NCBI GenBank assembly: GCA_008636045.1
Contig: SNRW01000006.1
Coordinates: forward strand, 1 to 50,188
Reading direction: 5' to 3'
Length of the DNA: 50,188 nt
Source: Streblomastix strix
Taxonomy: Eukaryota
Shown: piece by piece, positions 1 through 50,188 of the stretch
Position numbering within the stretch: position 1 is the stretch's first letter
Layout of the letters: each line of letters opens with the position of its first letter
The notes under the pieces: generated by a model
Told to the model about the DNA's origin: nothing
The model's database searches: none
The model's input: the letters and a program-made list of their open reading frames with translations, nothing else
Translations under genes and position numbers: made by a program

Positions 1-2
1 GA

Positions 3-2186
3 ATTATTTCTGAGGTTCTTGGAGTCTCTACATAACAAGTTTATTCTGCAGCTCGTGCACATTGCTTTGGACTCAAATGGATCACAAAGGGCTAGGTTGG
101 ACATGCGTTGCTTCTTTCAGAATCTGGAGAATAAGAAATTTGTATAAATATTCGCAAAATGATGGCAATAAACAATGCTCCTGGTTCAGATAAGATAAGG
201 GAGATGATTGATGAATAAAGACACATCGAATAAAAAATGGCTATTGAACGAGCTTATGCCATGGGTATGTACTCACTTGGTGACAATTTTGACAAATTTA
301 TTGAGCCTGCTTCTGATTCATACGTCTATGGACTTCTTTCGACGAATAATTTGACATTGGCATAACCTTCTCGACTTACTACTGATAGAAGTGACGCAGG
401 TACTCAAAGTAACATATAGTACTACTTCAAGGAAACCTACACAGAAGATATAGCTAAAATTTATCGAGCGATAGCCATTGGTAATGAAGTTAATCTTGAT
501 TTTGATATTGAATGTCTAGTTTGCAAGGAAGTTGGTGCAAAACGTGCTCCTGCTACAACTAAAGAGAATGCTCCAGGGCACATATCTATAGTTATAACAA
601 TTATGGCTGATGGTCCTTCTCCACCTCCATTTTTCATACTTGGTGGTATTCTGAATGTGCCTAAATATCTCCAGGTATTGATAGAATAAACAGGAGTTGG
701 AATTGTAGCAAACGGATCAAGATGGATGACAAAGGACGTTATGAGAATTTTTGCACGATTTTTAAGAGATTGGGTTAGAAAAATGAGAAAATTGGGACAT
801 TTTAAGAAAAATGAATAAATTCTCTTTTTTATGGACGCATATACTTCAAGAGATGATTTAGAAGCAGTGATTACTCTTGCATGGTAACGAATTACATTAT
901 TAACTTTGCCAGCAGCAATTACTCACATTATTCAGCATGTTGATAGAGTTATATCTCGTGAATTCAGAAGATGTTTCAGAAAGTTACTTCGTAGGTTTGC
1001 TGAACATGCACGCAATGAAATAATTGGTGGCAAGCTTTCAACAGCTACTAAGAAGGAATTGATTGTTTAAGCAGCTTATGACGCCTGTTAACAGTCGTGT
1101 GTCGCAACAAATCGATGGACGGCGTTTTACTCAACAGGTCTATGGCCTAGATCATCTTAAAAAGCCTGCTAATCGAGATATGTAATCGACGATTCTGCGG
1201 CACCACGTCATCAAGAAGGCAGAAAAACATCAAGAAAAACTGCAAGTGCAAGAAATTTGACTAAAGAGCTATGCCCAGACAAAATCAAAAGAAAACGAAG
1301 TCCTTAAGAAGTTCAAAATGGAAATAAAATTAGAAGACTTAATTCAGAAGAATCACGTAGCTAAGAACGTGTTTCAAAATAATTACAAGAAGAAAAAAAT
1401 AATGATGTTGATTCAGCTGAATGGGAAGATCTTGGCAATGAAAGCAGCGAGGAATACTTTGAAACAAAATTAGGCAAATCTGCAAAGAATAGGCGCGATT
1501 ACGCTTATTTTCCAACTTAAGAAAAAATAATAACACGCTCCGGAGGCGAGCAAAGAAAATGTAACGATTTTGTTGAAGAAAATTCCATTCTGGGATAAAT
1601 CTCTGCTCAAGAATTGATAAAATCCAAGAAAACAGCAAAATAAAGTGGAAAAGCAATAACTGAATCTACAAAATCTGAAAAAGATGCAGTTTCAGAACAA
1701 AGCACGATTTTTAAGGACAATAACTAAGAAAAAGAGAAATCAGGCAAGTTTGAATCTTTCAAACAAAAAATCTCAATAACATTAACTTTAGAAGAGATGA
1801 AATTGGAGCTTTCTGGATTAGAAAGATCTATAATTAATAATAGAGAGAATGGGAATTGTTACTTCATGGCTGTGAGTCACTAACTGTATGGAACAAACAA
1901 GCTGCATCGATAAATAAGAGTTATGGCTGTAAAGGAGCTAATTGAAAATAAAGAGAAATATCAAGAAGAATTTGATGATAGCGAATCATTGAAAGAATAT
2001 GCAGACAAAATGATTTGTGATGGTGAATTTGCTGACGCCAGAATCAACCTACCAATGTGTTAATCTCAAAAAGTGAATCTAAGAATCTATCTTGGTGAAA
2101 ATCACTTTGAAACTTTCAACATAAATGCTCAGAAATGGGTCGAAATAGCATATGTGGACAGAATCCACTATGTAAGCGTTGTCTGA
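3..2186 (+). CDS. Pogo/Tigger-type DDE_1 transposase with C-terminal OTU-like cysteine protease domain (5'-truncated by the window)
   Basis: Uninterrupted frame-3 ORF with TAA/TAG=Gln, ending at TGA 2184-2186. DDE_1 motifs are HISIVITIMADGPSPPPFFIL, NGSRWMTKDV, ILFFMDAYTSR, LPAAITHIIQHVD and AFYSTGLWP. A charged linker follows, then OTU motifs NGNCYFMAVSHQLYG (Cys codon 1857-1859) and IAYVDRIHYVSV (His codon 2166-2168). Confidence 0.88.
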
Positions 2187-2599
2187 ATTCCTGCTCACAC
2201 TACTGTTCATACTCCTCATTACCATTTTATCTTTAGATTGTATCAATTGATACATCATTTTTTCACATATTTACCATTATTGAACTAGTTGCACTCGATA
2301 ATTAATTATTTTCAATAATTTTAATAAAAAGCTAAAAAAACTACCCGAATCAATTGCTAATTTGTTTATTACTTTTCAAAACGTATATATATTCATATAA
2401 ATATTTATTTAGAATTTTATTCTGGATAAATAAATAGAGTTATGGATAAAAGTTGCTACGATAAGTATTTTTTCAAACACTTGAATACAATTGAAAATAT
2501 ATTATATATGTTTTAATAATCTTATCTTATATGTTTATATAATCTTTGAAATAATAAATTGAAATAATGCTTGAAATAATTGTTTATCTAAACCAATCC

Positions 2600-4760
2600 T
2601 CCTCTTTTAAAATCCATTTATTGGAGTACAGGACCACTAAAATTGATCAGACCAAATGAGTGAAAATGCGACGAAACTCGAGAGAAACAAGTTCTTGGGA
2701 AAGGACAAAGAGAATACAGTAGAACTCGGTTAATTCGTACGCCGTTTAATTCGTACCCCCGCTTAATTCGTATGTTTTTTTTGATATATAATTAGAGAAA
2801 AAGATATTTTTTGGAAAAATATTTCAAAATTAAATAGGAAATACGAATTAAATTTAATTCAGATTCACATTTTCAGAAAAAGTCACCCTGCGAATTAACC
2901 GAATTCTACTGTATAGGACTTAAACTCAATTGGAAAGAGATTACTGGTAATTATTGGTCATAATGATCAGGAAGTTGAGGTAAAAACTCAGCGATTCACA
3001 GTTCTCGCAGAATATGCATGTGGCTGCAGAGACAGTATTATTTTTTGGTGATGTTCGTAAAACAACACGTTAGATACTTACTATTCAAGATGCCTCCAGA
3101 ATTATAAATGGCATAACGCAGCAGAGACTAGTAGTTTCATTAGTCATAAATCAATTTAAAGATATTTAAAACAAAATACTTTGCTATAAGAGGTATTAGG
3201 CGAGCAATCAAAATAGGCCAAAAAATCTGCAAAAAACAACAAATATCCTAGCTTAAACAAATAAATTACTGAATCTAAACTAATATTCAACTTATAAGTA
3301 TTTTTTTCGCCTAAAATAGTCCTTTTTGCGTAACAATAACTTTTCTTCCCTTAGCAACTAACTCTTTATAACTTGTATCATTAACTATTCTCTCAGATTT
3401 AATAGTAACCTCAGAGCCTTCTGCCTTTGTTAAATTCAATCAACTAGTAAAATGCATCTACATAATCGCAGTCTAATCTTTATCGATAATAACTAACTGC
3501 TCAATGAATCGAAGCAGATCTGGAGAAGACTCTGCTGAGGTTCTGTGAGAAAAAAAATGATGAAAAGGACAAACTGTTCGAATGAAGCTCATTTTTCATT
3601 TCAAATAGAGAAGAAAATCCCGTAGACTACAATATTCTCTTGGATTAAGAAGATTTTAGTCTCTCATTACATTTTTTATAATTTATTAAATAATTGCAAG
3701 ATGAAATAAAACCAGTATTGTAATATTAACTCAAGATATTAAGGTTTATAATCTAACATTTTTAATAAAACGTGCTGATTGTAGATCTAGAAAAATCTTG
3801 GATTATAGATGGATGAATATAATAAACAGACTCAGATCTTTAAAAGTAAGTAGTTAGAAAGAACTTAAACATCTGTTACTACAAAGTGACTTTACAGCTA
3901 CTGTAAATCTGAAAGATGCATTCCATCATATCAGCGTTTCTCATACTTTCCACCCTATTTTCGGGTTTTCTTTCCAAAATTGAAGCTATGATTACGATTG
4001 CCTCACATACTGTTGGCTTAATAGCTCCTTTATTCACAAAAAATCTTTTCAATCGTGATTAAAGATATTATCAGAAGATTAGAAGTTATAATCTACGATA
4101 ATTAAAGAGAAAATCAGTATAGATAATAATTGACTTCCATTAGTTCAAAAAAAAGTTGGAAATAATATTATATCTTATGAGCCTAAGTTGGAGATTTTCA
4201 CCAACTAAATATAGCCTCACGCATAGCTGAAAATTCAAATGTCTCGGATATGAATGGAATATATATACAATTAAAATAACAATTTTTCATCAATAGAAAA
4301 AATATTGAGGACTAAATAGAAATTATGGATCGAAATATCAAAATAGAAGCATAGAATAAAAGTTTGAGATTTTGCATCATTAATATGGGAGTTAAACTTC
4401 CTCAAGCTCCAATTTATTCAAAAGTCCCAATAAATTAATACCTTAAAAACATTTAAGAGTAAAACAATAACTAAGTAGTTCTGATGCTGCCAAGTTTAAC
4501 TAAATAGGGTAATTTTCCTTAAACCATATATTTTTTGAATATTCATTCCAATTCTTCAATAAATAAATGCCAACAATCTCCTCTTTTAAACGGAAAACTC
4601 CAAAGTGGAATAATGTCTGAAACATTGAAAACATACAAGAGTCTTTATTCAATTTGCAAAGATAAACTTCCAGTTACTAGGGACTCTGAGCATATGGTTA
4701 TTTACGAAACACATATTGAGAATTCATAATAGTAAGGCAAATGCTTAGAGTAAAATGGCT
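2600..4760 (+). pseudogene. Decayed retrotransposon, DIRS-like reverse transcriptase region
   Basis: Frameshifted RT motifs at about 3740-4030: KVYNLTFLIKRADCRSRKILDYRWMN and TVNLKDAFHHISVSHTFHPIFGFSFQ, matching the DIRS-type DLKDAFxHI motif. Many indels and TGA stops. Boundaries are approximate and no tyrosine recombinase was seen. Confidence 0.7.
2717..2911. mobile_element. 195-bp pogo/Tc1-mariner-type MITE
   Basis: 21-bp TIRs CAGTAGAACTCGGTTAATTCG (2717-2737) and CGAATTAACCGAATTCTACTG (2891-2911), one mismatch, flanked by TA on both sides. Three TTAATTCGTA copies lie at the left end. Confidence 0.93.
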
Positions 4761-5603
4761 CTTCGCAGTAACATGCTGAACGTATAGCAGCAGAACAGCG
4801 TTAACGTGCCCAATAACGATATAGAATGCAACGCTAAAACTTCCGTGTTTATGCAAATGATTTTCAATTACTCTTGATGCTTCATTTTAAAAATACTGCT
4901 ATAAATAATATGCAAGATCTACTTTAAATCATTGATACAATTGAACTTAATAACATAATGTAAGCTATTAAATTTTGATTAAATGTTTATTTTTGCATTC
5001 TTGAGTTTGTTAGTATTGTGATTAAAGTATAATTAATGAGTAATTAAAGTTTAGATTAACGTTGACTTATGAGTGATTAATGTAAGGATCGATGTTGATT
5101 GATGAGTGAATAATATATGATTAATGTGTGTTTAATGTTAGTATGCAAGAGATGTATCGAAAAGAGGTAAATTATCCATAAATATCGAGTGGTTCGAGTT
5201 AGAAAATGTATTACATTTCGAATATGCTTGAGCTATAGAGATTCACATTAAATTCTCTAAGTGCATCGAGTGCATTGAGTGTATTGAGTAAGTAAACGGC
5301 TATCTAATTTGGAGGACAGTTTTCCATTTGGACAGTTAATTCTACATTGGATATTCCCGTCTATTATCTCACAGCGCTAGCACATATATCAAATTTACAA
5401 TGTTATTGTCTGCTACTGTTCTGTCAACTTAATTGAGAATTCTCTGACCCAATGCACTAGTTTATTTTGATTCATTTCTCCACAACTCCTTAATTCGACA
5501 CTTTCATAATGAAAACATTTATCTCTGCATGGAACTCAACACCAATGATTACATGAACGTTTCATTTGTCATTGAATCATTCATTTACAAAAATAAATAT
5601 CAA

Positions 5604-5915
5604 TCATATATTTTCATATTAAACATTTAATTTGACATCAACTTTTTTCAAATAATATGTTGATTTAACAGCTGGTTTATCATTCTTAGTTAAAAGTTTT
5701 CTATCTAGCTTATTAGACATTAATATAGAAAATTCATTTATTTGCATATTTCTTCGTTAAAAATTATTTATTTATAAGAATATTCTTCCTTTTATGAATT
5801 CAGTTTCAAAGTTTTTTATAATTCAATCTAGAAATTGATTACTATACTAAAGGTACTATGATCTTTAATCACGAGAATCAAATGGATTATCAAATTATAT
5901 CTTGCGTTGTTTCAT
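5604..5915 (-). pseudogene. Small element-borne ORF (~103 codons) of unknown function, one internal TGA
   Basis: Reads MKQRKIQFDNPFDSRD...VDVKLNVQYENI* in code 6 and is preceded by the conserved upstream motif at 5950-6060. Confidence 0.4.
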
Positions 5916-6084
5916 TTATATTAAACTAAATATAAAACATTTAATTGTAAAACTGTCCAGCTATTTTACTGGTCGACATCTTTTGGGTTAATGTCTAAAC
6001 CCAAAGCGCTCAATGCACTCGATGCATTAGTTCATTTCAATCAATTTCTCCACGATTCTAGTGCAAAAATAAATTCTATCAATA

Positions 6085-6500
6085 TCAAGCATATTCTATT
6101 CATTTTTTGCTTATTCAATAAATTATTCTTTTTTAGCGTCTTCTTTAATATCCGCATCTAACATACTTTCATAAATTGGTATCATTTCTACTTTCATTTT
6201 ATAGATAAATTTACGTACTCTGCCAACCTATTTCTATGTTCCTTCACATATATTTTTGATCATTAACTAATAATTCTTTAACTTCATATCTTATCGTTTC
6301 CAACCTTCAATAATATTGCATGTAACTCAATCTCTAAATGATTTGAAATGACTGATAATTGCATCATCAACAGGTGATATTGACGCTCTTATTATATCTT
6401 TCCTCATTTATGTCATTGGTATATCTTTTGAATTAAATTATGAAATATCTCTAGTCAAAAAGAATGTGAATAAGTAATTATAAAATCATCATCGAAGCTA
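6085..6500 (-). pseudogene. C-terminal part of the interrupted primase-helicase gene
   Basis: Reads SFDDDF/YNYLFTFFLTRDISQFNSKDIPMTQMRKDIIRASISPVD..., continuing directly from ...YFIILCNS at 13732. It contains frameshifts and an internal TGA, and the last frame ends at TGA 6085-6087. Confidence 0.8.
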
Positions 6501-6714
6501 AATAATATATGTTGACTGTACCACAGACTACTAATTCTGCCATGATATTTGAAACAATATTCTCTGCGCCAAATAACAATAGCAATTAAGCGAAATTCAT
6601 CAATGTAATATATAAAAGATATGGACAATTTTAAACAAATTTCAACTATATTGACGATATAAATGCAACCTATAACAAAATTAACACAATTCATCTTCAA
6701 AAATAGCAAAATTA

Positions 6715-9700
6715 TCACTCAATTATATAATGATCAACACTAATCCCATACACAAATGGAGTATAATATCCGTAAATTAAAACAACTATCTTATTATGAG
6801 TTCCTGTGAGCACTGATTTTTTCATATTAATCGTAGACATTACCTCCATTTTCATCTATAAATTATTAATTGTCACATTGATGTTACACCCATCATTTAA
6901 ACATTTAATATGGTCATTGGTTGTTATATCTGCCTTCACTTCACTTACACCTTTCATCCTATTCACTAATGAAACTATGTTATCATTTTATTCATTTTCT
7001 TTGTATAGATTATAACATTTAGGTGCAATACAGACAAAATTTTCACCCTATGATTCAATTGTAATACCCATTAATTTCTTCTCTTCAGCAACAGTACAAT
7101 CATTCCATGGAAGCCACTCTTTATACTGTTAGTCAAAGAACCCCTAATCTTTAATCACATACTTCAATCCATATTTATAGCATTCAATTTTTGATCCCGC
7201 AATAGCTAAATACATTTAATCAGTATCCATATTACAGAAGTGAACCCTATCCATATCAATACATTTATAGAGGAAGTTATATACAAAATTGAGATACCAG
7301 AATTTGTTATTGTCTAGTTTAAATACAGATTCTTGAAGAGGCATATTATACTTAAATTATCTAGGTGATTCATTAACCATATACTATGCTTCTTCAATAA
7401 CTTCATCATCAGAATTACATATATGGGTATTTCCAATCATAAACAACCTACAACTTTTTTTAATTTTAAAAAATTTAAATTAAATTTATAAACAAAAATT
7501 GGAGTTGCAAACATTTAGATTTGCATCCTCTGAAAAATTAAGCTAAAAATATATTCATGTTTTTTCAACAGCAGAAAACTAATCATATTATTAAATTTTT
7601 ATTACAAACATTTTTTTAAATTTTTTCAGGTAGATTGAAAGACAAAAACTACATTTTCAGCGGTACACATTCGTGAAAACCGTTTTTTATTAATTTTTCG
7701 ATTTTTCCGCCCATTTCATGCTTAATTACTATTTTTTTTTTAAAATTATTTATTTAAAATTATTTTTTAAAAATTGGACCAATAAAAATTATAATTACAG
7801 CTATGCTTATTTGCGAAATTTCAAATTAAATTTTTTTGTAAAAAAAATATACGTGTTCGATTTTTGAGCTAAATTAAATTGAGTAATTATAAAATAAATA
7901 CATTAATGTTTATTATATTAAATTACAATAATTGATGAATTTGAAATGGTGATTTGAATAAAAAAACGAAAAAACAAAAATTTTCTGTTTTTATGAACGC
8001 ATGCCGCTAGAAACGTCGTAATTGTCCATCAATGTATCTGAAAAAATTTTAAAATATATTTTTAATAAAAAATAAATAATAATATTACTTCTATAATGAC
8101 AAAAAAATAAAATCACAATTTTTGCTCGTTTTTATAGCGGAGGCAAATCGAAAAATTTGCAACTCCAGCTATTGTTCAAAAAATTATTTAAATATTTTTA
8201 AATAAAAAAAATAAAAAGTTATCCTACTGAATGGACACTTCCATATCATCACTAAATTTCCTTGTTGCTTTATGACACTAATTTATTTATTTGATTGAAG
8301 CATATCGAGCATTATTTAATGATATTTTATCAAATTTAAGATTATTTTATCCTTCACCTCCGAAAGCACTATTAAGTATTTACCTGTAATATAGAGATTT
8401 TGTGTCATTAGGTTGATTAATTGCTTCTTTTCTCCTACTCATCTTTGTACATGTAAATGATTCAAATCCTAAATGTTTGTCAAATAGAGCAATTGAATCA
8501 ATTTCATCAATAATAAAGTTACAATAGTCAATTAATAACCATAAAATACAGCTAGTGAAGCTCATGAATTGATTGTGTGTTGTTTACAATGATGTTAGTT
8601 TTGTAGTAGGTTTATCAACAGTTAATCCCTATGACAGCATCATACTGTACATAAATTCTCCTATCTATTCAAATGAATTATTATGCGTTAATTTTCTCCA
8701 TATTGGTGCTAAATTTATGTGTGAGTTAATATGTTTTCTCATCAATGTGACTTATAATTTTGACACATAATAGTTATCCTTTATCTGTATATCTATCAGC
8801 ACTCATAATTATATCTCTTGTTTTCTATTTTGAATTATTAGAGGTACATTTGAAATAATTAGTCAATCCACCTGCTTGATTTATTCGATGATTTGTATAA
8901 GGGTTATTTTTGTTGAATATACCACTAAATACACTTGGATAGAGAGAGTTTAAATCTAAATCAAGTACACGAGTAATTGTATGTAGGGTGTCATAAGATG
9001 TTATTGTTTTAGTTACATGATTATATCTAAATTTATTAATGTGTCTAATTCCTTTTAAATTAAATTAATGATACACATTAGATAAGCCACCTTATATACG
9101 TTTTTTTAGCATATTATATACAGATTCATTATTAATTGTCATATGTAGATGTTCATGGATAGAATATTTCATTAATTGATTTTTAATTTATTAATATCAT
9201 TATCTTTATCAGCCTTAACGGTACTACATATTTAACAAGCTAGTTAACAGTTCTATTTTGTGTGACCAATTGAATTATTAATTCCGTCTAATATATGTTT
9301 GATTTCTTTAACGAATTTGTAACGACATAGATGAGATGTTTCACTAGTTACTTTATCTCTAATACAATCAATATCATCTTCTGTAACATAATTAGTTGTA
9401 TCTTTCTTAGCATACTCATCTTGATTGATATATCTTTTGACTTTGTTATTCCACCAATATTAAGTAATTTCGAATTATTCAAACCTATTAACTATATTAT
9501 AACTTGCATTGATACCGCCCTTATCATAACAGTACTTGTATTTAATTTAACTAACAATTTGAGCTAGTGATATACAACCTAACATATCAACTCTCTCTTT
9601 CTACGTAATTTGAATTAGATGATTGATAGAGTTGATCATAAAAGTAATATCCTTGATATTGTAATGCTTTAGATAATCCTATCTATATGTGAAATTGATT

Positions 9701-12685
9701 GAATCATTAATAAACTATTAATAATCTTCATCAATAATATTCATATTATTAAGTTTGTCATAGAAATCTTCCTTAACAAACGGTGTTGCTTATCCATGTA
9801 CTAATTAATAGTTATCATTTTTGAATGATATATGTGGAAATAAACTTTTTGTTAATTTTATACCTTTAGTACCAAATTTCTCAACGAATTACTTTAATGT
9901 GTTGTTTGATGGGAGAAATGATAATATTTCAATAAACCTCAAGTCAAAATCGTAATCGTAATGTGATACAATTGTCTATTTAGATTATGTTGTTGATTCC
10001 ATATATTAAATTCTAGTCTTATTTTTAATTAAGTATATGAGTAATAGATTCATATCAAACTTCTTAGAATTGTATCCTATAACTGATACTTGTGGCTTAT
10101 ATGGTTCATAACGTTTATCTTCAATTGCAACATCAGGTATATTTGATTGATTGACTTCATTAACTTTAATAGCAACTTCAAACAATTAACTTATCCATTA
10201 TTCAATAAAATCAGAGCCATTTCGTAAATCAAAATATAATGTAGTAATAATACCATTAACTGTTGCTGCTGATGCTACAGACAGAGGCTCTAATTAAGCT
10301 ATCACATTGTCTACATCAATTATGTTCTCTACTGTTTCAAAAATCAGATGTAATGTAATTAAGTGCAGGAGTTAATAATTCTTATTAACCTATTGCAATT
10401 AATTTCTATTGTAGTATATTCTTTGATATATCTGAATAATACGGTTTTGGTAAATGATCTAATTTAACTTATTTAGTTGTTTATGGACCCTATTAATACT
10501 TCAAGTGTCTAGCTAACTCTCTCTTATAATTCTGATTCGTTGTATTAAATATCATCTAACAGTTGAGGGGACACAGCTTTCCATTAATTACTTTATCAAT
10601 ATCGCTAATGTACATTGCATGGATTTCATCAACAAATGATAATGGAACTAATAGAACATTAACAGTTAGAAAGTCCTTAGCACTTATGCCGCCAGCTTTG
10701 CCGGTATCAATAATGTGCTCTTCGAATTTACTGAATTATTCAGGTTGATTTTATCTTGTTTTCAACATCTTATCATCGCATATGTATGCTATTGTATTCA
10801 TCTTGAATATTTATTGAAATCTTTCAAGATCTCTAACATAATTGAACTCTTTATATGATTCGAGTAGCTATTTATTAGCTTTATTTAATCTACTACTTGG
10901 ATTGATATCATTGAATTAGAGAAATAATTTAATAGTATCACTAACTCTAGTTCTTGTTTAATCAATCTCATGGTGCAATGCAAATGAAACAACTGAAAAC
11001 CAACATATATTATATTCACAATCAATGCCCATAGTGGTACCTTCATTATTGAAGCGCAAACATATTTTATCCATTTTAGTCCCTAATGGCAGTCTATAAA
11101 CAACAATCAAAAACGAAAATAGGGCTTCCTTTAATGTTGCTGAATCTTCATGAGTAATGTCTTAATAATCCGATAGTAAATCAATAGCTTTCTATTTGAA
11201 ATAGTCATTAGTCTATTTATCACTAACTACAATAATAGGTAAAGTCTTATAACTATTATCAGCATTTGATCTGGTGTGTGAATAATGACATTCATCTAAT
11301 ATTTGTTAATGCATATAAACTTATTACTTTTTCTAGTATATAGATTTAAAACTAATATATTCTTTATAGGGTTTAGCTTTCTCTAATTCATATACTTAGT
11401 CGATTTTATTTTTCAATTGCTATAAGTCAAAGAAATGATTATAATAGTATTACATATATGATTCTTTATTTTCGATACCTTTTGACAATAATAATGATGC
11501 AGGCAACCCATCTATACTAACTTCATTCTTTTCTTAATATCTCTTGCGTGCCTGAGCTAGTATTGCATAATAATCTGATAAGTTCAATAGTGTGAAGATA
11601 ACGAATGCCTTCTAATTAAGTTCTCTATTTTTATTTAATTATTCTGTCTTTGTAATACTTTGTTCACTAAAATGATCCTTATGAAATCCGAAATATTCAT
11701 CATTAAGTTTTTTCACTCTTTAATTAAATTCTTTAGCACCTAATTTTACTTCTAGGTATTTGAGAAGTTTAAATGGTTTTTCACCCTATCGTTAATATCT
11801 TGAATTGATGAGTATCTGTTATAACTGTTCATAGAGATTATGTCTCTTCCATTTGCTCTTAATCACATTAGCTGCATCAATTGATTATTGGAATTGTTAT
11901 TATGCTAAGTCTTTTCGATAATTCTTTTTGACTAATACGGCTGCTTTATTCTTTTTCTCCAATTTTTCCTACAATTCTTGAATCTCTTATTGATGAAACT
12001 ATTCTTACTGATCTAATTCTTATTAATGTTTCAATTATTATTCAGCTAATAACTGTTAATAATTTGAATTAATTTACTTTGACTCTTGAATTTATTCACC
12101 CAAATCAAATTCTTCTCATAATAAATCAATTATTGTTTGTAATGTCTCTTATTGCTAATATATCTTAATAGTGATTTATTGTTAAGCTTATAGTAACTAT
12201 TATATACGCTATCTTCGATCACATTCTTCAAATTTTTATTTGTAATCAGTTCTGTACTTATCAGGATTGAATATACCATCATCTGAATTGTCAGACCAGT
12301 TCAATTCGTTTATGATAGCATTTATGCCGCCATCAGAGTTTGCATCATCAATATTTGTAGTTAATTATGGTTATTGTTAACCATTATTCAACTATTAATA
12401 CTATTTATCAACTACTTCCGTTATTGATAATAATTTTGGTTATTGTTATTGATCAATTTATTCTAATTATTAATACTGTTATTTGTTTCTTTCAGCTACA
12501 ATTTGATTTACAAATACAACAATTTCAGTTGTAATTGAAATTTAACCTGGATAATGTAAACGAAGTAGTTCATTAGTTTACATGTTTCATAAATCAACTG
12601 CTGTGTGATTAGGTAAATATGCAACTTATAACTAATTTAGTAAATTTTAAATCTATTATTTACTCGTTATGTATTTTTCTGCCAT
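6715..12685 (-). pseudogene. Protein-primed family B DNA polymerase (Polinton/Maverick-like) with long N-terminal extension, decayed
   Basis: Exonuclease motifs xFETVE (~10280) and IGYNSKKFDMN (~10070). Polymerase motif A VLDLDLNSLYPS (~8935-8970), motif B YRQILNSAFGG (~8360-8390), motif C HFCNMDTD (~7220-7245) and late CIAPKCY. ATG at 12685, TGA at 6715-6717. It carries frameshifts, internal TGAs and an insertion at 7452-8220. Confidence 0.9.
7452..8220. mobile_element. 769-bp non-coding long-TIR (foldback/Mutator-like) element inserted in the PolB gene
   Basis: Imperfect inverted arms of about 240 bp, e.g. GGAGTTGCAAA at 7501 versus TTTGCAACTCC at 8156. Ends are AACTTTTT...AAAAAGTT, flanked by AACCTAC and ATCCTAC (possible 7-bp TSD). 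It lies between PolB motifs B and C. Confidence 0.85.
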
Positions 12686-13731
12686 TTGTATGTGGAAAAA
12701 AAAGTCAATTTATTACTGTATCATTTTTCTGCATTTTTTATTTTTAATAAATGACATAAGAATTGAAGTTGTTATTAATGCAAATCCCATCAATCAAATC
12801 TCCTAAAGAAATGCGTTAATTTGTAAAAATGAATCATGAATTGTTATCCTATGTAACAGCATTCACTTTAAATAGATATATGACAATACCATAATTTACA
12901 TTCCTTCGAAGACATGGCTAGGTTCATGTATATTGTGACCGTAAACGTAGATCTAGATAACCTGAATTATTGCCTTAAAATATCAATTTATCTGAGCTCA
13001 AACCAATCGTTTCTGCTGGCTTTTCGAAGAAAATTGACGATATAAACAGAGCATAGCTTATCGACAAGCTTGATTTGCAAGCTATAAATTAGTTAAATGA
13101 TTAATCTGATAGTATTAACGAAAATTTTGATTGATTATATATTATTTTTATCTATAATATTTTTAATTTTTGATACATAAAGTATATACGTATTTGAAAT
13201 TATTTGAAAAACTTTTGTAATTTATTTCTTAATATTTTAACACTCAATCCTACAGCACTTTGCTAATTAATATATATATTTATGATGTATGTAGTGATAT
13301 TGACTATACATAGAAGTAATTGATATAATTAGTTTATTAGTCAGTTAAAAATTAATAGTTAAAATTGTTAAATTTTTTCATAAATTTTGAAAATAAGACA
13401 TTTAATTCTTAAATAATTTTGAATATTTTTGAATATTTTTGATTAATTTTTAAATAATAATTCATATCATTATTTGAAGATGAATGTATCTTAGATATAT
13501 GATTAGCATTTATGCTGCCAACAGAGTTGATAGAATTATCCACATCATATACGCATCACATTGATGAATAGTACTCATTTGTTCCATAGGAATTTGCTTA
13601 GAATTGTCCATATCATTTACACATTACACTGATGAATTTCGCTGAGTTGTTATTGTAATTTGGCTTGGAGATTATGGTTACGAATAGCACGGCAGAATTA
13701 ATGCACAATGGTACTGTCCATATTTATTATT

Positions 13732-16292
13732 AAACTATTGCACAAGATAATGAAATACGTTAAATCTCCTCGATAAGTCGAATTACGTTTGCATACACCG
13801 TAACGTCTATCGTTATTCTCAATCTTCGATGGATAGATATTATTTGTAACAATTATTATATTAACTACATTTTCAACTTCATGCTTAGGAATATATTTCT
13901 CATTAGTCACAAATGAACTTTCAGTAATTATTGATTTTAATGCATCCATATTTGACATTCTTGATTAACCAAAATTTTTCATTTCATTCGCAATTGCTAG
14001 CAACTTATTCTCGAAAGTAGTATTGAACTTATCTACAAAGTCATCGATATTATTGATATTTTTAGACGAATATCCTGCTAATAATTAATATAGAACATTA
14101 GTAAAACATTCTTACCATTATCATATATTACTTATAATGCAATAGTTGTTTCAATCTTCTTTCCAACATTCTGCACAATAAAGGCAAATCAATTCAATTA
14201 ATATTCATAATCCAATTCATCATTTGCCGAGATTGTATCTTTCACTAACGCTAGGAACTATTCAACTTTTGTTTAATTCTCTTTATCTAATTGAATATAT
14301 TTAAATCCTTAGAATACTTTTAACATTTCTAAATTATCAATAATGAATTTTATATCTAATTTCTCGAATAATGAATTATACTATTCTAATGCATCAATTA
14401 CAGTTATTTTCTTTTCCCATCTTATCAAAGTTTAATTGAGCATAATTATTCATAAATCACTGATTTAATTTTATAAATTATCATATTTTTTGCAATGAGA
14501 TAATTGTATTTTTTAATGATGTAGCATCATCCATTTTTGCAAGGTATAATTCTTAATATTTTCAATAAATCTTATGCAAGGAACTTTAATTTATTCTAAT
14601 ATTATCCATTTAATTCTTTGTTTGATACATCCGTTAATGTGAAAGGATCTATCAGTTCAAGCCTATTCTTCTCAATTGATTTCACAACTGCTCCAATTAT
14701 CTATTATTATTTTTGATTTATATGTCTTAATGATCAAATGTTTAAGTGTGGATTCATAGAAATCATTATTATGTAATTTAATGTTTTTCGTTGATATTCA
14801 TGCATTAGCTTTATTGTAATAACGTCCTTTTCTTTCGCTCCAATGTTCACCTGCTTTAGCTGCTAAATTATTATTTGAATAAAAAGTTGGATAAGCTAAT
14901 TCTTTGTAATTTGCATCTCCTGCTTGTTCTAAACAATTAAGTCCCAAGAAAAAAGATAGTAAGCTAATTTCACGCTCTAATGTGTTTGCATCACTGTGAA
15001 TCGTTAATCATTTTAACCTTTAAATACGTACATCGGCAATTTCAATAGACATTACATCAAGAGTGCAATCTTTATTAGTTATACTAAATTCCTTATCTTT
15101 AACTGTTAATTCAAGGTTTCATTTACAAAGAATATCATATAATGAAGTTGGATGTTTTGAAATAAACCAATCAATAAGTTTCCAATAATGAAGTGTCTCT
15201 TTCTTTTGAACTTTTTTATCCATGATTCTCACGTTGCTATTAGGTAGAACAACTCTATTTTCATCTAATTTACCATTTTTATGTGTGTACATTTATGCAA
15301 ATATATCAATCTCTAAGTGATCTCCATATGTTACTACTTTTTCATTTTTGTTTGAAGAAAATATGTATCCATTTCTGTTACAATATGCATGTATTCCACC
15401 AATTGCAGTTTATACTAATCCAACATTTGATGGAAGCATATTATTGATTAAATTTTAATGAATTTTCTTTTTCTCTTCTTCGTTTAATTTACCAGCATGA
15501 TCATTATCAAAATCAATAATACATAAATCTTTATATCCGCATAAACATAAATCAATTGCATGTCCAATTAAAAGGTTATTTTTCAGTTTATCATCAGCAA
15601 ATTTCCAATATTCATATAAATCAACAACTTCTTCTTCAATTCTTTCTTTAATTTTTTTAAGAATTATTCTTACTCGCGAGCTGCATCAAATGTATCACTA
15701 ATTATCTTGCCGAATTATTCATATTTACTCATTAGATTTTCACGATCTTCTTACATCAATTTCAAACAAGCTATTTTAACTGCAATTCTTTTCCTATCTT
15801 CTTCCGTAGCTTGTTTTTTGATGATTTCATTAGCTTTTCTATCAAATTCTTCTTTCATTTTCTACTTTGATTCTGATTCATATTCTTATCTCTATAATTT
15901 TTCTAATCTATTTGCTTCTTATTATTTCGCAGCTCTTGATTCCGAATCTCCTTCAGAATTACATAGTTCATCAATAATTTTCTCAGGTCTATCTTTATTT
16001 GTTCAATTATAAGTTCATTAGTGATTTCATTAATAGGTGATGTGTCTACAACTGCATTATCGATTTCACTTATCCATTCATTAGATTTTTCATTATCTTT
16101 TTCATTATCTTTGTTAATCATTTATTCCATCAATGCTTTAGCTTTCTCATTCATTTTTGATTTAAGATTATGTGATCTCTTTGCTCCTTTCGCAATTGTT
16201 AAATGTTTATCGTTTATTGACTAGTTCAAGATTGATTCAAAGAATTTACTATCTTTAATTTCATTTTCCAGTTATATCATTTTGGTTTACAT
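13732..16292 (-). pseudogene. Prim-Pol (AEP) primase fused to SF3/D5-like helicase, N-terminal part, decayed
   Basis: Coiled-coil N-terminus, then AEP motifs LCIIDFDND, VQTAIGGIHAY, EIDIF and RVVLPNS. The helicase has a degenerate Walker A (..NGKN.. at ~14110), Walker B LAIANEM, motif C NIIIVTNN and DRRY. Several frameshifts. Confidence 0.82.
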
Positions 16293-18588
16293 TTAAAATG
16301 AAAGGTTAATTGATAAAAATAAATTTATTTATATTAATCAATTCATTAATCACTTCACTAAATTCAAAAATTGCCATCTGTCCTACTATCCGACATCTTT
16401 TAGGCTAACCGCATGACTCAATGCACCCAACCCACCCAAAGTACTGGATTATTTGAATCAATTTCTTCATAACTGGTGATTATAGTTTCAAATCTACTCG
16501 AACCACTTTAGACACATAAAGAATTATCCACATTTGCATATATCTCTGGCACATTAAAATTGACGTGAACGTCAATCATTTCATTATATAAGTTATCAAT
16601 CATGTCATCAGTTTTATCGAAAAACACACTTAGACCATCGACCAGCTATTCAAAGACACTTATTCAGTTTCCTTAGTAAAACTTAATTTGCCACCTCCAA
16701 TTACCACCTAGACCTCTTTATGGGAGTTTATGTGTAAGCGTGACAGTATAACAGCGTGACAAATAATTGATCTATAAATTTTTCATCATTTACCCACTCC
16801 TATTATATATGCTTATTAGTGTCTCAATCAGCAGATGATAGGTTAGATTGCAAAAATAAGTTTATTATCAACTTCCATCATTAATCACTTTGTTAATTTC
16901 AAGCGCTAATCACGATTGTAACAAACATATGTTTGTTCTATGAGTAATTTGTTAAAAATTGCACTGTCTAAATGATGAAAATGACATCGTTTTGAACTAA
17001 GACCAATCACAAGATTGATTATTATAATTTTTGTTATTTATTGTTGATCCCATTGCTCAATCATATTGTTTAAAAATTCATCTTCAACAACTGTTTGCAC
17101 TTATCTATTCATTTATTTATATCATTAATCTCCACATCCTAACTAATTATTTTGTCCATTCAAATTATCTCTTAAATCTAATATCAAACAATAACATACA
17201 ACATTCAAGAATCCCTACAATTCATGCCACAAATTCCATAACTGCTGAACATCAATATTGGCGTATTTGTAGCTTAGGCAAATGAGGTTATTTTCTATGT
17301 TAGGGCAGAGCTCTTTTTAACTAGCTTTTTATAAGAATTATTAAAAATGCCATTATGACTTAAAAAATAATTGAATAATTAAATATAATTATTAATAAAT
17401 ACTTTTTTAAAAACATTTTTAAAATCATTTAGTGTTCATATACCAATTTTTACGTTAGCGCTAACAGTTTGTAGAAGGTGAAAGAATCAATTCGCACATC
17501 GCAATTAAAAAGAGATAAGTTAAATTAATGTAATTATACAAATAAATAGTCCAATTAACCGGAGTCTAATAACAAAGATTCGAATGATATGATAAGAAAA
17601 TGTAATTCATTAATAAACCTCAAAAATATTTTTCACAAATAAGAACAAAATATGAAACAATCGATTCATATCAGCAACATTGCAAAAAAATTTAAAAATT
17701 TAAAATTCATTTTATATTAAATTAAACATTATTTTTAAATTCTTCAATTTTTCCAAAATATTTAATTTTTCATAATTTCTATTTACATTAATTTCGAATT
17801 ATTCGGAGCAATTAGTACACATTTTTGAGCTACACGAGTATAAGCTATTATCAAAATTTCCGAAGTGGATAAATGAATGAAAAAACAGCTAAAAATATAT
17901 TAATAGATACAATTATTTTTTTTATTGTTAGTAATTAATTAATTCTTTCCCTTACAATTTTTCGTAACGTTTAGTTTTTAGATGATTTGAAACGTGTATG
18001 GTTAAATGAATATAATCCTGGTAATAAGAAAACACTCATAAATTAAATGTGTCCTCCAGAGAAACCTGATAAAATATATTTAATGACTGATAGATCAAAA
18101 TTAATAGTCGATAATATATATAAATTATTTCAAAAATATTAACTTTCTCAAAATATCCATAAAATGTTCAATCTAAATTATTATTCACTATTTTTCTATC
18201 AAAAAATGCTCTAATAAGTAAAATTTAATAACAATTGAGCAAATCTAGTGTCGATTTATAAATTAAAAATAATTTTGTTTGAAAATTTTTAAAATTGAAA
18301 AAAAAATAAGATATCTATACTATTTGATGTAATTAATATGAAAAACAATAATTATTAATTATAAAATAAATAAATTTATAATTATTAATCATTTAAAGAT
18401 TATCAATTTTCATAAATATTTAAAATTTGGAACAATATTTTCACGCAGCTCACTATATTATTTGTAATTTTGCTAAGGATTTATCATTGTATTTATATTT
18501 TTTAACTATATTTTATTATTTAACAAACATTTCTTTTATCCATCTGCCTATTTTATTTTTCTTTCTTTCTTCATAACTTATCTCTAAA

Positions 18589-21174
18589 ATGTAGATGAGT
18601 TCTTTGAAAAAATCCAAATTTTAAGAGTTTGATCTGTCTGTTGAAGGTCAATTGAATTTGAACAAACGCGGAATTGATTCATTTGCAATTTTTTCAGACA
18701 AAATTGATGTATCAAAAATACTGTCACTTCTCCTTTGTATGACATTCTTTTTATATTATTCTAATTTATAATTTATTTTAGAGAGCAATCCTATAATAAA
18801 TTTTGAATTCTTCCCTGTATTCCCTAACCTCATTGAGCTATTCCTCCAAGGATCACAAATTACGTCCTTTAAGGGATTATAGAAATAGCCAAAACTCAGA
18901 AAAGTATATATTTCAAGGACTCCTATTTCAAAAAACAAACATTCAAGGCTAATGAGTTTGCTTATGTTATTTACTTTATTTTTTATTCTGATTTTAATAT
19001 TATTTCATTATAAGCCTTGATATCATTTGGTTCAATGTTGCAGGTTATTGATGAAGACAAACTAACAAACAAAGAAAAAGTTGATGCATCATTCTATGGA
19101 CCAATGTTATAAAACTTACTTTTTGAAGGGTTTTTGATTGGAGATTTACCAGATACAGTCCCAAAATATTGTAAGACACTAATTAGAAATAGCAATTTAG
19201 AAGGAGGTATTTATTTTACTATAAATTTTATTATTCTTATTTATTATTTTTAATGTTATTATGTTATTGTGTTAGATGTTGCAGGAATTGTAGATATTGT
19301 TGAATGTAGTCCAGAAGAAAGTATTATTATTCCAACTTAATCTACAAAAAGATAAAGTTCTATGACAGGAAAACTATCATCAAGTTTATTAATTTAATTA
19401 ATTATTTTAGTTTTTTTAATTAATTTTCCAATTTTTTATTAATTATTTGATAGGGCCTTAATCACCATCTGAATTATAATCATCTTCACGTAGAAATTCT
19501 TAATCAAGTATTAGTTCGGCTTCATCAATATAAAACAAACCTAAATTAAATGATTAAAGACAATAAAATTAATAGTCAGAGTCTAAGAATGATAAAATTA
19601 TTAAAATTCCATCTAAAGTAACCAAACCTTTGGCAGTAATTCCATCTTAAAGACTCTAAATTCAAAATAATTTAGATGGAAAACCTCCAAAAGGATAAAT
19701 TGAAACAAAAAATGAAAATGTAAAAGATTTATAAACAATTAATTCAGAAAAGGCTTTATTATAAGAATAATAAAAGACCAATTTGATATTAGATAAGAAC
19801 TAGAAAAATACACCATCAAAGAATAAATTAGATATTAAAGTAAAGAGAATATATAAGTAAGATAATGCAAATGAAGATGATATCATTTCCAAACCAGAAG
19901 AAAATAAAGTAACATAAAAAGTATCCAAACCAAGATCAGTGACTCCTTCTACATCATAATTAAATAATAAATTAGGAAATAATCCAAAGAATCCAAATAA
20001 GGGTAATGTTGATTCAACTCAAAAATCTGTTCATATTCCTACTCTTCAAATTCAGAATTCAATTCAAGAATAATCGAGATAAATATAAACAATTGAAGAA
20101 ATTCAACCTTCCATCAGTGACCGTTCAAGACTCTCTGCACGTACATATAAGAGGAAAGGTCCTTATCGCGCTCCATTCAGTGCACATATATCAGCTCAAA
20201 CACAACCAATACAACAGAATGATAAGAAAGATTCATCCTCTTAAGAAGGAGTGATAAATAGATCATAAGCAGAATAAGGATTAAATTAGGTTAAAATTAA
20301 CTATACAGACCTCAATAGTGATAAATTAGAAGATTTCTTTTCTAGTATAAGTCATTCCTTAATATTAATGGATGATGCATTCATACGTTCTTCATTCCCA
20401 TTCTCAAAAGGTGCATCTTCAGACTCAAATGATAAAAAATCTTCTTAAAAAGAGAATATTCCATTAAACAATTCAGGATAAAATGAAAATGAATCCAGTT
20501 GTATTCCAGCAATGTTCAGAGTGCGTTATTATCCAGATGATTAGAATGAAGGTGAAGATGAAGTTGGAAGTATAACAAATAGATCAAATTAACAATAAGA
20601 CTCAATTTCATCTAAAAATACAAATAAAACTGATGAATAAGATGCTCCTATTGATCGTAAATCTCTTATTGATTGGGTATCATTTGATAATTCAGGTATT
20701 GCATGTTAATTAAATATATTAAAGAGAACTACTTCGAATGATGATGAAGATGAAGATGAAGATGATAGTGATGATGAAGACGAAGATAAACATGGGGTCC
20801 CTAAGATAAAAGTGTTCAAGAACTCATGGGATAGAGTGAGAAATGTATGATTTATATTAAAAAATATAAGATATTGTGAATATAATTAATCTATTATAAT
20901 TAATCATTAATCTTAAATTATATATTCTTCAGCTACAACTTTCCAGAGATCATAAAAAACGCTTGATCCTAACAGTTGCTAAGGAAAAATATCGTTTGAT
21001 ATCTTATTTGTTCATTTCTATATTTATAATTAACTTAATATGATTTAAATTCATGAAATATATTCAGCAAAAGAAACAATGAATGTCAGTAGATATATTT
21101 TTGATTCAATGACACCTTTGGCAATTCTTCAGTCTTTCCGCAAATGGACGAGCTCTAATACCACACAAGAATGA
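18589..21174 (+). CDS. Multi-exon protein with N-terminal leucine-rich repeats and a long low-complexity region
   Basis: Code-6 reading LNLNKRGIDSF..LSLLLQSNPIINFEFFPVFPNLIELFLQGSQITSFKGLQKQPKLRKVYISRTPI. About six AT-rich GT-AG introns, the first at 18737-18781. Ends TTQE-TGA. Confidence 0.8.
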
Positions 21175-21728
21175 ATAAGAAGAAATGAAAATAGACACAA
21201 TCTATATTCTAATAAATGAATAAAATAACTCTGATAATCTCATTTAAATATTTTTTTGAATAGGTAATTTATTATCATACAGTATCTATTTCTCAACAAT
21301 TTTGAGCTTAAAGTATATCGGAAATTTCACTTTTTAGTAAGCTATATATCATTGAACATTAATAATAAATAATTTTAGTATTTTTTTATCTAAGGAATCA
21401 GCGTATGGGAATCGCAATTGAGTTCGTTTCCACCCTTACGCACTTCCTATCCTCATTGTTTTCTTGCTTATATTATATATATTAACATAACCAATTGATT
21501 TTCAACCGAATTTATCAAAAATACACGAAGAAGACGGAATGAAACACAAATTTCGCATTTATTCTCATAATCGGCCTCACACATATCCAATTACTAATTC
21601 ATATGATTTAATATTAATTAATGAAGAAATATGATAATTAATCATCCTATACAAAATTGAACGAACTATAAACTGCACGTTGAATCTACAATTAACATTT
21701 TTATTTTTGTTTTTGCTTGTAGAATTCA

Positions 21729-22587
21729 ATGGCTTATCCAGGCAGGATATTTCTCAACATTATTAGAGCGAAAGATATTGTGTCATCAGATCTGATAGGG
21801 AAGGTGGATCCTTTCATTAAGATCATCTTCGGGAAAGTGGAAAAGAAGACCAAGGTAAAATAATTTCAATTTTATTATTTGTCTTTAAATTTTTATTCTT
21901 TTAGAAAGTGAAGAATAATGCTAACCCAGAATTTAATGAAGAATTTCTATTCGATTACGCTCCACAGGCAAACATGCATGTTATAAGTCTTGAAGTCTGG
22001 GATTATGACATGATTGGAAGCAATGAGAAGCTTGGATTTGTGCAGATTCCAGTATGTTTACAACATTTTAGTGTATTATAAACATTTTTTTTAGTTTGAG
22101 GAATTTATGAACAATAAACACACAAAGAAATACCCATTTTCTACTAAGAAAGGAAAATTCCAGGGAGAAGTAGAAGTATAGCTCTACTATGAAGCACCAA
22201 CTGCCCCTGCTGGAGCTACTGGAATTGCAGGATCAGCATAAACAACTGCATTCTCAGCATAACCAGGATCTGCGTATCCACCACCTCCAGGACCTTCTAG
22301 TGGATACATACCTCCTCCAGCACCTGGATATGCACCTCCTCCAGCATATGGAGCAGCTCCTGGATACGCACCACCTGCACCTGGATACGCACCACCTGCC
22401 CCAGGATATGCACCTCCACCTGGATATGCACCACCTGCACCTGGATATGGAGCACCTCCTCCTGGGTATATATGAATAATTTTATTTAAATTTTAACTCA
22501 AAATTTTTTAATTTATTTGATTTCTTTAATTAATTTTATATATTTATTATTTAAATACTAAGATATTATCCACCACCGTAATATTGA
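21729..22587 (+). CDS. C2-domain protein with Pro/Gly/Tyr/Ala-rich tail, paralog 1
   Basis: MAYPGRIFLNIIRAKDIVSSDLIGKVDPFIKI..NPEFNEEF..LEVWDYDMIGSNEKLG, with acidic Ca-ligand positions present and PAPGYA repeats. Introns at 21855-21904, 22052-22094 and 22466-22562. Ends GYYPPPQY-TGA. Confidence 0.92.
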
Positions 22588-23280
22588 TCTTCATATGATG
22601 ATATCAACTAGGTAAAAGGGTTGTTGTTGAAGAGCCAAACTCATTTTCAATCAGTTTTTTCTTCTTATTTTCTTCTTATTTTCATCAAACTATTTAATCA
22701 AATTGAAACTAAAAAAGTAAAAAGGTATTAATTAATTGCACAAGTATTGATTAATTGAAACCGTATTAAAATAAATATTGTTTTACAACCCTCTACCTTG
22801 CATTTTCCTGTATTTAACAAAAAGAAAATTTTCATCTATAGTTTTTAGTCATTCTCTAGATATTTTACACCGCGAAGTGCTCAGAATGATACAACATAAT
22901 ATAATAATGTCTAATTACAAACCAGAAAATTCTTAAGACTAAATTACAGTGAATACTAATATTTATTTTAAAAGACGATTTTCTCATTGAGCAACAAATA
23001 ATTATTCATAGATATAAGATTAATATTTTAAATAATTATATTTATGTTATAAAATTTCCAATCTTCTTTTAAACTCACCAAACTCAGTGTAAGGGAATGA
23101 TTAGTTTTATTTTAAAAAAAATAAATAAAATACCTGAATTTATTCATTAAAATGAATGTTTATTAATAAATTATTTTATATCTTATTGTTATCTCTATAT
23201 TTTCCAAATTGAACGAACTGTAAAATGCACGCTGAATCTACAATTAACATTTTTATTTTTATTTCTGTTTGTAGAATTCA

Positions 23281-24197
23281 ATGGCTTATCCAGGCAGGAT
23301 ATTCCTCAACGTCATAAGAGCCACTAATGTTATATCGGCAGATCTGATAGGGAAGGTGGATCCTTTCATTAAGATCATCTTCGGGAAGGTGGAAAAGAAG
23401 ACCAAGGTAAAATAATTTCAATTTTATTATTTGTCTTTAAATTTTTATTCTTTTAGACAGTAAAAAACAACCAAAATCCCATATTCAACGAACGTTTGCC
23501 ACAATATTATGATATTTCCTGTAAATATTAAAATTATTATTTTTCAGAGTTTGTTTTCGACTACGCTCCACAATCAAAAATGCATGTTATAATGCTAGAA
23601 GTCTGGGACTATGATATGATTGGAAGCAATGAGAAGCTTGGATTTGTGCAGATTCCAGTTTGCTTTCATTATTTATTTATATATTGTTAATATACTTCTT
23701 CAGTTTGAGGAATTTCTGAACAACAAGCACACAAAGAAATACCCATTATCAACAATCAAAGGCAAATTTGCAGGAGAGATTGAAGTAGATGTTTTCTATG
23801 AAGCACCAACAGCCCCTGCTGGAGCAGGATAAGCGTTAAGTGCTCCAGGATATGCCCCTCAACCTTCTGCTTCATACAGCGCTATGCCTGATGCTCCTCC
23901 TTAAGGATATGCACCTCCTCCAGCTTATGGAGCACCCCCAGGTTATGGTGCCCCATAAGGATATGCGCCTCCTCCAGCATATGGAGCACCACCTGCTTAT
24001 GGAGCTGCACCTGGATATGCACCACCTGCACCTGGATATGCACCACCTGCACCTGGATATGGAGCACCTCCTCCTGGGTATATATGAATATTTTTTTAAA
24101 TTTTGTCTCAAAATTTTTTAATTTATTTGGTTTCTTTAATTAATTTTATTTATTTATTATTTAAATACTAAGATATTATCCACCACCGTAATATTGA
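23281..24197 (+). CDS. C2-domain protein with Pro/Gly/Tyr/Ala-rich tail, paralog 2 (tandem duplicate)
   Basis: Same architecture as paralog 1. Introns at 23407-23456, 23494-23547 (extra), 23658-23703 and 24078-24172. Confidence 0.92.
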
Positions 24198-24771
24198 TCT
24201 TCATATGATGATATCAACTAGGTAAAAGGGTTGTTGTTGAAGAGCCAAATTCATATTCAATCACTACATCATAATCTTGTCAAATTTTTCTTTATTTAGT
24301 CTAGCTTTAATTAAAAAAAATGAACTTATATATATGAGTTATTAATATGTTATAAATATCAATAAAATATTGCTCTTCATCATACAAAACATTGTAAAAT
24401 TTCTTTTATAGTTTTTAGTTATTCCTAAGTATTTGTACTGAAAATTGAACATTTTAATGCAATTCCATAAAAAATCTTAAAAAATAAAATCTTTAAAACA
24501 TTCGTTACTTTTTTACTATGAACTTCAAATAATTATTTTTTAAATGTAATTTTCTCATTCAATAACTAATAATTTTAAAGTTAAATATTATATTACTAAA
24601 AATTCAAGTAACACCTCTTCGTTATTATTTCAATTATATCATTTAACTGACAAATTAATGTATAAATTGATGTTCAAATAAATTTATTTTTTTGGAAAAA
24701 AATGAATGAAATATCGAAAGATTATAGTTATTTTTATTTTTTATTCAGATTAATCCAAGTGAAATCTCAAG

Positions 24772-27080
24772 ATGGAAGCTATAAAAGAAGGAGGAGGTTT
24801 TATATATTTTTATGTACAAATCAATAAATATTTTAAATCATTTTAAACTCTTTTTTGAATAGATGAGGATAATTACGATGAAGGGATTAATTAATAACAG
24901 CGAAAAAATATGCCTGAATATGAAAATATTGTTATTGATCTTCAATATCCAAGGATTAAACCAGCAGATGGAAAATTAACAAAAGTAGCATAATCACAAG
25001 TTGATGACAAGCCTACTAGACCAATAATGTTGGAGACAGCACCTCCAACATCTATTCAAAACTAAGGATTAAAGATTAACCGTGATTATCAATAAGAGCG
25101 TTTGATACAATATTTTTTCAATTCCATTTAGAAGTTTCAATTAATTATTTTTTGCATAGTTATGACCAAATCAATTTAGTATGGAGAAATAGCACTTCGT
25201 CCTAGAAGGTTCAGAAAATAAAAAACGCAAAATTTAATAAATATTATTAATTATATTTCCAAAAATTAATCTATTTTTTTTTTCGATATTATATTTTCTT
25301 TTATTTAATTAATTTAAATAATAATAATGAATATATTAAAGACATGATGACGATAATGTTTTTGAAAGACTTTACCAATTGCATGAGGATTAGATCGTGA
25401 AAAATATTATTGAATAAAGTAAAGAAATTTAATTAGCAAAAGATGAAGAATAGAAAAAATTGAAATTGAAAGAACCATAGAAGAAGAAGATAAGAAGAAA
25501 GAAGTAAATCAATTAAAATGAAGATTATATGAAATAAGGAGAAGATGAATAAGATTAAGAAGAATGGGAAGAGATTGAAGTTGATGATATAAATGAATCT
25601 GCACTAAGACTTTATTCTCTTCGTTTGATAATTAATAGCTTATTATATTTATATTTATATTTATATTTTATTATAATTATTATCTATTAATGTTTATATG
25701 AATTAGATAAAGAAAGACAAAATAGAATGAATTTAATAAGGGAATAATAAGAATAAGTTATGAAGTCTATGAGTATACCATAAATAAATCCAGACTCAAA
25801 GGAAATTGCAAAGCATCTTCCACCTACACAAGTTAAACTTGCATTTAAAAGGGCAATCACACCTATTGTTAGAACCCGTTAATAAAAAGAAGAAGGAGAA
25901 AGTATTAAATTAATTATTTTAATTATCATATTATTATTCTTTAATATTTCATAATCTTATTCTATATAAATAGAACTAGCAAGAGATAAACCAGATCCAG
26001 AATGTTCATTCAAACCAAAGATTAATATTCCATCTTCATCAACTTCTTCTATTACTAATAATTAATTAAATATGAAACATAATTAATTCACTTCATCTTA
26101 ATATTAGTCTTAATTATCTGATATATTAAATGAACCATAAACAGAATAAAGATATTTAATTCTTTATAGAAAAGATAAAGAAATAAAAGAAAAAATCGAG
26201 AAATAAAGATTACAGTAATAAAAAGAAGAGACAAAGGATTTAGGAAAACCAAAGTTATTATAAACTAATGATGTGAACTAAAGGTAAACGGAAAATATAT
26301 TTATTTAAAATTCTGAATTTTAAAATAATTTTCATTTTTCATTATTTTAATTTGCTTCAAGTCTTATTTCATAAGATAGAGGCTTTTTATAACGTAATTA
26401 AGAATGGCGTGAAAGAACTTAGTAAAGATAAGAGATTATGAAACAAGCCAATCTATTAGAATTAGTCGGTGGATTACCATTTACTCCTCAGATAAATAAA
26501 GTATAATATATTATTTATATAATTTATATAATTTATATAATTTAATATTAATATTATGAAATATAAAATGTAAATTATAATTTATCTATATTTTATAAAT
26601 AAAATAATGTTCCTATATAATTAAATATTTTCAAATATTTGCAATTCAATATAAATTATTCGTTTTGATATTTTTGTTAAGACAATCAAAGCACCAGAGA
26701 CTGATATAGAAACATGGAAATAGACATAACTCGGAGTTAGTGAATATCTTGAAAGACAAAAAAAAGTATTTATTTACTTATTTGATTTACTAAATATTAC
26801 ATTTATACTAACATTTTTCTAATGTACAAATAGGCATAGATATTCAAATAGTAAAAACCATCAATTAATGAAGAAATCAAATACCCAAGACCAGTTACTT
26901 AATTCAAAGAGTTCTCTATTGGAAAACACCATGTAGAAGTAAAGTCAACAAAAAGGGTATTATTCCTCATTTAAATTAAAATTAATAATATTTTACTATT
27001 TTAATTTAAAATAGCCTGTTAGTGCACTATACATCATTCCGAGGAAGACAACAAACATTGCTCATGAAAATAATGGGTGA
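24772..27080 (+). CDS. Multi-exon coiled-coil protein with FxPxIN-type repeats, possibly microtubule-associated
   Basis: Starts MEAIKEGG, has about nine GT-AG introns, and contains repeats VFERLYQ, SIPQINPDSK, ECSFKPKIN and LPFTPQINK. Ends HENNG-TGA. The function is an inference. Confidence 0.72.
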
Positions 27081-28002
27081 TTCAACATTAATTTATGGTA
27101 AAATAATGGGTTGAATAAATTCACAAATGTTCAAAATATAATAATAAATTATTCAGAGCAAAATATCTATATATTTACGATTTCTATATGTTTTAGATCT
27201 TAAAAAAGTTAAAACTTGAATTTCTATTATATTTAGTTCCATTTAAACGTAATAATAATGCATTTTTTGTTTGAAATCTTTTTAATATTGTAAAAACTGA
27301 TCTGTAGGTATCGAGAAAATTGTATTCCAAATCAAAAACTATTTGCTCACGTTCTAGAAGTCACAAGAAATTTCAAGTTTGAAAATACATAATTTACTTT
27401 ATGAATTATATTTATCTATTTGAATTACAACACCAATAATCAAAATAATTATCCACAGACTCGGATTAAAGAAATAAATAATTCATGTTTTCCCAGCATA
27501 TACTCAATCTTTTAAGTGCTGCTTACTTATTTAATTCATTTATAAAATATATATCTTTGCACTTTTATATATATTAAACGATATTTTAACTCTATAACAC
27601 CACAAAACTATGTCGATTATTTATTCACAAAAACGCATGCGGTGCACGCTCTAATAAGTACAACAAAATATAATATATATATTTAAAAAATATTCCATAT
27701 TTTCATGTTATTACATATAATATTAACACTTTATAGAATTTGAATCTCCTCGCGAAGAACATCAAATTATTTTTCCTTTTATCGCCAATTTTCATTGAAT
27801 ATCTTTATAGAAACAATACATGAACTAAAAATTCAATAATTTATAACATTAATTTTATTTTCTTCAAACTCATTTACAAAACCTGTTTAATATATTATAA
27901 ACTATTGAATATTACGCTCGTATTTGAATTATTACTAATTATAACAAGATTTGTTTAATTTTACTTAATATTTTATTTGTTTTTTTGCTATTATGAAGTA
28001 AA

Positions 28003-31000
28003 ATGTTTCAGCATCCTGCAGATGTTCCAGTTGATGATATTCTGGAAGATTTGTAGAAAAAGATTAAAGAGGCTCAGAGTTTGTCTAATGATGATCTCTC
28101 CGAAAAACTGCAGAAAGCACATGAGGATGCATTAATCAAAATGAGAGAAACAAATAAGGCACTGAAGAAAAAGAAGTTGATAAACATTTTATCTTTATTT
28201 TTTTTTACTTAACAATATTTTTCTATTTTTTCCGCAACAGAGATTTGAATGACAAATAAATTCAGAAATGGTAAGAAGGACTGCAATAAACATTATAATT
28301 GCTTTAAATATCAGCCAGATAATCAGGAAAAGGAAAATATTTCTATCGTTATGTTGATATCTTCTTTCCATACAATAAAAATAAATTCATGAAAGATTAA
28401 TCTTAATAATCTTCATCATAAAAACACACATAAAATTTAATTAATCGTACTCCAATTAAGGGAAAGAAAGTTGCATTAGATGATATTCATATCATTTTAG
28501 CAAATTCTCTTTAATAATCATAAATATTAGAAAATTTATAGAATTATATAAGTGAAATAAATAATAAAGTGTAAAGAGAGGAGATTAGCTTATCACTTCA
28601 AGATCTTTCAAAATTCTTAAAGCCTTTTTATTCAGTTTGCTATTATTGTTTTGCATTATTTATTATTTTATTTATTAATATTTTAATTCTTATATTAATA
28701 TAGGTATCAATTGCATTTTCAAATGAATCTAAAAAAAATTTTACTAAAATTGTGAACAAATTAATGGATATGTTATAATCAAATTCAATTCTATCTTCAT
28801 TAACATAATATGATGTTTAAATTAGATTACATAAATTCTTAAAAAGATTAGAAATTGTGCATTATAATAGTTTTAATAAATAATAATAAACTTTGGAATA
28901 AAGGATATAAAATTCATATTAATTTGAAATATAAATATTCTATTTAGCTCTATCTATGATTGATAAAGATTATAAATAATATATTCATATTGTTTTATTT
29001 GGCATTTCTCTTCTTGTTCTATTCTTCAAATCCATAGAAAACATTTAATAATTTAATTAATTTGAATAAGTCAAAACTAAAATGACAAATAATACATTTT
29101 ATGTTACTCCTATTTAAAATAAATTCTGCATTTAATAAATATAATAATAAACTAAGAAACAAAAGAAGGATTGGGAAGATAATGATGAAATATAATCAAG
29201 ATCATCAACAAGGAATAGTTTATTTACTAATAATTCATCTTCACAGAATTAATCTCCTTCAATTACCCCTAATTCTATTTCTTCATTTAATTCACAACAT
29301 TAATCTCATCAGAAGTCTTAATATTAATATACAGTGATATCTCAGATACAATAATAAAAAGATAAGCAGTAATAACTTTTATAATAATCATAATAAAAGA
29401 TATAAAAGAATTTTGAAGTAGAATAGGATGATCAAGAAGATGATTAACAATAAATATAAATTGAAATTAATCTTAATGATGAATATATAAAAAAGAAGAC
29501 TATTGATATAGATAAAATTAAAAATCTAAATATATATAAAATTATTGATCCATTTACATTAAATGATTAAAATATTTCTAAATTAATTAATTTTAAATAA
29601 TTGTGTATATATTTATTGTCAATACACAATAATTTAAAATAGCAAATAAAAGAAAAAGAAGAAATAAAAAATAAAGAAGAATAGTCAGTAGAAAAAGAAG
29701 TGATTTAAAAAGGAAAAGAGAAAGAAAAACAAATTGAAAATAAAAAAGTGAAAAATAAACATAAATATAAAGAATATCAGGTTATTAATGACTAATAATA
29801 ATTTAATTTTGAAATAAAATAGGATTTGAATTTTATTCCTTTAAATGAAAATGAATAAATTCTAAAAGAAATAGAAGATCTTTAATTATCAATATAAAAA
29901 ATATTATTTATTCTAATAATAATAGCTAAATTCTACTAATTAGATTCAGATATAATAATTGATATATTAATATTAGCTGGTAATAGAAAAGCATTTATTT
30001 TACAATCTTAATATTTAATTGGAGAAAAATAATAACCAAATAGTTTTACTCTAGAAGAATAAGACAGTCGAATAAACATAAAAAGAAAAAGAAATGAAAT
30101 TGAAAAAAGCAGATGGAAGGGAGAAAGTGAAAAGAGTAATGAAATTAATTTAGTGAACAAAAGATTATAATTATAAACATATGAGAAAAAATAAGAGAAA
30201 ATTAAAGAAAATGTTAAAGAGAAAGAAAATGAGATTGAAAAAGAAAAAGATTCAGAATAAGATCAAGAATAAGAAATAAGTAAAGAATAATATAATATTA
30301 ATAAAGATATTACTTTCTTAAGGCAATGTTTAGAAAATAAGAATGAAAATGAAATTGGTCAAATATTAAGTTGTCTAACAATGAGGTGGGCTGAAAGATT
30401 GGCTGTAGTTGTTTTTGGTCATCCATCACCTGGGTACTCTTCTGAATAATTATCTCAATAACATACATTATATTAAGCTATTTCATTTTATTAAAGATAT
30501 TCAAATAATGCTCTCTCTGAAACAATGACTTTAAATGAATTCAATATTCTTAATGAAATATACAACATATTTAAGAATAAGCATGTTTAGAGTTTACAAA
30601 ATGATTCTAACAAAGGATAATCTGAAAGTGAAGGTGAAAAAAGAGAAATTTTGAAAGAAAAAAAGGGAGAAGAAGTGAAATAAATAAATAAGGAATAATC
30701 CTAAAAGATAAGTATGTCAAAACCAACACCATTGAAACCAGGATAATCAATAAATTAATAATAATAAATCACTACACAATCACCCTCAAAAATATAATCA
30801 TAACAATAAATTAGCAAATAACATAAATAATATAATATATTAGATTGGTGTATAAATATATTTTTCTCATTAATTTCATCTCCACTAAATTCATTACAAT
30901 TAGCTAGATAATTACCAAAGTTTATAATGACTGGAATTCCTAAATTAAGTTAGTTAATTAATTTTGTGAGAGAAGTTGAGTTGCAAATGGAAGGATAAGG

Positions 31001-34000
31001 AATAAGAGTAATTTAGAACGAAGAGAAGAAGAAAGAAGAAGACCAAGTTAAAAGGAAAGATGAAATAATTAAGAAGGATAAAAAAGGAGATAAAAAAGAT
31101 AAATAATACATTGAATAATCAGATCAAGGAAATTAAAATCACGAATTGTTATCTTCTGCATCATCCTCATCATTATAGTCATATTAACAATTATTATAAT
31201 AATACAACTCTAATGATATACTGAATTTTATTATTTTATAGTAATAAGGAAGAAGTGTGGATTAATTAATATATCATCAATGCTTATAAATAATATGCAA
31301 TTATTATTCTTAAATATATGTTTTAAATGAAGATAATTTAAAAGAAGAATTGTTAAGAATAAAAATGTAAATATAAAATGGGAATTCACCTACATCTTTT
31401 TCTTTAATAGCAATTAATATCTTTGATGGATATGAAAGATAAAATAATGATGCTCTAAATAAGTAATAATAATAATACATGTAATATGAAATATAATAAA
31501 ATTAGGAACAATAATAATCCCCATCTAAATAACTTTCATTTTCTCCATAAAGATCTAATCATTCAATATAATAATAATAATAAATGCAACCATAACAACA
31601 AATATAAATATAACCACTTGCTTCTCTTGAAATTGATATTAAATAATAATTGTAAGTCTAGAATTAAAACTCGAATAAATAATTAGAATTATTAAATAAA
31701 TTAAAAGTATAAAAAGACAAAAGAATTGGGGAAATGATTGATTAAATTTAAATTATTGACGTTGTTATAAGAAGTTTGGATAGATTGCATAGAAGTATTA
31801 GTATATGGGTTGCATATTTGTATTAGAACTATATTTATGATGAATAAATAGGCGAAAGGGAGAAATTGAAGAAGACTGAATAAAATTAATCATCTAAATA
31901 ATTTTCTAATATTTCTCATTATCTTGAATCACACCTTCCTTTTCTTCATTCATTATCTAAATAGCATTCTTCTATTTAATAATATTATAATAACACAGTA
32001 TAATAAATAAATAAATAAATTTATAATAAGATAAATTATTCATAATAACATTTATAATCTAATTTAAATTATCATCAATTTGGTTGTTTTGAATATTAAA
32101 CTCATTTTAACATAATTAATGTTCTTATTCAATATATTGTAAGTTATTTTTGCTAAGCAAAAGGATATTAATATAATGTTTATAATAATAGATCAAAATT
32201 TATTGATAATAATTTGAACTGTACTAAAAATGAGATTTAATAACAAATAATTAGTAAGAGATAATTTGGAATATTTTATAGAAAATAAATAAAAATTAAT
32301 GAAATTATGAATGAAAATGAAATAATTTCTGGAAATAAAGATGAAGAATAGGAATTATTAAATATATAAGATATTAATAATAAATAGAATAATTATTAGA
32401 TTATGCGAACAACTTCCCCTTTGAAATAAAACTCTTCACCATCATCAATATCATATAGTTAATAATAATAATAATAATAATCTTAATAATTATAATCAAA
32501 TATATTAAATTCTAGTCATTCAGTTTCTTTTTCTAAAATTCCATTATTATTTTCTCATTCATTTCAATTTCCTTCATAATCTTCTTCCTTGTATTATTCA
32601 TTCCCTTCTCCTAATATGTTTATTTAAGATAATTACTTGTTAGTTAANNNNNNNNNNNNNNNNNNNNNNNNNNNNNNNNNNNNNNNNNNNNNNNNNNNNN
32701 NNNNNNNNNNNNNNNNNNNNNNNNNNNNNNNNNNNNNNNNNNNNNNNCAGTTTCTTTTTCTAAAATTCCATTATTATTTTCTCATTCATTTCAATTTCCT
32801 TCATAATCTTCTTCCTTGTATTATTCATTCCCTTCTCCTAATATGTTTATTTAAGATAATTACTTGTTAGTTAATATTTGGAACGTGTGTGTAAGAGGCT
32901 CTTTTACAAAATAAGAATAGATTTAAGGGTTAGAAACATTTGAAGCTATTGTTGATTAATTTTCTTATAATTAATCGTTTATTTTACATTAATAATAAAA
33001 AACTTAAGAAATGGAATTAAAGGAGAATAAAAATTAATCAACTTAGCCTTCTCACATGCATAAACATAAACATGAATAATAATAATATTCACAGCAATAA
33101 TCATAAACCATTAAAAAATAAATGTATAATGGTTCATTTAATGAAGATATTCTATAATAATTTAGAGAAATTTGCTAATCATTTATGAAATTTCCACCTT
33201 TCATTTAATTTACTGATTATTTTATAAAATCAACAAGTTCTTTATTATCAGAAACATTATAAAATGATATTAATTATTAAGAATTTCCTCAATCATCATT
33301 TTAATTTTCATCATAATAATAATAGTTTGTCGCATCAATTCCACATAATCTAGAATTTATCTTAAGAATATTCTCAATAATACATATTTAATAAATTTAA
33401 GAGCATAATTATTCTTTATTTATATCTTTATTTACGATAATTAACAAAAACAGAATAATATAAAATGAAAATGAAAATGGAATAGATTGTTTTAATAATG
33501 AAAGTGATGATGGAGATGAATATGAATATGAAAAAGAAGAAAGTGAAAATAGAAGAATAAATAAACAAAGAAGTGATATATTAAACAGACAATGGAAGTG
33601 GAATATTAATGGAGATGAAATAGTGAATGAAGAAGAGAATTTGAAATAATTATAATAAAGTAAATTAATTAATAATCTTCAAACGTTTGATGAAATAAAA
33701 AAGAAAGATAATCATTTAATAAATGGAACATTAATTAATTAAGATGAACAAAAATAATTATTTAATTAATAATAAGAAATATCAAATATTTTAATTGGTT
33801 ATAATAATATTTGGGAAGCTTGCATAAATTGGTTTATTGATGTTGAAGGAATAAAATAATAAATATTTAAATTTACTGAAAATTAGATTAAATAAATAAA
33901 AACATTATATAAATAATATTAAAATGAAATAAATGAAAAAAAGAATATGGAAAAAGAGAGCAAAAAAGATAAAAAAGAAGAAAACAAGAAAGAATAATTA

Positions 34001-37000
34001 GGTGATAAAGAAGATAAGAAAAGGAATAAAGATAAAAATGAAGAGTAATAATCCTAGTAATAAATCTAATCAATATTTGGTTAATTCGGAAATGAATATA
34101 TTGGTGTAATTTTAGCTGTATCTGAATAATTAAGCCATTAATAATAATAGCTTCAATTAAATCAAAATAATTATAATATGTAAAATTAACATAAGCTTTC
34201 ATTTCACTCATTATAATCAAATAACGATGCATTTTATACAATAATTAAATTACTATAAATGAATGTAGATAATAATTATGAAAAAGATGATGAGATTAAA
34301 TAAAACAATAATATTGGATAGAGAGATTTAAGTGAGAATGAACAAGAAGAAGGAAATGAATATAATTAATAATAAATTCATACTAAATTATAATATACTT
34401 TATCTTCATAATAATATTCTTTTTCTTAGTAATCAATTTAATAGTAAATTATAAACAAAAGAAAGAAAAATATAATCAATGATTATTATAATAGAATTTA
34501 ACTATTAATAATACTAGCAAATGAAAGCAATAAATAAATAATGTAATACAATATAATCCCTGGTTAATTTGAACAATAATAGACCTTATTATATTGTATA
34601 AAAGTTGGAATTGGATATTTATTGACTTTTTAATAACCTTAATATCAATAATTATTATAAATTAGTAATAATTAAACACAAGAAAAAGAATTATCCACTT
34701 TCCTTTCTTAAAATCTTTCATATCAATTATTATAATAATAATCTTCTTAATCTTCCTAACCCAAATCAAAAACATTTATTGACAAATTATAACAAATATC
34801 AATATTATAATAATAATAACAAACTGAAAATCAACATTTATCAAAAAGAAAAACAAAATCTTAAATTTTTTCTGATTAATAATAATAATAATAAAATGCT
34901 CAATTATAATAAATAAATATGTAATATATAATATCAAGATTTAATTTATCGAATTAATAAAATAAAATAATGAACTCATTATTAATATTGAGTGATTTAT
35001 TAGGGTTATGTAGACGATATCATAATCCTTATGAAATTGTTAATATTCCCTTATTTTCATAATAATAAGTATAACTTAAATCAAGTTTTAATCCTCCTTT
35101 TATATCTTCAATCTCGTTGCTTCCTTAGATAAAATTCTTAACATCATTATAAATTAAAGTAAATGAAGGAGAGGGGAATATTAAAATTAACATTTCTTAT
35201 TCTGATTGCGTTTAATGTTTAAGAATAAGAATTGCTAAATATTTTAATTGTTTGTATGAAGATGTTAGAATAATATACAAAGATTAAGATATTACATATG
35301 AATATGCTGCTAATAGAAATAGAAGAAAGATCATTAATTAATAGTCATTAAACAAAGAAGGAAAAGATAATAATAATTAAGAATATACAAAAGGTTAAGG
35401 GCTCCCATTGATACTAAGATTTGGGTTAAATAATTTATAGTATTTATCTTCATTAGTTCCTCATTAATATTCATTTCACGTATTAAGACCAAATGAAACA
35501 TTCGAATAATATATTGAATAAGAATAAAGTGAAAATTTGAGGAATAAATAATTATTGAATTAATAAAGTTAAATAAGCAAATAATAGCATCATTTAATTT
35601 CACCAATTAAACAAGAATAGTAATCAATTTCTCCTTCCCATCAAGTACAGCAAAATAATAATAATAATTGAACTGAATCTCCATTATTCATCTCACATGT
35701 TTCGTAATTTGGATAAGATCCAATTATTTCTCCTTTTGAAATACGAAATATTGATCAAATAAAATAAATGCCTAAACGATCTCTTTCAACACATTCACAA
35801 CATTCTAATTCTTCTTGTTAATTACTTCAGCAGTAATAATTAAGTCAAAAACAAACAAATTAATAATAATCTTACTATATTCAATAGAAAATAGATCTGT
35901 CATAGCCAATAGATCCACTTATATATCCTCATTTATTTTATAAGTAGAATTTATATTAATATGAAGATGATTATGATTATATTATTTAAAATAACACTGA
36001 TAATGAAAACGGAGAAAGAGAATATAAAGCTGAGAATATATTTGAGAAAATGGTAAAAATTGAGGCATTTTAATAGACAATAAAAATAAAAACATAATCA
36101 CAGTAATATTAATAATAATAGCAATATTTTATTCCTTCATTCACAGCTTCATCTTCTTCTATTATATCAATTCTATATTCACTTTCCTAATCTCTTCCTC
36201 GTCTTATTAATATTATTAGGTATATATTCTCATTTTTTCATATTTAATAAATATTATTCTCGTTAATTCGCCATTCACAATAATAAATAGATTGGAATTA
36301 AATATTTTTTTCTGAATTAAAAGAAATTTAATATTAATTTTAATAATGTGGAATGCGGATTGGGTTTATATTTAACAATAATGAATATGAAAATGAATTT
36401 AATTCTAATTTGGAAAGAAAAGATAAAGACAATATAGATAATAAACAATTAAATTAAGAAGGAGGAGAAGATTTTGAATGGAAAAAAACGTTAATAAATA
36501 TAAATAAAATATAATAACAACACAAAATAATATTATAAAGAAATTTAGAAGAAATAGAAAGAATGATTAAAATTACAGATTAACAATATTATTAAGATGT
36601 AATCCAATAATTCAAAGTAAAAAAAGATGTAAGAGAACGAATAAATCAATTATATTCGATGGATTAAATTAATTAAATAATAGAAAAAGATATGAACATA
36701 AAGAAAGTAATTAAAGATATTTAATATAATAAAGATCAAATATAGATTTATGATAATGATTCTGATAATAAGGAAAGGAATGCGAGAAAAGAAGGAAATG
36801 ATAAAAAGAAGGAATTAGAGTAAAATATTGTTTTAAATATTTAAAAACAAAATTATAAATCTTCATCTTCATAATCTTTCCTTTCATCTGATTAACTATC
36901 ATAGTCATCATAATTATAGAATTGGAGATTTAGATTTATTATTAATGGAGGTTTATCTTCTTTAATTTAACTATTTATATATTCTCCACTATCTAATGAA

Positions 37001-40000
37001 TAATTATCAAACGTAAGTGGCATTATAAATATGCAAAATATTAATATGAATAAACTGTAGAAAGAAAATGAATTTAAATTCCATCAATATTAATTTGAAA
37101 ACGATTAATTCATGAATAAATAAAGAGATAATGAAAAAAAGAAATAATAATATATTAACATCTAAAATGAAGTAACAATATTTGCTAATGTTAAAGCTCT
37201 TGTTCAAACTTCATCTTCATCATCATTATTATAAGTCTAAACGGAAGAAGAATAAAAAGTCTTAAATTAATAAATAAAGAAAAATAAAGTTTTTAAAGTG
37301 GAAAAAATGAAATTAGATTTTATTTCACTTATTTTTAATATTATTTTAAAATTAATTATGTAACCAAGAAGATATTCTTCAATTTTATCTAAAACATTAT
37401 ATTAGTAATAATCATAACATTAATTTCTTACTACTTAATCTTCTCCAATTCCCTTCTCCTAATTACTTCCTTCTTTATATTAATCGATATTTGCTTATTC
37501 TTTATCTTTAACACCTTTTCAATCAATTTTAATAATTAAATAGAAAAATGACAAGGGAAAAGCGAATATTTAAGAAAAAGATATATAAAATACCATATAA
37601 TCTTAATCATTCTTATTTTTTTCTAAATTAATATAGCTTGTATTTGCTTTTTCAGAAGAAATATTAATTGAATAACCTTTATTTTTATAGAAATATTAAT
37701 AAATGAAAAAGATATAGAATTTATATAATATCAAAATGTAATATGATGAGATTGAAGAAGATAATTAAACAGATTAATTTGAGAATAAAGAAGAAAATGA
37801 AAATAAAACAAGAAAAGAGTGGAAAGAAGAATTTCCTCACATCGTAATCAGATATTAATATTAATAATCAAATGAAATTAAAATTGAAGAAAATAAGGAA
37901 ACAAAAACATAATAAGATTAATTATAATAATCCATCCATCCTTCATTTATATCACCATTTTATATTAATTCATTATAATATTATTAATATTAATAGTAAA
38001 GGTAATAATATTCATTAGGAGCACTATTAGGAATGGAAGAATAAGAATTTTTTAACCTTTGTAATGAAAGATAAATAGATATAAATGAAAGAAATTCAAT
38101 TAAAGAGTTAGAAAAGAATAATTAAATTAAGAAAGAAGATTAATTATAATTCAAATCAATTGGACAAAATCAATCAGAAATTAATTACACAAAATAAAAT
38201 CAAGAAAATAAAGATCTTCGATTTGCATAAATTGTTTAGAAATATACTTATGAATAATTAGAAACAAAATATTTTTTGTCTCCTATTGTATCTGATTTTA
38301 TTAACCCTGATGTTTTTATTAACAATAATGATATAAAACAAGAAAATTAAAATGAGAATGAACAGAAGAAAGAAAGGAAGAAAGATAAAAATATGAAAGA
38401 TTAATAAAAAAATATAAATATTGAAATGTATAAAATAGTAAGAGATATGATATATAATCCATAATTAGTGTTTCACTCGTAACAATCTCAAAATAATACT
38501 AAAAATAATACATATAGCAATTAAATAAAAGAAGTAAAATAGAATAATAATATAGATATATTCAATGACATTCCATAAATATTATTATAATCATTTATTT
38601 CATAATTATCGTAACAAGCATCAACTGACAATATATATTCAATATTTGCACTTCTTTCTTTATTAATTAAATTTGATAATAACATTTTATATTTAGTTAC
38701 TCAACCACAATTTGATATATATTTGGTTGCTTTAATAATTGTTGTTAGTAGAATGAAATAGAATAATGAAAAAAATAATATTGTTAATAAACGAAATTAG
38801 GTAACAAAATTTGAATAGTATATATAAGAAAACAAAAGTAGAAATTAAGGAGAAATGTTAATTGAATTATTTTTTGATGAAATAAATAGATAATTAGCTT
38901 AGCATTCTTCATAATAGTTTTCTTAGTCATAATAATCATAATTATTCACGCTTCCTTCACCCTCAATGTTCTGTGGAGTTTTATTAAATTAATTATCATT
39001 ATTCTTGCCAACATTGTCTCTTATTCCATAATAATAAATGAGTTCTATATTTATTATTATTTATAATACATTAAAAAGATGTGGAGCAATTTCAATGGAT
39101 TCATATAATTATATTATTAATAAACATATGCCTAATGTTATTGTTTCTTAATATGCTCCAATTATTTATTCATCTACGTATAATCCTTGCATCGATGTAA
39201 ATAGTTAATAATAATTATAGTAGAAAAGATACAGAGATTTAGAAGGAGATTATAATGAATAATAGCACAATTAATAATTAAATAATATTGGTGATAATAT
39301 TAATTGTTAATAGAATAATGATTATTGGGGAAGTAACAATTCAGCTCGACTTATAATAATATTATCAATGTTAATAAGAACATCACATCTTATTTATCCA
39401 CAATTAATAAATAAAAAGTAAATAGAAACAAATAAAACTGATAGTATAAATGATATTAATTAATAAATACTTTTAAAGAATAACCCATCATAAATATCTA
39501 TATCTGATTAATTACAATAATGTCCTTTACAGCCATTTATTTAAAAACCATAATAGCGACTTCTTTTATCCCCTTTTATTTCATATTAAACATTAATTGA
39601 ATGGTTACATATAATGTTATAAGATTTAGAATATAAAAGTATTAATTCAAACGATAACAATTCTTAATAGATTGAACTATAAATAAAAGAATGGATAGGA
39701 CAAGATACAGGATTGGGATTAATTAGACATATATTTAGACATTTCTTAGTTGGATTATCTCCTTTATTGCAAAATTAATTAAAAAATAGACTAATAATCG
39801 AATAATAGTAGTTATTAATATAATAAGGAGAATAGATATAAGGAAAGAGAGAGAAGAAAGAAGACAAAGAAAAGAACATTGGATAAGATTAATAGAAACA
39901 ACAATAAATCATATTTACAACTTTGGATATTAATATATTAAAATAGTAATATTAACAATAACAATTATTATAATAATAAAAGTAATTTTCTTAATCTTAA

Positions 40001-43000
40001 ACACCATTATTCGTTCATGTATCAAAACAATTCTTACAATCATATAACTAAGCAAATTCAAGGCCAAGACCTTAACTTCACTCATTAATACATATTTTAA
40101 TTACAAATTGTCCATTAAATTTCAATTTAGTAATTTAATTATCATATTAAATATAATATGAGTTTGACAGGTACTAAATATCTTCATTTAATTTCTCATA
40201 ACCTGAGATTGGAGTTGAGATAAATAAAAAGAAGCATGCGCCAAGAAGGCATTTCTTAAATTTCTTAAGAAAGATTTATGAACACTTTCATTGTGAATAT
40301 TATTGTGAAATAAAAGAATTGAGTTATAGATGTTAGAACAAATATTATTATAACTATAATAAAAGAGACATCAACAATATTTAATATGAAATTATAGGAA
40401 GAAGAGACGTATGGTTAATTAGTTAAAATATCAAAAATAGTATTAAATAAAACTAGGATAAAGATAATAAAACATTGTTAGAATATTAAGAATATCCTTA
40501 ATTATAATATTTGAATAATTAATCTCCTTTTTCTTAATCTCAATTAATACAATCACCTTCTTAATAATAATAATAAATCTATGATTCAACTTTTTGTTTC
40601 TATTATTCTAATCCTAATAATGAATAAAACTAACAATTAATAAATAAAAGTACGGAGAATAATAAATTTTTTACAATTTTCAACATTTAAAGTCAAAAAT
40701 TACAGCAAAATTTGATGTTTTTATCTCCTTCTTCGCCCTCATCTTCATAATCATCGTATTAATCTGCTCAGTAATCTTAATCTTAATAACAATTTTTAAT
40801 TTGTAAACCATCGTAATTTTAAAGGTAAGAACATTAAGAGAACGAAGATTAAAATTGGTTTAGATCATTTTTAGTGATTTGGATTAAATTTGTTTTAAGG
40901 GCTTATTCTCATTTCTTTGATACATAAGCGTTTTCAAAATATTTATTAGAAATTGAAGAAATATTGTTAAAATCTCCCTTTTTAGCAAAATAATTATTAG
41001 ATGTTCTAACTTAATAAAAATAAGAGGAAGATTACATTTTATATTTAATGTTAAAGGAAAAGAAGCAAAAAGAGAGAAAAGAAGAATAAATAAGAATAAA
41101 AGAAGGTCAAGAAAGATGGGCAAGAACAGTTGAAAGAAGAAGAGATTTATAGTAAAATTTGGGATCTGAACAAATGAATGAATAAAGAAATGAGTAATTA
41201 AATAAATATATAGAAAAGAAAGAGAGTTAATAAAGAATCAGTGAAGAAAAGAAAGAAAAGAATAAAAGTATGGAGGAATAGAATGGAAAAAAGAATGAAA
41301 AATTAAATAATGATAATGAAAAGAAACTATATAAAATGAAGAATAATTTAATAGAATCAGAATAAATTATTGATGAAACATAAAATAATGCTGAAAAAAA
41401 AGATGAATCCGAGTAATAAATTACGTAAGTTTAAGATATAAAAAAATAAATCTCATCAAAAATAAATGAATACAATAAATTAGAGTTATTTGAAGATGAT
41501 TATAAAGTGATATTCTTGAATAAATAAAGTGAAAAGAAAGAAATTACTAATAAAGAATAATTATAAATTATTGAAGACATTAATGGAGAAATATAAGGTG
41601 TATTAGAAGAAGAAAGAGAAGAAGAAGATGACAATTTTAATGAGGAAGAAGATAAGGAAGAAGAAGAAGGACAAGAATAAGATGAAATAGAATAGGAAGT
41701 TTTAGATGATGAAGATGCAGATGACATTGAAGAAGAAGATGGAGAGGTTGATGATGGTGAAGAAGAGGATGAAGAATAAAATGAAGAAGAAGAATTATAT
41801 GATAAGAAAGAAAACAATAAAGAAGATTAAAAAGATGAAAATGAAGAAGAAGTTGATGATGATGAAGAAGAAGAAGATTAAAAATGGAAAGAAATTGATT
41901 TAAATTTATTATAAATATAAATATAATAATAATCTGATATTAATGAATAATCCCAAAATGAAATTGAAATTTTAGAAAATGAATAGGGAATTACTAATGA
42001 AGAAAAAAATATTTAAAATACATAAATATTTTCAAAGAAAAAAGGAAAAAAGAAAAAATAAAAGATTATTAGAGGAGGTATATTATAGAACGAATAATCT
42101 TAGTCTCAATCTTAATAATATTTACTGGAACAAAAATAAAGTTCTATGATCAAATAATTACCATAAGCATATTTAGAAGATTCATCTTAATAAATTGGTG
42201 ATGATGATGATGATGATGAGAATGACAATGAAGGAGAAGTTAATTAATCTTCATCTGTACTTTAAGATGATGAATAAATTGAATAAGAAGAAGAATAAGA
42301 AAATGAAGATATATTGAAAGATGGTAAAGATGAGATTAATGAATAATAAAATGATACATCTCTGTCAGATTCTGATAATCCATCTTCTCAAACTCCTCAT
42401 CATGGTCATCACAGCCATTCTAATAGTGAACACTTAAGTGAAGATGATAAATTCTTTTCATCAAATCCTTTTCATTCTAAATAAGCTTATGATTCTAAAT
42501 AATAAAAAGAAAGATTTTCATACTTGAAATAATTTGAATACAGATCATTAATCAGAGAATATTTTTACTCATGTTTTAGTCCTATAATGAAAAAAGGATT
42601 TATAAGAATGTTATATGCATGTATTAAATCAATAATTACATATATTGAAAGTTAATAAGGATTAAAGATCATAAAAACAGAAAAAGAGATAAAAGAAAGA
42701 TAGAAAGAAGAAAAAGAAAGATAGAAAGAAGAAAAAGAAAAAGAGAAAGAAAAAGAAAGAGAAAGAAAAAGAGAAATAAAAGCAATAAAAGAGAAAGTGA
42801 AGGAAGAAAGAAGAAGAGAAAAAAGTAGAAGATATGAAGTTGAAGAATAATAGGATGAACCATACGAGGATGATGTTTAAGAAGAAAATGAAAATGAATT
42901 TTTTATAGGAATAAATAATTAATAAAATGAAAATGAAGAACCCGAAAGAAATAAATAAGAATAAGAGAATTAATAAAAGGATAATAGTGTAAATATAGAT

Positions 43001-43550
43001 TTGGATAAACAATAAGATTATTAATAATAATAAACAGATGAAGATGAAATTCCATTAACAATTAGAAGTGGAAAGAAATTAGATTTTAATGAAATATATA
43101 ATAATAATAATTTACTAAATGAATAATAAATAGAATCATATTCAACGCCATAAGCCAAATCTTCTTAATTGTCTTCATAAACAAATTTCCCAATAAATTC
43201 TCCATTTCATTACACATATACTTTTCATTCTCCTCCATCTTAGTCTTTGCCCTAAACTTAATAATTAATTTCTGATTTTAACAACAGTGATTTTGATAAT
43301 TTCAATAATTTTTTTTAAGATAATCTTGAAAGGACTAACTATTATAAAGAGTAGAATATATTTAATGAAAATAATAACCAACAATCTTTAAAAGATGAAT
43401 AACAGTATTTTTCATCCGATGCAATTGGAGATATAGATGGATATATTGATAAGAAGCAGAGAGAGAAATAATAGAAAGCAAAAGACAATAAAATTGAAAA
43501 AGAGAATGAAGAAAATTTATTACAACTATAAACTTATTCTCATCATTATT

Positions 43551-43587
<37 letters not shown>

Positions 43588-46500
43588 AAATTAATAATAA
43601 AATTAATAATAAAATTAATAATAAAATTAATAATAAAATTAATAATAAAATTAATAAAAAAATTAATATTATTATAACAATAACTAACCATTTTATTAAA
43701 CGTCTTTATCTTCATAATCACCATTATAATATTAACCACCTCTTCATATGCAATTTCCTTTATAGGTGATTCCATTTATCTAATCATTGTTATATTTCTT
43801 TCAATCAATTATTGATATTATTCCTTTTCTTTCAACTGACATTGAGAAATTTTACCCTTCAATTGAATAATAAATTAAAGATGTTGAAAATGAAAAAGAA
43901 AGAGAATAAGACCTAGCTGATGAAAAGAGAATGGAAACGATTATTAATGTTTAATAGTTTAAAGATAATAAAGAAAAAAAGAATTAAAGAAGAAAAAATT
44001 AATCTAAATTAGATTTATTTATTTATTTTATTCTTCCTAAACCTCCCTAACCTCCAGATTCATCTCCATTATTTTTATTTATTAGAGATTGCTGTTTGTT
44101 ATCTCCTATAATATCAACTTTATTTCATTCATTATATTTACCTTAGTACTGTCATGATTATATTACTTCATCTTAATTTCATGAAGAAGATCTTATTAAA
44201 ATCAACAACATAAAATAATAATAGTTAAATTAGATAGAACAATAATAGTTATAAAATCATAAAAATATTACATTACCTGAAAAAAGAAATTAATTATAAA
44301 ATAAATAACAATAAATATAACTAAATTAACAATAATTAAATTTTAATAATATACTTTCACCCCAAAAAATAGAATAATCAATATCATTGTCTCCACAAAT
44401 AAAAAATAATTTTGCCAAATTAAATTCTTAACTTCTTCTTTAACCGCTTTAATAATCTTAACCACTTTTTTCTTAAAAATAGTTACATTATTAAGCATAA
44501 TCTTTATAATTTAACTTAATTTAGAAGGCTAGTTAATATATTTATTTATTAGATGAACAACATTGGAAAAATGAATTAAAATAAGGTTAAGGATTGAAAA
44601 AATTATAATAATAAAAAAGAATAATTGATGAATATATATAATAGAATAATAAATTTTAAAATAGACAATAAAACGTGGATTAAAGAGAAGGGAAAAATTT
44701 TAACTTTACAAGTAGCTTTTTATATGATTAATAATAAAATAATTAAAATTAATACAGCTCATAATAACAATTTTAATCGCCATTATAATAAAGTAAACAT
44801 TATTAAATTGTAAATAAGCAAATAGATAATAAATTATCTAAATAACTTCAATAAATTAAAAGAAAGCCTCGTAAAATTAAAAAGAAAAGATAAATCATAA
44901 TGAAAGGTAAAAGAATATAAAGTGTTTATAATTAAGAATAGCCAGAGAATGATAAACAAAGAATAACTTCATTAATATATATGTTATTAGCAATGTATAA
45001 AAATACTCTTGGACTTAGTGTGTCAGATTCATAATTTATAATAGGAATAAAAAATTATAAATTTAATGAGAATGATGAAAATTATATTTTTATGCCATTT
45101 TCCTATTTATTCAATAATTTTGATAAAGATGATGAAGATGAAATAAATTTTGGAAAGGAAACAATAAGTAAATAACAAAATGAAAAAGATAAAGATAAAA
45201 ATGAAATGATTAAATATGAAAATTTAAAGTAAGATAATATTATTGATAATAATTAAAGAAATAATCAAAATTTAACTTCATTTTTCTCTCATTCTTCATT
45301 TCATATCAGCAACTAGTCTATTAATATTAATTACAATAATAAATCATATGAAAATATATTAACTGCTTATTTTATTGAAGAATTATTAGTAAAGTCAAGG
45401 GCAAATAAACACGTGAATGAATTATTGAATTTAATAATATAATAGGATAGATAAGGCATTGCATTACAATTAAATTAATAATATAGAATGATTTACAGCC
45501 CTTATGAATAGTTTAACAATTAATAAAACTCTTATTCGTAAACTCTTTTTCCTTCATAAAATTCTACATCTTCATCATCATCTTAACCTCAATCATTTTA
45601 ATTGCAGTAATAAATGTATTAACTTCAAATTCCTTCTCCTTCTTCTTCTCCATCACTTTCTCCATAATTATATTAGCATCAATTATAGCAGCAATATTAA
45701 TTCAATATAATTACTTTAACCCATTCATAAATACTAATAGCATGTTTTAATTCATTGGAAATGATAATGAAGAATGTAATGCAATTACCCTTATTAAATA
45801 TTAATAAATATAGAAAAATTAAAAAGAGGAAAGAGAATGAAAATGAAAAAGAAAAGAAAGAGAAAGAAAAAATAAAGAAATCGAAAGAGAAGAAAAAAGA
45901 AAAGTATTAAGAAGATAAAAATGATATTTAGGACTAAGATAGTTAAATGTAATTTGAAAATGAAAAGGAATAAACAGAGCATTTAAATGAGGATAATATA
46001 AATGAAATGGAAAAATTAAAATTAATGATGAAAGAATTAAAGTTAAGAAAAGATGAGAATGATGTTACATTTAATGATTGTTTGATGATTTATATAGATT
46101 TAATTATTACGATGTTCGAAGAACATAAGTAAATATATAATTGCACATAAACTATCCTTCCTTAATCTTCATCAATATCAGCTTCTTCTCCACCACAATA
46201 ATAACAGAAGTAATCATTTAATTCAGATTAGGATATTCAAGTTTAACCCATATCTCCTACTTAATATTAATAATTTAATTAGTATCCTACAATAATTTGT
46301 AATGCAATACTAAGATTATTTGATATCATTATATTTGATTTATAATTTAATTAAAGAAGAGATTTATAATTATAATCTATATTAGCAATTTAGTGGTTTG
46401 TATAACGAAATGAAGCTTTATGTGAATTATTAATAAATGGAAAAGATGTTTTGATAAAATTAATTAGCATGATGACAGTTTGTTATGAATATGATTTAAG

Positions 46501-49500
46501 GAAAATAGATAATAAGATTTTAAAAAATATTTATATTAATTTAAATATAAAAAATACAAAAGTAAAATTAGATGATAAGTAAAGAGATAAGAATAAGTCA
46601 TAAGAAAAAACGAGTAAAAAATAGTTAAAAGTGTATTAAATTAATGAAAATGAATTTGATTTATCAAATAATAATTATGAAAATTATAATGACGATATTT
46701 ATAATTTAAATGATTGGAATACTGAATAAGAAGAAGAAGCATATTTAATGTTTTTTAATTCTTTATCCAAACAAAATAAACAATCATCAGGTCTTCCTTT
46801 AGCTTATACTTCATCATATTCTTAATAATAGTCATTATAGCAATTGTCACAATCAATACTTAATAATAATTAATACTCTGCTAATGATATAAGGCAGGCT
46901 GTTGCATTATTGATATGTAATATTATAATGAAAAAGAAAATCTAATTGAGAATTAATGATGAGCACAATAATAATGAAAATTCAAATTCAAATCAATAAA
47001 ATATTTAAAACAATAGTCTTATTTCTTAGTTATTTTCTCCTTTATTTTAGTTTAAACGTGATTTAGCAAATAATGAATAAAATAACATATATTATAAAAT
47101 AAATAATATAAAAGAAATTATTAAACAAATAAGGATAAAGAAAATGAAGAAAATAATAAAATACTCTCTAACAGATTATTAAAGAACATACTTTACTAAA
47201 TAATAATAACAATAACTATTGAATATTTTATAATTTAATTCTCCTCTGCCTTTGTTGTTATAGTAATAGTAAATTTCAAATTAAATTAATAATAAAATAA
47301 ATACAAATATGAATGAAAATAGTAATAATTTGATTTCATTCCAACAATTCATTTCCACTTCATCACCATCTTCATAACAATAACAGAATGTCATGCTACT
47401 TCCTCATTCATTTAACGTAAATTAAATTAATTAATAAATTAGCATAGGCAAATCATTTGCTTCTCCTCCTTTAAGAATAGTACCATATACAAATGTTGGA
47501 GTTTTTTAATAAATTCTTCCTTAATGGTTAATTTAATTAAATAAATAATTTAATGTATCTCATTAATAATAATAATTAAATTATTCGAATAAATAAATAG
47601 CAGAATAAGAAGGAAATAAATGGAAAATGGAATTGTATGATAAACAAATAAATAAAACTTAGGAATAATTAGAAAAGAATAGAAAAAATTTATATTAGTA
47701 AATATTGTTGCATGATAAATAATAAAAATAAAAGAATGAAAAAAGAAAAATCGATTTAAAAGAAGGATAAAAGAAATTTAACATATTAGAATAAAGCGAT
47801 ATAAATGGTTTAATTGAAGACAACAATTAAAATGAATTGGAATAAATTGAAGATGATGAAGATGCTGGAAATGAATAAGAAGAAGGTGAGTCGGAAGATG
47901 ATTAAGAATTAGATGGAGATGGAAATGGTAAGGATGACTATGATGTATTCATTAATTAATCTTCCTCTTTTGATATTGAGTAAGGAAATGTTATAAGTAT
48001 GGGAATGATGTATAGTTATTGCAAAGGAAATCATTTCTAAGTACCTTGGATTAGAAATGAAAGAGAGTTTAGAGAAAAAGAAAAATTAAAAGGAAAAGGG
48101 AAAGAAAAAGAAAAAGATTTTGATATACGTAATGATATTGATTAAGAATAAAGTAGAATGAAAAGAATGCTTTCAAATTTATTATTTGATTATACATCAA
48201 CACCAATTCATTCATCTTCTTAATTGAATAGTAATGCTGATAGATAGGAATATATTATTAGATCAAATAGAATTTCATTCTTTTCTCCATTTATCTTTGT
48301 TGATGATGATTATGATGAAGAAGAATTAGTAGATTAATAACCATAAACATAATTATACATATAATAACAATTAGACAATAATCAACCTAATTTCGAAATA
48401 TTAATATAAATAATTGATGGAATATTTTCTTTTCTTTATTTTTATAATAAATCTTACTAATAATAAATAGATTAGTATAAATTTTTGAATGAGTAAAGAT
48501 TGGACAATATATAATAAATAAATAATAATAAATGTTAGAATAGCAATTAAAATATTAATTACAGCTTTAAGAACATAAATATATTTGTAATCGCAACTTT
48601 TCATCTTTATATTCTCTCCTTATTTTTTTATTACACATAAAATTGAAAAAATTTGATAATAAGAAGAAAATTAAGGATTTAAATAGAAGTGGCTATGTTA
48701 ATAATAATGAATTGTAATAAACATATTTTGAAAGTAATTTAAACAATAATAAATATTAACAATAGCATTTACAGTTATATAATAATATTATTCAATTGCC
48801 TTTTAGTAATAAATATTCAATATAAATAAATTAATAAATTAATTAGTAAATATATCATTAAACGCTTTTTTTAATCCACCCAAATATAATTAAATCATTT
48901 GATTATTAGATTTCTAATTATTTTATATCATATCTTCTTAATAACATATTTAAATATATTAATGAATGTTGTAATGCTTAACTTCCTTATCATTTCTTTA
49001 CACTTACTTCATCATAGAATTAAATGAGTAACAATAACGATAATTAACGTTCATTTCATTCATCAAATCACCATAATTCTCAATCAAATTCTCGTTCTAG
49101 TTCTCGTTCTCGATCATATTCACGTTCGAATTCTCATAATCATGCTAAAAAATAGTTGGGCATAGATTAAAAAAAGTAGTAATAATAATCTATACTAAAA
49201 ACTGCTATTAATATTAATAAAAATAAAAACATTAAAAAATCGTAAACACCTCCTCCATTTTCATCTTCATTTTTTTATTCTTCATAATTATAATAATAAA
49301 TAAAATCATAATCAAAGTAATAATATTAGTAGTCTCAATAGCCAATACCAATCTATCCATCAGAACATTCATATTAATGTTAATATTCATCTTTTATTTA
49401 ATTAATCAATTCAATTCAGATATTATCCTCTTTATTATATTCTGAACCAAATTATGCATTAAATGTATTAAAATGGATAAAAGAATATGAATAAGATAAA

Positions 49501-50188
49501 GAAAATGAGAAAGAAAAGGGACATAAAAAGAAAAAAGAAAAGGATAAAATAAATCAATAAAATAAAGAAGAATATAATTAATAAACAATTTCCCAATTTG
49601 ATATTATCATACATTCGATTATTCATCTATTTAATACAGTTTCATAATATATTCAATCCTATGATGATCTCTTATAAGAAAAACCATAATAATAAAAGAA
49701 ATAATAGGAAAATCATTTACTTATTTCACCAAAATTTTTACATAAACATTCATTTTCTTCTTTAATTAATTAATAACAAGACGCTTTTTCTTCATCTTCA
49801 TCAAAAATCAATTCATCTTCAGTTAATTCAAATAACTATTCATTAATATTATCGGGTTATTTATTATATTCATTATTAAATTTATTTATTATAATAAGTG
49901 AAGGAATTTTTATCGTGATAACGAAAAATGTATAAAATAAGTAATAATAATCTTCAAATTCTACATAATAAACATAAGATCAATAATAATAATCTGTGGA
50001 CAATTCATTTTTAAATATTAATGATAATTGTATATTATATAAGCGATCTATTTCAATTGGCCTTCATAAAACAATTATTTTGAATTTATAATTAATTGAA
50101 TAATTATAATTTCATTTATATACATCTTCATTATAATAGGAATAAGTTAAAAATGACCGAAATGAATTTGAAAAAGATAGCGAATGTG
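28003..50188 (+). CDS. Giant Q/N/E-rich protein (>7000 codons, 3'-truncated), possibly the helical N-terminal region of a USP9X/USP24/USP34-like deubiquitinase
   Basis: ATG at 28003 and two early introns, then a very long code-6 open frame from 28704 (spot-checked, not read codon by codon). It runs in frame 3 up to the N gap, frame 2 after it and frame 1 from ~48520. Ordered islands include LIGYNNIWEACI, a UBL-like INISYSDCVQCLRIRIAKYF and WRFRFIINGGLSSLIQLF. No catalytic domain was seen. Coding status is well supported but the family call is weak. Confidence 0.75.
32521..32874. other. 100-N scaffold gap flanked by an exact 127-bp duplication
   Basis: 32521-32647 is identical to 32748-32874, with Ns at 32648-32747. 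Confidence 0.95.
43551..43670 (+). repeat. Coding microsatellite: (TAA)n followed by a 12-bp unit AATTAATAATAA
   Basis: Translates as polyQ then (NQQQ)n in the frame of the giant gene. Confidence 0.9.

What the first reader, a model, noticed from the sequence alone, without database searches (positions are those of the whole stretch)
3..2186. Pogo-family transposase fused in frame to an OTU deubiquitinase-like domain
Seen: one continuous ORF joins the DDE_1 motifs through a charged linker to an OTU-like domain with the catalytic Cys and His intact. Known: OTU and Ulp1 proteases are captured by viruses and some other transposon groups, whereas pogo transposases usually end in PHD fingers or nothing. 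Inference: the element may counter ubiquitin-mediated degradation or silencing.
Basis: partly seen in the sequence, partly recalled or inferred. Interest (0 to 1): 0.78.

Follow-up and report, generated by a model that had tools for sequence, protein, structure and literature searches.

The report
Pogo transposase with OTU protease tail
A repeated jumping gene, likely from a termite-gut protist, encodes its cutting enzyme and a ubiquitin-protease-like (OTU) domain in one reading frame, which likely helped it undo ubiquitin tagging by the host; this copy lacks a catalytic residue and is likely unable to jump on its own.

Summary
Confirmed, with corrections. Under code 6, window 3-2186 is one open frame of 727 codons: pogo DDE_1 core (Pfam E 7e-10, DD35D), a 195-aa charged linker, then an OTU domain (26.2 bits, above Pfam's cut-off; OTUD5 E 9e-4). 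The fusion belongs to a multi-copy family. 23 of 26 relatives are named Streblomastix strix, and 5 of 6 other OTU-bearing contigs also carry transposase parts. The OTU lies inside the element, whose right end is at 2461 followed by TA. DD35D, TA and the terminal motif fit the Fot-like pogo group. Corrections: this copy lacks two codons including catalytic Asp1. The OTU keeps Cys619 and His722, but has Val at the third triad position in 4 of 4 copies, so activity is unproven. Transposase-OTU fusions are published for Ginger1, and OTU capture for Helitrons. I found none in print for pogo. This scan noted one pogo-like OTU fusion and 35 transposase-OTU findings in other genomes (unchecked). Best reading: a tethered deubiquitinase that protects the transposase (inferred). 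No RNA data, confident model or relative outside this family was obtained. New variant of a known kind.

The parts
3..2186 (+). Single open frame (code 6), 727 aa, 5'-truncated by the contig start; full-length family protein about 781 aa
   Evidence: relatives P0018, P0025, P0026, P0027 add 52 N-terminal residues
3..422 (+). N-terminal region, presumed DNA-binding helix-turn-helix part (inferred from position; not detected by Pfam)
   Evidence: Only HTH_23 at E 0.057 in relative P0010; conserved across copies
480..491 (+). Site of catalytic Asp1; this copy lacks two codons here, including the Asp
   Evidence: 8 of 8 other proteins covering the site have the two residues, 6 of 8 with Asp; 6-nt insertion relative to the window after 483 in one contig of run X1
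675..1028 (+). DDE_1 catalytic core match; Asp2 at aa 278 (nt 834), Asp3 at aa 314 (nt 942), 35 residues between them (DD35D)
1188..1772 (+). Charged, low-hydrophobicity linker of 195 aa with 27 Lys and basic clusters (disorder and nuclear targeting are inferred)
1836..2183 (+). OTU-family cysteine protease domain: Cys619 (nt 1857), His722 (nt 2166); Asn at Cys-3 and Val at His+2
2187..2392 (+). 3' non-coding part of the element
   Evidence: Two diverged contigs (81 and 48 differences) run from the OTU coding part to 2463 (records 5 and 6)
2393..2461 (.). Right end of the element, probable terminal inverted repeat of about 65-70 nt with an 8-nt sub-terminal direct repeat at 2423 and 2443; reads TCGTA from the end inwards; the left partner is not in the window
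   Evidence: a 71-nt identical contig at 2393-2463, depth rise at about 2396, loose ends before 2393 and 2398, no listed difference in 2428-2463
2462..2463 (.). TA dinucleotide at the element's right border, probable target-site duplication
   Evidence: Two contigs leave the window after 2463 into other flanks; depth falls from 246-362 to 11-26

Best explanation
This is one copy of a multi-copy pogo-type cut-and-paste DNA transposon, likely of the Fot-like group and likely from the oxymonad Streblomastix, whose single reading frame joins the transposase through a long charged linker to an OTU-family protease domain that likely removed ubiquitin from the transposase or its complex on DNA; this copy lacks the first catalytic Asp and is likely unable to transpose on its own. 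Shown: the open frame, both domain matches, the fusion in other copies, the OTU inside the element's right end, DD35D, and the TA border. Inferred steps: (1) an ancestor captured the catalytic core of an OTUD-type enzyme at the 3' end of its transposase gene; (2) active masters made one protein of about 781 aa, which bound the terminal repeats, cut out the element and inserted it at TA; (3) the linker tethered the OTU so that it acted in cis at high local concentration, trimming ubiquitin from the Lys-rich transposase or from proteins at the cut site and so delaying removal of the complex; (4) a Cys-His dyad would be enough for this, because tethering offsets low catalytic efficiency; (5) most copies then decayed. 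My odds: about 0.9 for the identity of the element, about 0.55 for the cis-acting deubiquitinase role.
For: Domain matches. Family: 26 relatives, 23 named S. strix on 16 contigs. P0002 and P0003 each match both DDE_1 and OTU. Of 6 other contigs with an OTU part, 5 carry a transposase part in the same protein or in the adjacently numbered gene, and the sixth begins with linker DNA read in a shifted frame. Element end. Cys kept in 4 of 4 copies and His in 3 of 4; the aromatic residue of the variable loop aligns with OTUD3 (F-A) and the basic residue after the Cys helix aligns with OTUD1 and OTUD5. Differences between the window and other copies are enriched for silent changes (14 silent, 17 replacement; pN/pS 0.34, p 0.003), which points to past purifying selection on the frame as a whole. 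Published context: loss of the acidic third residue gives complete, partial or no loss of activity in bacterial OTUs (PMC7396840, passages); TYMV PRO lacks it and is listed among viral OTU deubiquitinases (PMC3968130, passages); Helitron-borne VTD deubiquitinases cleave K48 and K63 chains and are proposed to protect transposition proteins (PMC9741609, passages).
Against: No activity, substrate or expression is shown. His+2 is Val in 4 of 4 copies where OTUs have D/N/E; Cys-3 is Asn in 4 of 4 where OTUD1, OTUD3 and OTUD5 have Asp; the Gly that follows the aromatic residue in OTUD1 and OTUD3 is Asp in 5 of 5. The OTU match is modest (22.9-26.2 bits; P0013 gave no Pfam hit). The selection signal cannot be assigned to the OTU: only 5 of the 31 counted differences lie in aa 591-727 (2 silent, 3 replacement), and the 31 come from the 40 best-supported of 559 differences. 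Among copies the OTU is about as diverged as the linker (P0001/P0002 16% against 19%; P0002/P0003 22% against 22%; P0001/P0003 7% against 10%), as expected from neutral decay. Four contigs with the DDE core and the start of the linker returned no OTU protein. The left end was not seen, and the Fot-like placement has no tree behind it.
Confidence: 0.55

Rival explanations
1. The OTU domain is a weak or dead enzyme that serves only as a ubiquitin-binding module, docking the transposase on ubiquitinated chromatin or repair proteins.
For: Val at His+2 (4 of 4), Asn at Cys-3 (4 of 4) and Asp after the aromatic loop residue (5 of 5) are family-wide, so they predate the decay of single copies. BurkOTU is a published OTU that binds a ubiquitin substrate without cleaving it in one assay (PMC7396840, passages).
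Against: Cys is kept in 4 of 4 copies and His in 3 of 4. Dyad OTU-like proteases exist (PMC3968130, PMC10318531, passages).
Confidence: 0.17
2. The OTU is a neutral passenger: a captured host gene fragment that rode along in frame and gave the element no benefit.
For: No OTU-specific selection could be shown. For Helitrons, captured domains are described as not essential for transposition (PMC11417382, passages).
Against: The capture is confined to the catalytic core, the frame ends directly after the His strand in 4 of 4 copies, and no closer parent protein was found among 4124 candidates of 294-2000 aa (weak evidence). Different transposon groups have captured ubiquitin-type proteases repeatedly (PMC2836005, PMC9741609, passages).
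Confidence: 0.13
3. The OTU is a processing or ubiquitin-like-modifier protease: it cuts the polyprotein in the linker (for example after Gly-Gly at aa 514-515) to free the transposase, or removes a modifier other than ubiquitin.
For: The dyad-type active site parallels TYMV PRO, a broad-specificity processing protease (PMC3968130, passages). The linker Gly-Gly is kept in 3 of 4 copies.
Against: The motif lacks the Leu-Arg of the ubiquitin tail (tail sequence recalled, not from a call). One Gly-Gly in 195 residues is unremarkable, and P0011 has lost it. The other two Gly-Gly pairs lie inside the transposase domain.
Confidence: 0.1
4. This copy is a domesticated host gene in which a DNA-binding, catalytically dead transposase targets an OTU to genomic sites.
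For: It is the only copy seen with 727 uninterrupted codons, its differences from other copies are enriched for silent changes, and Asp1 is lost in frame.
Against: The right end and TA are intact. It has radical private changes at aa 280, 294-295 and 312. Near-identical fragments exist (93-100%). The silent excess is equally explained by descent from a separate active subfamily.
Confidence: 0.04
5. The fusion is an artefact of reading TAA/TAG as Gln, or of a chance insertion next to a host OTU gene.
For: Code 6 has a single stop codon, so long open frames are common in this window.
Against: TAA/CAA swaps occur at Gln codons in both the linker and the OTU. The same DDE-linker-OTU order occurs in other copies, and the OTU lies upstream of the element's end.
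Confidence: 0.01

Closest known systems
Fot-like pogo transposons of metamonads (Trva-Fot-like of Trichomonas vaginalis, Trfo-Fot-like of Tritrichomonas foetus; Gao et al. 2020, PMC7386202, section 8 and supplement 3 part 66 read)
   Same: DDE_1 core, DD35D, TA target duplication (4 of the 5 excavate rows seen), DNA-binding domain not detected by Pfam (5 of 5 rows), terminal motif of the form xxGTA (CCGTA and GAGTA there, TCGTA here).
   Different: No protease domain is reported; 'protease' and 'OTU' have 0 hits in the main text or the supplements searched. Their terminal repeats are 24-42 nt, against about 65-70 inferred here. The T. vaginalis transposase is 718 aa and I could not examine its C-terminus, so it may hold an unreported extra domain.
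Ginger1 DNA transposons (Bao, Kapitonov and Jurka 2010, PMC2836005, passages read)
   Same: A cut-and-paste DDE transposase with a C-terminal OTU domain in the same protein; a role of ubiquitin removal in transposition was proposed there.
   Different: Ginger1 has a Gypsy-integrase-type core with zinc finger and GPY/F motif, introns, and animal hosts. Here the core is pogo/DDE_1, the frame is uninterrupted and the host is likely a protist. Independent capture is inferred, not tested by a tree.
Helitron OTU and VTD deubiquitinase domains (PMC11417382 and PMC9741609, passages read)
   Same: Transposon-borne deubiquitinase-type domains. VTDs are shown to be active; transposon OTUs were stated to be untested (2022).
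   Different: Rolling-circle RepHel elements with the OTU upstream of the transposase; VTD is a different family.
Human OTUD5, OTUD1 and OTUD3 catalytic domains (PDB 3PFY, 4BOP, 4BOU)
   Same: Cys-loop, helical part and His strand align over aa 612-727.
   Different: Host enzymes; OTUD5 has Asn at His+2 and all three have Asp at Cys-3. Here these are Val and Asn. E-values are only 9e-4 to 0.03.

Membership tests
pogo superfamily (IS630-Tc1-mariner group) | DDE_1 (PF03184) catalytic domain | tested here: met
   39.2 bits against a cut-off of 22; 41.6 bits for the domain alone
pogo superfamily (IS630-Tc1-mariner group) | DDD triad with DD29-59D spacing | tested here: met
   DD35D. Met for the family: Asp1 in 6 of 8 other copies, Asp2 in 5 of 8 copies, Asp3 in 8 of 8. 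This copy lacks Asp1; no single copy seen shows all three.
pogo superfamily (IS630-Tc1-mariner group) | TA (or TAA/TAAA) target-site duplication | tested here: inconclusive
   TA at the right border, where two contigs leave into other flanks; the left border is outside the window, so the duplication itself was not seen
pogo superfamily (IS630-Tc1-mariner group) | Terminal inverted repeats | tested here: inconclusive
   A conserved block of about 70 nt ends at 2461, with contigs leaving on both sides; the left copy was not recovered
pogo superfamily (IS630-Tc1-mariner group) | N-terminal HTH DNA-binding domain (CENP-B_N, HTH_psq, BrkDBD, HTH_Tnp_Tc5) | tested here: inconclusive
   No such Pfam hit; only HTH_23 at E 0.057 in P0010. 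It is also undetected in the published metamonad Fot-like elements.
Fot-like group of pogo | Placement in the Fot-like clade on a transposase tree | not tested
   No outside homologs were obtained; the HMMER search of representatives never ran
Fot-like group of pogo | DD35D with TA, TAA or TAAA borders | tested here: met
   Passer elements also have DD35D and TA, so this does not single out Fot-like.
OTU deubiquitinases (PF02338) | Profile match above the curated cut-off | tested here: met
   26.2 bits against 23.3 for the domain alone, 23.8 in P0002; 22.9 in whole P0001, 21.4 in P0003 and no hit for P0013
OTU deubiquitinases (PF02338) | [quoted passage not shown] | tested here: met
   Cys619 and His722 align with OTUD5; Cys in 4 of 4 copies, His in 3 of 4
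OTU deubiquitinases (PF02338) | Third triad residue D/N/E at His+2 (A20-type enzymes place it before the Cys instead; some members lack it) | tested here: not met
   Val at His+2 in 4 of 4 copies; pattern from PMC7396840. An A20-type position could not be checked without a model. The domain is therefore called OTU-family by sequence, not a proven deubiquitinase.
OTU deubiquitinases (PF02338) | OTU fold | tested here: inconclusive
   Models of pLDDT 46 and 33; Foldseek gave no match at E <= 0.001 on the first
OTU deubiquitinases (PF02338) | Cleaves ubiquitin isopeptide bonds | not testable with these tools
   Needs a bench assay
Ginger1 transposons | Gypsy-integrase-type transposase with H2C2 zinc finger and GPY/F motif | tested here: not met
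   The core matches DDE_1 and no integrase family at E <= 1

The most novel reading that the evidence does not exclude
A pogo-type transposon lineage independently evolved a tethered, Cys-His dyad deubiquitinase that its transposase needs in order to escape ubiquitin-dependent removal. That would reveal a ubiquitin-based defence against DNA transposons in a metamonad, and give a compact one-gene system for the first direct test of what transposon OTU domains do.
Probability: 0.3. Interest if true: 0.72.

Novelty: new variant of a known kind. Interest (0 to 1): 0.46.

Why it matters
Unrelated DNA transposons have repeatedly picked up ubiquitin- or SUMO-type proteases. As of 2022 no transposon OTU domain had been tested for activity (PMC9741609, passages). 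This adds the pogo branch and probably an oxymonad host to that list, which strengthens the case that ubiquitination is a general brake on transposases. The domain is about 130 aa and easy to express, and its family-wide loss of the third catalytic residue makes the assay informative either way. The general theme is known, and this copy is broken, so a specialist would find it a useful extension more than a surprise.

Tried and rejected
No whole genome is held for this window, so copies could not be counted on DNA. The HMMER search of 1.84 billion representatives never ran, so the key question of whether the fusion occurs outside this family is open. Word-indexed protein searches found only this family: 5 of 7991 candidates, 22 of 2593 and 3 of 4124; their sensitivity to distant relatives is low. 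JGI metagenomes: 410 peptide-pattern matches, none confirmed; the patterns held Gln, which this code often writes as TAA. A 19-nt end pattern gave 9 loci, and 0 of 9 encode a relative; I treat them as chance. IMG/VR: 600 pattern matches for the OTU, none confirmed. No RNA holder was listed, which says nothing about expression. Both AlphaFold2 models were too poor to use (pLDDT 46 and 33), and the fold search on the first was uninformative. The Pfam APT hit at aa 35-109 (16.5 bits against a cut-off of 25) is rejected as noise. PHROGs gave nothing useful. The MITE at 2717-2911 was considered as this element's end and rejected: its termini differ and the element ends at 2461. Read depth from run X1 is not used as a copy number, and X1 may be the source of the window, so it is not independent support. 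Literature: ten searches; those aimed at the fusion listed no paper on pogo or Tc1/mariner with OTU. Repbase and most subscription journals are not in the library, supplement cells were cut at about 400 letters, and bioRxiv supplements are closed. No complex prediction was run.

Full report
OBSERVATION. Under NCBI table 6, window 3-2186 reads as 727 residues to a TGA, with 24 TAA/TAG as Gln. The other five frames hold 11-39 TGA each, and 727 TGA-free codons have a chance of about 3e-7 at this composition. The code is supported within the gene: Gln547 and Gln687 are TAA here and CAA in other copies. Pfam finds DDE_1 at aa 225-342 (39.2 bits, cut-off 22) and OTU at aa 616-680 (22.9 bits, cut-off 23.3); the C-terminal 137 aa alone score 26.2 bits. 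All four PDB hits at E <= 1 are OTU domains (OTUD5 twice, OTUD1, OTUD3), the best over aa 612-727 at E 9e-4. In the ESM Atlas 29 of 30 hits for aa 590-727 are OTU clusters; for the whole protein, the listed rows with a Pfam family are all DDE_1 clusters at 0.82-0.83, a lead only. Between the domains lie 195 charged residues with 27 Lys.

HOST AND FAMILY. Protein searches returned 26 relatives at 65-100% identity. TAA/TAG = Gln is published for this oxymonad (PMC1501061, passages). The host is therefore likely S. strix or a close relative (inference). Relatives add 52 N-terminal residues, so the window begins inside the gene; P0026 overlaps the first 128 nt with 100% protein identity, and P0006 begins at the same residue as the window, which suggests an assembly break at a repeat (inference).

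THE FUSION IS A FAMILY TRAIT INSIDE THE ELEMENT. P0002 and P0003 each match both DDE_1 and OTU. Six contigs other than the window gave an OTU part. Five also carry a transposase part, in the same protein (8656 and 1936 nt) or in the adjacently numbered gene (5205, 5699 and 1260 nt). The sixth (P0013) starts with linker DNA read in a shifted frame, 82% identical over 28 aa. Against this, four contigs with the DDE core and the start of the linker (9646, 5164, 20919, 34846 nt) returned no OTU protein. One of those proteins ends where the window has Trp and one runs on in a shifted frame, so unannotated OTU DNA is possible but unseen. In run X1, summed depth is 86-371 over 1-2461 and 28-29 over 2462-2675. 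Two diverged contigs run from the OTU coding part to 2463, two contigs leave after 2463 into other flanks, and a 71-nt identical contig covers 2393-2463. The element therefore ends at 2461, followed by TA. A terminal inverted repeat of about 65-70 nt is inferred from contigs that leave before 2393 and 2398; the left end was not seen. X1 may be the window's own source, and depth is not a copy number.

CLASSIFICATION. Asp2 (aa 278) and Asp3 (aa 314) give DD35D. DD35D marks Passer and Fot/Fot-like pogo elements (PMC7386202, section 8). The five excavate Fot-like rows in that paper's supplement have DD35D and no detected DNA-binding domain; four have TA borders, and two have xxGTA terminal motifs. 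This element reads TCGTA from its end and has no Pfam-detectable DNA-binding domain. Fot-like is the closest fit, but no tree was built.

STATE OF THIS COPY. All 8 other proteins that cover the Asp1 site have two residues that the window lacks, 6 of 8 with Asp; run X1 shows the same 6-nt difference after 483. The window also has Tyr for His at aa 280 and His for Pro at aa 312. It is likely unable to transpose on its own. Most annotated relatives are fragments, gapped or frameshifted, so the family looks largely decayed. Of the 40 best-supported of 559 differences listed, 35 fall in the frame. I left out 4 that form one cluster at 882-885. The other 31 are 14 silent and 17 replacement, against 22% silent sites (pN/pS 0.34, p 0.003). 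This suggests past purifying selection on the lineage leading to this copy. It cannot be assigned to the OTU, where only 5 of the 31 fall, and amino-acid divergence among copies is similar in all regions.

STATE OF THE OTU. Cys619 is kept in 4 of 4 copies and His722 in 3 of 4, and the frame ends directly after the His strand in 4 of 4. The aromatic loop residue aligns with Phe of OTUD3 and the basic residue after the Cys helix with Arg of OTUD1 and OTUD5. Three family-wide departures remain: Val at His+2 (4 of 4), Asn at Cys-3 (4 of 4) and Asp after the aromatic residue (5 of 5). OTUs normally have D/N/E at His+2, and its mutation gives complete, partial or no loss of activity (PMC7396840, passages). 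TYMV PRO lacks the third residue (PMC3968130, passages), and dyads are described among OTU-like enzymes (PMC10318531, passages). In EAV PLP2 it is the backbone amide of the Cys-3 residue that forms the oxyanion hole, so Asn need not be fatal. Activity is plausible but open. Structure prediction did not help (pLDDT 46 and 33).

MECHANISM. I commit to a cis-acting deubiquitinase (0.55). The transposase would bind the ends, excise the element and insert it at TA, as established for pogo. The tethered OTU would trim ubiquitin from the transposase or from proteins at the cut site and so prolong the complex. The enzymatic and protective steps are inferred by analogy with Helitron VTD enzymes, which cleave K48 and K63 chains and are proposed to protect transposition proteins (PMC9741609, passages). 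Rivals: ubiquitin-binding pseudo-enzyme (0.17), neutral passenger (0.13), self-processing or other-modifier protease (0.10; the lead came from note e1-7625591, and the linker Gly-Gly is kept in 3 of 4 copies), domesticated gene (0.04) and artefact (0.01).

NOVELTY. A DDE transposase with a C-terminal OTU is published for Ginger1 (PMC2836005, passages). OTU capture is published for Helitrons (PMC11417382, passages), and OTU was used as an accessory-domain filter in a fungal transposon survey without naming a superfamily in the passage seen (PMC5751038). Two pogo surveys have no hit for 'protease' in the main text and none for 'OTU' or 'Streblomastix' in the supplements searched (PMC7386202 and PMC7325037). 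A Merlin survey mentions only Merlin remnants in S. strix (PMC8101967, passages). Five searches aimed at the fusion listed no paper on pogo or Tc1/mariner with OTU. Repbase and subscription journals were not searchable. This scan holds no look-alike sequence, but 35 notes in at least 20 genomes contain both 'transposase' and 'OTU', one of them pogo-like (e1-7693551); these are unchecked. No relative outside this family was found, but the sensitive profile search never ran. Verdict: real, a new variant of a known kind, interest 0.46.

Noticed in passing
window 2717-2911: A 195-nt MITE with 21-nt terminal inverted repeats (1 mismatch) that begin CAGT, flanked by TA on both sides, with internal sub-repeats. 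It is multi-copy in run X1, with loose ends at 2715 and 2913. Its ends differ from those of the OTU element, so it likely belongs to another Tc1/mariner or pogo family.
   Followed up: partly
window about 2580-5000: Probable decayed retroelement around the MITE: a reverse-transcriptase-like motif near 3900 (motif recalled; no Pfam hit), and a 3527-nt contig of run X1 that joins 2642 to 3065.
   Followed up: partly
window about 6700-12100, minus strand: Broken frames with motifs that resemble a protein-primed family B DNA polymerase of Polinton-like elements (resemblance recalled; no supporting Pfam hit, and only weak PHROGs hits, one an HNH endonuclease at E 0.01). Endogenous viral elements are reported in S. 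strix (PMC10120064, passages).
   Followed up: partly
window about 32500-33000: The same 41-residue peptide appears before and after a run of N in two overlapping long frames, which suggests a duplicated scaffold join (translations).
   Followed up: no
window 35672-48646, plus strand: A 4324-codon frame open under code 6, rich in Gln, Asn and Ser, with no Pfam hit.
   Followed up: no
window about 22100-22500 (minus) and 23540-23670 (plus): A Gly-Ala-Tyr-Pro repeat stretch, and a partial C2 domain match (E 4e-6) nearby.
   Followed up: no
window 3-2186 (ESM Atlas): The top feature hit (0.93) is an unnamed 54-member cluster with a 1227-aa representative and no common Pfam family. It may be a longer related transposase family; no sequence was available.
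   Followed up: no
PMC7386202 supplement 3: The Trichomonas vaginalis Fot-like transposase is listed at 718 aa, against 441-542 aa for the four Tritrichomonas rows; its long C-terminus should be checked for an OTU or other domain.
   Followed up: no

Follow-up and report, generated by a model that had tools for sequence, protein, structure and literature searches.

Polintons (Mavericks), in the sections of PMC6431247 and PMC8097293 consulted here, resemble the locus described below in combining a family-B DNA polymerase (PolB), terminal inverted repeats (TIRs), a 6-bp target duplication and many genomic copies. They measure 15-25 kb there, whereas the PolB unit of this locus measures 6.4 kb and has no detected integrase, ATPase, protease or capsid gene; the ends of vertebrate Mavericks are given as (AG)3 or (AGT)2, whereas the termini of the PolB unit read AATAATA. 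Transpovirons, as characterized in the consulted part of 10.1101/2024.03.18.585575, are likewise small, capsid-less and reliant on other viruses. They are giant-virus parasites with a pPolB-SF1 helicase fusion that lacks an exonuclease, whereas the PolB described here has exonuclease motifs, accompanies a separate AEP-SF3 gene and is integrated in a protist genome. In Drosophila Vesanto virus and bidnaviruses (PMC8363768, in the sections used), too, short TIR-bounded units carry PolB and other genes separately; those are ssDNA segments with related termini that co-occur across samples, whereas the present units are integrated. Beside the rumen virophages (PMC4409740, in the part consulted) stand two contigs, L001 and L002, which hold the nearest PolB relatives outside Streblomastix strix but differ from the locus in being monopartite, 21-23 kb long and without a detected relative of its helicase.

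In the consulted parts of PMC10120064 and bioRxiv 10.64898/2026.10.13.758929, pPolB and primase-helicase are alternative replicases of Polinton-like viruses, which weakens the premise of the first-pass annotation that both normally share one genome. Replicase swapping is a main reason why these viruses are mosaic, and the idea of mobile replication modules has until now been put forward, tentatively, in that 2026 preprint. The Polisuviricotina modules it describes resemble the present locus in having replicase genes bracketed by their own repeats, nested or in tandem, and AEP-SF3 genes without integration genes; the integrase-less pPolB form found here sets the locus apart. The unit found here, which is present in many copies, carries PolB alone and lacks an integrase, has clean ends and empty sites and lies inserted in a rival replicase gene; it provides a concrete and testable case of such a module.

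The PolB unit and its insertion site

The window analyzed is a stretch of 50,188 nucleotides of S. strix contig SNRW01000006.1, sequence that likely comes from the genome of a termite-gut protist; its relevant features are listed in Table 1. The PolB unit is nested inside the primase/helicase gene. Its insertion geometry was observed directly: the helicase is split exactly between the LCNS and F.EDFY motifs of its homologs, and no codons are lost. In an extended alignment the inverted repeats of the unit match over 203 of 309 columns (z 16.4). Empty sites were also observed directly, as loose contig ends at 6485 with an uninterrupted helicase gene in 8 X1 and 3 X2 contigs, all from one sample that is possibly the window's own source. 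A second PolB copy, known from gene model P0139, runs on across the same TIR; homology stops at 13731 and is followed by unrelated sequence that gave no usable Atlas match and resembles nothing found. The termini are thus mapped from two copies, one of them through a translated gene model (P0139). Together, the TIRs, the 6-bp duplication, the empty sites and the second copy with the same terminus support the PolB unit as a separately integrating one-gene module.

Table 1 Features of the nested PolB and primase-helicase units, in window coordinates.
Feature	Position	Strand	Details
PolB-only mobile unit	6501..13731		7,231 bp; 6,409 bp once the MITE and one of its target-site copies are excluded
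PolB unit, left TIR	6501..6641	+	79.4% identity, 141 nt
PolB unit, right TIR	13591..13731	-	
Target-site duplication, left copy	6495..6500	+	AAGCTA; 5/6 bases as in right copy
Target-site duplication, right copy	13732..13737	+	AAACTA
Family-B DNA polymerase gene, decayed and likely protein-primed, containing an endonuclease VII/HNH insertion	6715..12685	-	Homology to P0134
Conserved block upstream of PolB	12850..12915	-	P0138 N-terminus, 77% over 22 codons
Foldback MITE-like insertion inside PolB	7425..8242		ATAT duplication at 7421-7424 and 8243-8246
Decayed AEP-type primase/SF3 helicase gene, 5' part	13738..16292	-	PF19263 above cut-off; homologs
Same primase/SF3 helicase gene, 3' part (end approximate)	6085..6494	-	52-80% identity to homolog C-termini
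Dispersed repeat copy A (right arm in first-pass annotation)	16324..16610	+	
Dispersed repeat copy B, directly after helicase stop	5911..6067	+	Direct to A, z 12.0, 110/170 columns
Dispersed repeat copy C, weaker	5446..5630	+	Direct to A, z 3.7, 1/100 shuffles
Dispersed repeat copy D (left arm in first-pass annotation)	5096..5330	-	Inverted to A, z 9.9, and z 11.8 with 153/248 columns
ORF-S, small ORF after helicase, one internal stop	5604..5915 (one end ~5604)	-	Matches to the P0128 tail (5851, 5624)
ORF-L, second small conserved ORF, start inferred	4755..4978	+	Tails of P0019, P0026, P0046 and P0093

PolB coding sequence fills about 5.2 of the 6.4 kb of the unit. The gene has decayed through three frameshifts, in-frame stops and the MITE insertion, and it aligns with P0134 in five pieces at 66-79% identity; P0134 itself has a PHROG endonuclease VII match (E 6e-8). 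Intact relatives carry PolB and exonuclease motifs. Neither a Pfam PolB match nor a PDB match was obtained for PolB, and a structure model of it was poor (pLDDT 38). Protein priming is likely, judging from the domain order, the termini and the relatives. No integrase was found by Pfam in the PolB and upstream frames scanned, nor was any integrase, capsid or ATPase gene found in the PolB unit or the helicase unit, and a plus-strand ORF at 12790-13131 matched only itself among 2 candidates.

Many copies of the gene were observed directly: 33 of 37 PolB matches are named S. strix proteins, and contigs of 5.6-6.4 kb carry four near-complete gene models. L001 and L002, with 29-41% PolB identity, are multigene virus contigs encoding an A32 ATPase and capsid-like and protease-like proteins, with no integrase in the contig part examined; the L001 capsid candidate gave a poor structure model (37.5 pLDDT) and an uninformative fold search. 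Both carry a 100-110-nt intergenic repeat, present in both orientations in L001. ORFs of L001-L003 match the window at PolB alone, and neither the S. strix PolB nor P0081 found a relative in viral_contigs.

We regard it as moderately probable that the locus arose when a polymerase-only unit with TIRs entered the primase-helicase gene of a related multigene Polinton-like element, duplicating a 6-bp target. Copies of the unit would be made by protein-primed synthesis from its ends, the likely mode of copying, and would be integrated by a DDE/rve integrase likely supplied in trans, as suggested by the 6-bp duplication seen also in Mavericks.

The primase-helicase gene and the limits of its unit

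The interrupted gene is an AEP-SF3 primase-helicase (NrS-1/D5-like), as indicated by N-terminal AEP motifs and a C-terminal SF3 domain. The SF3 part matched PF19263, PF05272 and PHROG primases, and the family profile matched the PDB primase 6k9e (E 3.6e-20). The AEP part gave no profile match and is assigned by its IDFD and T.HGG.H motifs. All 47 helicase matches are named S. strix proteins, and no relatives were found in metagenome_contigs or viral_contigs. Each of the two genes belongs, in decayed form, to a multicopy family with S. strix proteins (TAR=Gln) as its named relatives, and both copies at the locus are fossils. The two family profiles are unrelated to each other.

The first-pass annotation described a ~4.3-kb unit left after removal of PolB, with a Prim-Pol/SF3 helicase gene, one small ORF and its own diverged inverted repeats. 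The size is accurate, since 4,294 bp of 5080-16610 are left once the PolB unit is taken out together with a single target copy, and the gene is present, split by PolB, with uninterrupted copies in contigs and homologs. The inverted match also withstood shuffling: 5080-5320 against reverse-complemented 16375-16610 scored 87 versus 31.8 ± 5.6, and none of 500 dinucleotide shuffles reached 87. It spans 5096-5289 and 16416-16602, with 63% identity over 199 columns. Its arms were not established as the unit's own termini. No exact 6-8-bp direct repeat flanks 5080 and 16610, and four copies of the repeat (A-D) were observed directly. The outer arms are 62% identical versus 79% for the PolB arms at similar protein decay, a difference that fits internal repeats and is not decisive. 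The outer match therefore likely reflects a repeat that is internal and intergenic, matched here between two of its copies, and not segment ends.

Directly observed sequence also extends the helicase unit at least 330 nt to the left into another conserved gene, with no right-hand counterpart. The sequence at 4766-4918 also comes after the helicase in gene models P0019, P0026, P0046 and P0093, so that the unit has no fewer than two small ORFs and a left end past 5080. The P0019, P0046 and P0093 tails each match 4766-4918 with 0/100 shuffles reaching the score, and none matches the right flank. ORF-S does follow the helicase and is conserved in P0128, which upholds that much of the single-ORF description. 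ORF-L is convergent with the helicase, lies beyond repeat D and has high contig depth; 6 of its 10 differences fall at plus-strand third positions. A 4.3-kb TIR-bounded helicase segment is unestablished, because its arms are two of the four dispersed-repeat copies and the unit reaches past both.

A reading of the outer portions of repeats A, C and D as coding paralogs was not supported, with no frame preference and with 0 synonymous and 8 non-synonymous differences in the A/D block. Helicase tails seemed by eye to match the right flank, but this match did not withstand shuffling, and 13143-13470 against 17589-17915 lay within AT-rich background. The motif ACGCT-N(9-12)-ACGCT, chosen post hoc, has a single occurrence, at 16737-16757, and the left high-depth block holds a similar motif in inverted orientation; this left-block motif is absent from viral_contigs and genome_contigs. 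The pair is a weak hint of longer helicase-unit arms.

The helicase genes could instead be fragments of a larger capsid-encoding Polinton-like virus with an AEP-SF3 replicase; the locus would then be what is left of a truncated copy, invaded by the PolB unit as a second replicase. Protist capsid loci usually carry pPolB or a primase-helicase together with an integrase in the consulted part of PMC10120064, repeat-bracketed second replicases are reported in such genomes in that of bioRxiv 10.64898/2026.10.13.758929, and the ORF beyond the TIR in P0139 could be viral. However, no capsid, ATPase or integrase gene related to L001/L002 is detectable in the window, less than ~5.5 kb remains between flanking sequences, and in a small sample no capsid tag adjoins a helicase tag. 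We consider this origin quite improbable.

Relationship between the PolB and helicase units

The first-pass annotation further suggested that replication genes are spread over independently integrating segments, which is supported for the PolB module but not for a helicase segment drawn at 5080-16610. Sequence comparison gives hints of kinship between the units. Five rare 7-mers are common to the PolB arms and the helicase-unit repeats (1.36 expected, P 0.034), and PolB-arm-like sequence follows the helicase in P0112 (1/100 shuffles over the whole block). Against this, no alignment of the PolB arms with repeats A-D exceeded z 2.5, and the P0112 tail matches one PolB arm only.

These hints bear on whether the two are unrelated elements, a non-autonomous Polinton derivative having landed, by coincidence, in a helicase element that is abundant and not related to it. 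Both families are indeed abundant, nested mobile DNA fills the window, and the arms and repeats lack a significant alignment. An intact helicase and a second PolB model lie two locus tags apart, within tags EZS28_006529-006531, both on contigs of 14,892 bp; when contigs of at least 9 kb are compared, 23 with a helicase and 21 with PolB, this is the one equal-sized pair, a co-occurrence near chance. The proximity of that pair, the common short motifs and the P0112 tail nevertheless speak against unrelated elements, which we judge unlikely. The same pair counts against the favored insertion of a polymerase-only unit into a multigene element, as it also fits one larger virus.

It is possible, though doubtful, that Streblomastix harbors its endogenous virus in multipartite form, as a Polinton-like dsDNA virus that is both segmented and integrating. 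Polymerase, primase-helicase, capsid/ATPase and integrase would then reside on separate linear DNAs with related ends and common cis motifs, co-packaged and served by one trans-acting integrase, each integrating alone and often into one another, with helicase-segment limits larger than first drawn. The PolB unit, a single gene with its own ends, would fit, as would the scarcity of equal-sized pairs, the common 7-mers and the P0112 tail, and segmented pPolB viruses with related TIRs are known from Vesanto virus (PMC8363768, in the sections used). S. strix has 820 capsid hits in the consulted part of the PMC10120064 supplement, and 0 of 11 capsid locus tags lie within 5 tags of the listed helicase or PolB tags, by eye and in a sample too sparse for linkage. 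The lack of arm-repeat alignments, the failure of the proposed helicase-segment ends and the monopartite organization of L001 and L002 argue the other way. If S. strix capsid and integrase genes are likewise modular, they would belong to a dsDNA virus that is segmented and integrates, of which no description was found in the literature searched; such a virus is possible but unproven here. A second equal-sized helicase/PolB pair, at 4,421 bp, was considered as one contig and rejected, as its tags, four apart, probably represent two contigs.

Ends, insertion and decay of the polymerase unit

Long ORFs are nearly absent from the window under the standard code, and the sequence opens up under translation table 6 (TAA/TAG = Gln). 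For S. strix, Bellas et al. (PMC10120064) list 820 capsid hits, and they describe endogenous viruses that use the host code. All 47 helicase-fragment matches and 33 of the 37 PolB-fragment matches were named Streblomastix strix proteins, which makes this oxymonad, or a near relative of it, the most likely host. Other copies were judged indirectly, from gene models, their locus tags, contig sizes and one set of aligned contigs.

The inverted repeats of the PolB unit are 79.4% alike. Next to them stand AAGCTA on the left and AAACTA on the right, the two copies of a 6-bp target duplication, which differ at a single base. Homologous helicases align to ~13731 and pick up again at 6485 with zero codons lost. 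Contigs aligned to 4300-7400 depart at 6485 into an uninterrupted helicase (eight in X1, three in X2); these empty-site contigs derive from one sample, possibly the window's own source. The PolB gene model P0139 crosses the same terminal repeat, and its similarity ends at base 13731 followed by unrelated sequence, marking a second PolB insertion with the same terminus. Beyond that terminus (residues 1453-1695), P0139 contains an adjoining ORF with an RQKRHYGG stretch and no usable Atlas match. Without its MITE the PolB unit measures 6,409 bp, and contigs of 5,581-6,375 bp carry four near-complete PolB models. The integrase-less, polymerase-only module is real and multicopy.

Coordinates of features in the window
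Feature	Position	Remarks
Higher-GC ORF	1-2186 (+)	DDE_1 transposase domain (E 6.9e-10)
Broken frames	3540-4700 (+)	reverse-transcriptase-like motif LKDAFHH
ORF-L	4755-4978 (+)	small ORF left of repeat D
Repeat D	5096-5330	opposite orientation to A, B, C
Repeat C	5446-5630	same orientation as A, B
ORF-S	5604-5915 (-)	small ORF after helicase
Repeat B	5911-6067	same orientation as A, C
PolB unit	6501-13731	inverted repeats 6501-6641 / 13591-13731
PolB gene	12685 to 6715	
Foldback MITE in PolB	7425-8242	818 bp; GG..CC ends; ATAT duplication; arms 66% alike
Duplication in right PolB arm	13531-13662	internal, tandem, ~66 nt
Repeat A	16324-16610	same orientation as B, C
Tandem gene duplication	21654-24263	~1.6 kb apart; proline/glycine/tyrosine-rich repeats
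Repeat around N gap	32521-32874	127 nt, exact, either side of 100-N gap (32648-32747)

The window PolB aligned with P0134 (1,653 residues) in five pieces at 66-79% identity and is disrupted by three frameshifts, stops and the foldback element. Intact relatives carry an endonuclease VII/HNH insertion. They also retain motifs of exonuclease and of polymerase type, together with a Cys/His pair that is a candidate vOTU site. Their domain order is as described in 10.1101/2024.03.18.585575. The family would be protein-primed.

The helicase unit and its four-copy repeat

The inverted match proposed between 5080-5320 and 16375-16610 proved significant (reached by 0 of 500 shuffles), and removal of the PolB unit left 4,294 bp, in agreement with the ~4.3 kb of the first-pass annotation. 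Its reading of arms A and D as the helicase unit's own ends was not upheld: the repeat has four copies, no 6-8-bp direct repeat was found around the proposed ends 5080/16610, and the unit passes D. The direct pair A-B equals the inverted pair A-D in strength. Repeats B, C and D each follow the end of a gene, a placement that would fit a 3' signal.

Read-through tails of three helicase models on different contigs (P0019, P0046 and P0093) align to 4766-4918 (0 of 100 shuffles each, whole block) and have no match in the right flank; P0026 aligns to the same stretch at a lower score. Extra segments occurred in 18 of 149 models screened (42 segments). Contig depth at this block was of a helicase-like order of magnitude versus 31 in the flank, depth being distinct from copy number, and a single contig joins 4840-4975 to 5202-5357. 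Two of the tails show ten differences, six of them at plus-strand third positions, so ORF-L is likely a conserved small gene. The small ORF claimed beside the helicase, ORF-S, is conserved in model P0128; it is probably not the only one, given ORF-L. Together, the evidence for both ORFs points to a helicase unit of at least three genes and at least 4.6 kb, with its left end beyond D. A weak hint to the contrary, in favour of longer arms, comes from a motif defined post hoc: it occurs once, at 16737-16757, inverted relative to a similar motif in ORF-L.

Relation between the units and to known elements

No significant alignment was found between the PolB arms and repeats A-D. Five rare 7-mers were common to the PolB arms and helicase-unit repeats versus 1.36 expected (P 0.034), and the tail of helicase model P0112 aligns to one PolB arm, the right (1 of 100 shuffles, whole block), with no match to the left. 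Contig sizes coincided twice between 86 helicase and 59 PolB contigs, and once among those of at least 9 kb (23 and 21, respectively). The size shared in this last case is 14,892 bp, and the locus tag of the P0139 PolB is two away from that of an intact helicase. On inspection by eye, none of 11 capsid tags fell within five tags of the helicase/PolB lists; these contig-size and capsid-tag samples are partial and do not separate linkage from independence. The idea of replication genes spread over independently integrating segments holds for the PolB module, with its ends, duplication and second copy, and is not supported for the 4.3-kb helicase segment as drawn. A segmented virus is considered unlikely.

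The nearest PolBs outside S. strix (29-41% identity) lie on 21-23-kb contigs, including metagenomic virus contigs L001 and L002; contigs of 21.9-22.1 kb hold three related PolB records. In L001, Pfam identifies an A32 ATPase above cut-off; the contig also encodes a 657-residue protein with viral Atlas neighbours, including an NCLDV-type capsid cluster at 0.96, and an ORF with a protease-like motif. All three genes recur in L002. Neither an integrase nor a relative of the window helicase was found in L001 1-22062 or L002 1-16959. Gene order is shuffled and intergenic repeats of 100-110 nt are dispersed; one 100-nt repeat in L001 has six copies in both orientations, so inverted copies on either side of a gene in this lineage are not necessarily element ends.

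Mobile replicase modules bracketed by repeats, AEP-only elements included, have been proposed in a 2026 preprint (10.64898/2026.10.13.758929); in that work pPolB is consistently paired with DDE integrases, whereas no integrase was detected in the reading frames scanned for the PolB unit. Further sources describe segmented PolB viruses among ssDNA viruses (PMC8363768), rumen virophages without integrases (PMC4409740), Metamonada elements left unclassified (10.64898/2026.06.19.733378) and the Polinton features used for comparison (PMC6431247). Neither the S. strix units nor a segmented integrating Polinton-like virus was described in the full texts searched, a set with most subscription papers and preprint supplements outside its coverage.

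The most likely origin of the unit is a Polinton-like virus lineage, from which a polymerase-only derivative split off with its ends retained. Replication of this derivative would rely on its own protein-primed polymerase, and integration on a DDE integrase supplied from another place in the genome; a duplication of 6 bp agrees with Mavericks (PMC8097293). At this locus its insertion destroyed a primase-helicase gene belonging to a multigene element, and the MITE broke the polymerase afterwards, an order shown by the nesting.

Other features of the window

The C-terminus of the higher-GC ORF resembles an OTU-like protease domain, slightly below cut-off. The LKDAFHH motif is presumably DIRS-like; a 92-residue piece of those broken frames had no Pfam match. 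The 127-nt repeat around the N gap is probably a scaffolding artefact.

Follow-up and report, generated by a model that had tools for sequence, protein, structure and literature searches.

The stretch of DNA that we analyzed (the window) comprises 50,188 nucleotides of contig SNRW01000006.1 of Streblomastix strix and reads in genetic code 6, in which it holds an open frame of 4324 codons. An element at 6501–13731 has AATAAT at both ends and is bounded by terminal inverted repeats (TIRs) whose cores align ungapped with 112 of 141 positions identical (blastn E 1e-28). With one 60-bp gap, which a subterminal duplication of the right arm makes necessary, the alignment reaches ~6710 and ~13465, giving arms of ~210 bp. 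Immediately outside lie two copies of a target site duplication (TSD) of 6 bp, the only length that fit when 3 to 10 were tried at the flanks; the chance of at least five matches in six at a fixed register is ~0.013. An alternative terminus reading AG...CT (6496–13736) was rejected, as its flanks agree at only two of six positions. The sequence-only reading had described TIRs of 143 bp, a 6-bp TSD matching at five of six positions, and a unit of 7.2 kb, or ~6.5 kb without its own insertion. The TSD was confirmed, as was the size (6,407 bp after subtraction of the nested element and its TSD); the TIRs are present, with a core of 141 bp that can be extended as above. Its interval of 6495–13737 counts both TSD copies. 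The right junction was bridged at zero differences by contigs of X1 (13597–13905) and X2 (13603–13813), which derive from one sample, possibly the source, and provide read support for the right junction only. The matching runs listed were termite-gut metagenome contigs from that one sample, and none was an RNA run.

Table 1. Features at the insertion locus (positions in the window)
Feature	Position	Strand	Description
Degenerate inverted repeat	5096–5289	+	Possible left end of an older helicase unit
Target helicase gene, 3' part	6093–6494	-	From homologue alignment
Left TSD copy	6495–6500	.	AAGCTA; 5/6 match to 13732–13737
Left TIR	6501–6714	+	Terminus AATAAT; core 6501–6641; inner edge ~6710, adjoins polymerase stop
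Decayed pPolB gene	6715–12583	-	~5.05 kb without insert; N-terminal region, vOTU-like Cys/His, exonuclease, HNH, polymerase
Nested TIR element	7423–8244	.	822 bp; ends ATGG...CCAT; AT duplication
Spacer upstream of polymerase	12584–13457	.	~875 bp; common to diverged copies
Right TIR	13458–13731	-	Terminus AATAAT; core 13591–13731; 60-bp subterminal duplication
Right TSD copy	13732–13737	.	AAACTA; 5/6 match to left copy; contigs bridge junction
Target helicase gene, 5' part	13738–16280	-	Prim-pol-like domain and SF3 helicase (DUF5906, E 2e-14), decayed
Degenerate inverted repeat	16416–16602	-	Possible right end of an older helicase unit

The one recognizable gene of the element is that of a family B DNA polymerase of the protein-primed type (pPolB), which at full length occupies about 80% of the unit. 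It is read on the minus strand from 12583, where the start coincides with that of the homologue P0085, to a stop at 6715 adjoining the left TIR. In a frameshift-aware alignment the window polymerase was 76–79% identical to its relatives, including P0006. The window copy is dead: it carries three frameshifts (near 10339, 9179, and 8734), one stop (TGA at 12116–12118), and, within the polymerase domain, the nested TIR element, whose arms of ~285 bp are identical at 203 of 287 positions and in which no gene was recognized. A module of ~27 bp was also seen three times in the element, near 10679, 12317, and 13505 (an exact 16-nt pattern occurs in all three); two of the modules are nine-codon in-frame inserts missing from relatives, and a comparable insert of nine residues stands elsewhere in P0098, another copy.

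The 28 long homologues found for the polymerase fragment were all Streblomastix strix proteins. A model of one homologue, P0009, covering the late vOTU region to the end, reached a pLDDT of 90.5 with a 132-row alignment, whereas a shallower alignment gave a fold of pLDDT 27 only. The best PDB match of this model was phi29 polymerase (E 3.6e-14), the first RNA-primed family B enzyme appearing at E 4e-7, and its top viral-model matches were bidnavirus-like, MELD, and adintovirus PolBs. By these results on relatives 76–79% identical to it, the cargo is a protein-primed family B polymerase. Pfam alone recognized neither the window fragments nor P0006 as a polymerase, and PF03175 was matched in 7 of 17 family members. 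The family polymerase has ExoI–III motifs and no helicase; residues 815–929 of P0006 match HNH/endonuclease VII (E 7e-11), the top PDB sequence match for this insert being PacI, at the weak level of E 0.012, and the HNH motif is kept in distant homologues. All 12 motifs tested were kept in P0006, P0008, and P0101, three of the six long copies. A putative vOTU Cys was conserved in 9/9 and a His in 10/10 of the rows covering those columns, which we take to belong to vOTU from their position and the vOTU motif. The TP-vOTU region gave no Pfam or PDB match; by its position the N-terminal region would supply the terminal protein (TP), and in the reference architecture TP-vOTU stands at the pPolB N-terminus (10.1101/2024.03.18.585575). 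A FastTree analysis of 26 long homologues grouped eight close S. strix copies with support 100 and leaves the family unplaced, because named Polinton references are missing from the tree. Third codon positions accounted for 9 of 16 listed differences (p 0.05, in a subset selected by the tool), which only hints at selection on the polymerase gene.

The element lies in a prim-pol-like/SF3 helicase gene, read from 16280 to 6093, that also matches phage primase families. All 47 homologues of the helicase fragment were Streblomastix strix proteins. A pattern spanning the insertion site matched 19 of them, all 19 uninterrupted there and mostly reading LCNSFD, and 9 of the 13 homologues shown aligned up to 13731–13737 and picked up again at 6485. 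Because the six duplicated bases sit in the N-S-F codons, a single TSD copy restores the helicase frame. The earlier claim of a clean split that rejoins on excision therefore applies to the TSD itself, where the halves rejoin in frame, but not to the gene as a whole, which has a separate frameshift a few codons downstream of the TSD and further lesions. The inverted repeats that flank this gene scored 74 relative to a maximum of 53 in 200 shuffles, and the gene has a direct-repeat copy at 5911–6052. As the target is broken, present in many copies, and enclosed by inverted repeats, we concluded that the element struck a mobile unit and not a host gene. The helicase between its inverted repeats (5096–16602) may be a second replicase-only unit, ~4.3 kb long once the insertion is subtracted, and no further gene was recognized in its flanks. 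Three distant pPolB relatives (P0143, P0147, and P0292) carry a C-terminal prim-pol-like domain resembling the N-terminus of the target helicase (E to 5e-13); P0147 is labeled Methanobrevibacter, nearly fills a 7,528-bp contig, and is possibly mis-binned protist DNA.

Elsewhere in the window, an open frame of 727 codons (3–2183) encodes a DDE_1 transposase domain (E 7e-10) and, at its C-terminus, an OTU-like domain (E 1e-4). Fragments at 3500–4980, which gave no Pfam match, resemble by eye a decayed DIRS-type reverse transcriptase region. A proline-glycine-tyrosine-rich repeat gene at 21635–24263 has two tandem copies ~1.6 kb apart, and a 127-bp exact duplication flanking an N run at 32521–32874 is probably a scaffold-gap artefact.

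Apart from the polymerase and the TIRs, the element contains only the 875 bp of the spacer, which leaves too little room for a capsid protein (about 560 aa; PMC10120064). Neither the scanned open frames nor the six spacer frames matched an integrase, capsid, ATPase, or protease, in agreement with the sequence-only reading, which had recognized none of these genes. Searched against Pfam and PHROG, the six spacer frames gave no meaningful match, and Rfam gave none across 8300–17500. An orphan frame in the spacer (12772–13134, + strand, ~120 codons), which may be a second small gene, is partly skipped in some copies. Among eight candidates returned for it only the window's own gene model was found, and the frame weakly matches one helicase model in its tail (E 4e-7).

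We then asked whether the short layout is a trait of the family. On the 5' side of the polymerase, contigs that differ from the window at ~13–16% of letters (gaps excluded) cover 12453–12701, 12778–13432, and 13130–13462, with contig joints from 12565–12662 to 12733+ and from 13439 to 13543, and contig ends are nowhere piled up. They chain the polymerase 5' end through the spacer to the TIR uninterrupted; the chain consists of different short contigs that come from a single sample and were mapped at a similarity of 80%, with an unresolved interval between many of them. The N-terminus of P0089, on a 23.4-kb contig, is formed by 22 spacer residues (77% identical). At the other end, P0090 (14.9-kb contig) continues beyond the polymerase through the final 32 codons of the TIR, the match (32.7 bits relative to 24.6 for the best of 30 shuffles) stopping at the final base of the TIR with unrelated sequence beyond it. 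P0202 likewise runs into the TIR (26.9 bits), and P0216 (16.2-kb contig) shares the tail of P0090, its direct TIR match of 21.2 bits falling below the shuffle maximum. Such polymerase-to-TIR gene models make up 3 of the 288 proteins searched, and each spans a predicted intron of unknown length. Of 21 C-terminal tails, 19 end as the usual polymerase tail and are uninformative on the downstream sequence. In X2 and X3, a variant of the TIR terminates with ATTATT followed by a different flank, and P0085, a polymerase of 1653 aa, lies on a contig of 6,375 bp, circumstantially close to the 6,407-bp unit. The end-to-end reading of the TIRs, and the TSD, come from one copy, that of the window. Because partial copies elsewhere share the layout on each side, a one-off internal deletion, the case named beforehand as refuting the sequence-only reading, is an unlikely origin. 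The earlier description of a unit that holds only pPolB, has TIRs, and is flanked by a 6-bp TSD was supported, and the sequence-only interpretation as a whole partly so. That reading had overlooked the HNH domain of the polymerase, the nature of the target as a decayed repeat of high copy number, and the spacer frame that may be a second small gene.

A polymerase entry and a helicase entry lie on contigs of equal length (4,421 bp), which was not accepted as linkage. Near-equal, very high depths were observed for a contig with the TIR variant (13534–13706) and a helicase contig (13823–14428), at ~4,850 and 4,830 in X1 and 59.8 and 59.5 in X2, and the two may belong to a single amplified locus or molecule; summed contig depth, being unreliable, was not taken as copy number.

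Searches farther afield returned no relatives. IMG/VR gave none with P0006 (4 stretches) or with alignment A3 (382 stretches), nor did JGI metagenomes with A1 (374 stretches); two of the polymerase search patterns contain Gln, so that code-6 DNA would often escape them. The TIR pattern found three loci in JGI metagenomes, none similar to the window, and none in GTDB, where P0147 also had no relative (14 stretches). A plasmid collection had no match to the relative P0135. Among publications judged mostly from titles and listings, we found no pPolB-only TIR family.

The reading that we favor, and regard as on balance probable, is that the dead 6.4-kb TIR insertion belongs to a multi-copy family derived from Polintons, which carries only the polymerase, would copy itself, and probably borrows an integrase in trans. 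Self-replication is what the intact relatives suggest. An intact copy would make a polyprotein whose N-terminal part serves as terminal protein, is freed by the vOTU-like domain, and primes synthesis at the AATAAT ends. The (AAT)2 termini could serve jump-back initiation, the role proposed for the (AGT)2 ends of Mavericks (PMC8097293); their letters differ from the AG or AC starts of vertebrate Mavericks (PMC8097293). We propose that the linear DNA copy would then be inserted through a 6-bp staggered cut by a retroviral-type integrase supplied by other Polinton-like elements of the same genome, and that the inserted copy then decayed and was struck by the smaller TIR element. Such helpers are plausible because S. 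strix has 820 capsid-gene matches (PMC10120064, Tables S1, S4); no integrase gene was identified in any sequence analyzed.

Non-autonomous Polintons exist, and the family could be one: a shortened form that kept the polymerase and was amplified by the proteins of full-length Polintons sharing its TIR. The polymerase gene ends right against the left TIR, an arrangement that a deletion would produce, Mavericks are characterized by a 6-bp TSD and a terminal repeat, and S. strix has the 820 capsid-gene matches cited above. The evidence from other copies was gathered through polymerase matches, so that longer forms could escape notice. However, each link observed in other copies has the short layout, several copies retain long open frames and all motifs, and an extra gene beside the TIR appeared in no read or gene model. 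We consider a deletion derivative rather unlikely, while giving it appreciable weight.

Distinctly unlikely, in our judgment, is a split Polinton-like system of this oxymonad, in which pPolB-only and prim-pol/SF3-helicase-only TIR units, one nested in the other here, each replicate as minimal linear DNAs and are served by separate integrase/capsid elements or by the HNH domain of the polymerase. We see only a slight chance that the element inserts itself, with a PacI-like HNH introducing the staggered break and either the polymerase or repair by the host finishing the joint, so that no helper is needed. The HNH match in P0006, the weak resemblance to PacI, and the retention of the motif in distant homologues all speak for this mechanism; yet the pPolB2 of nematode and oomycete Polintons has such an insert and these elements have an integrase too (10.1101/2023.08.22.554363), we found no precedent for 6-bp TSDs made by an HNH enzyme, and HNH activity is a prediction here. 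Comparably improbable is a cut-and-paste DNA transposon with a 6-bp TSD that captured pPolB and was moved by a DDE transposase of the host genome. TIR transposons do lie nearby (the nested element and the DDE_1 frame), and the termini are unlike the reported Maverick starts, but the doubled trinucleotide terminus suits protein priming, the full-length gene fills most of the unit, and a transposase element sharing the TIR was not seen. That the locus is an assembly artefact or one-off rearrangement is very improbable: short-read assemblies of such elements can contain chimeras and spurious stops (PMC10120064, section 7), X1 contained only half of the sampled words, and the bridging leaves out the left junction, but the TSD and helicase halves in register on either side, the bridged right junction, and the layout shared by other contigs all argue against it.

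The closest comparison is with Polintons/Mavericks bearing an HNH-containing pPolB2 in nematodes and oomycetes, which share the PacI-like HNH insert, long TIRs, 6-bp TSD, and possibly the short terminal repeat; an oomycete cluster scored 0.91. Polinton TIRs measure 100–1500 bp and their TSDs 5–8 bp (10.1101/2023.08.22.554363), and those of the element fall within these ranges. Its (AAT)2 terminus has the form of the (AGT)2 or (AG)3 of Mavericks with different letters. In contrast, Polintons/Mavericks are 13–25 kb long, relative to 6.4 kb here, and the element has AAT termini and no integrase, capsid, ATPase, or protease that we could find. Since integrase and virion genes define Polintons (PMC5499653), the element falls outside that group; by analogy, it resembles the Polinton replication module in how it would work.

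Linear plasmids (pGKL-type cytoplasmic and mitochondrial) are also bounded by TIRs, based on pPolB, and capsid-less. They carry an RNA polymerase and other plasmid genes, whereas the element sits in nuclear DNA between TSD copies, follows code 6 as its host does, and has neither an RNA polymerase nor other plasmid genes. Linear plasmids are free linear DNAs with a 5' terminal protein; of the element we saw an integrated copy and short contigs. The cytoplasmic plasmids have the TP-vOTU-exo-palm order that is proposed for the element (10.1101/2024.03.18.585575). Transpovirons likewise derive from Polinton-like viruses and are small and bounded by TIRs, have no capsid, and rely on other elements (PMC5499653); unlike the element, which keeps exonuclease motifs and has no helicase, they are giant-virus parasites with a pPolB-SF1 helicase fusion that lacks the exonuclease. 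The stand-alone family B2 polymerases of Entamoeba histolytica, another gut protist, are Polinton-derived pPolBs with no integrase, protease, or ATPase nearby; they number four genes, for which the account cited reports neither TIRs nor a TSD (PMC3511435), whereas the element has TIRs and a TSD and exists in dozens of copies. The Metamonad Polinton-like viruses of S. strix share host group and genetic code, and pPolB and a primase-helicase are their usual replication genes (PMC10120064), but they are defined by capsid genes, which the element lacks; metamonad elements are unplaced in a 2026 framework (10.64898/2026.06.19.733378).

If the family were a plain deletion derivative, the locus would be a well-marked fossil of modest importance. 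If the split system were true, it would represent a one-gene class of self-synthesizing transposon or a segmented preplasmivirus. Loss of the capsid module is the proposed route from Polintons to linear plasmids and transpovirons (10.1101/2024.03.18.585575). If the favored polymerase-only family is real, a multi-copy nuclear unit of TIRs and one TP-vOTU-exo-HNH-polymerase gene that still generates 6-bp TSDs would represent an even more reduced step along this route. Surveys seeded with capsid genes overlook such families, and this one would provide a minimal substrate for testing Polinton replication and integration.
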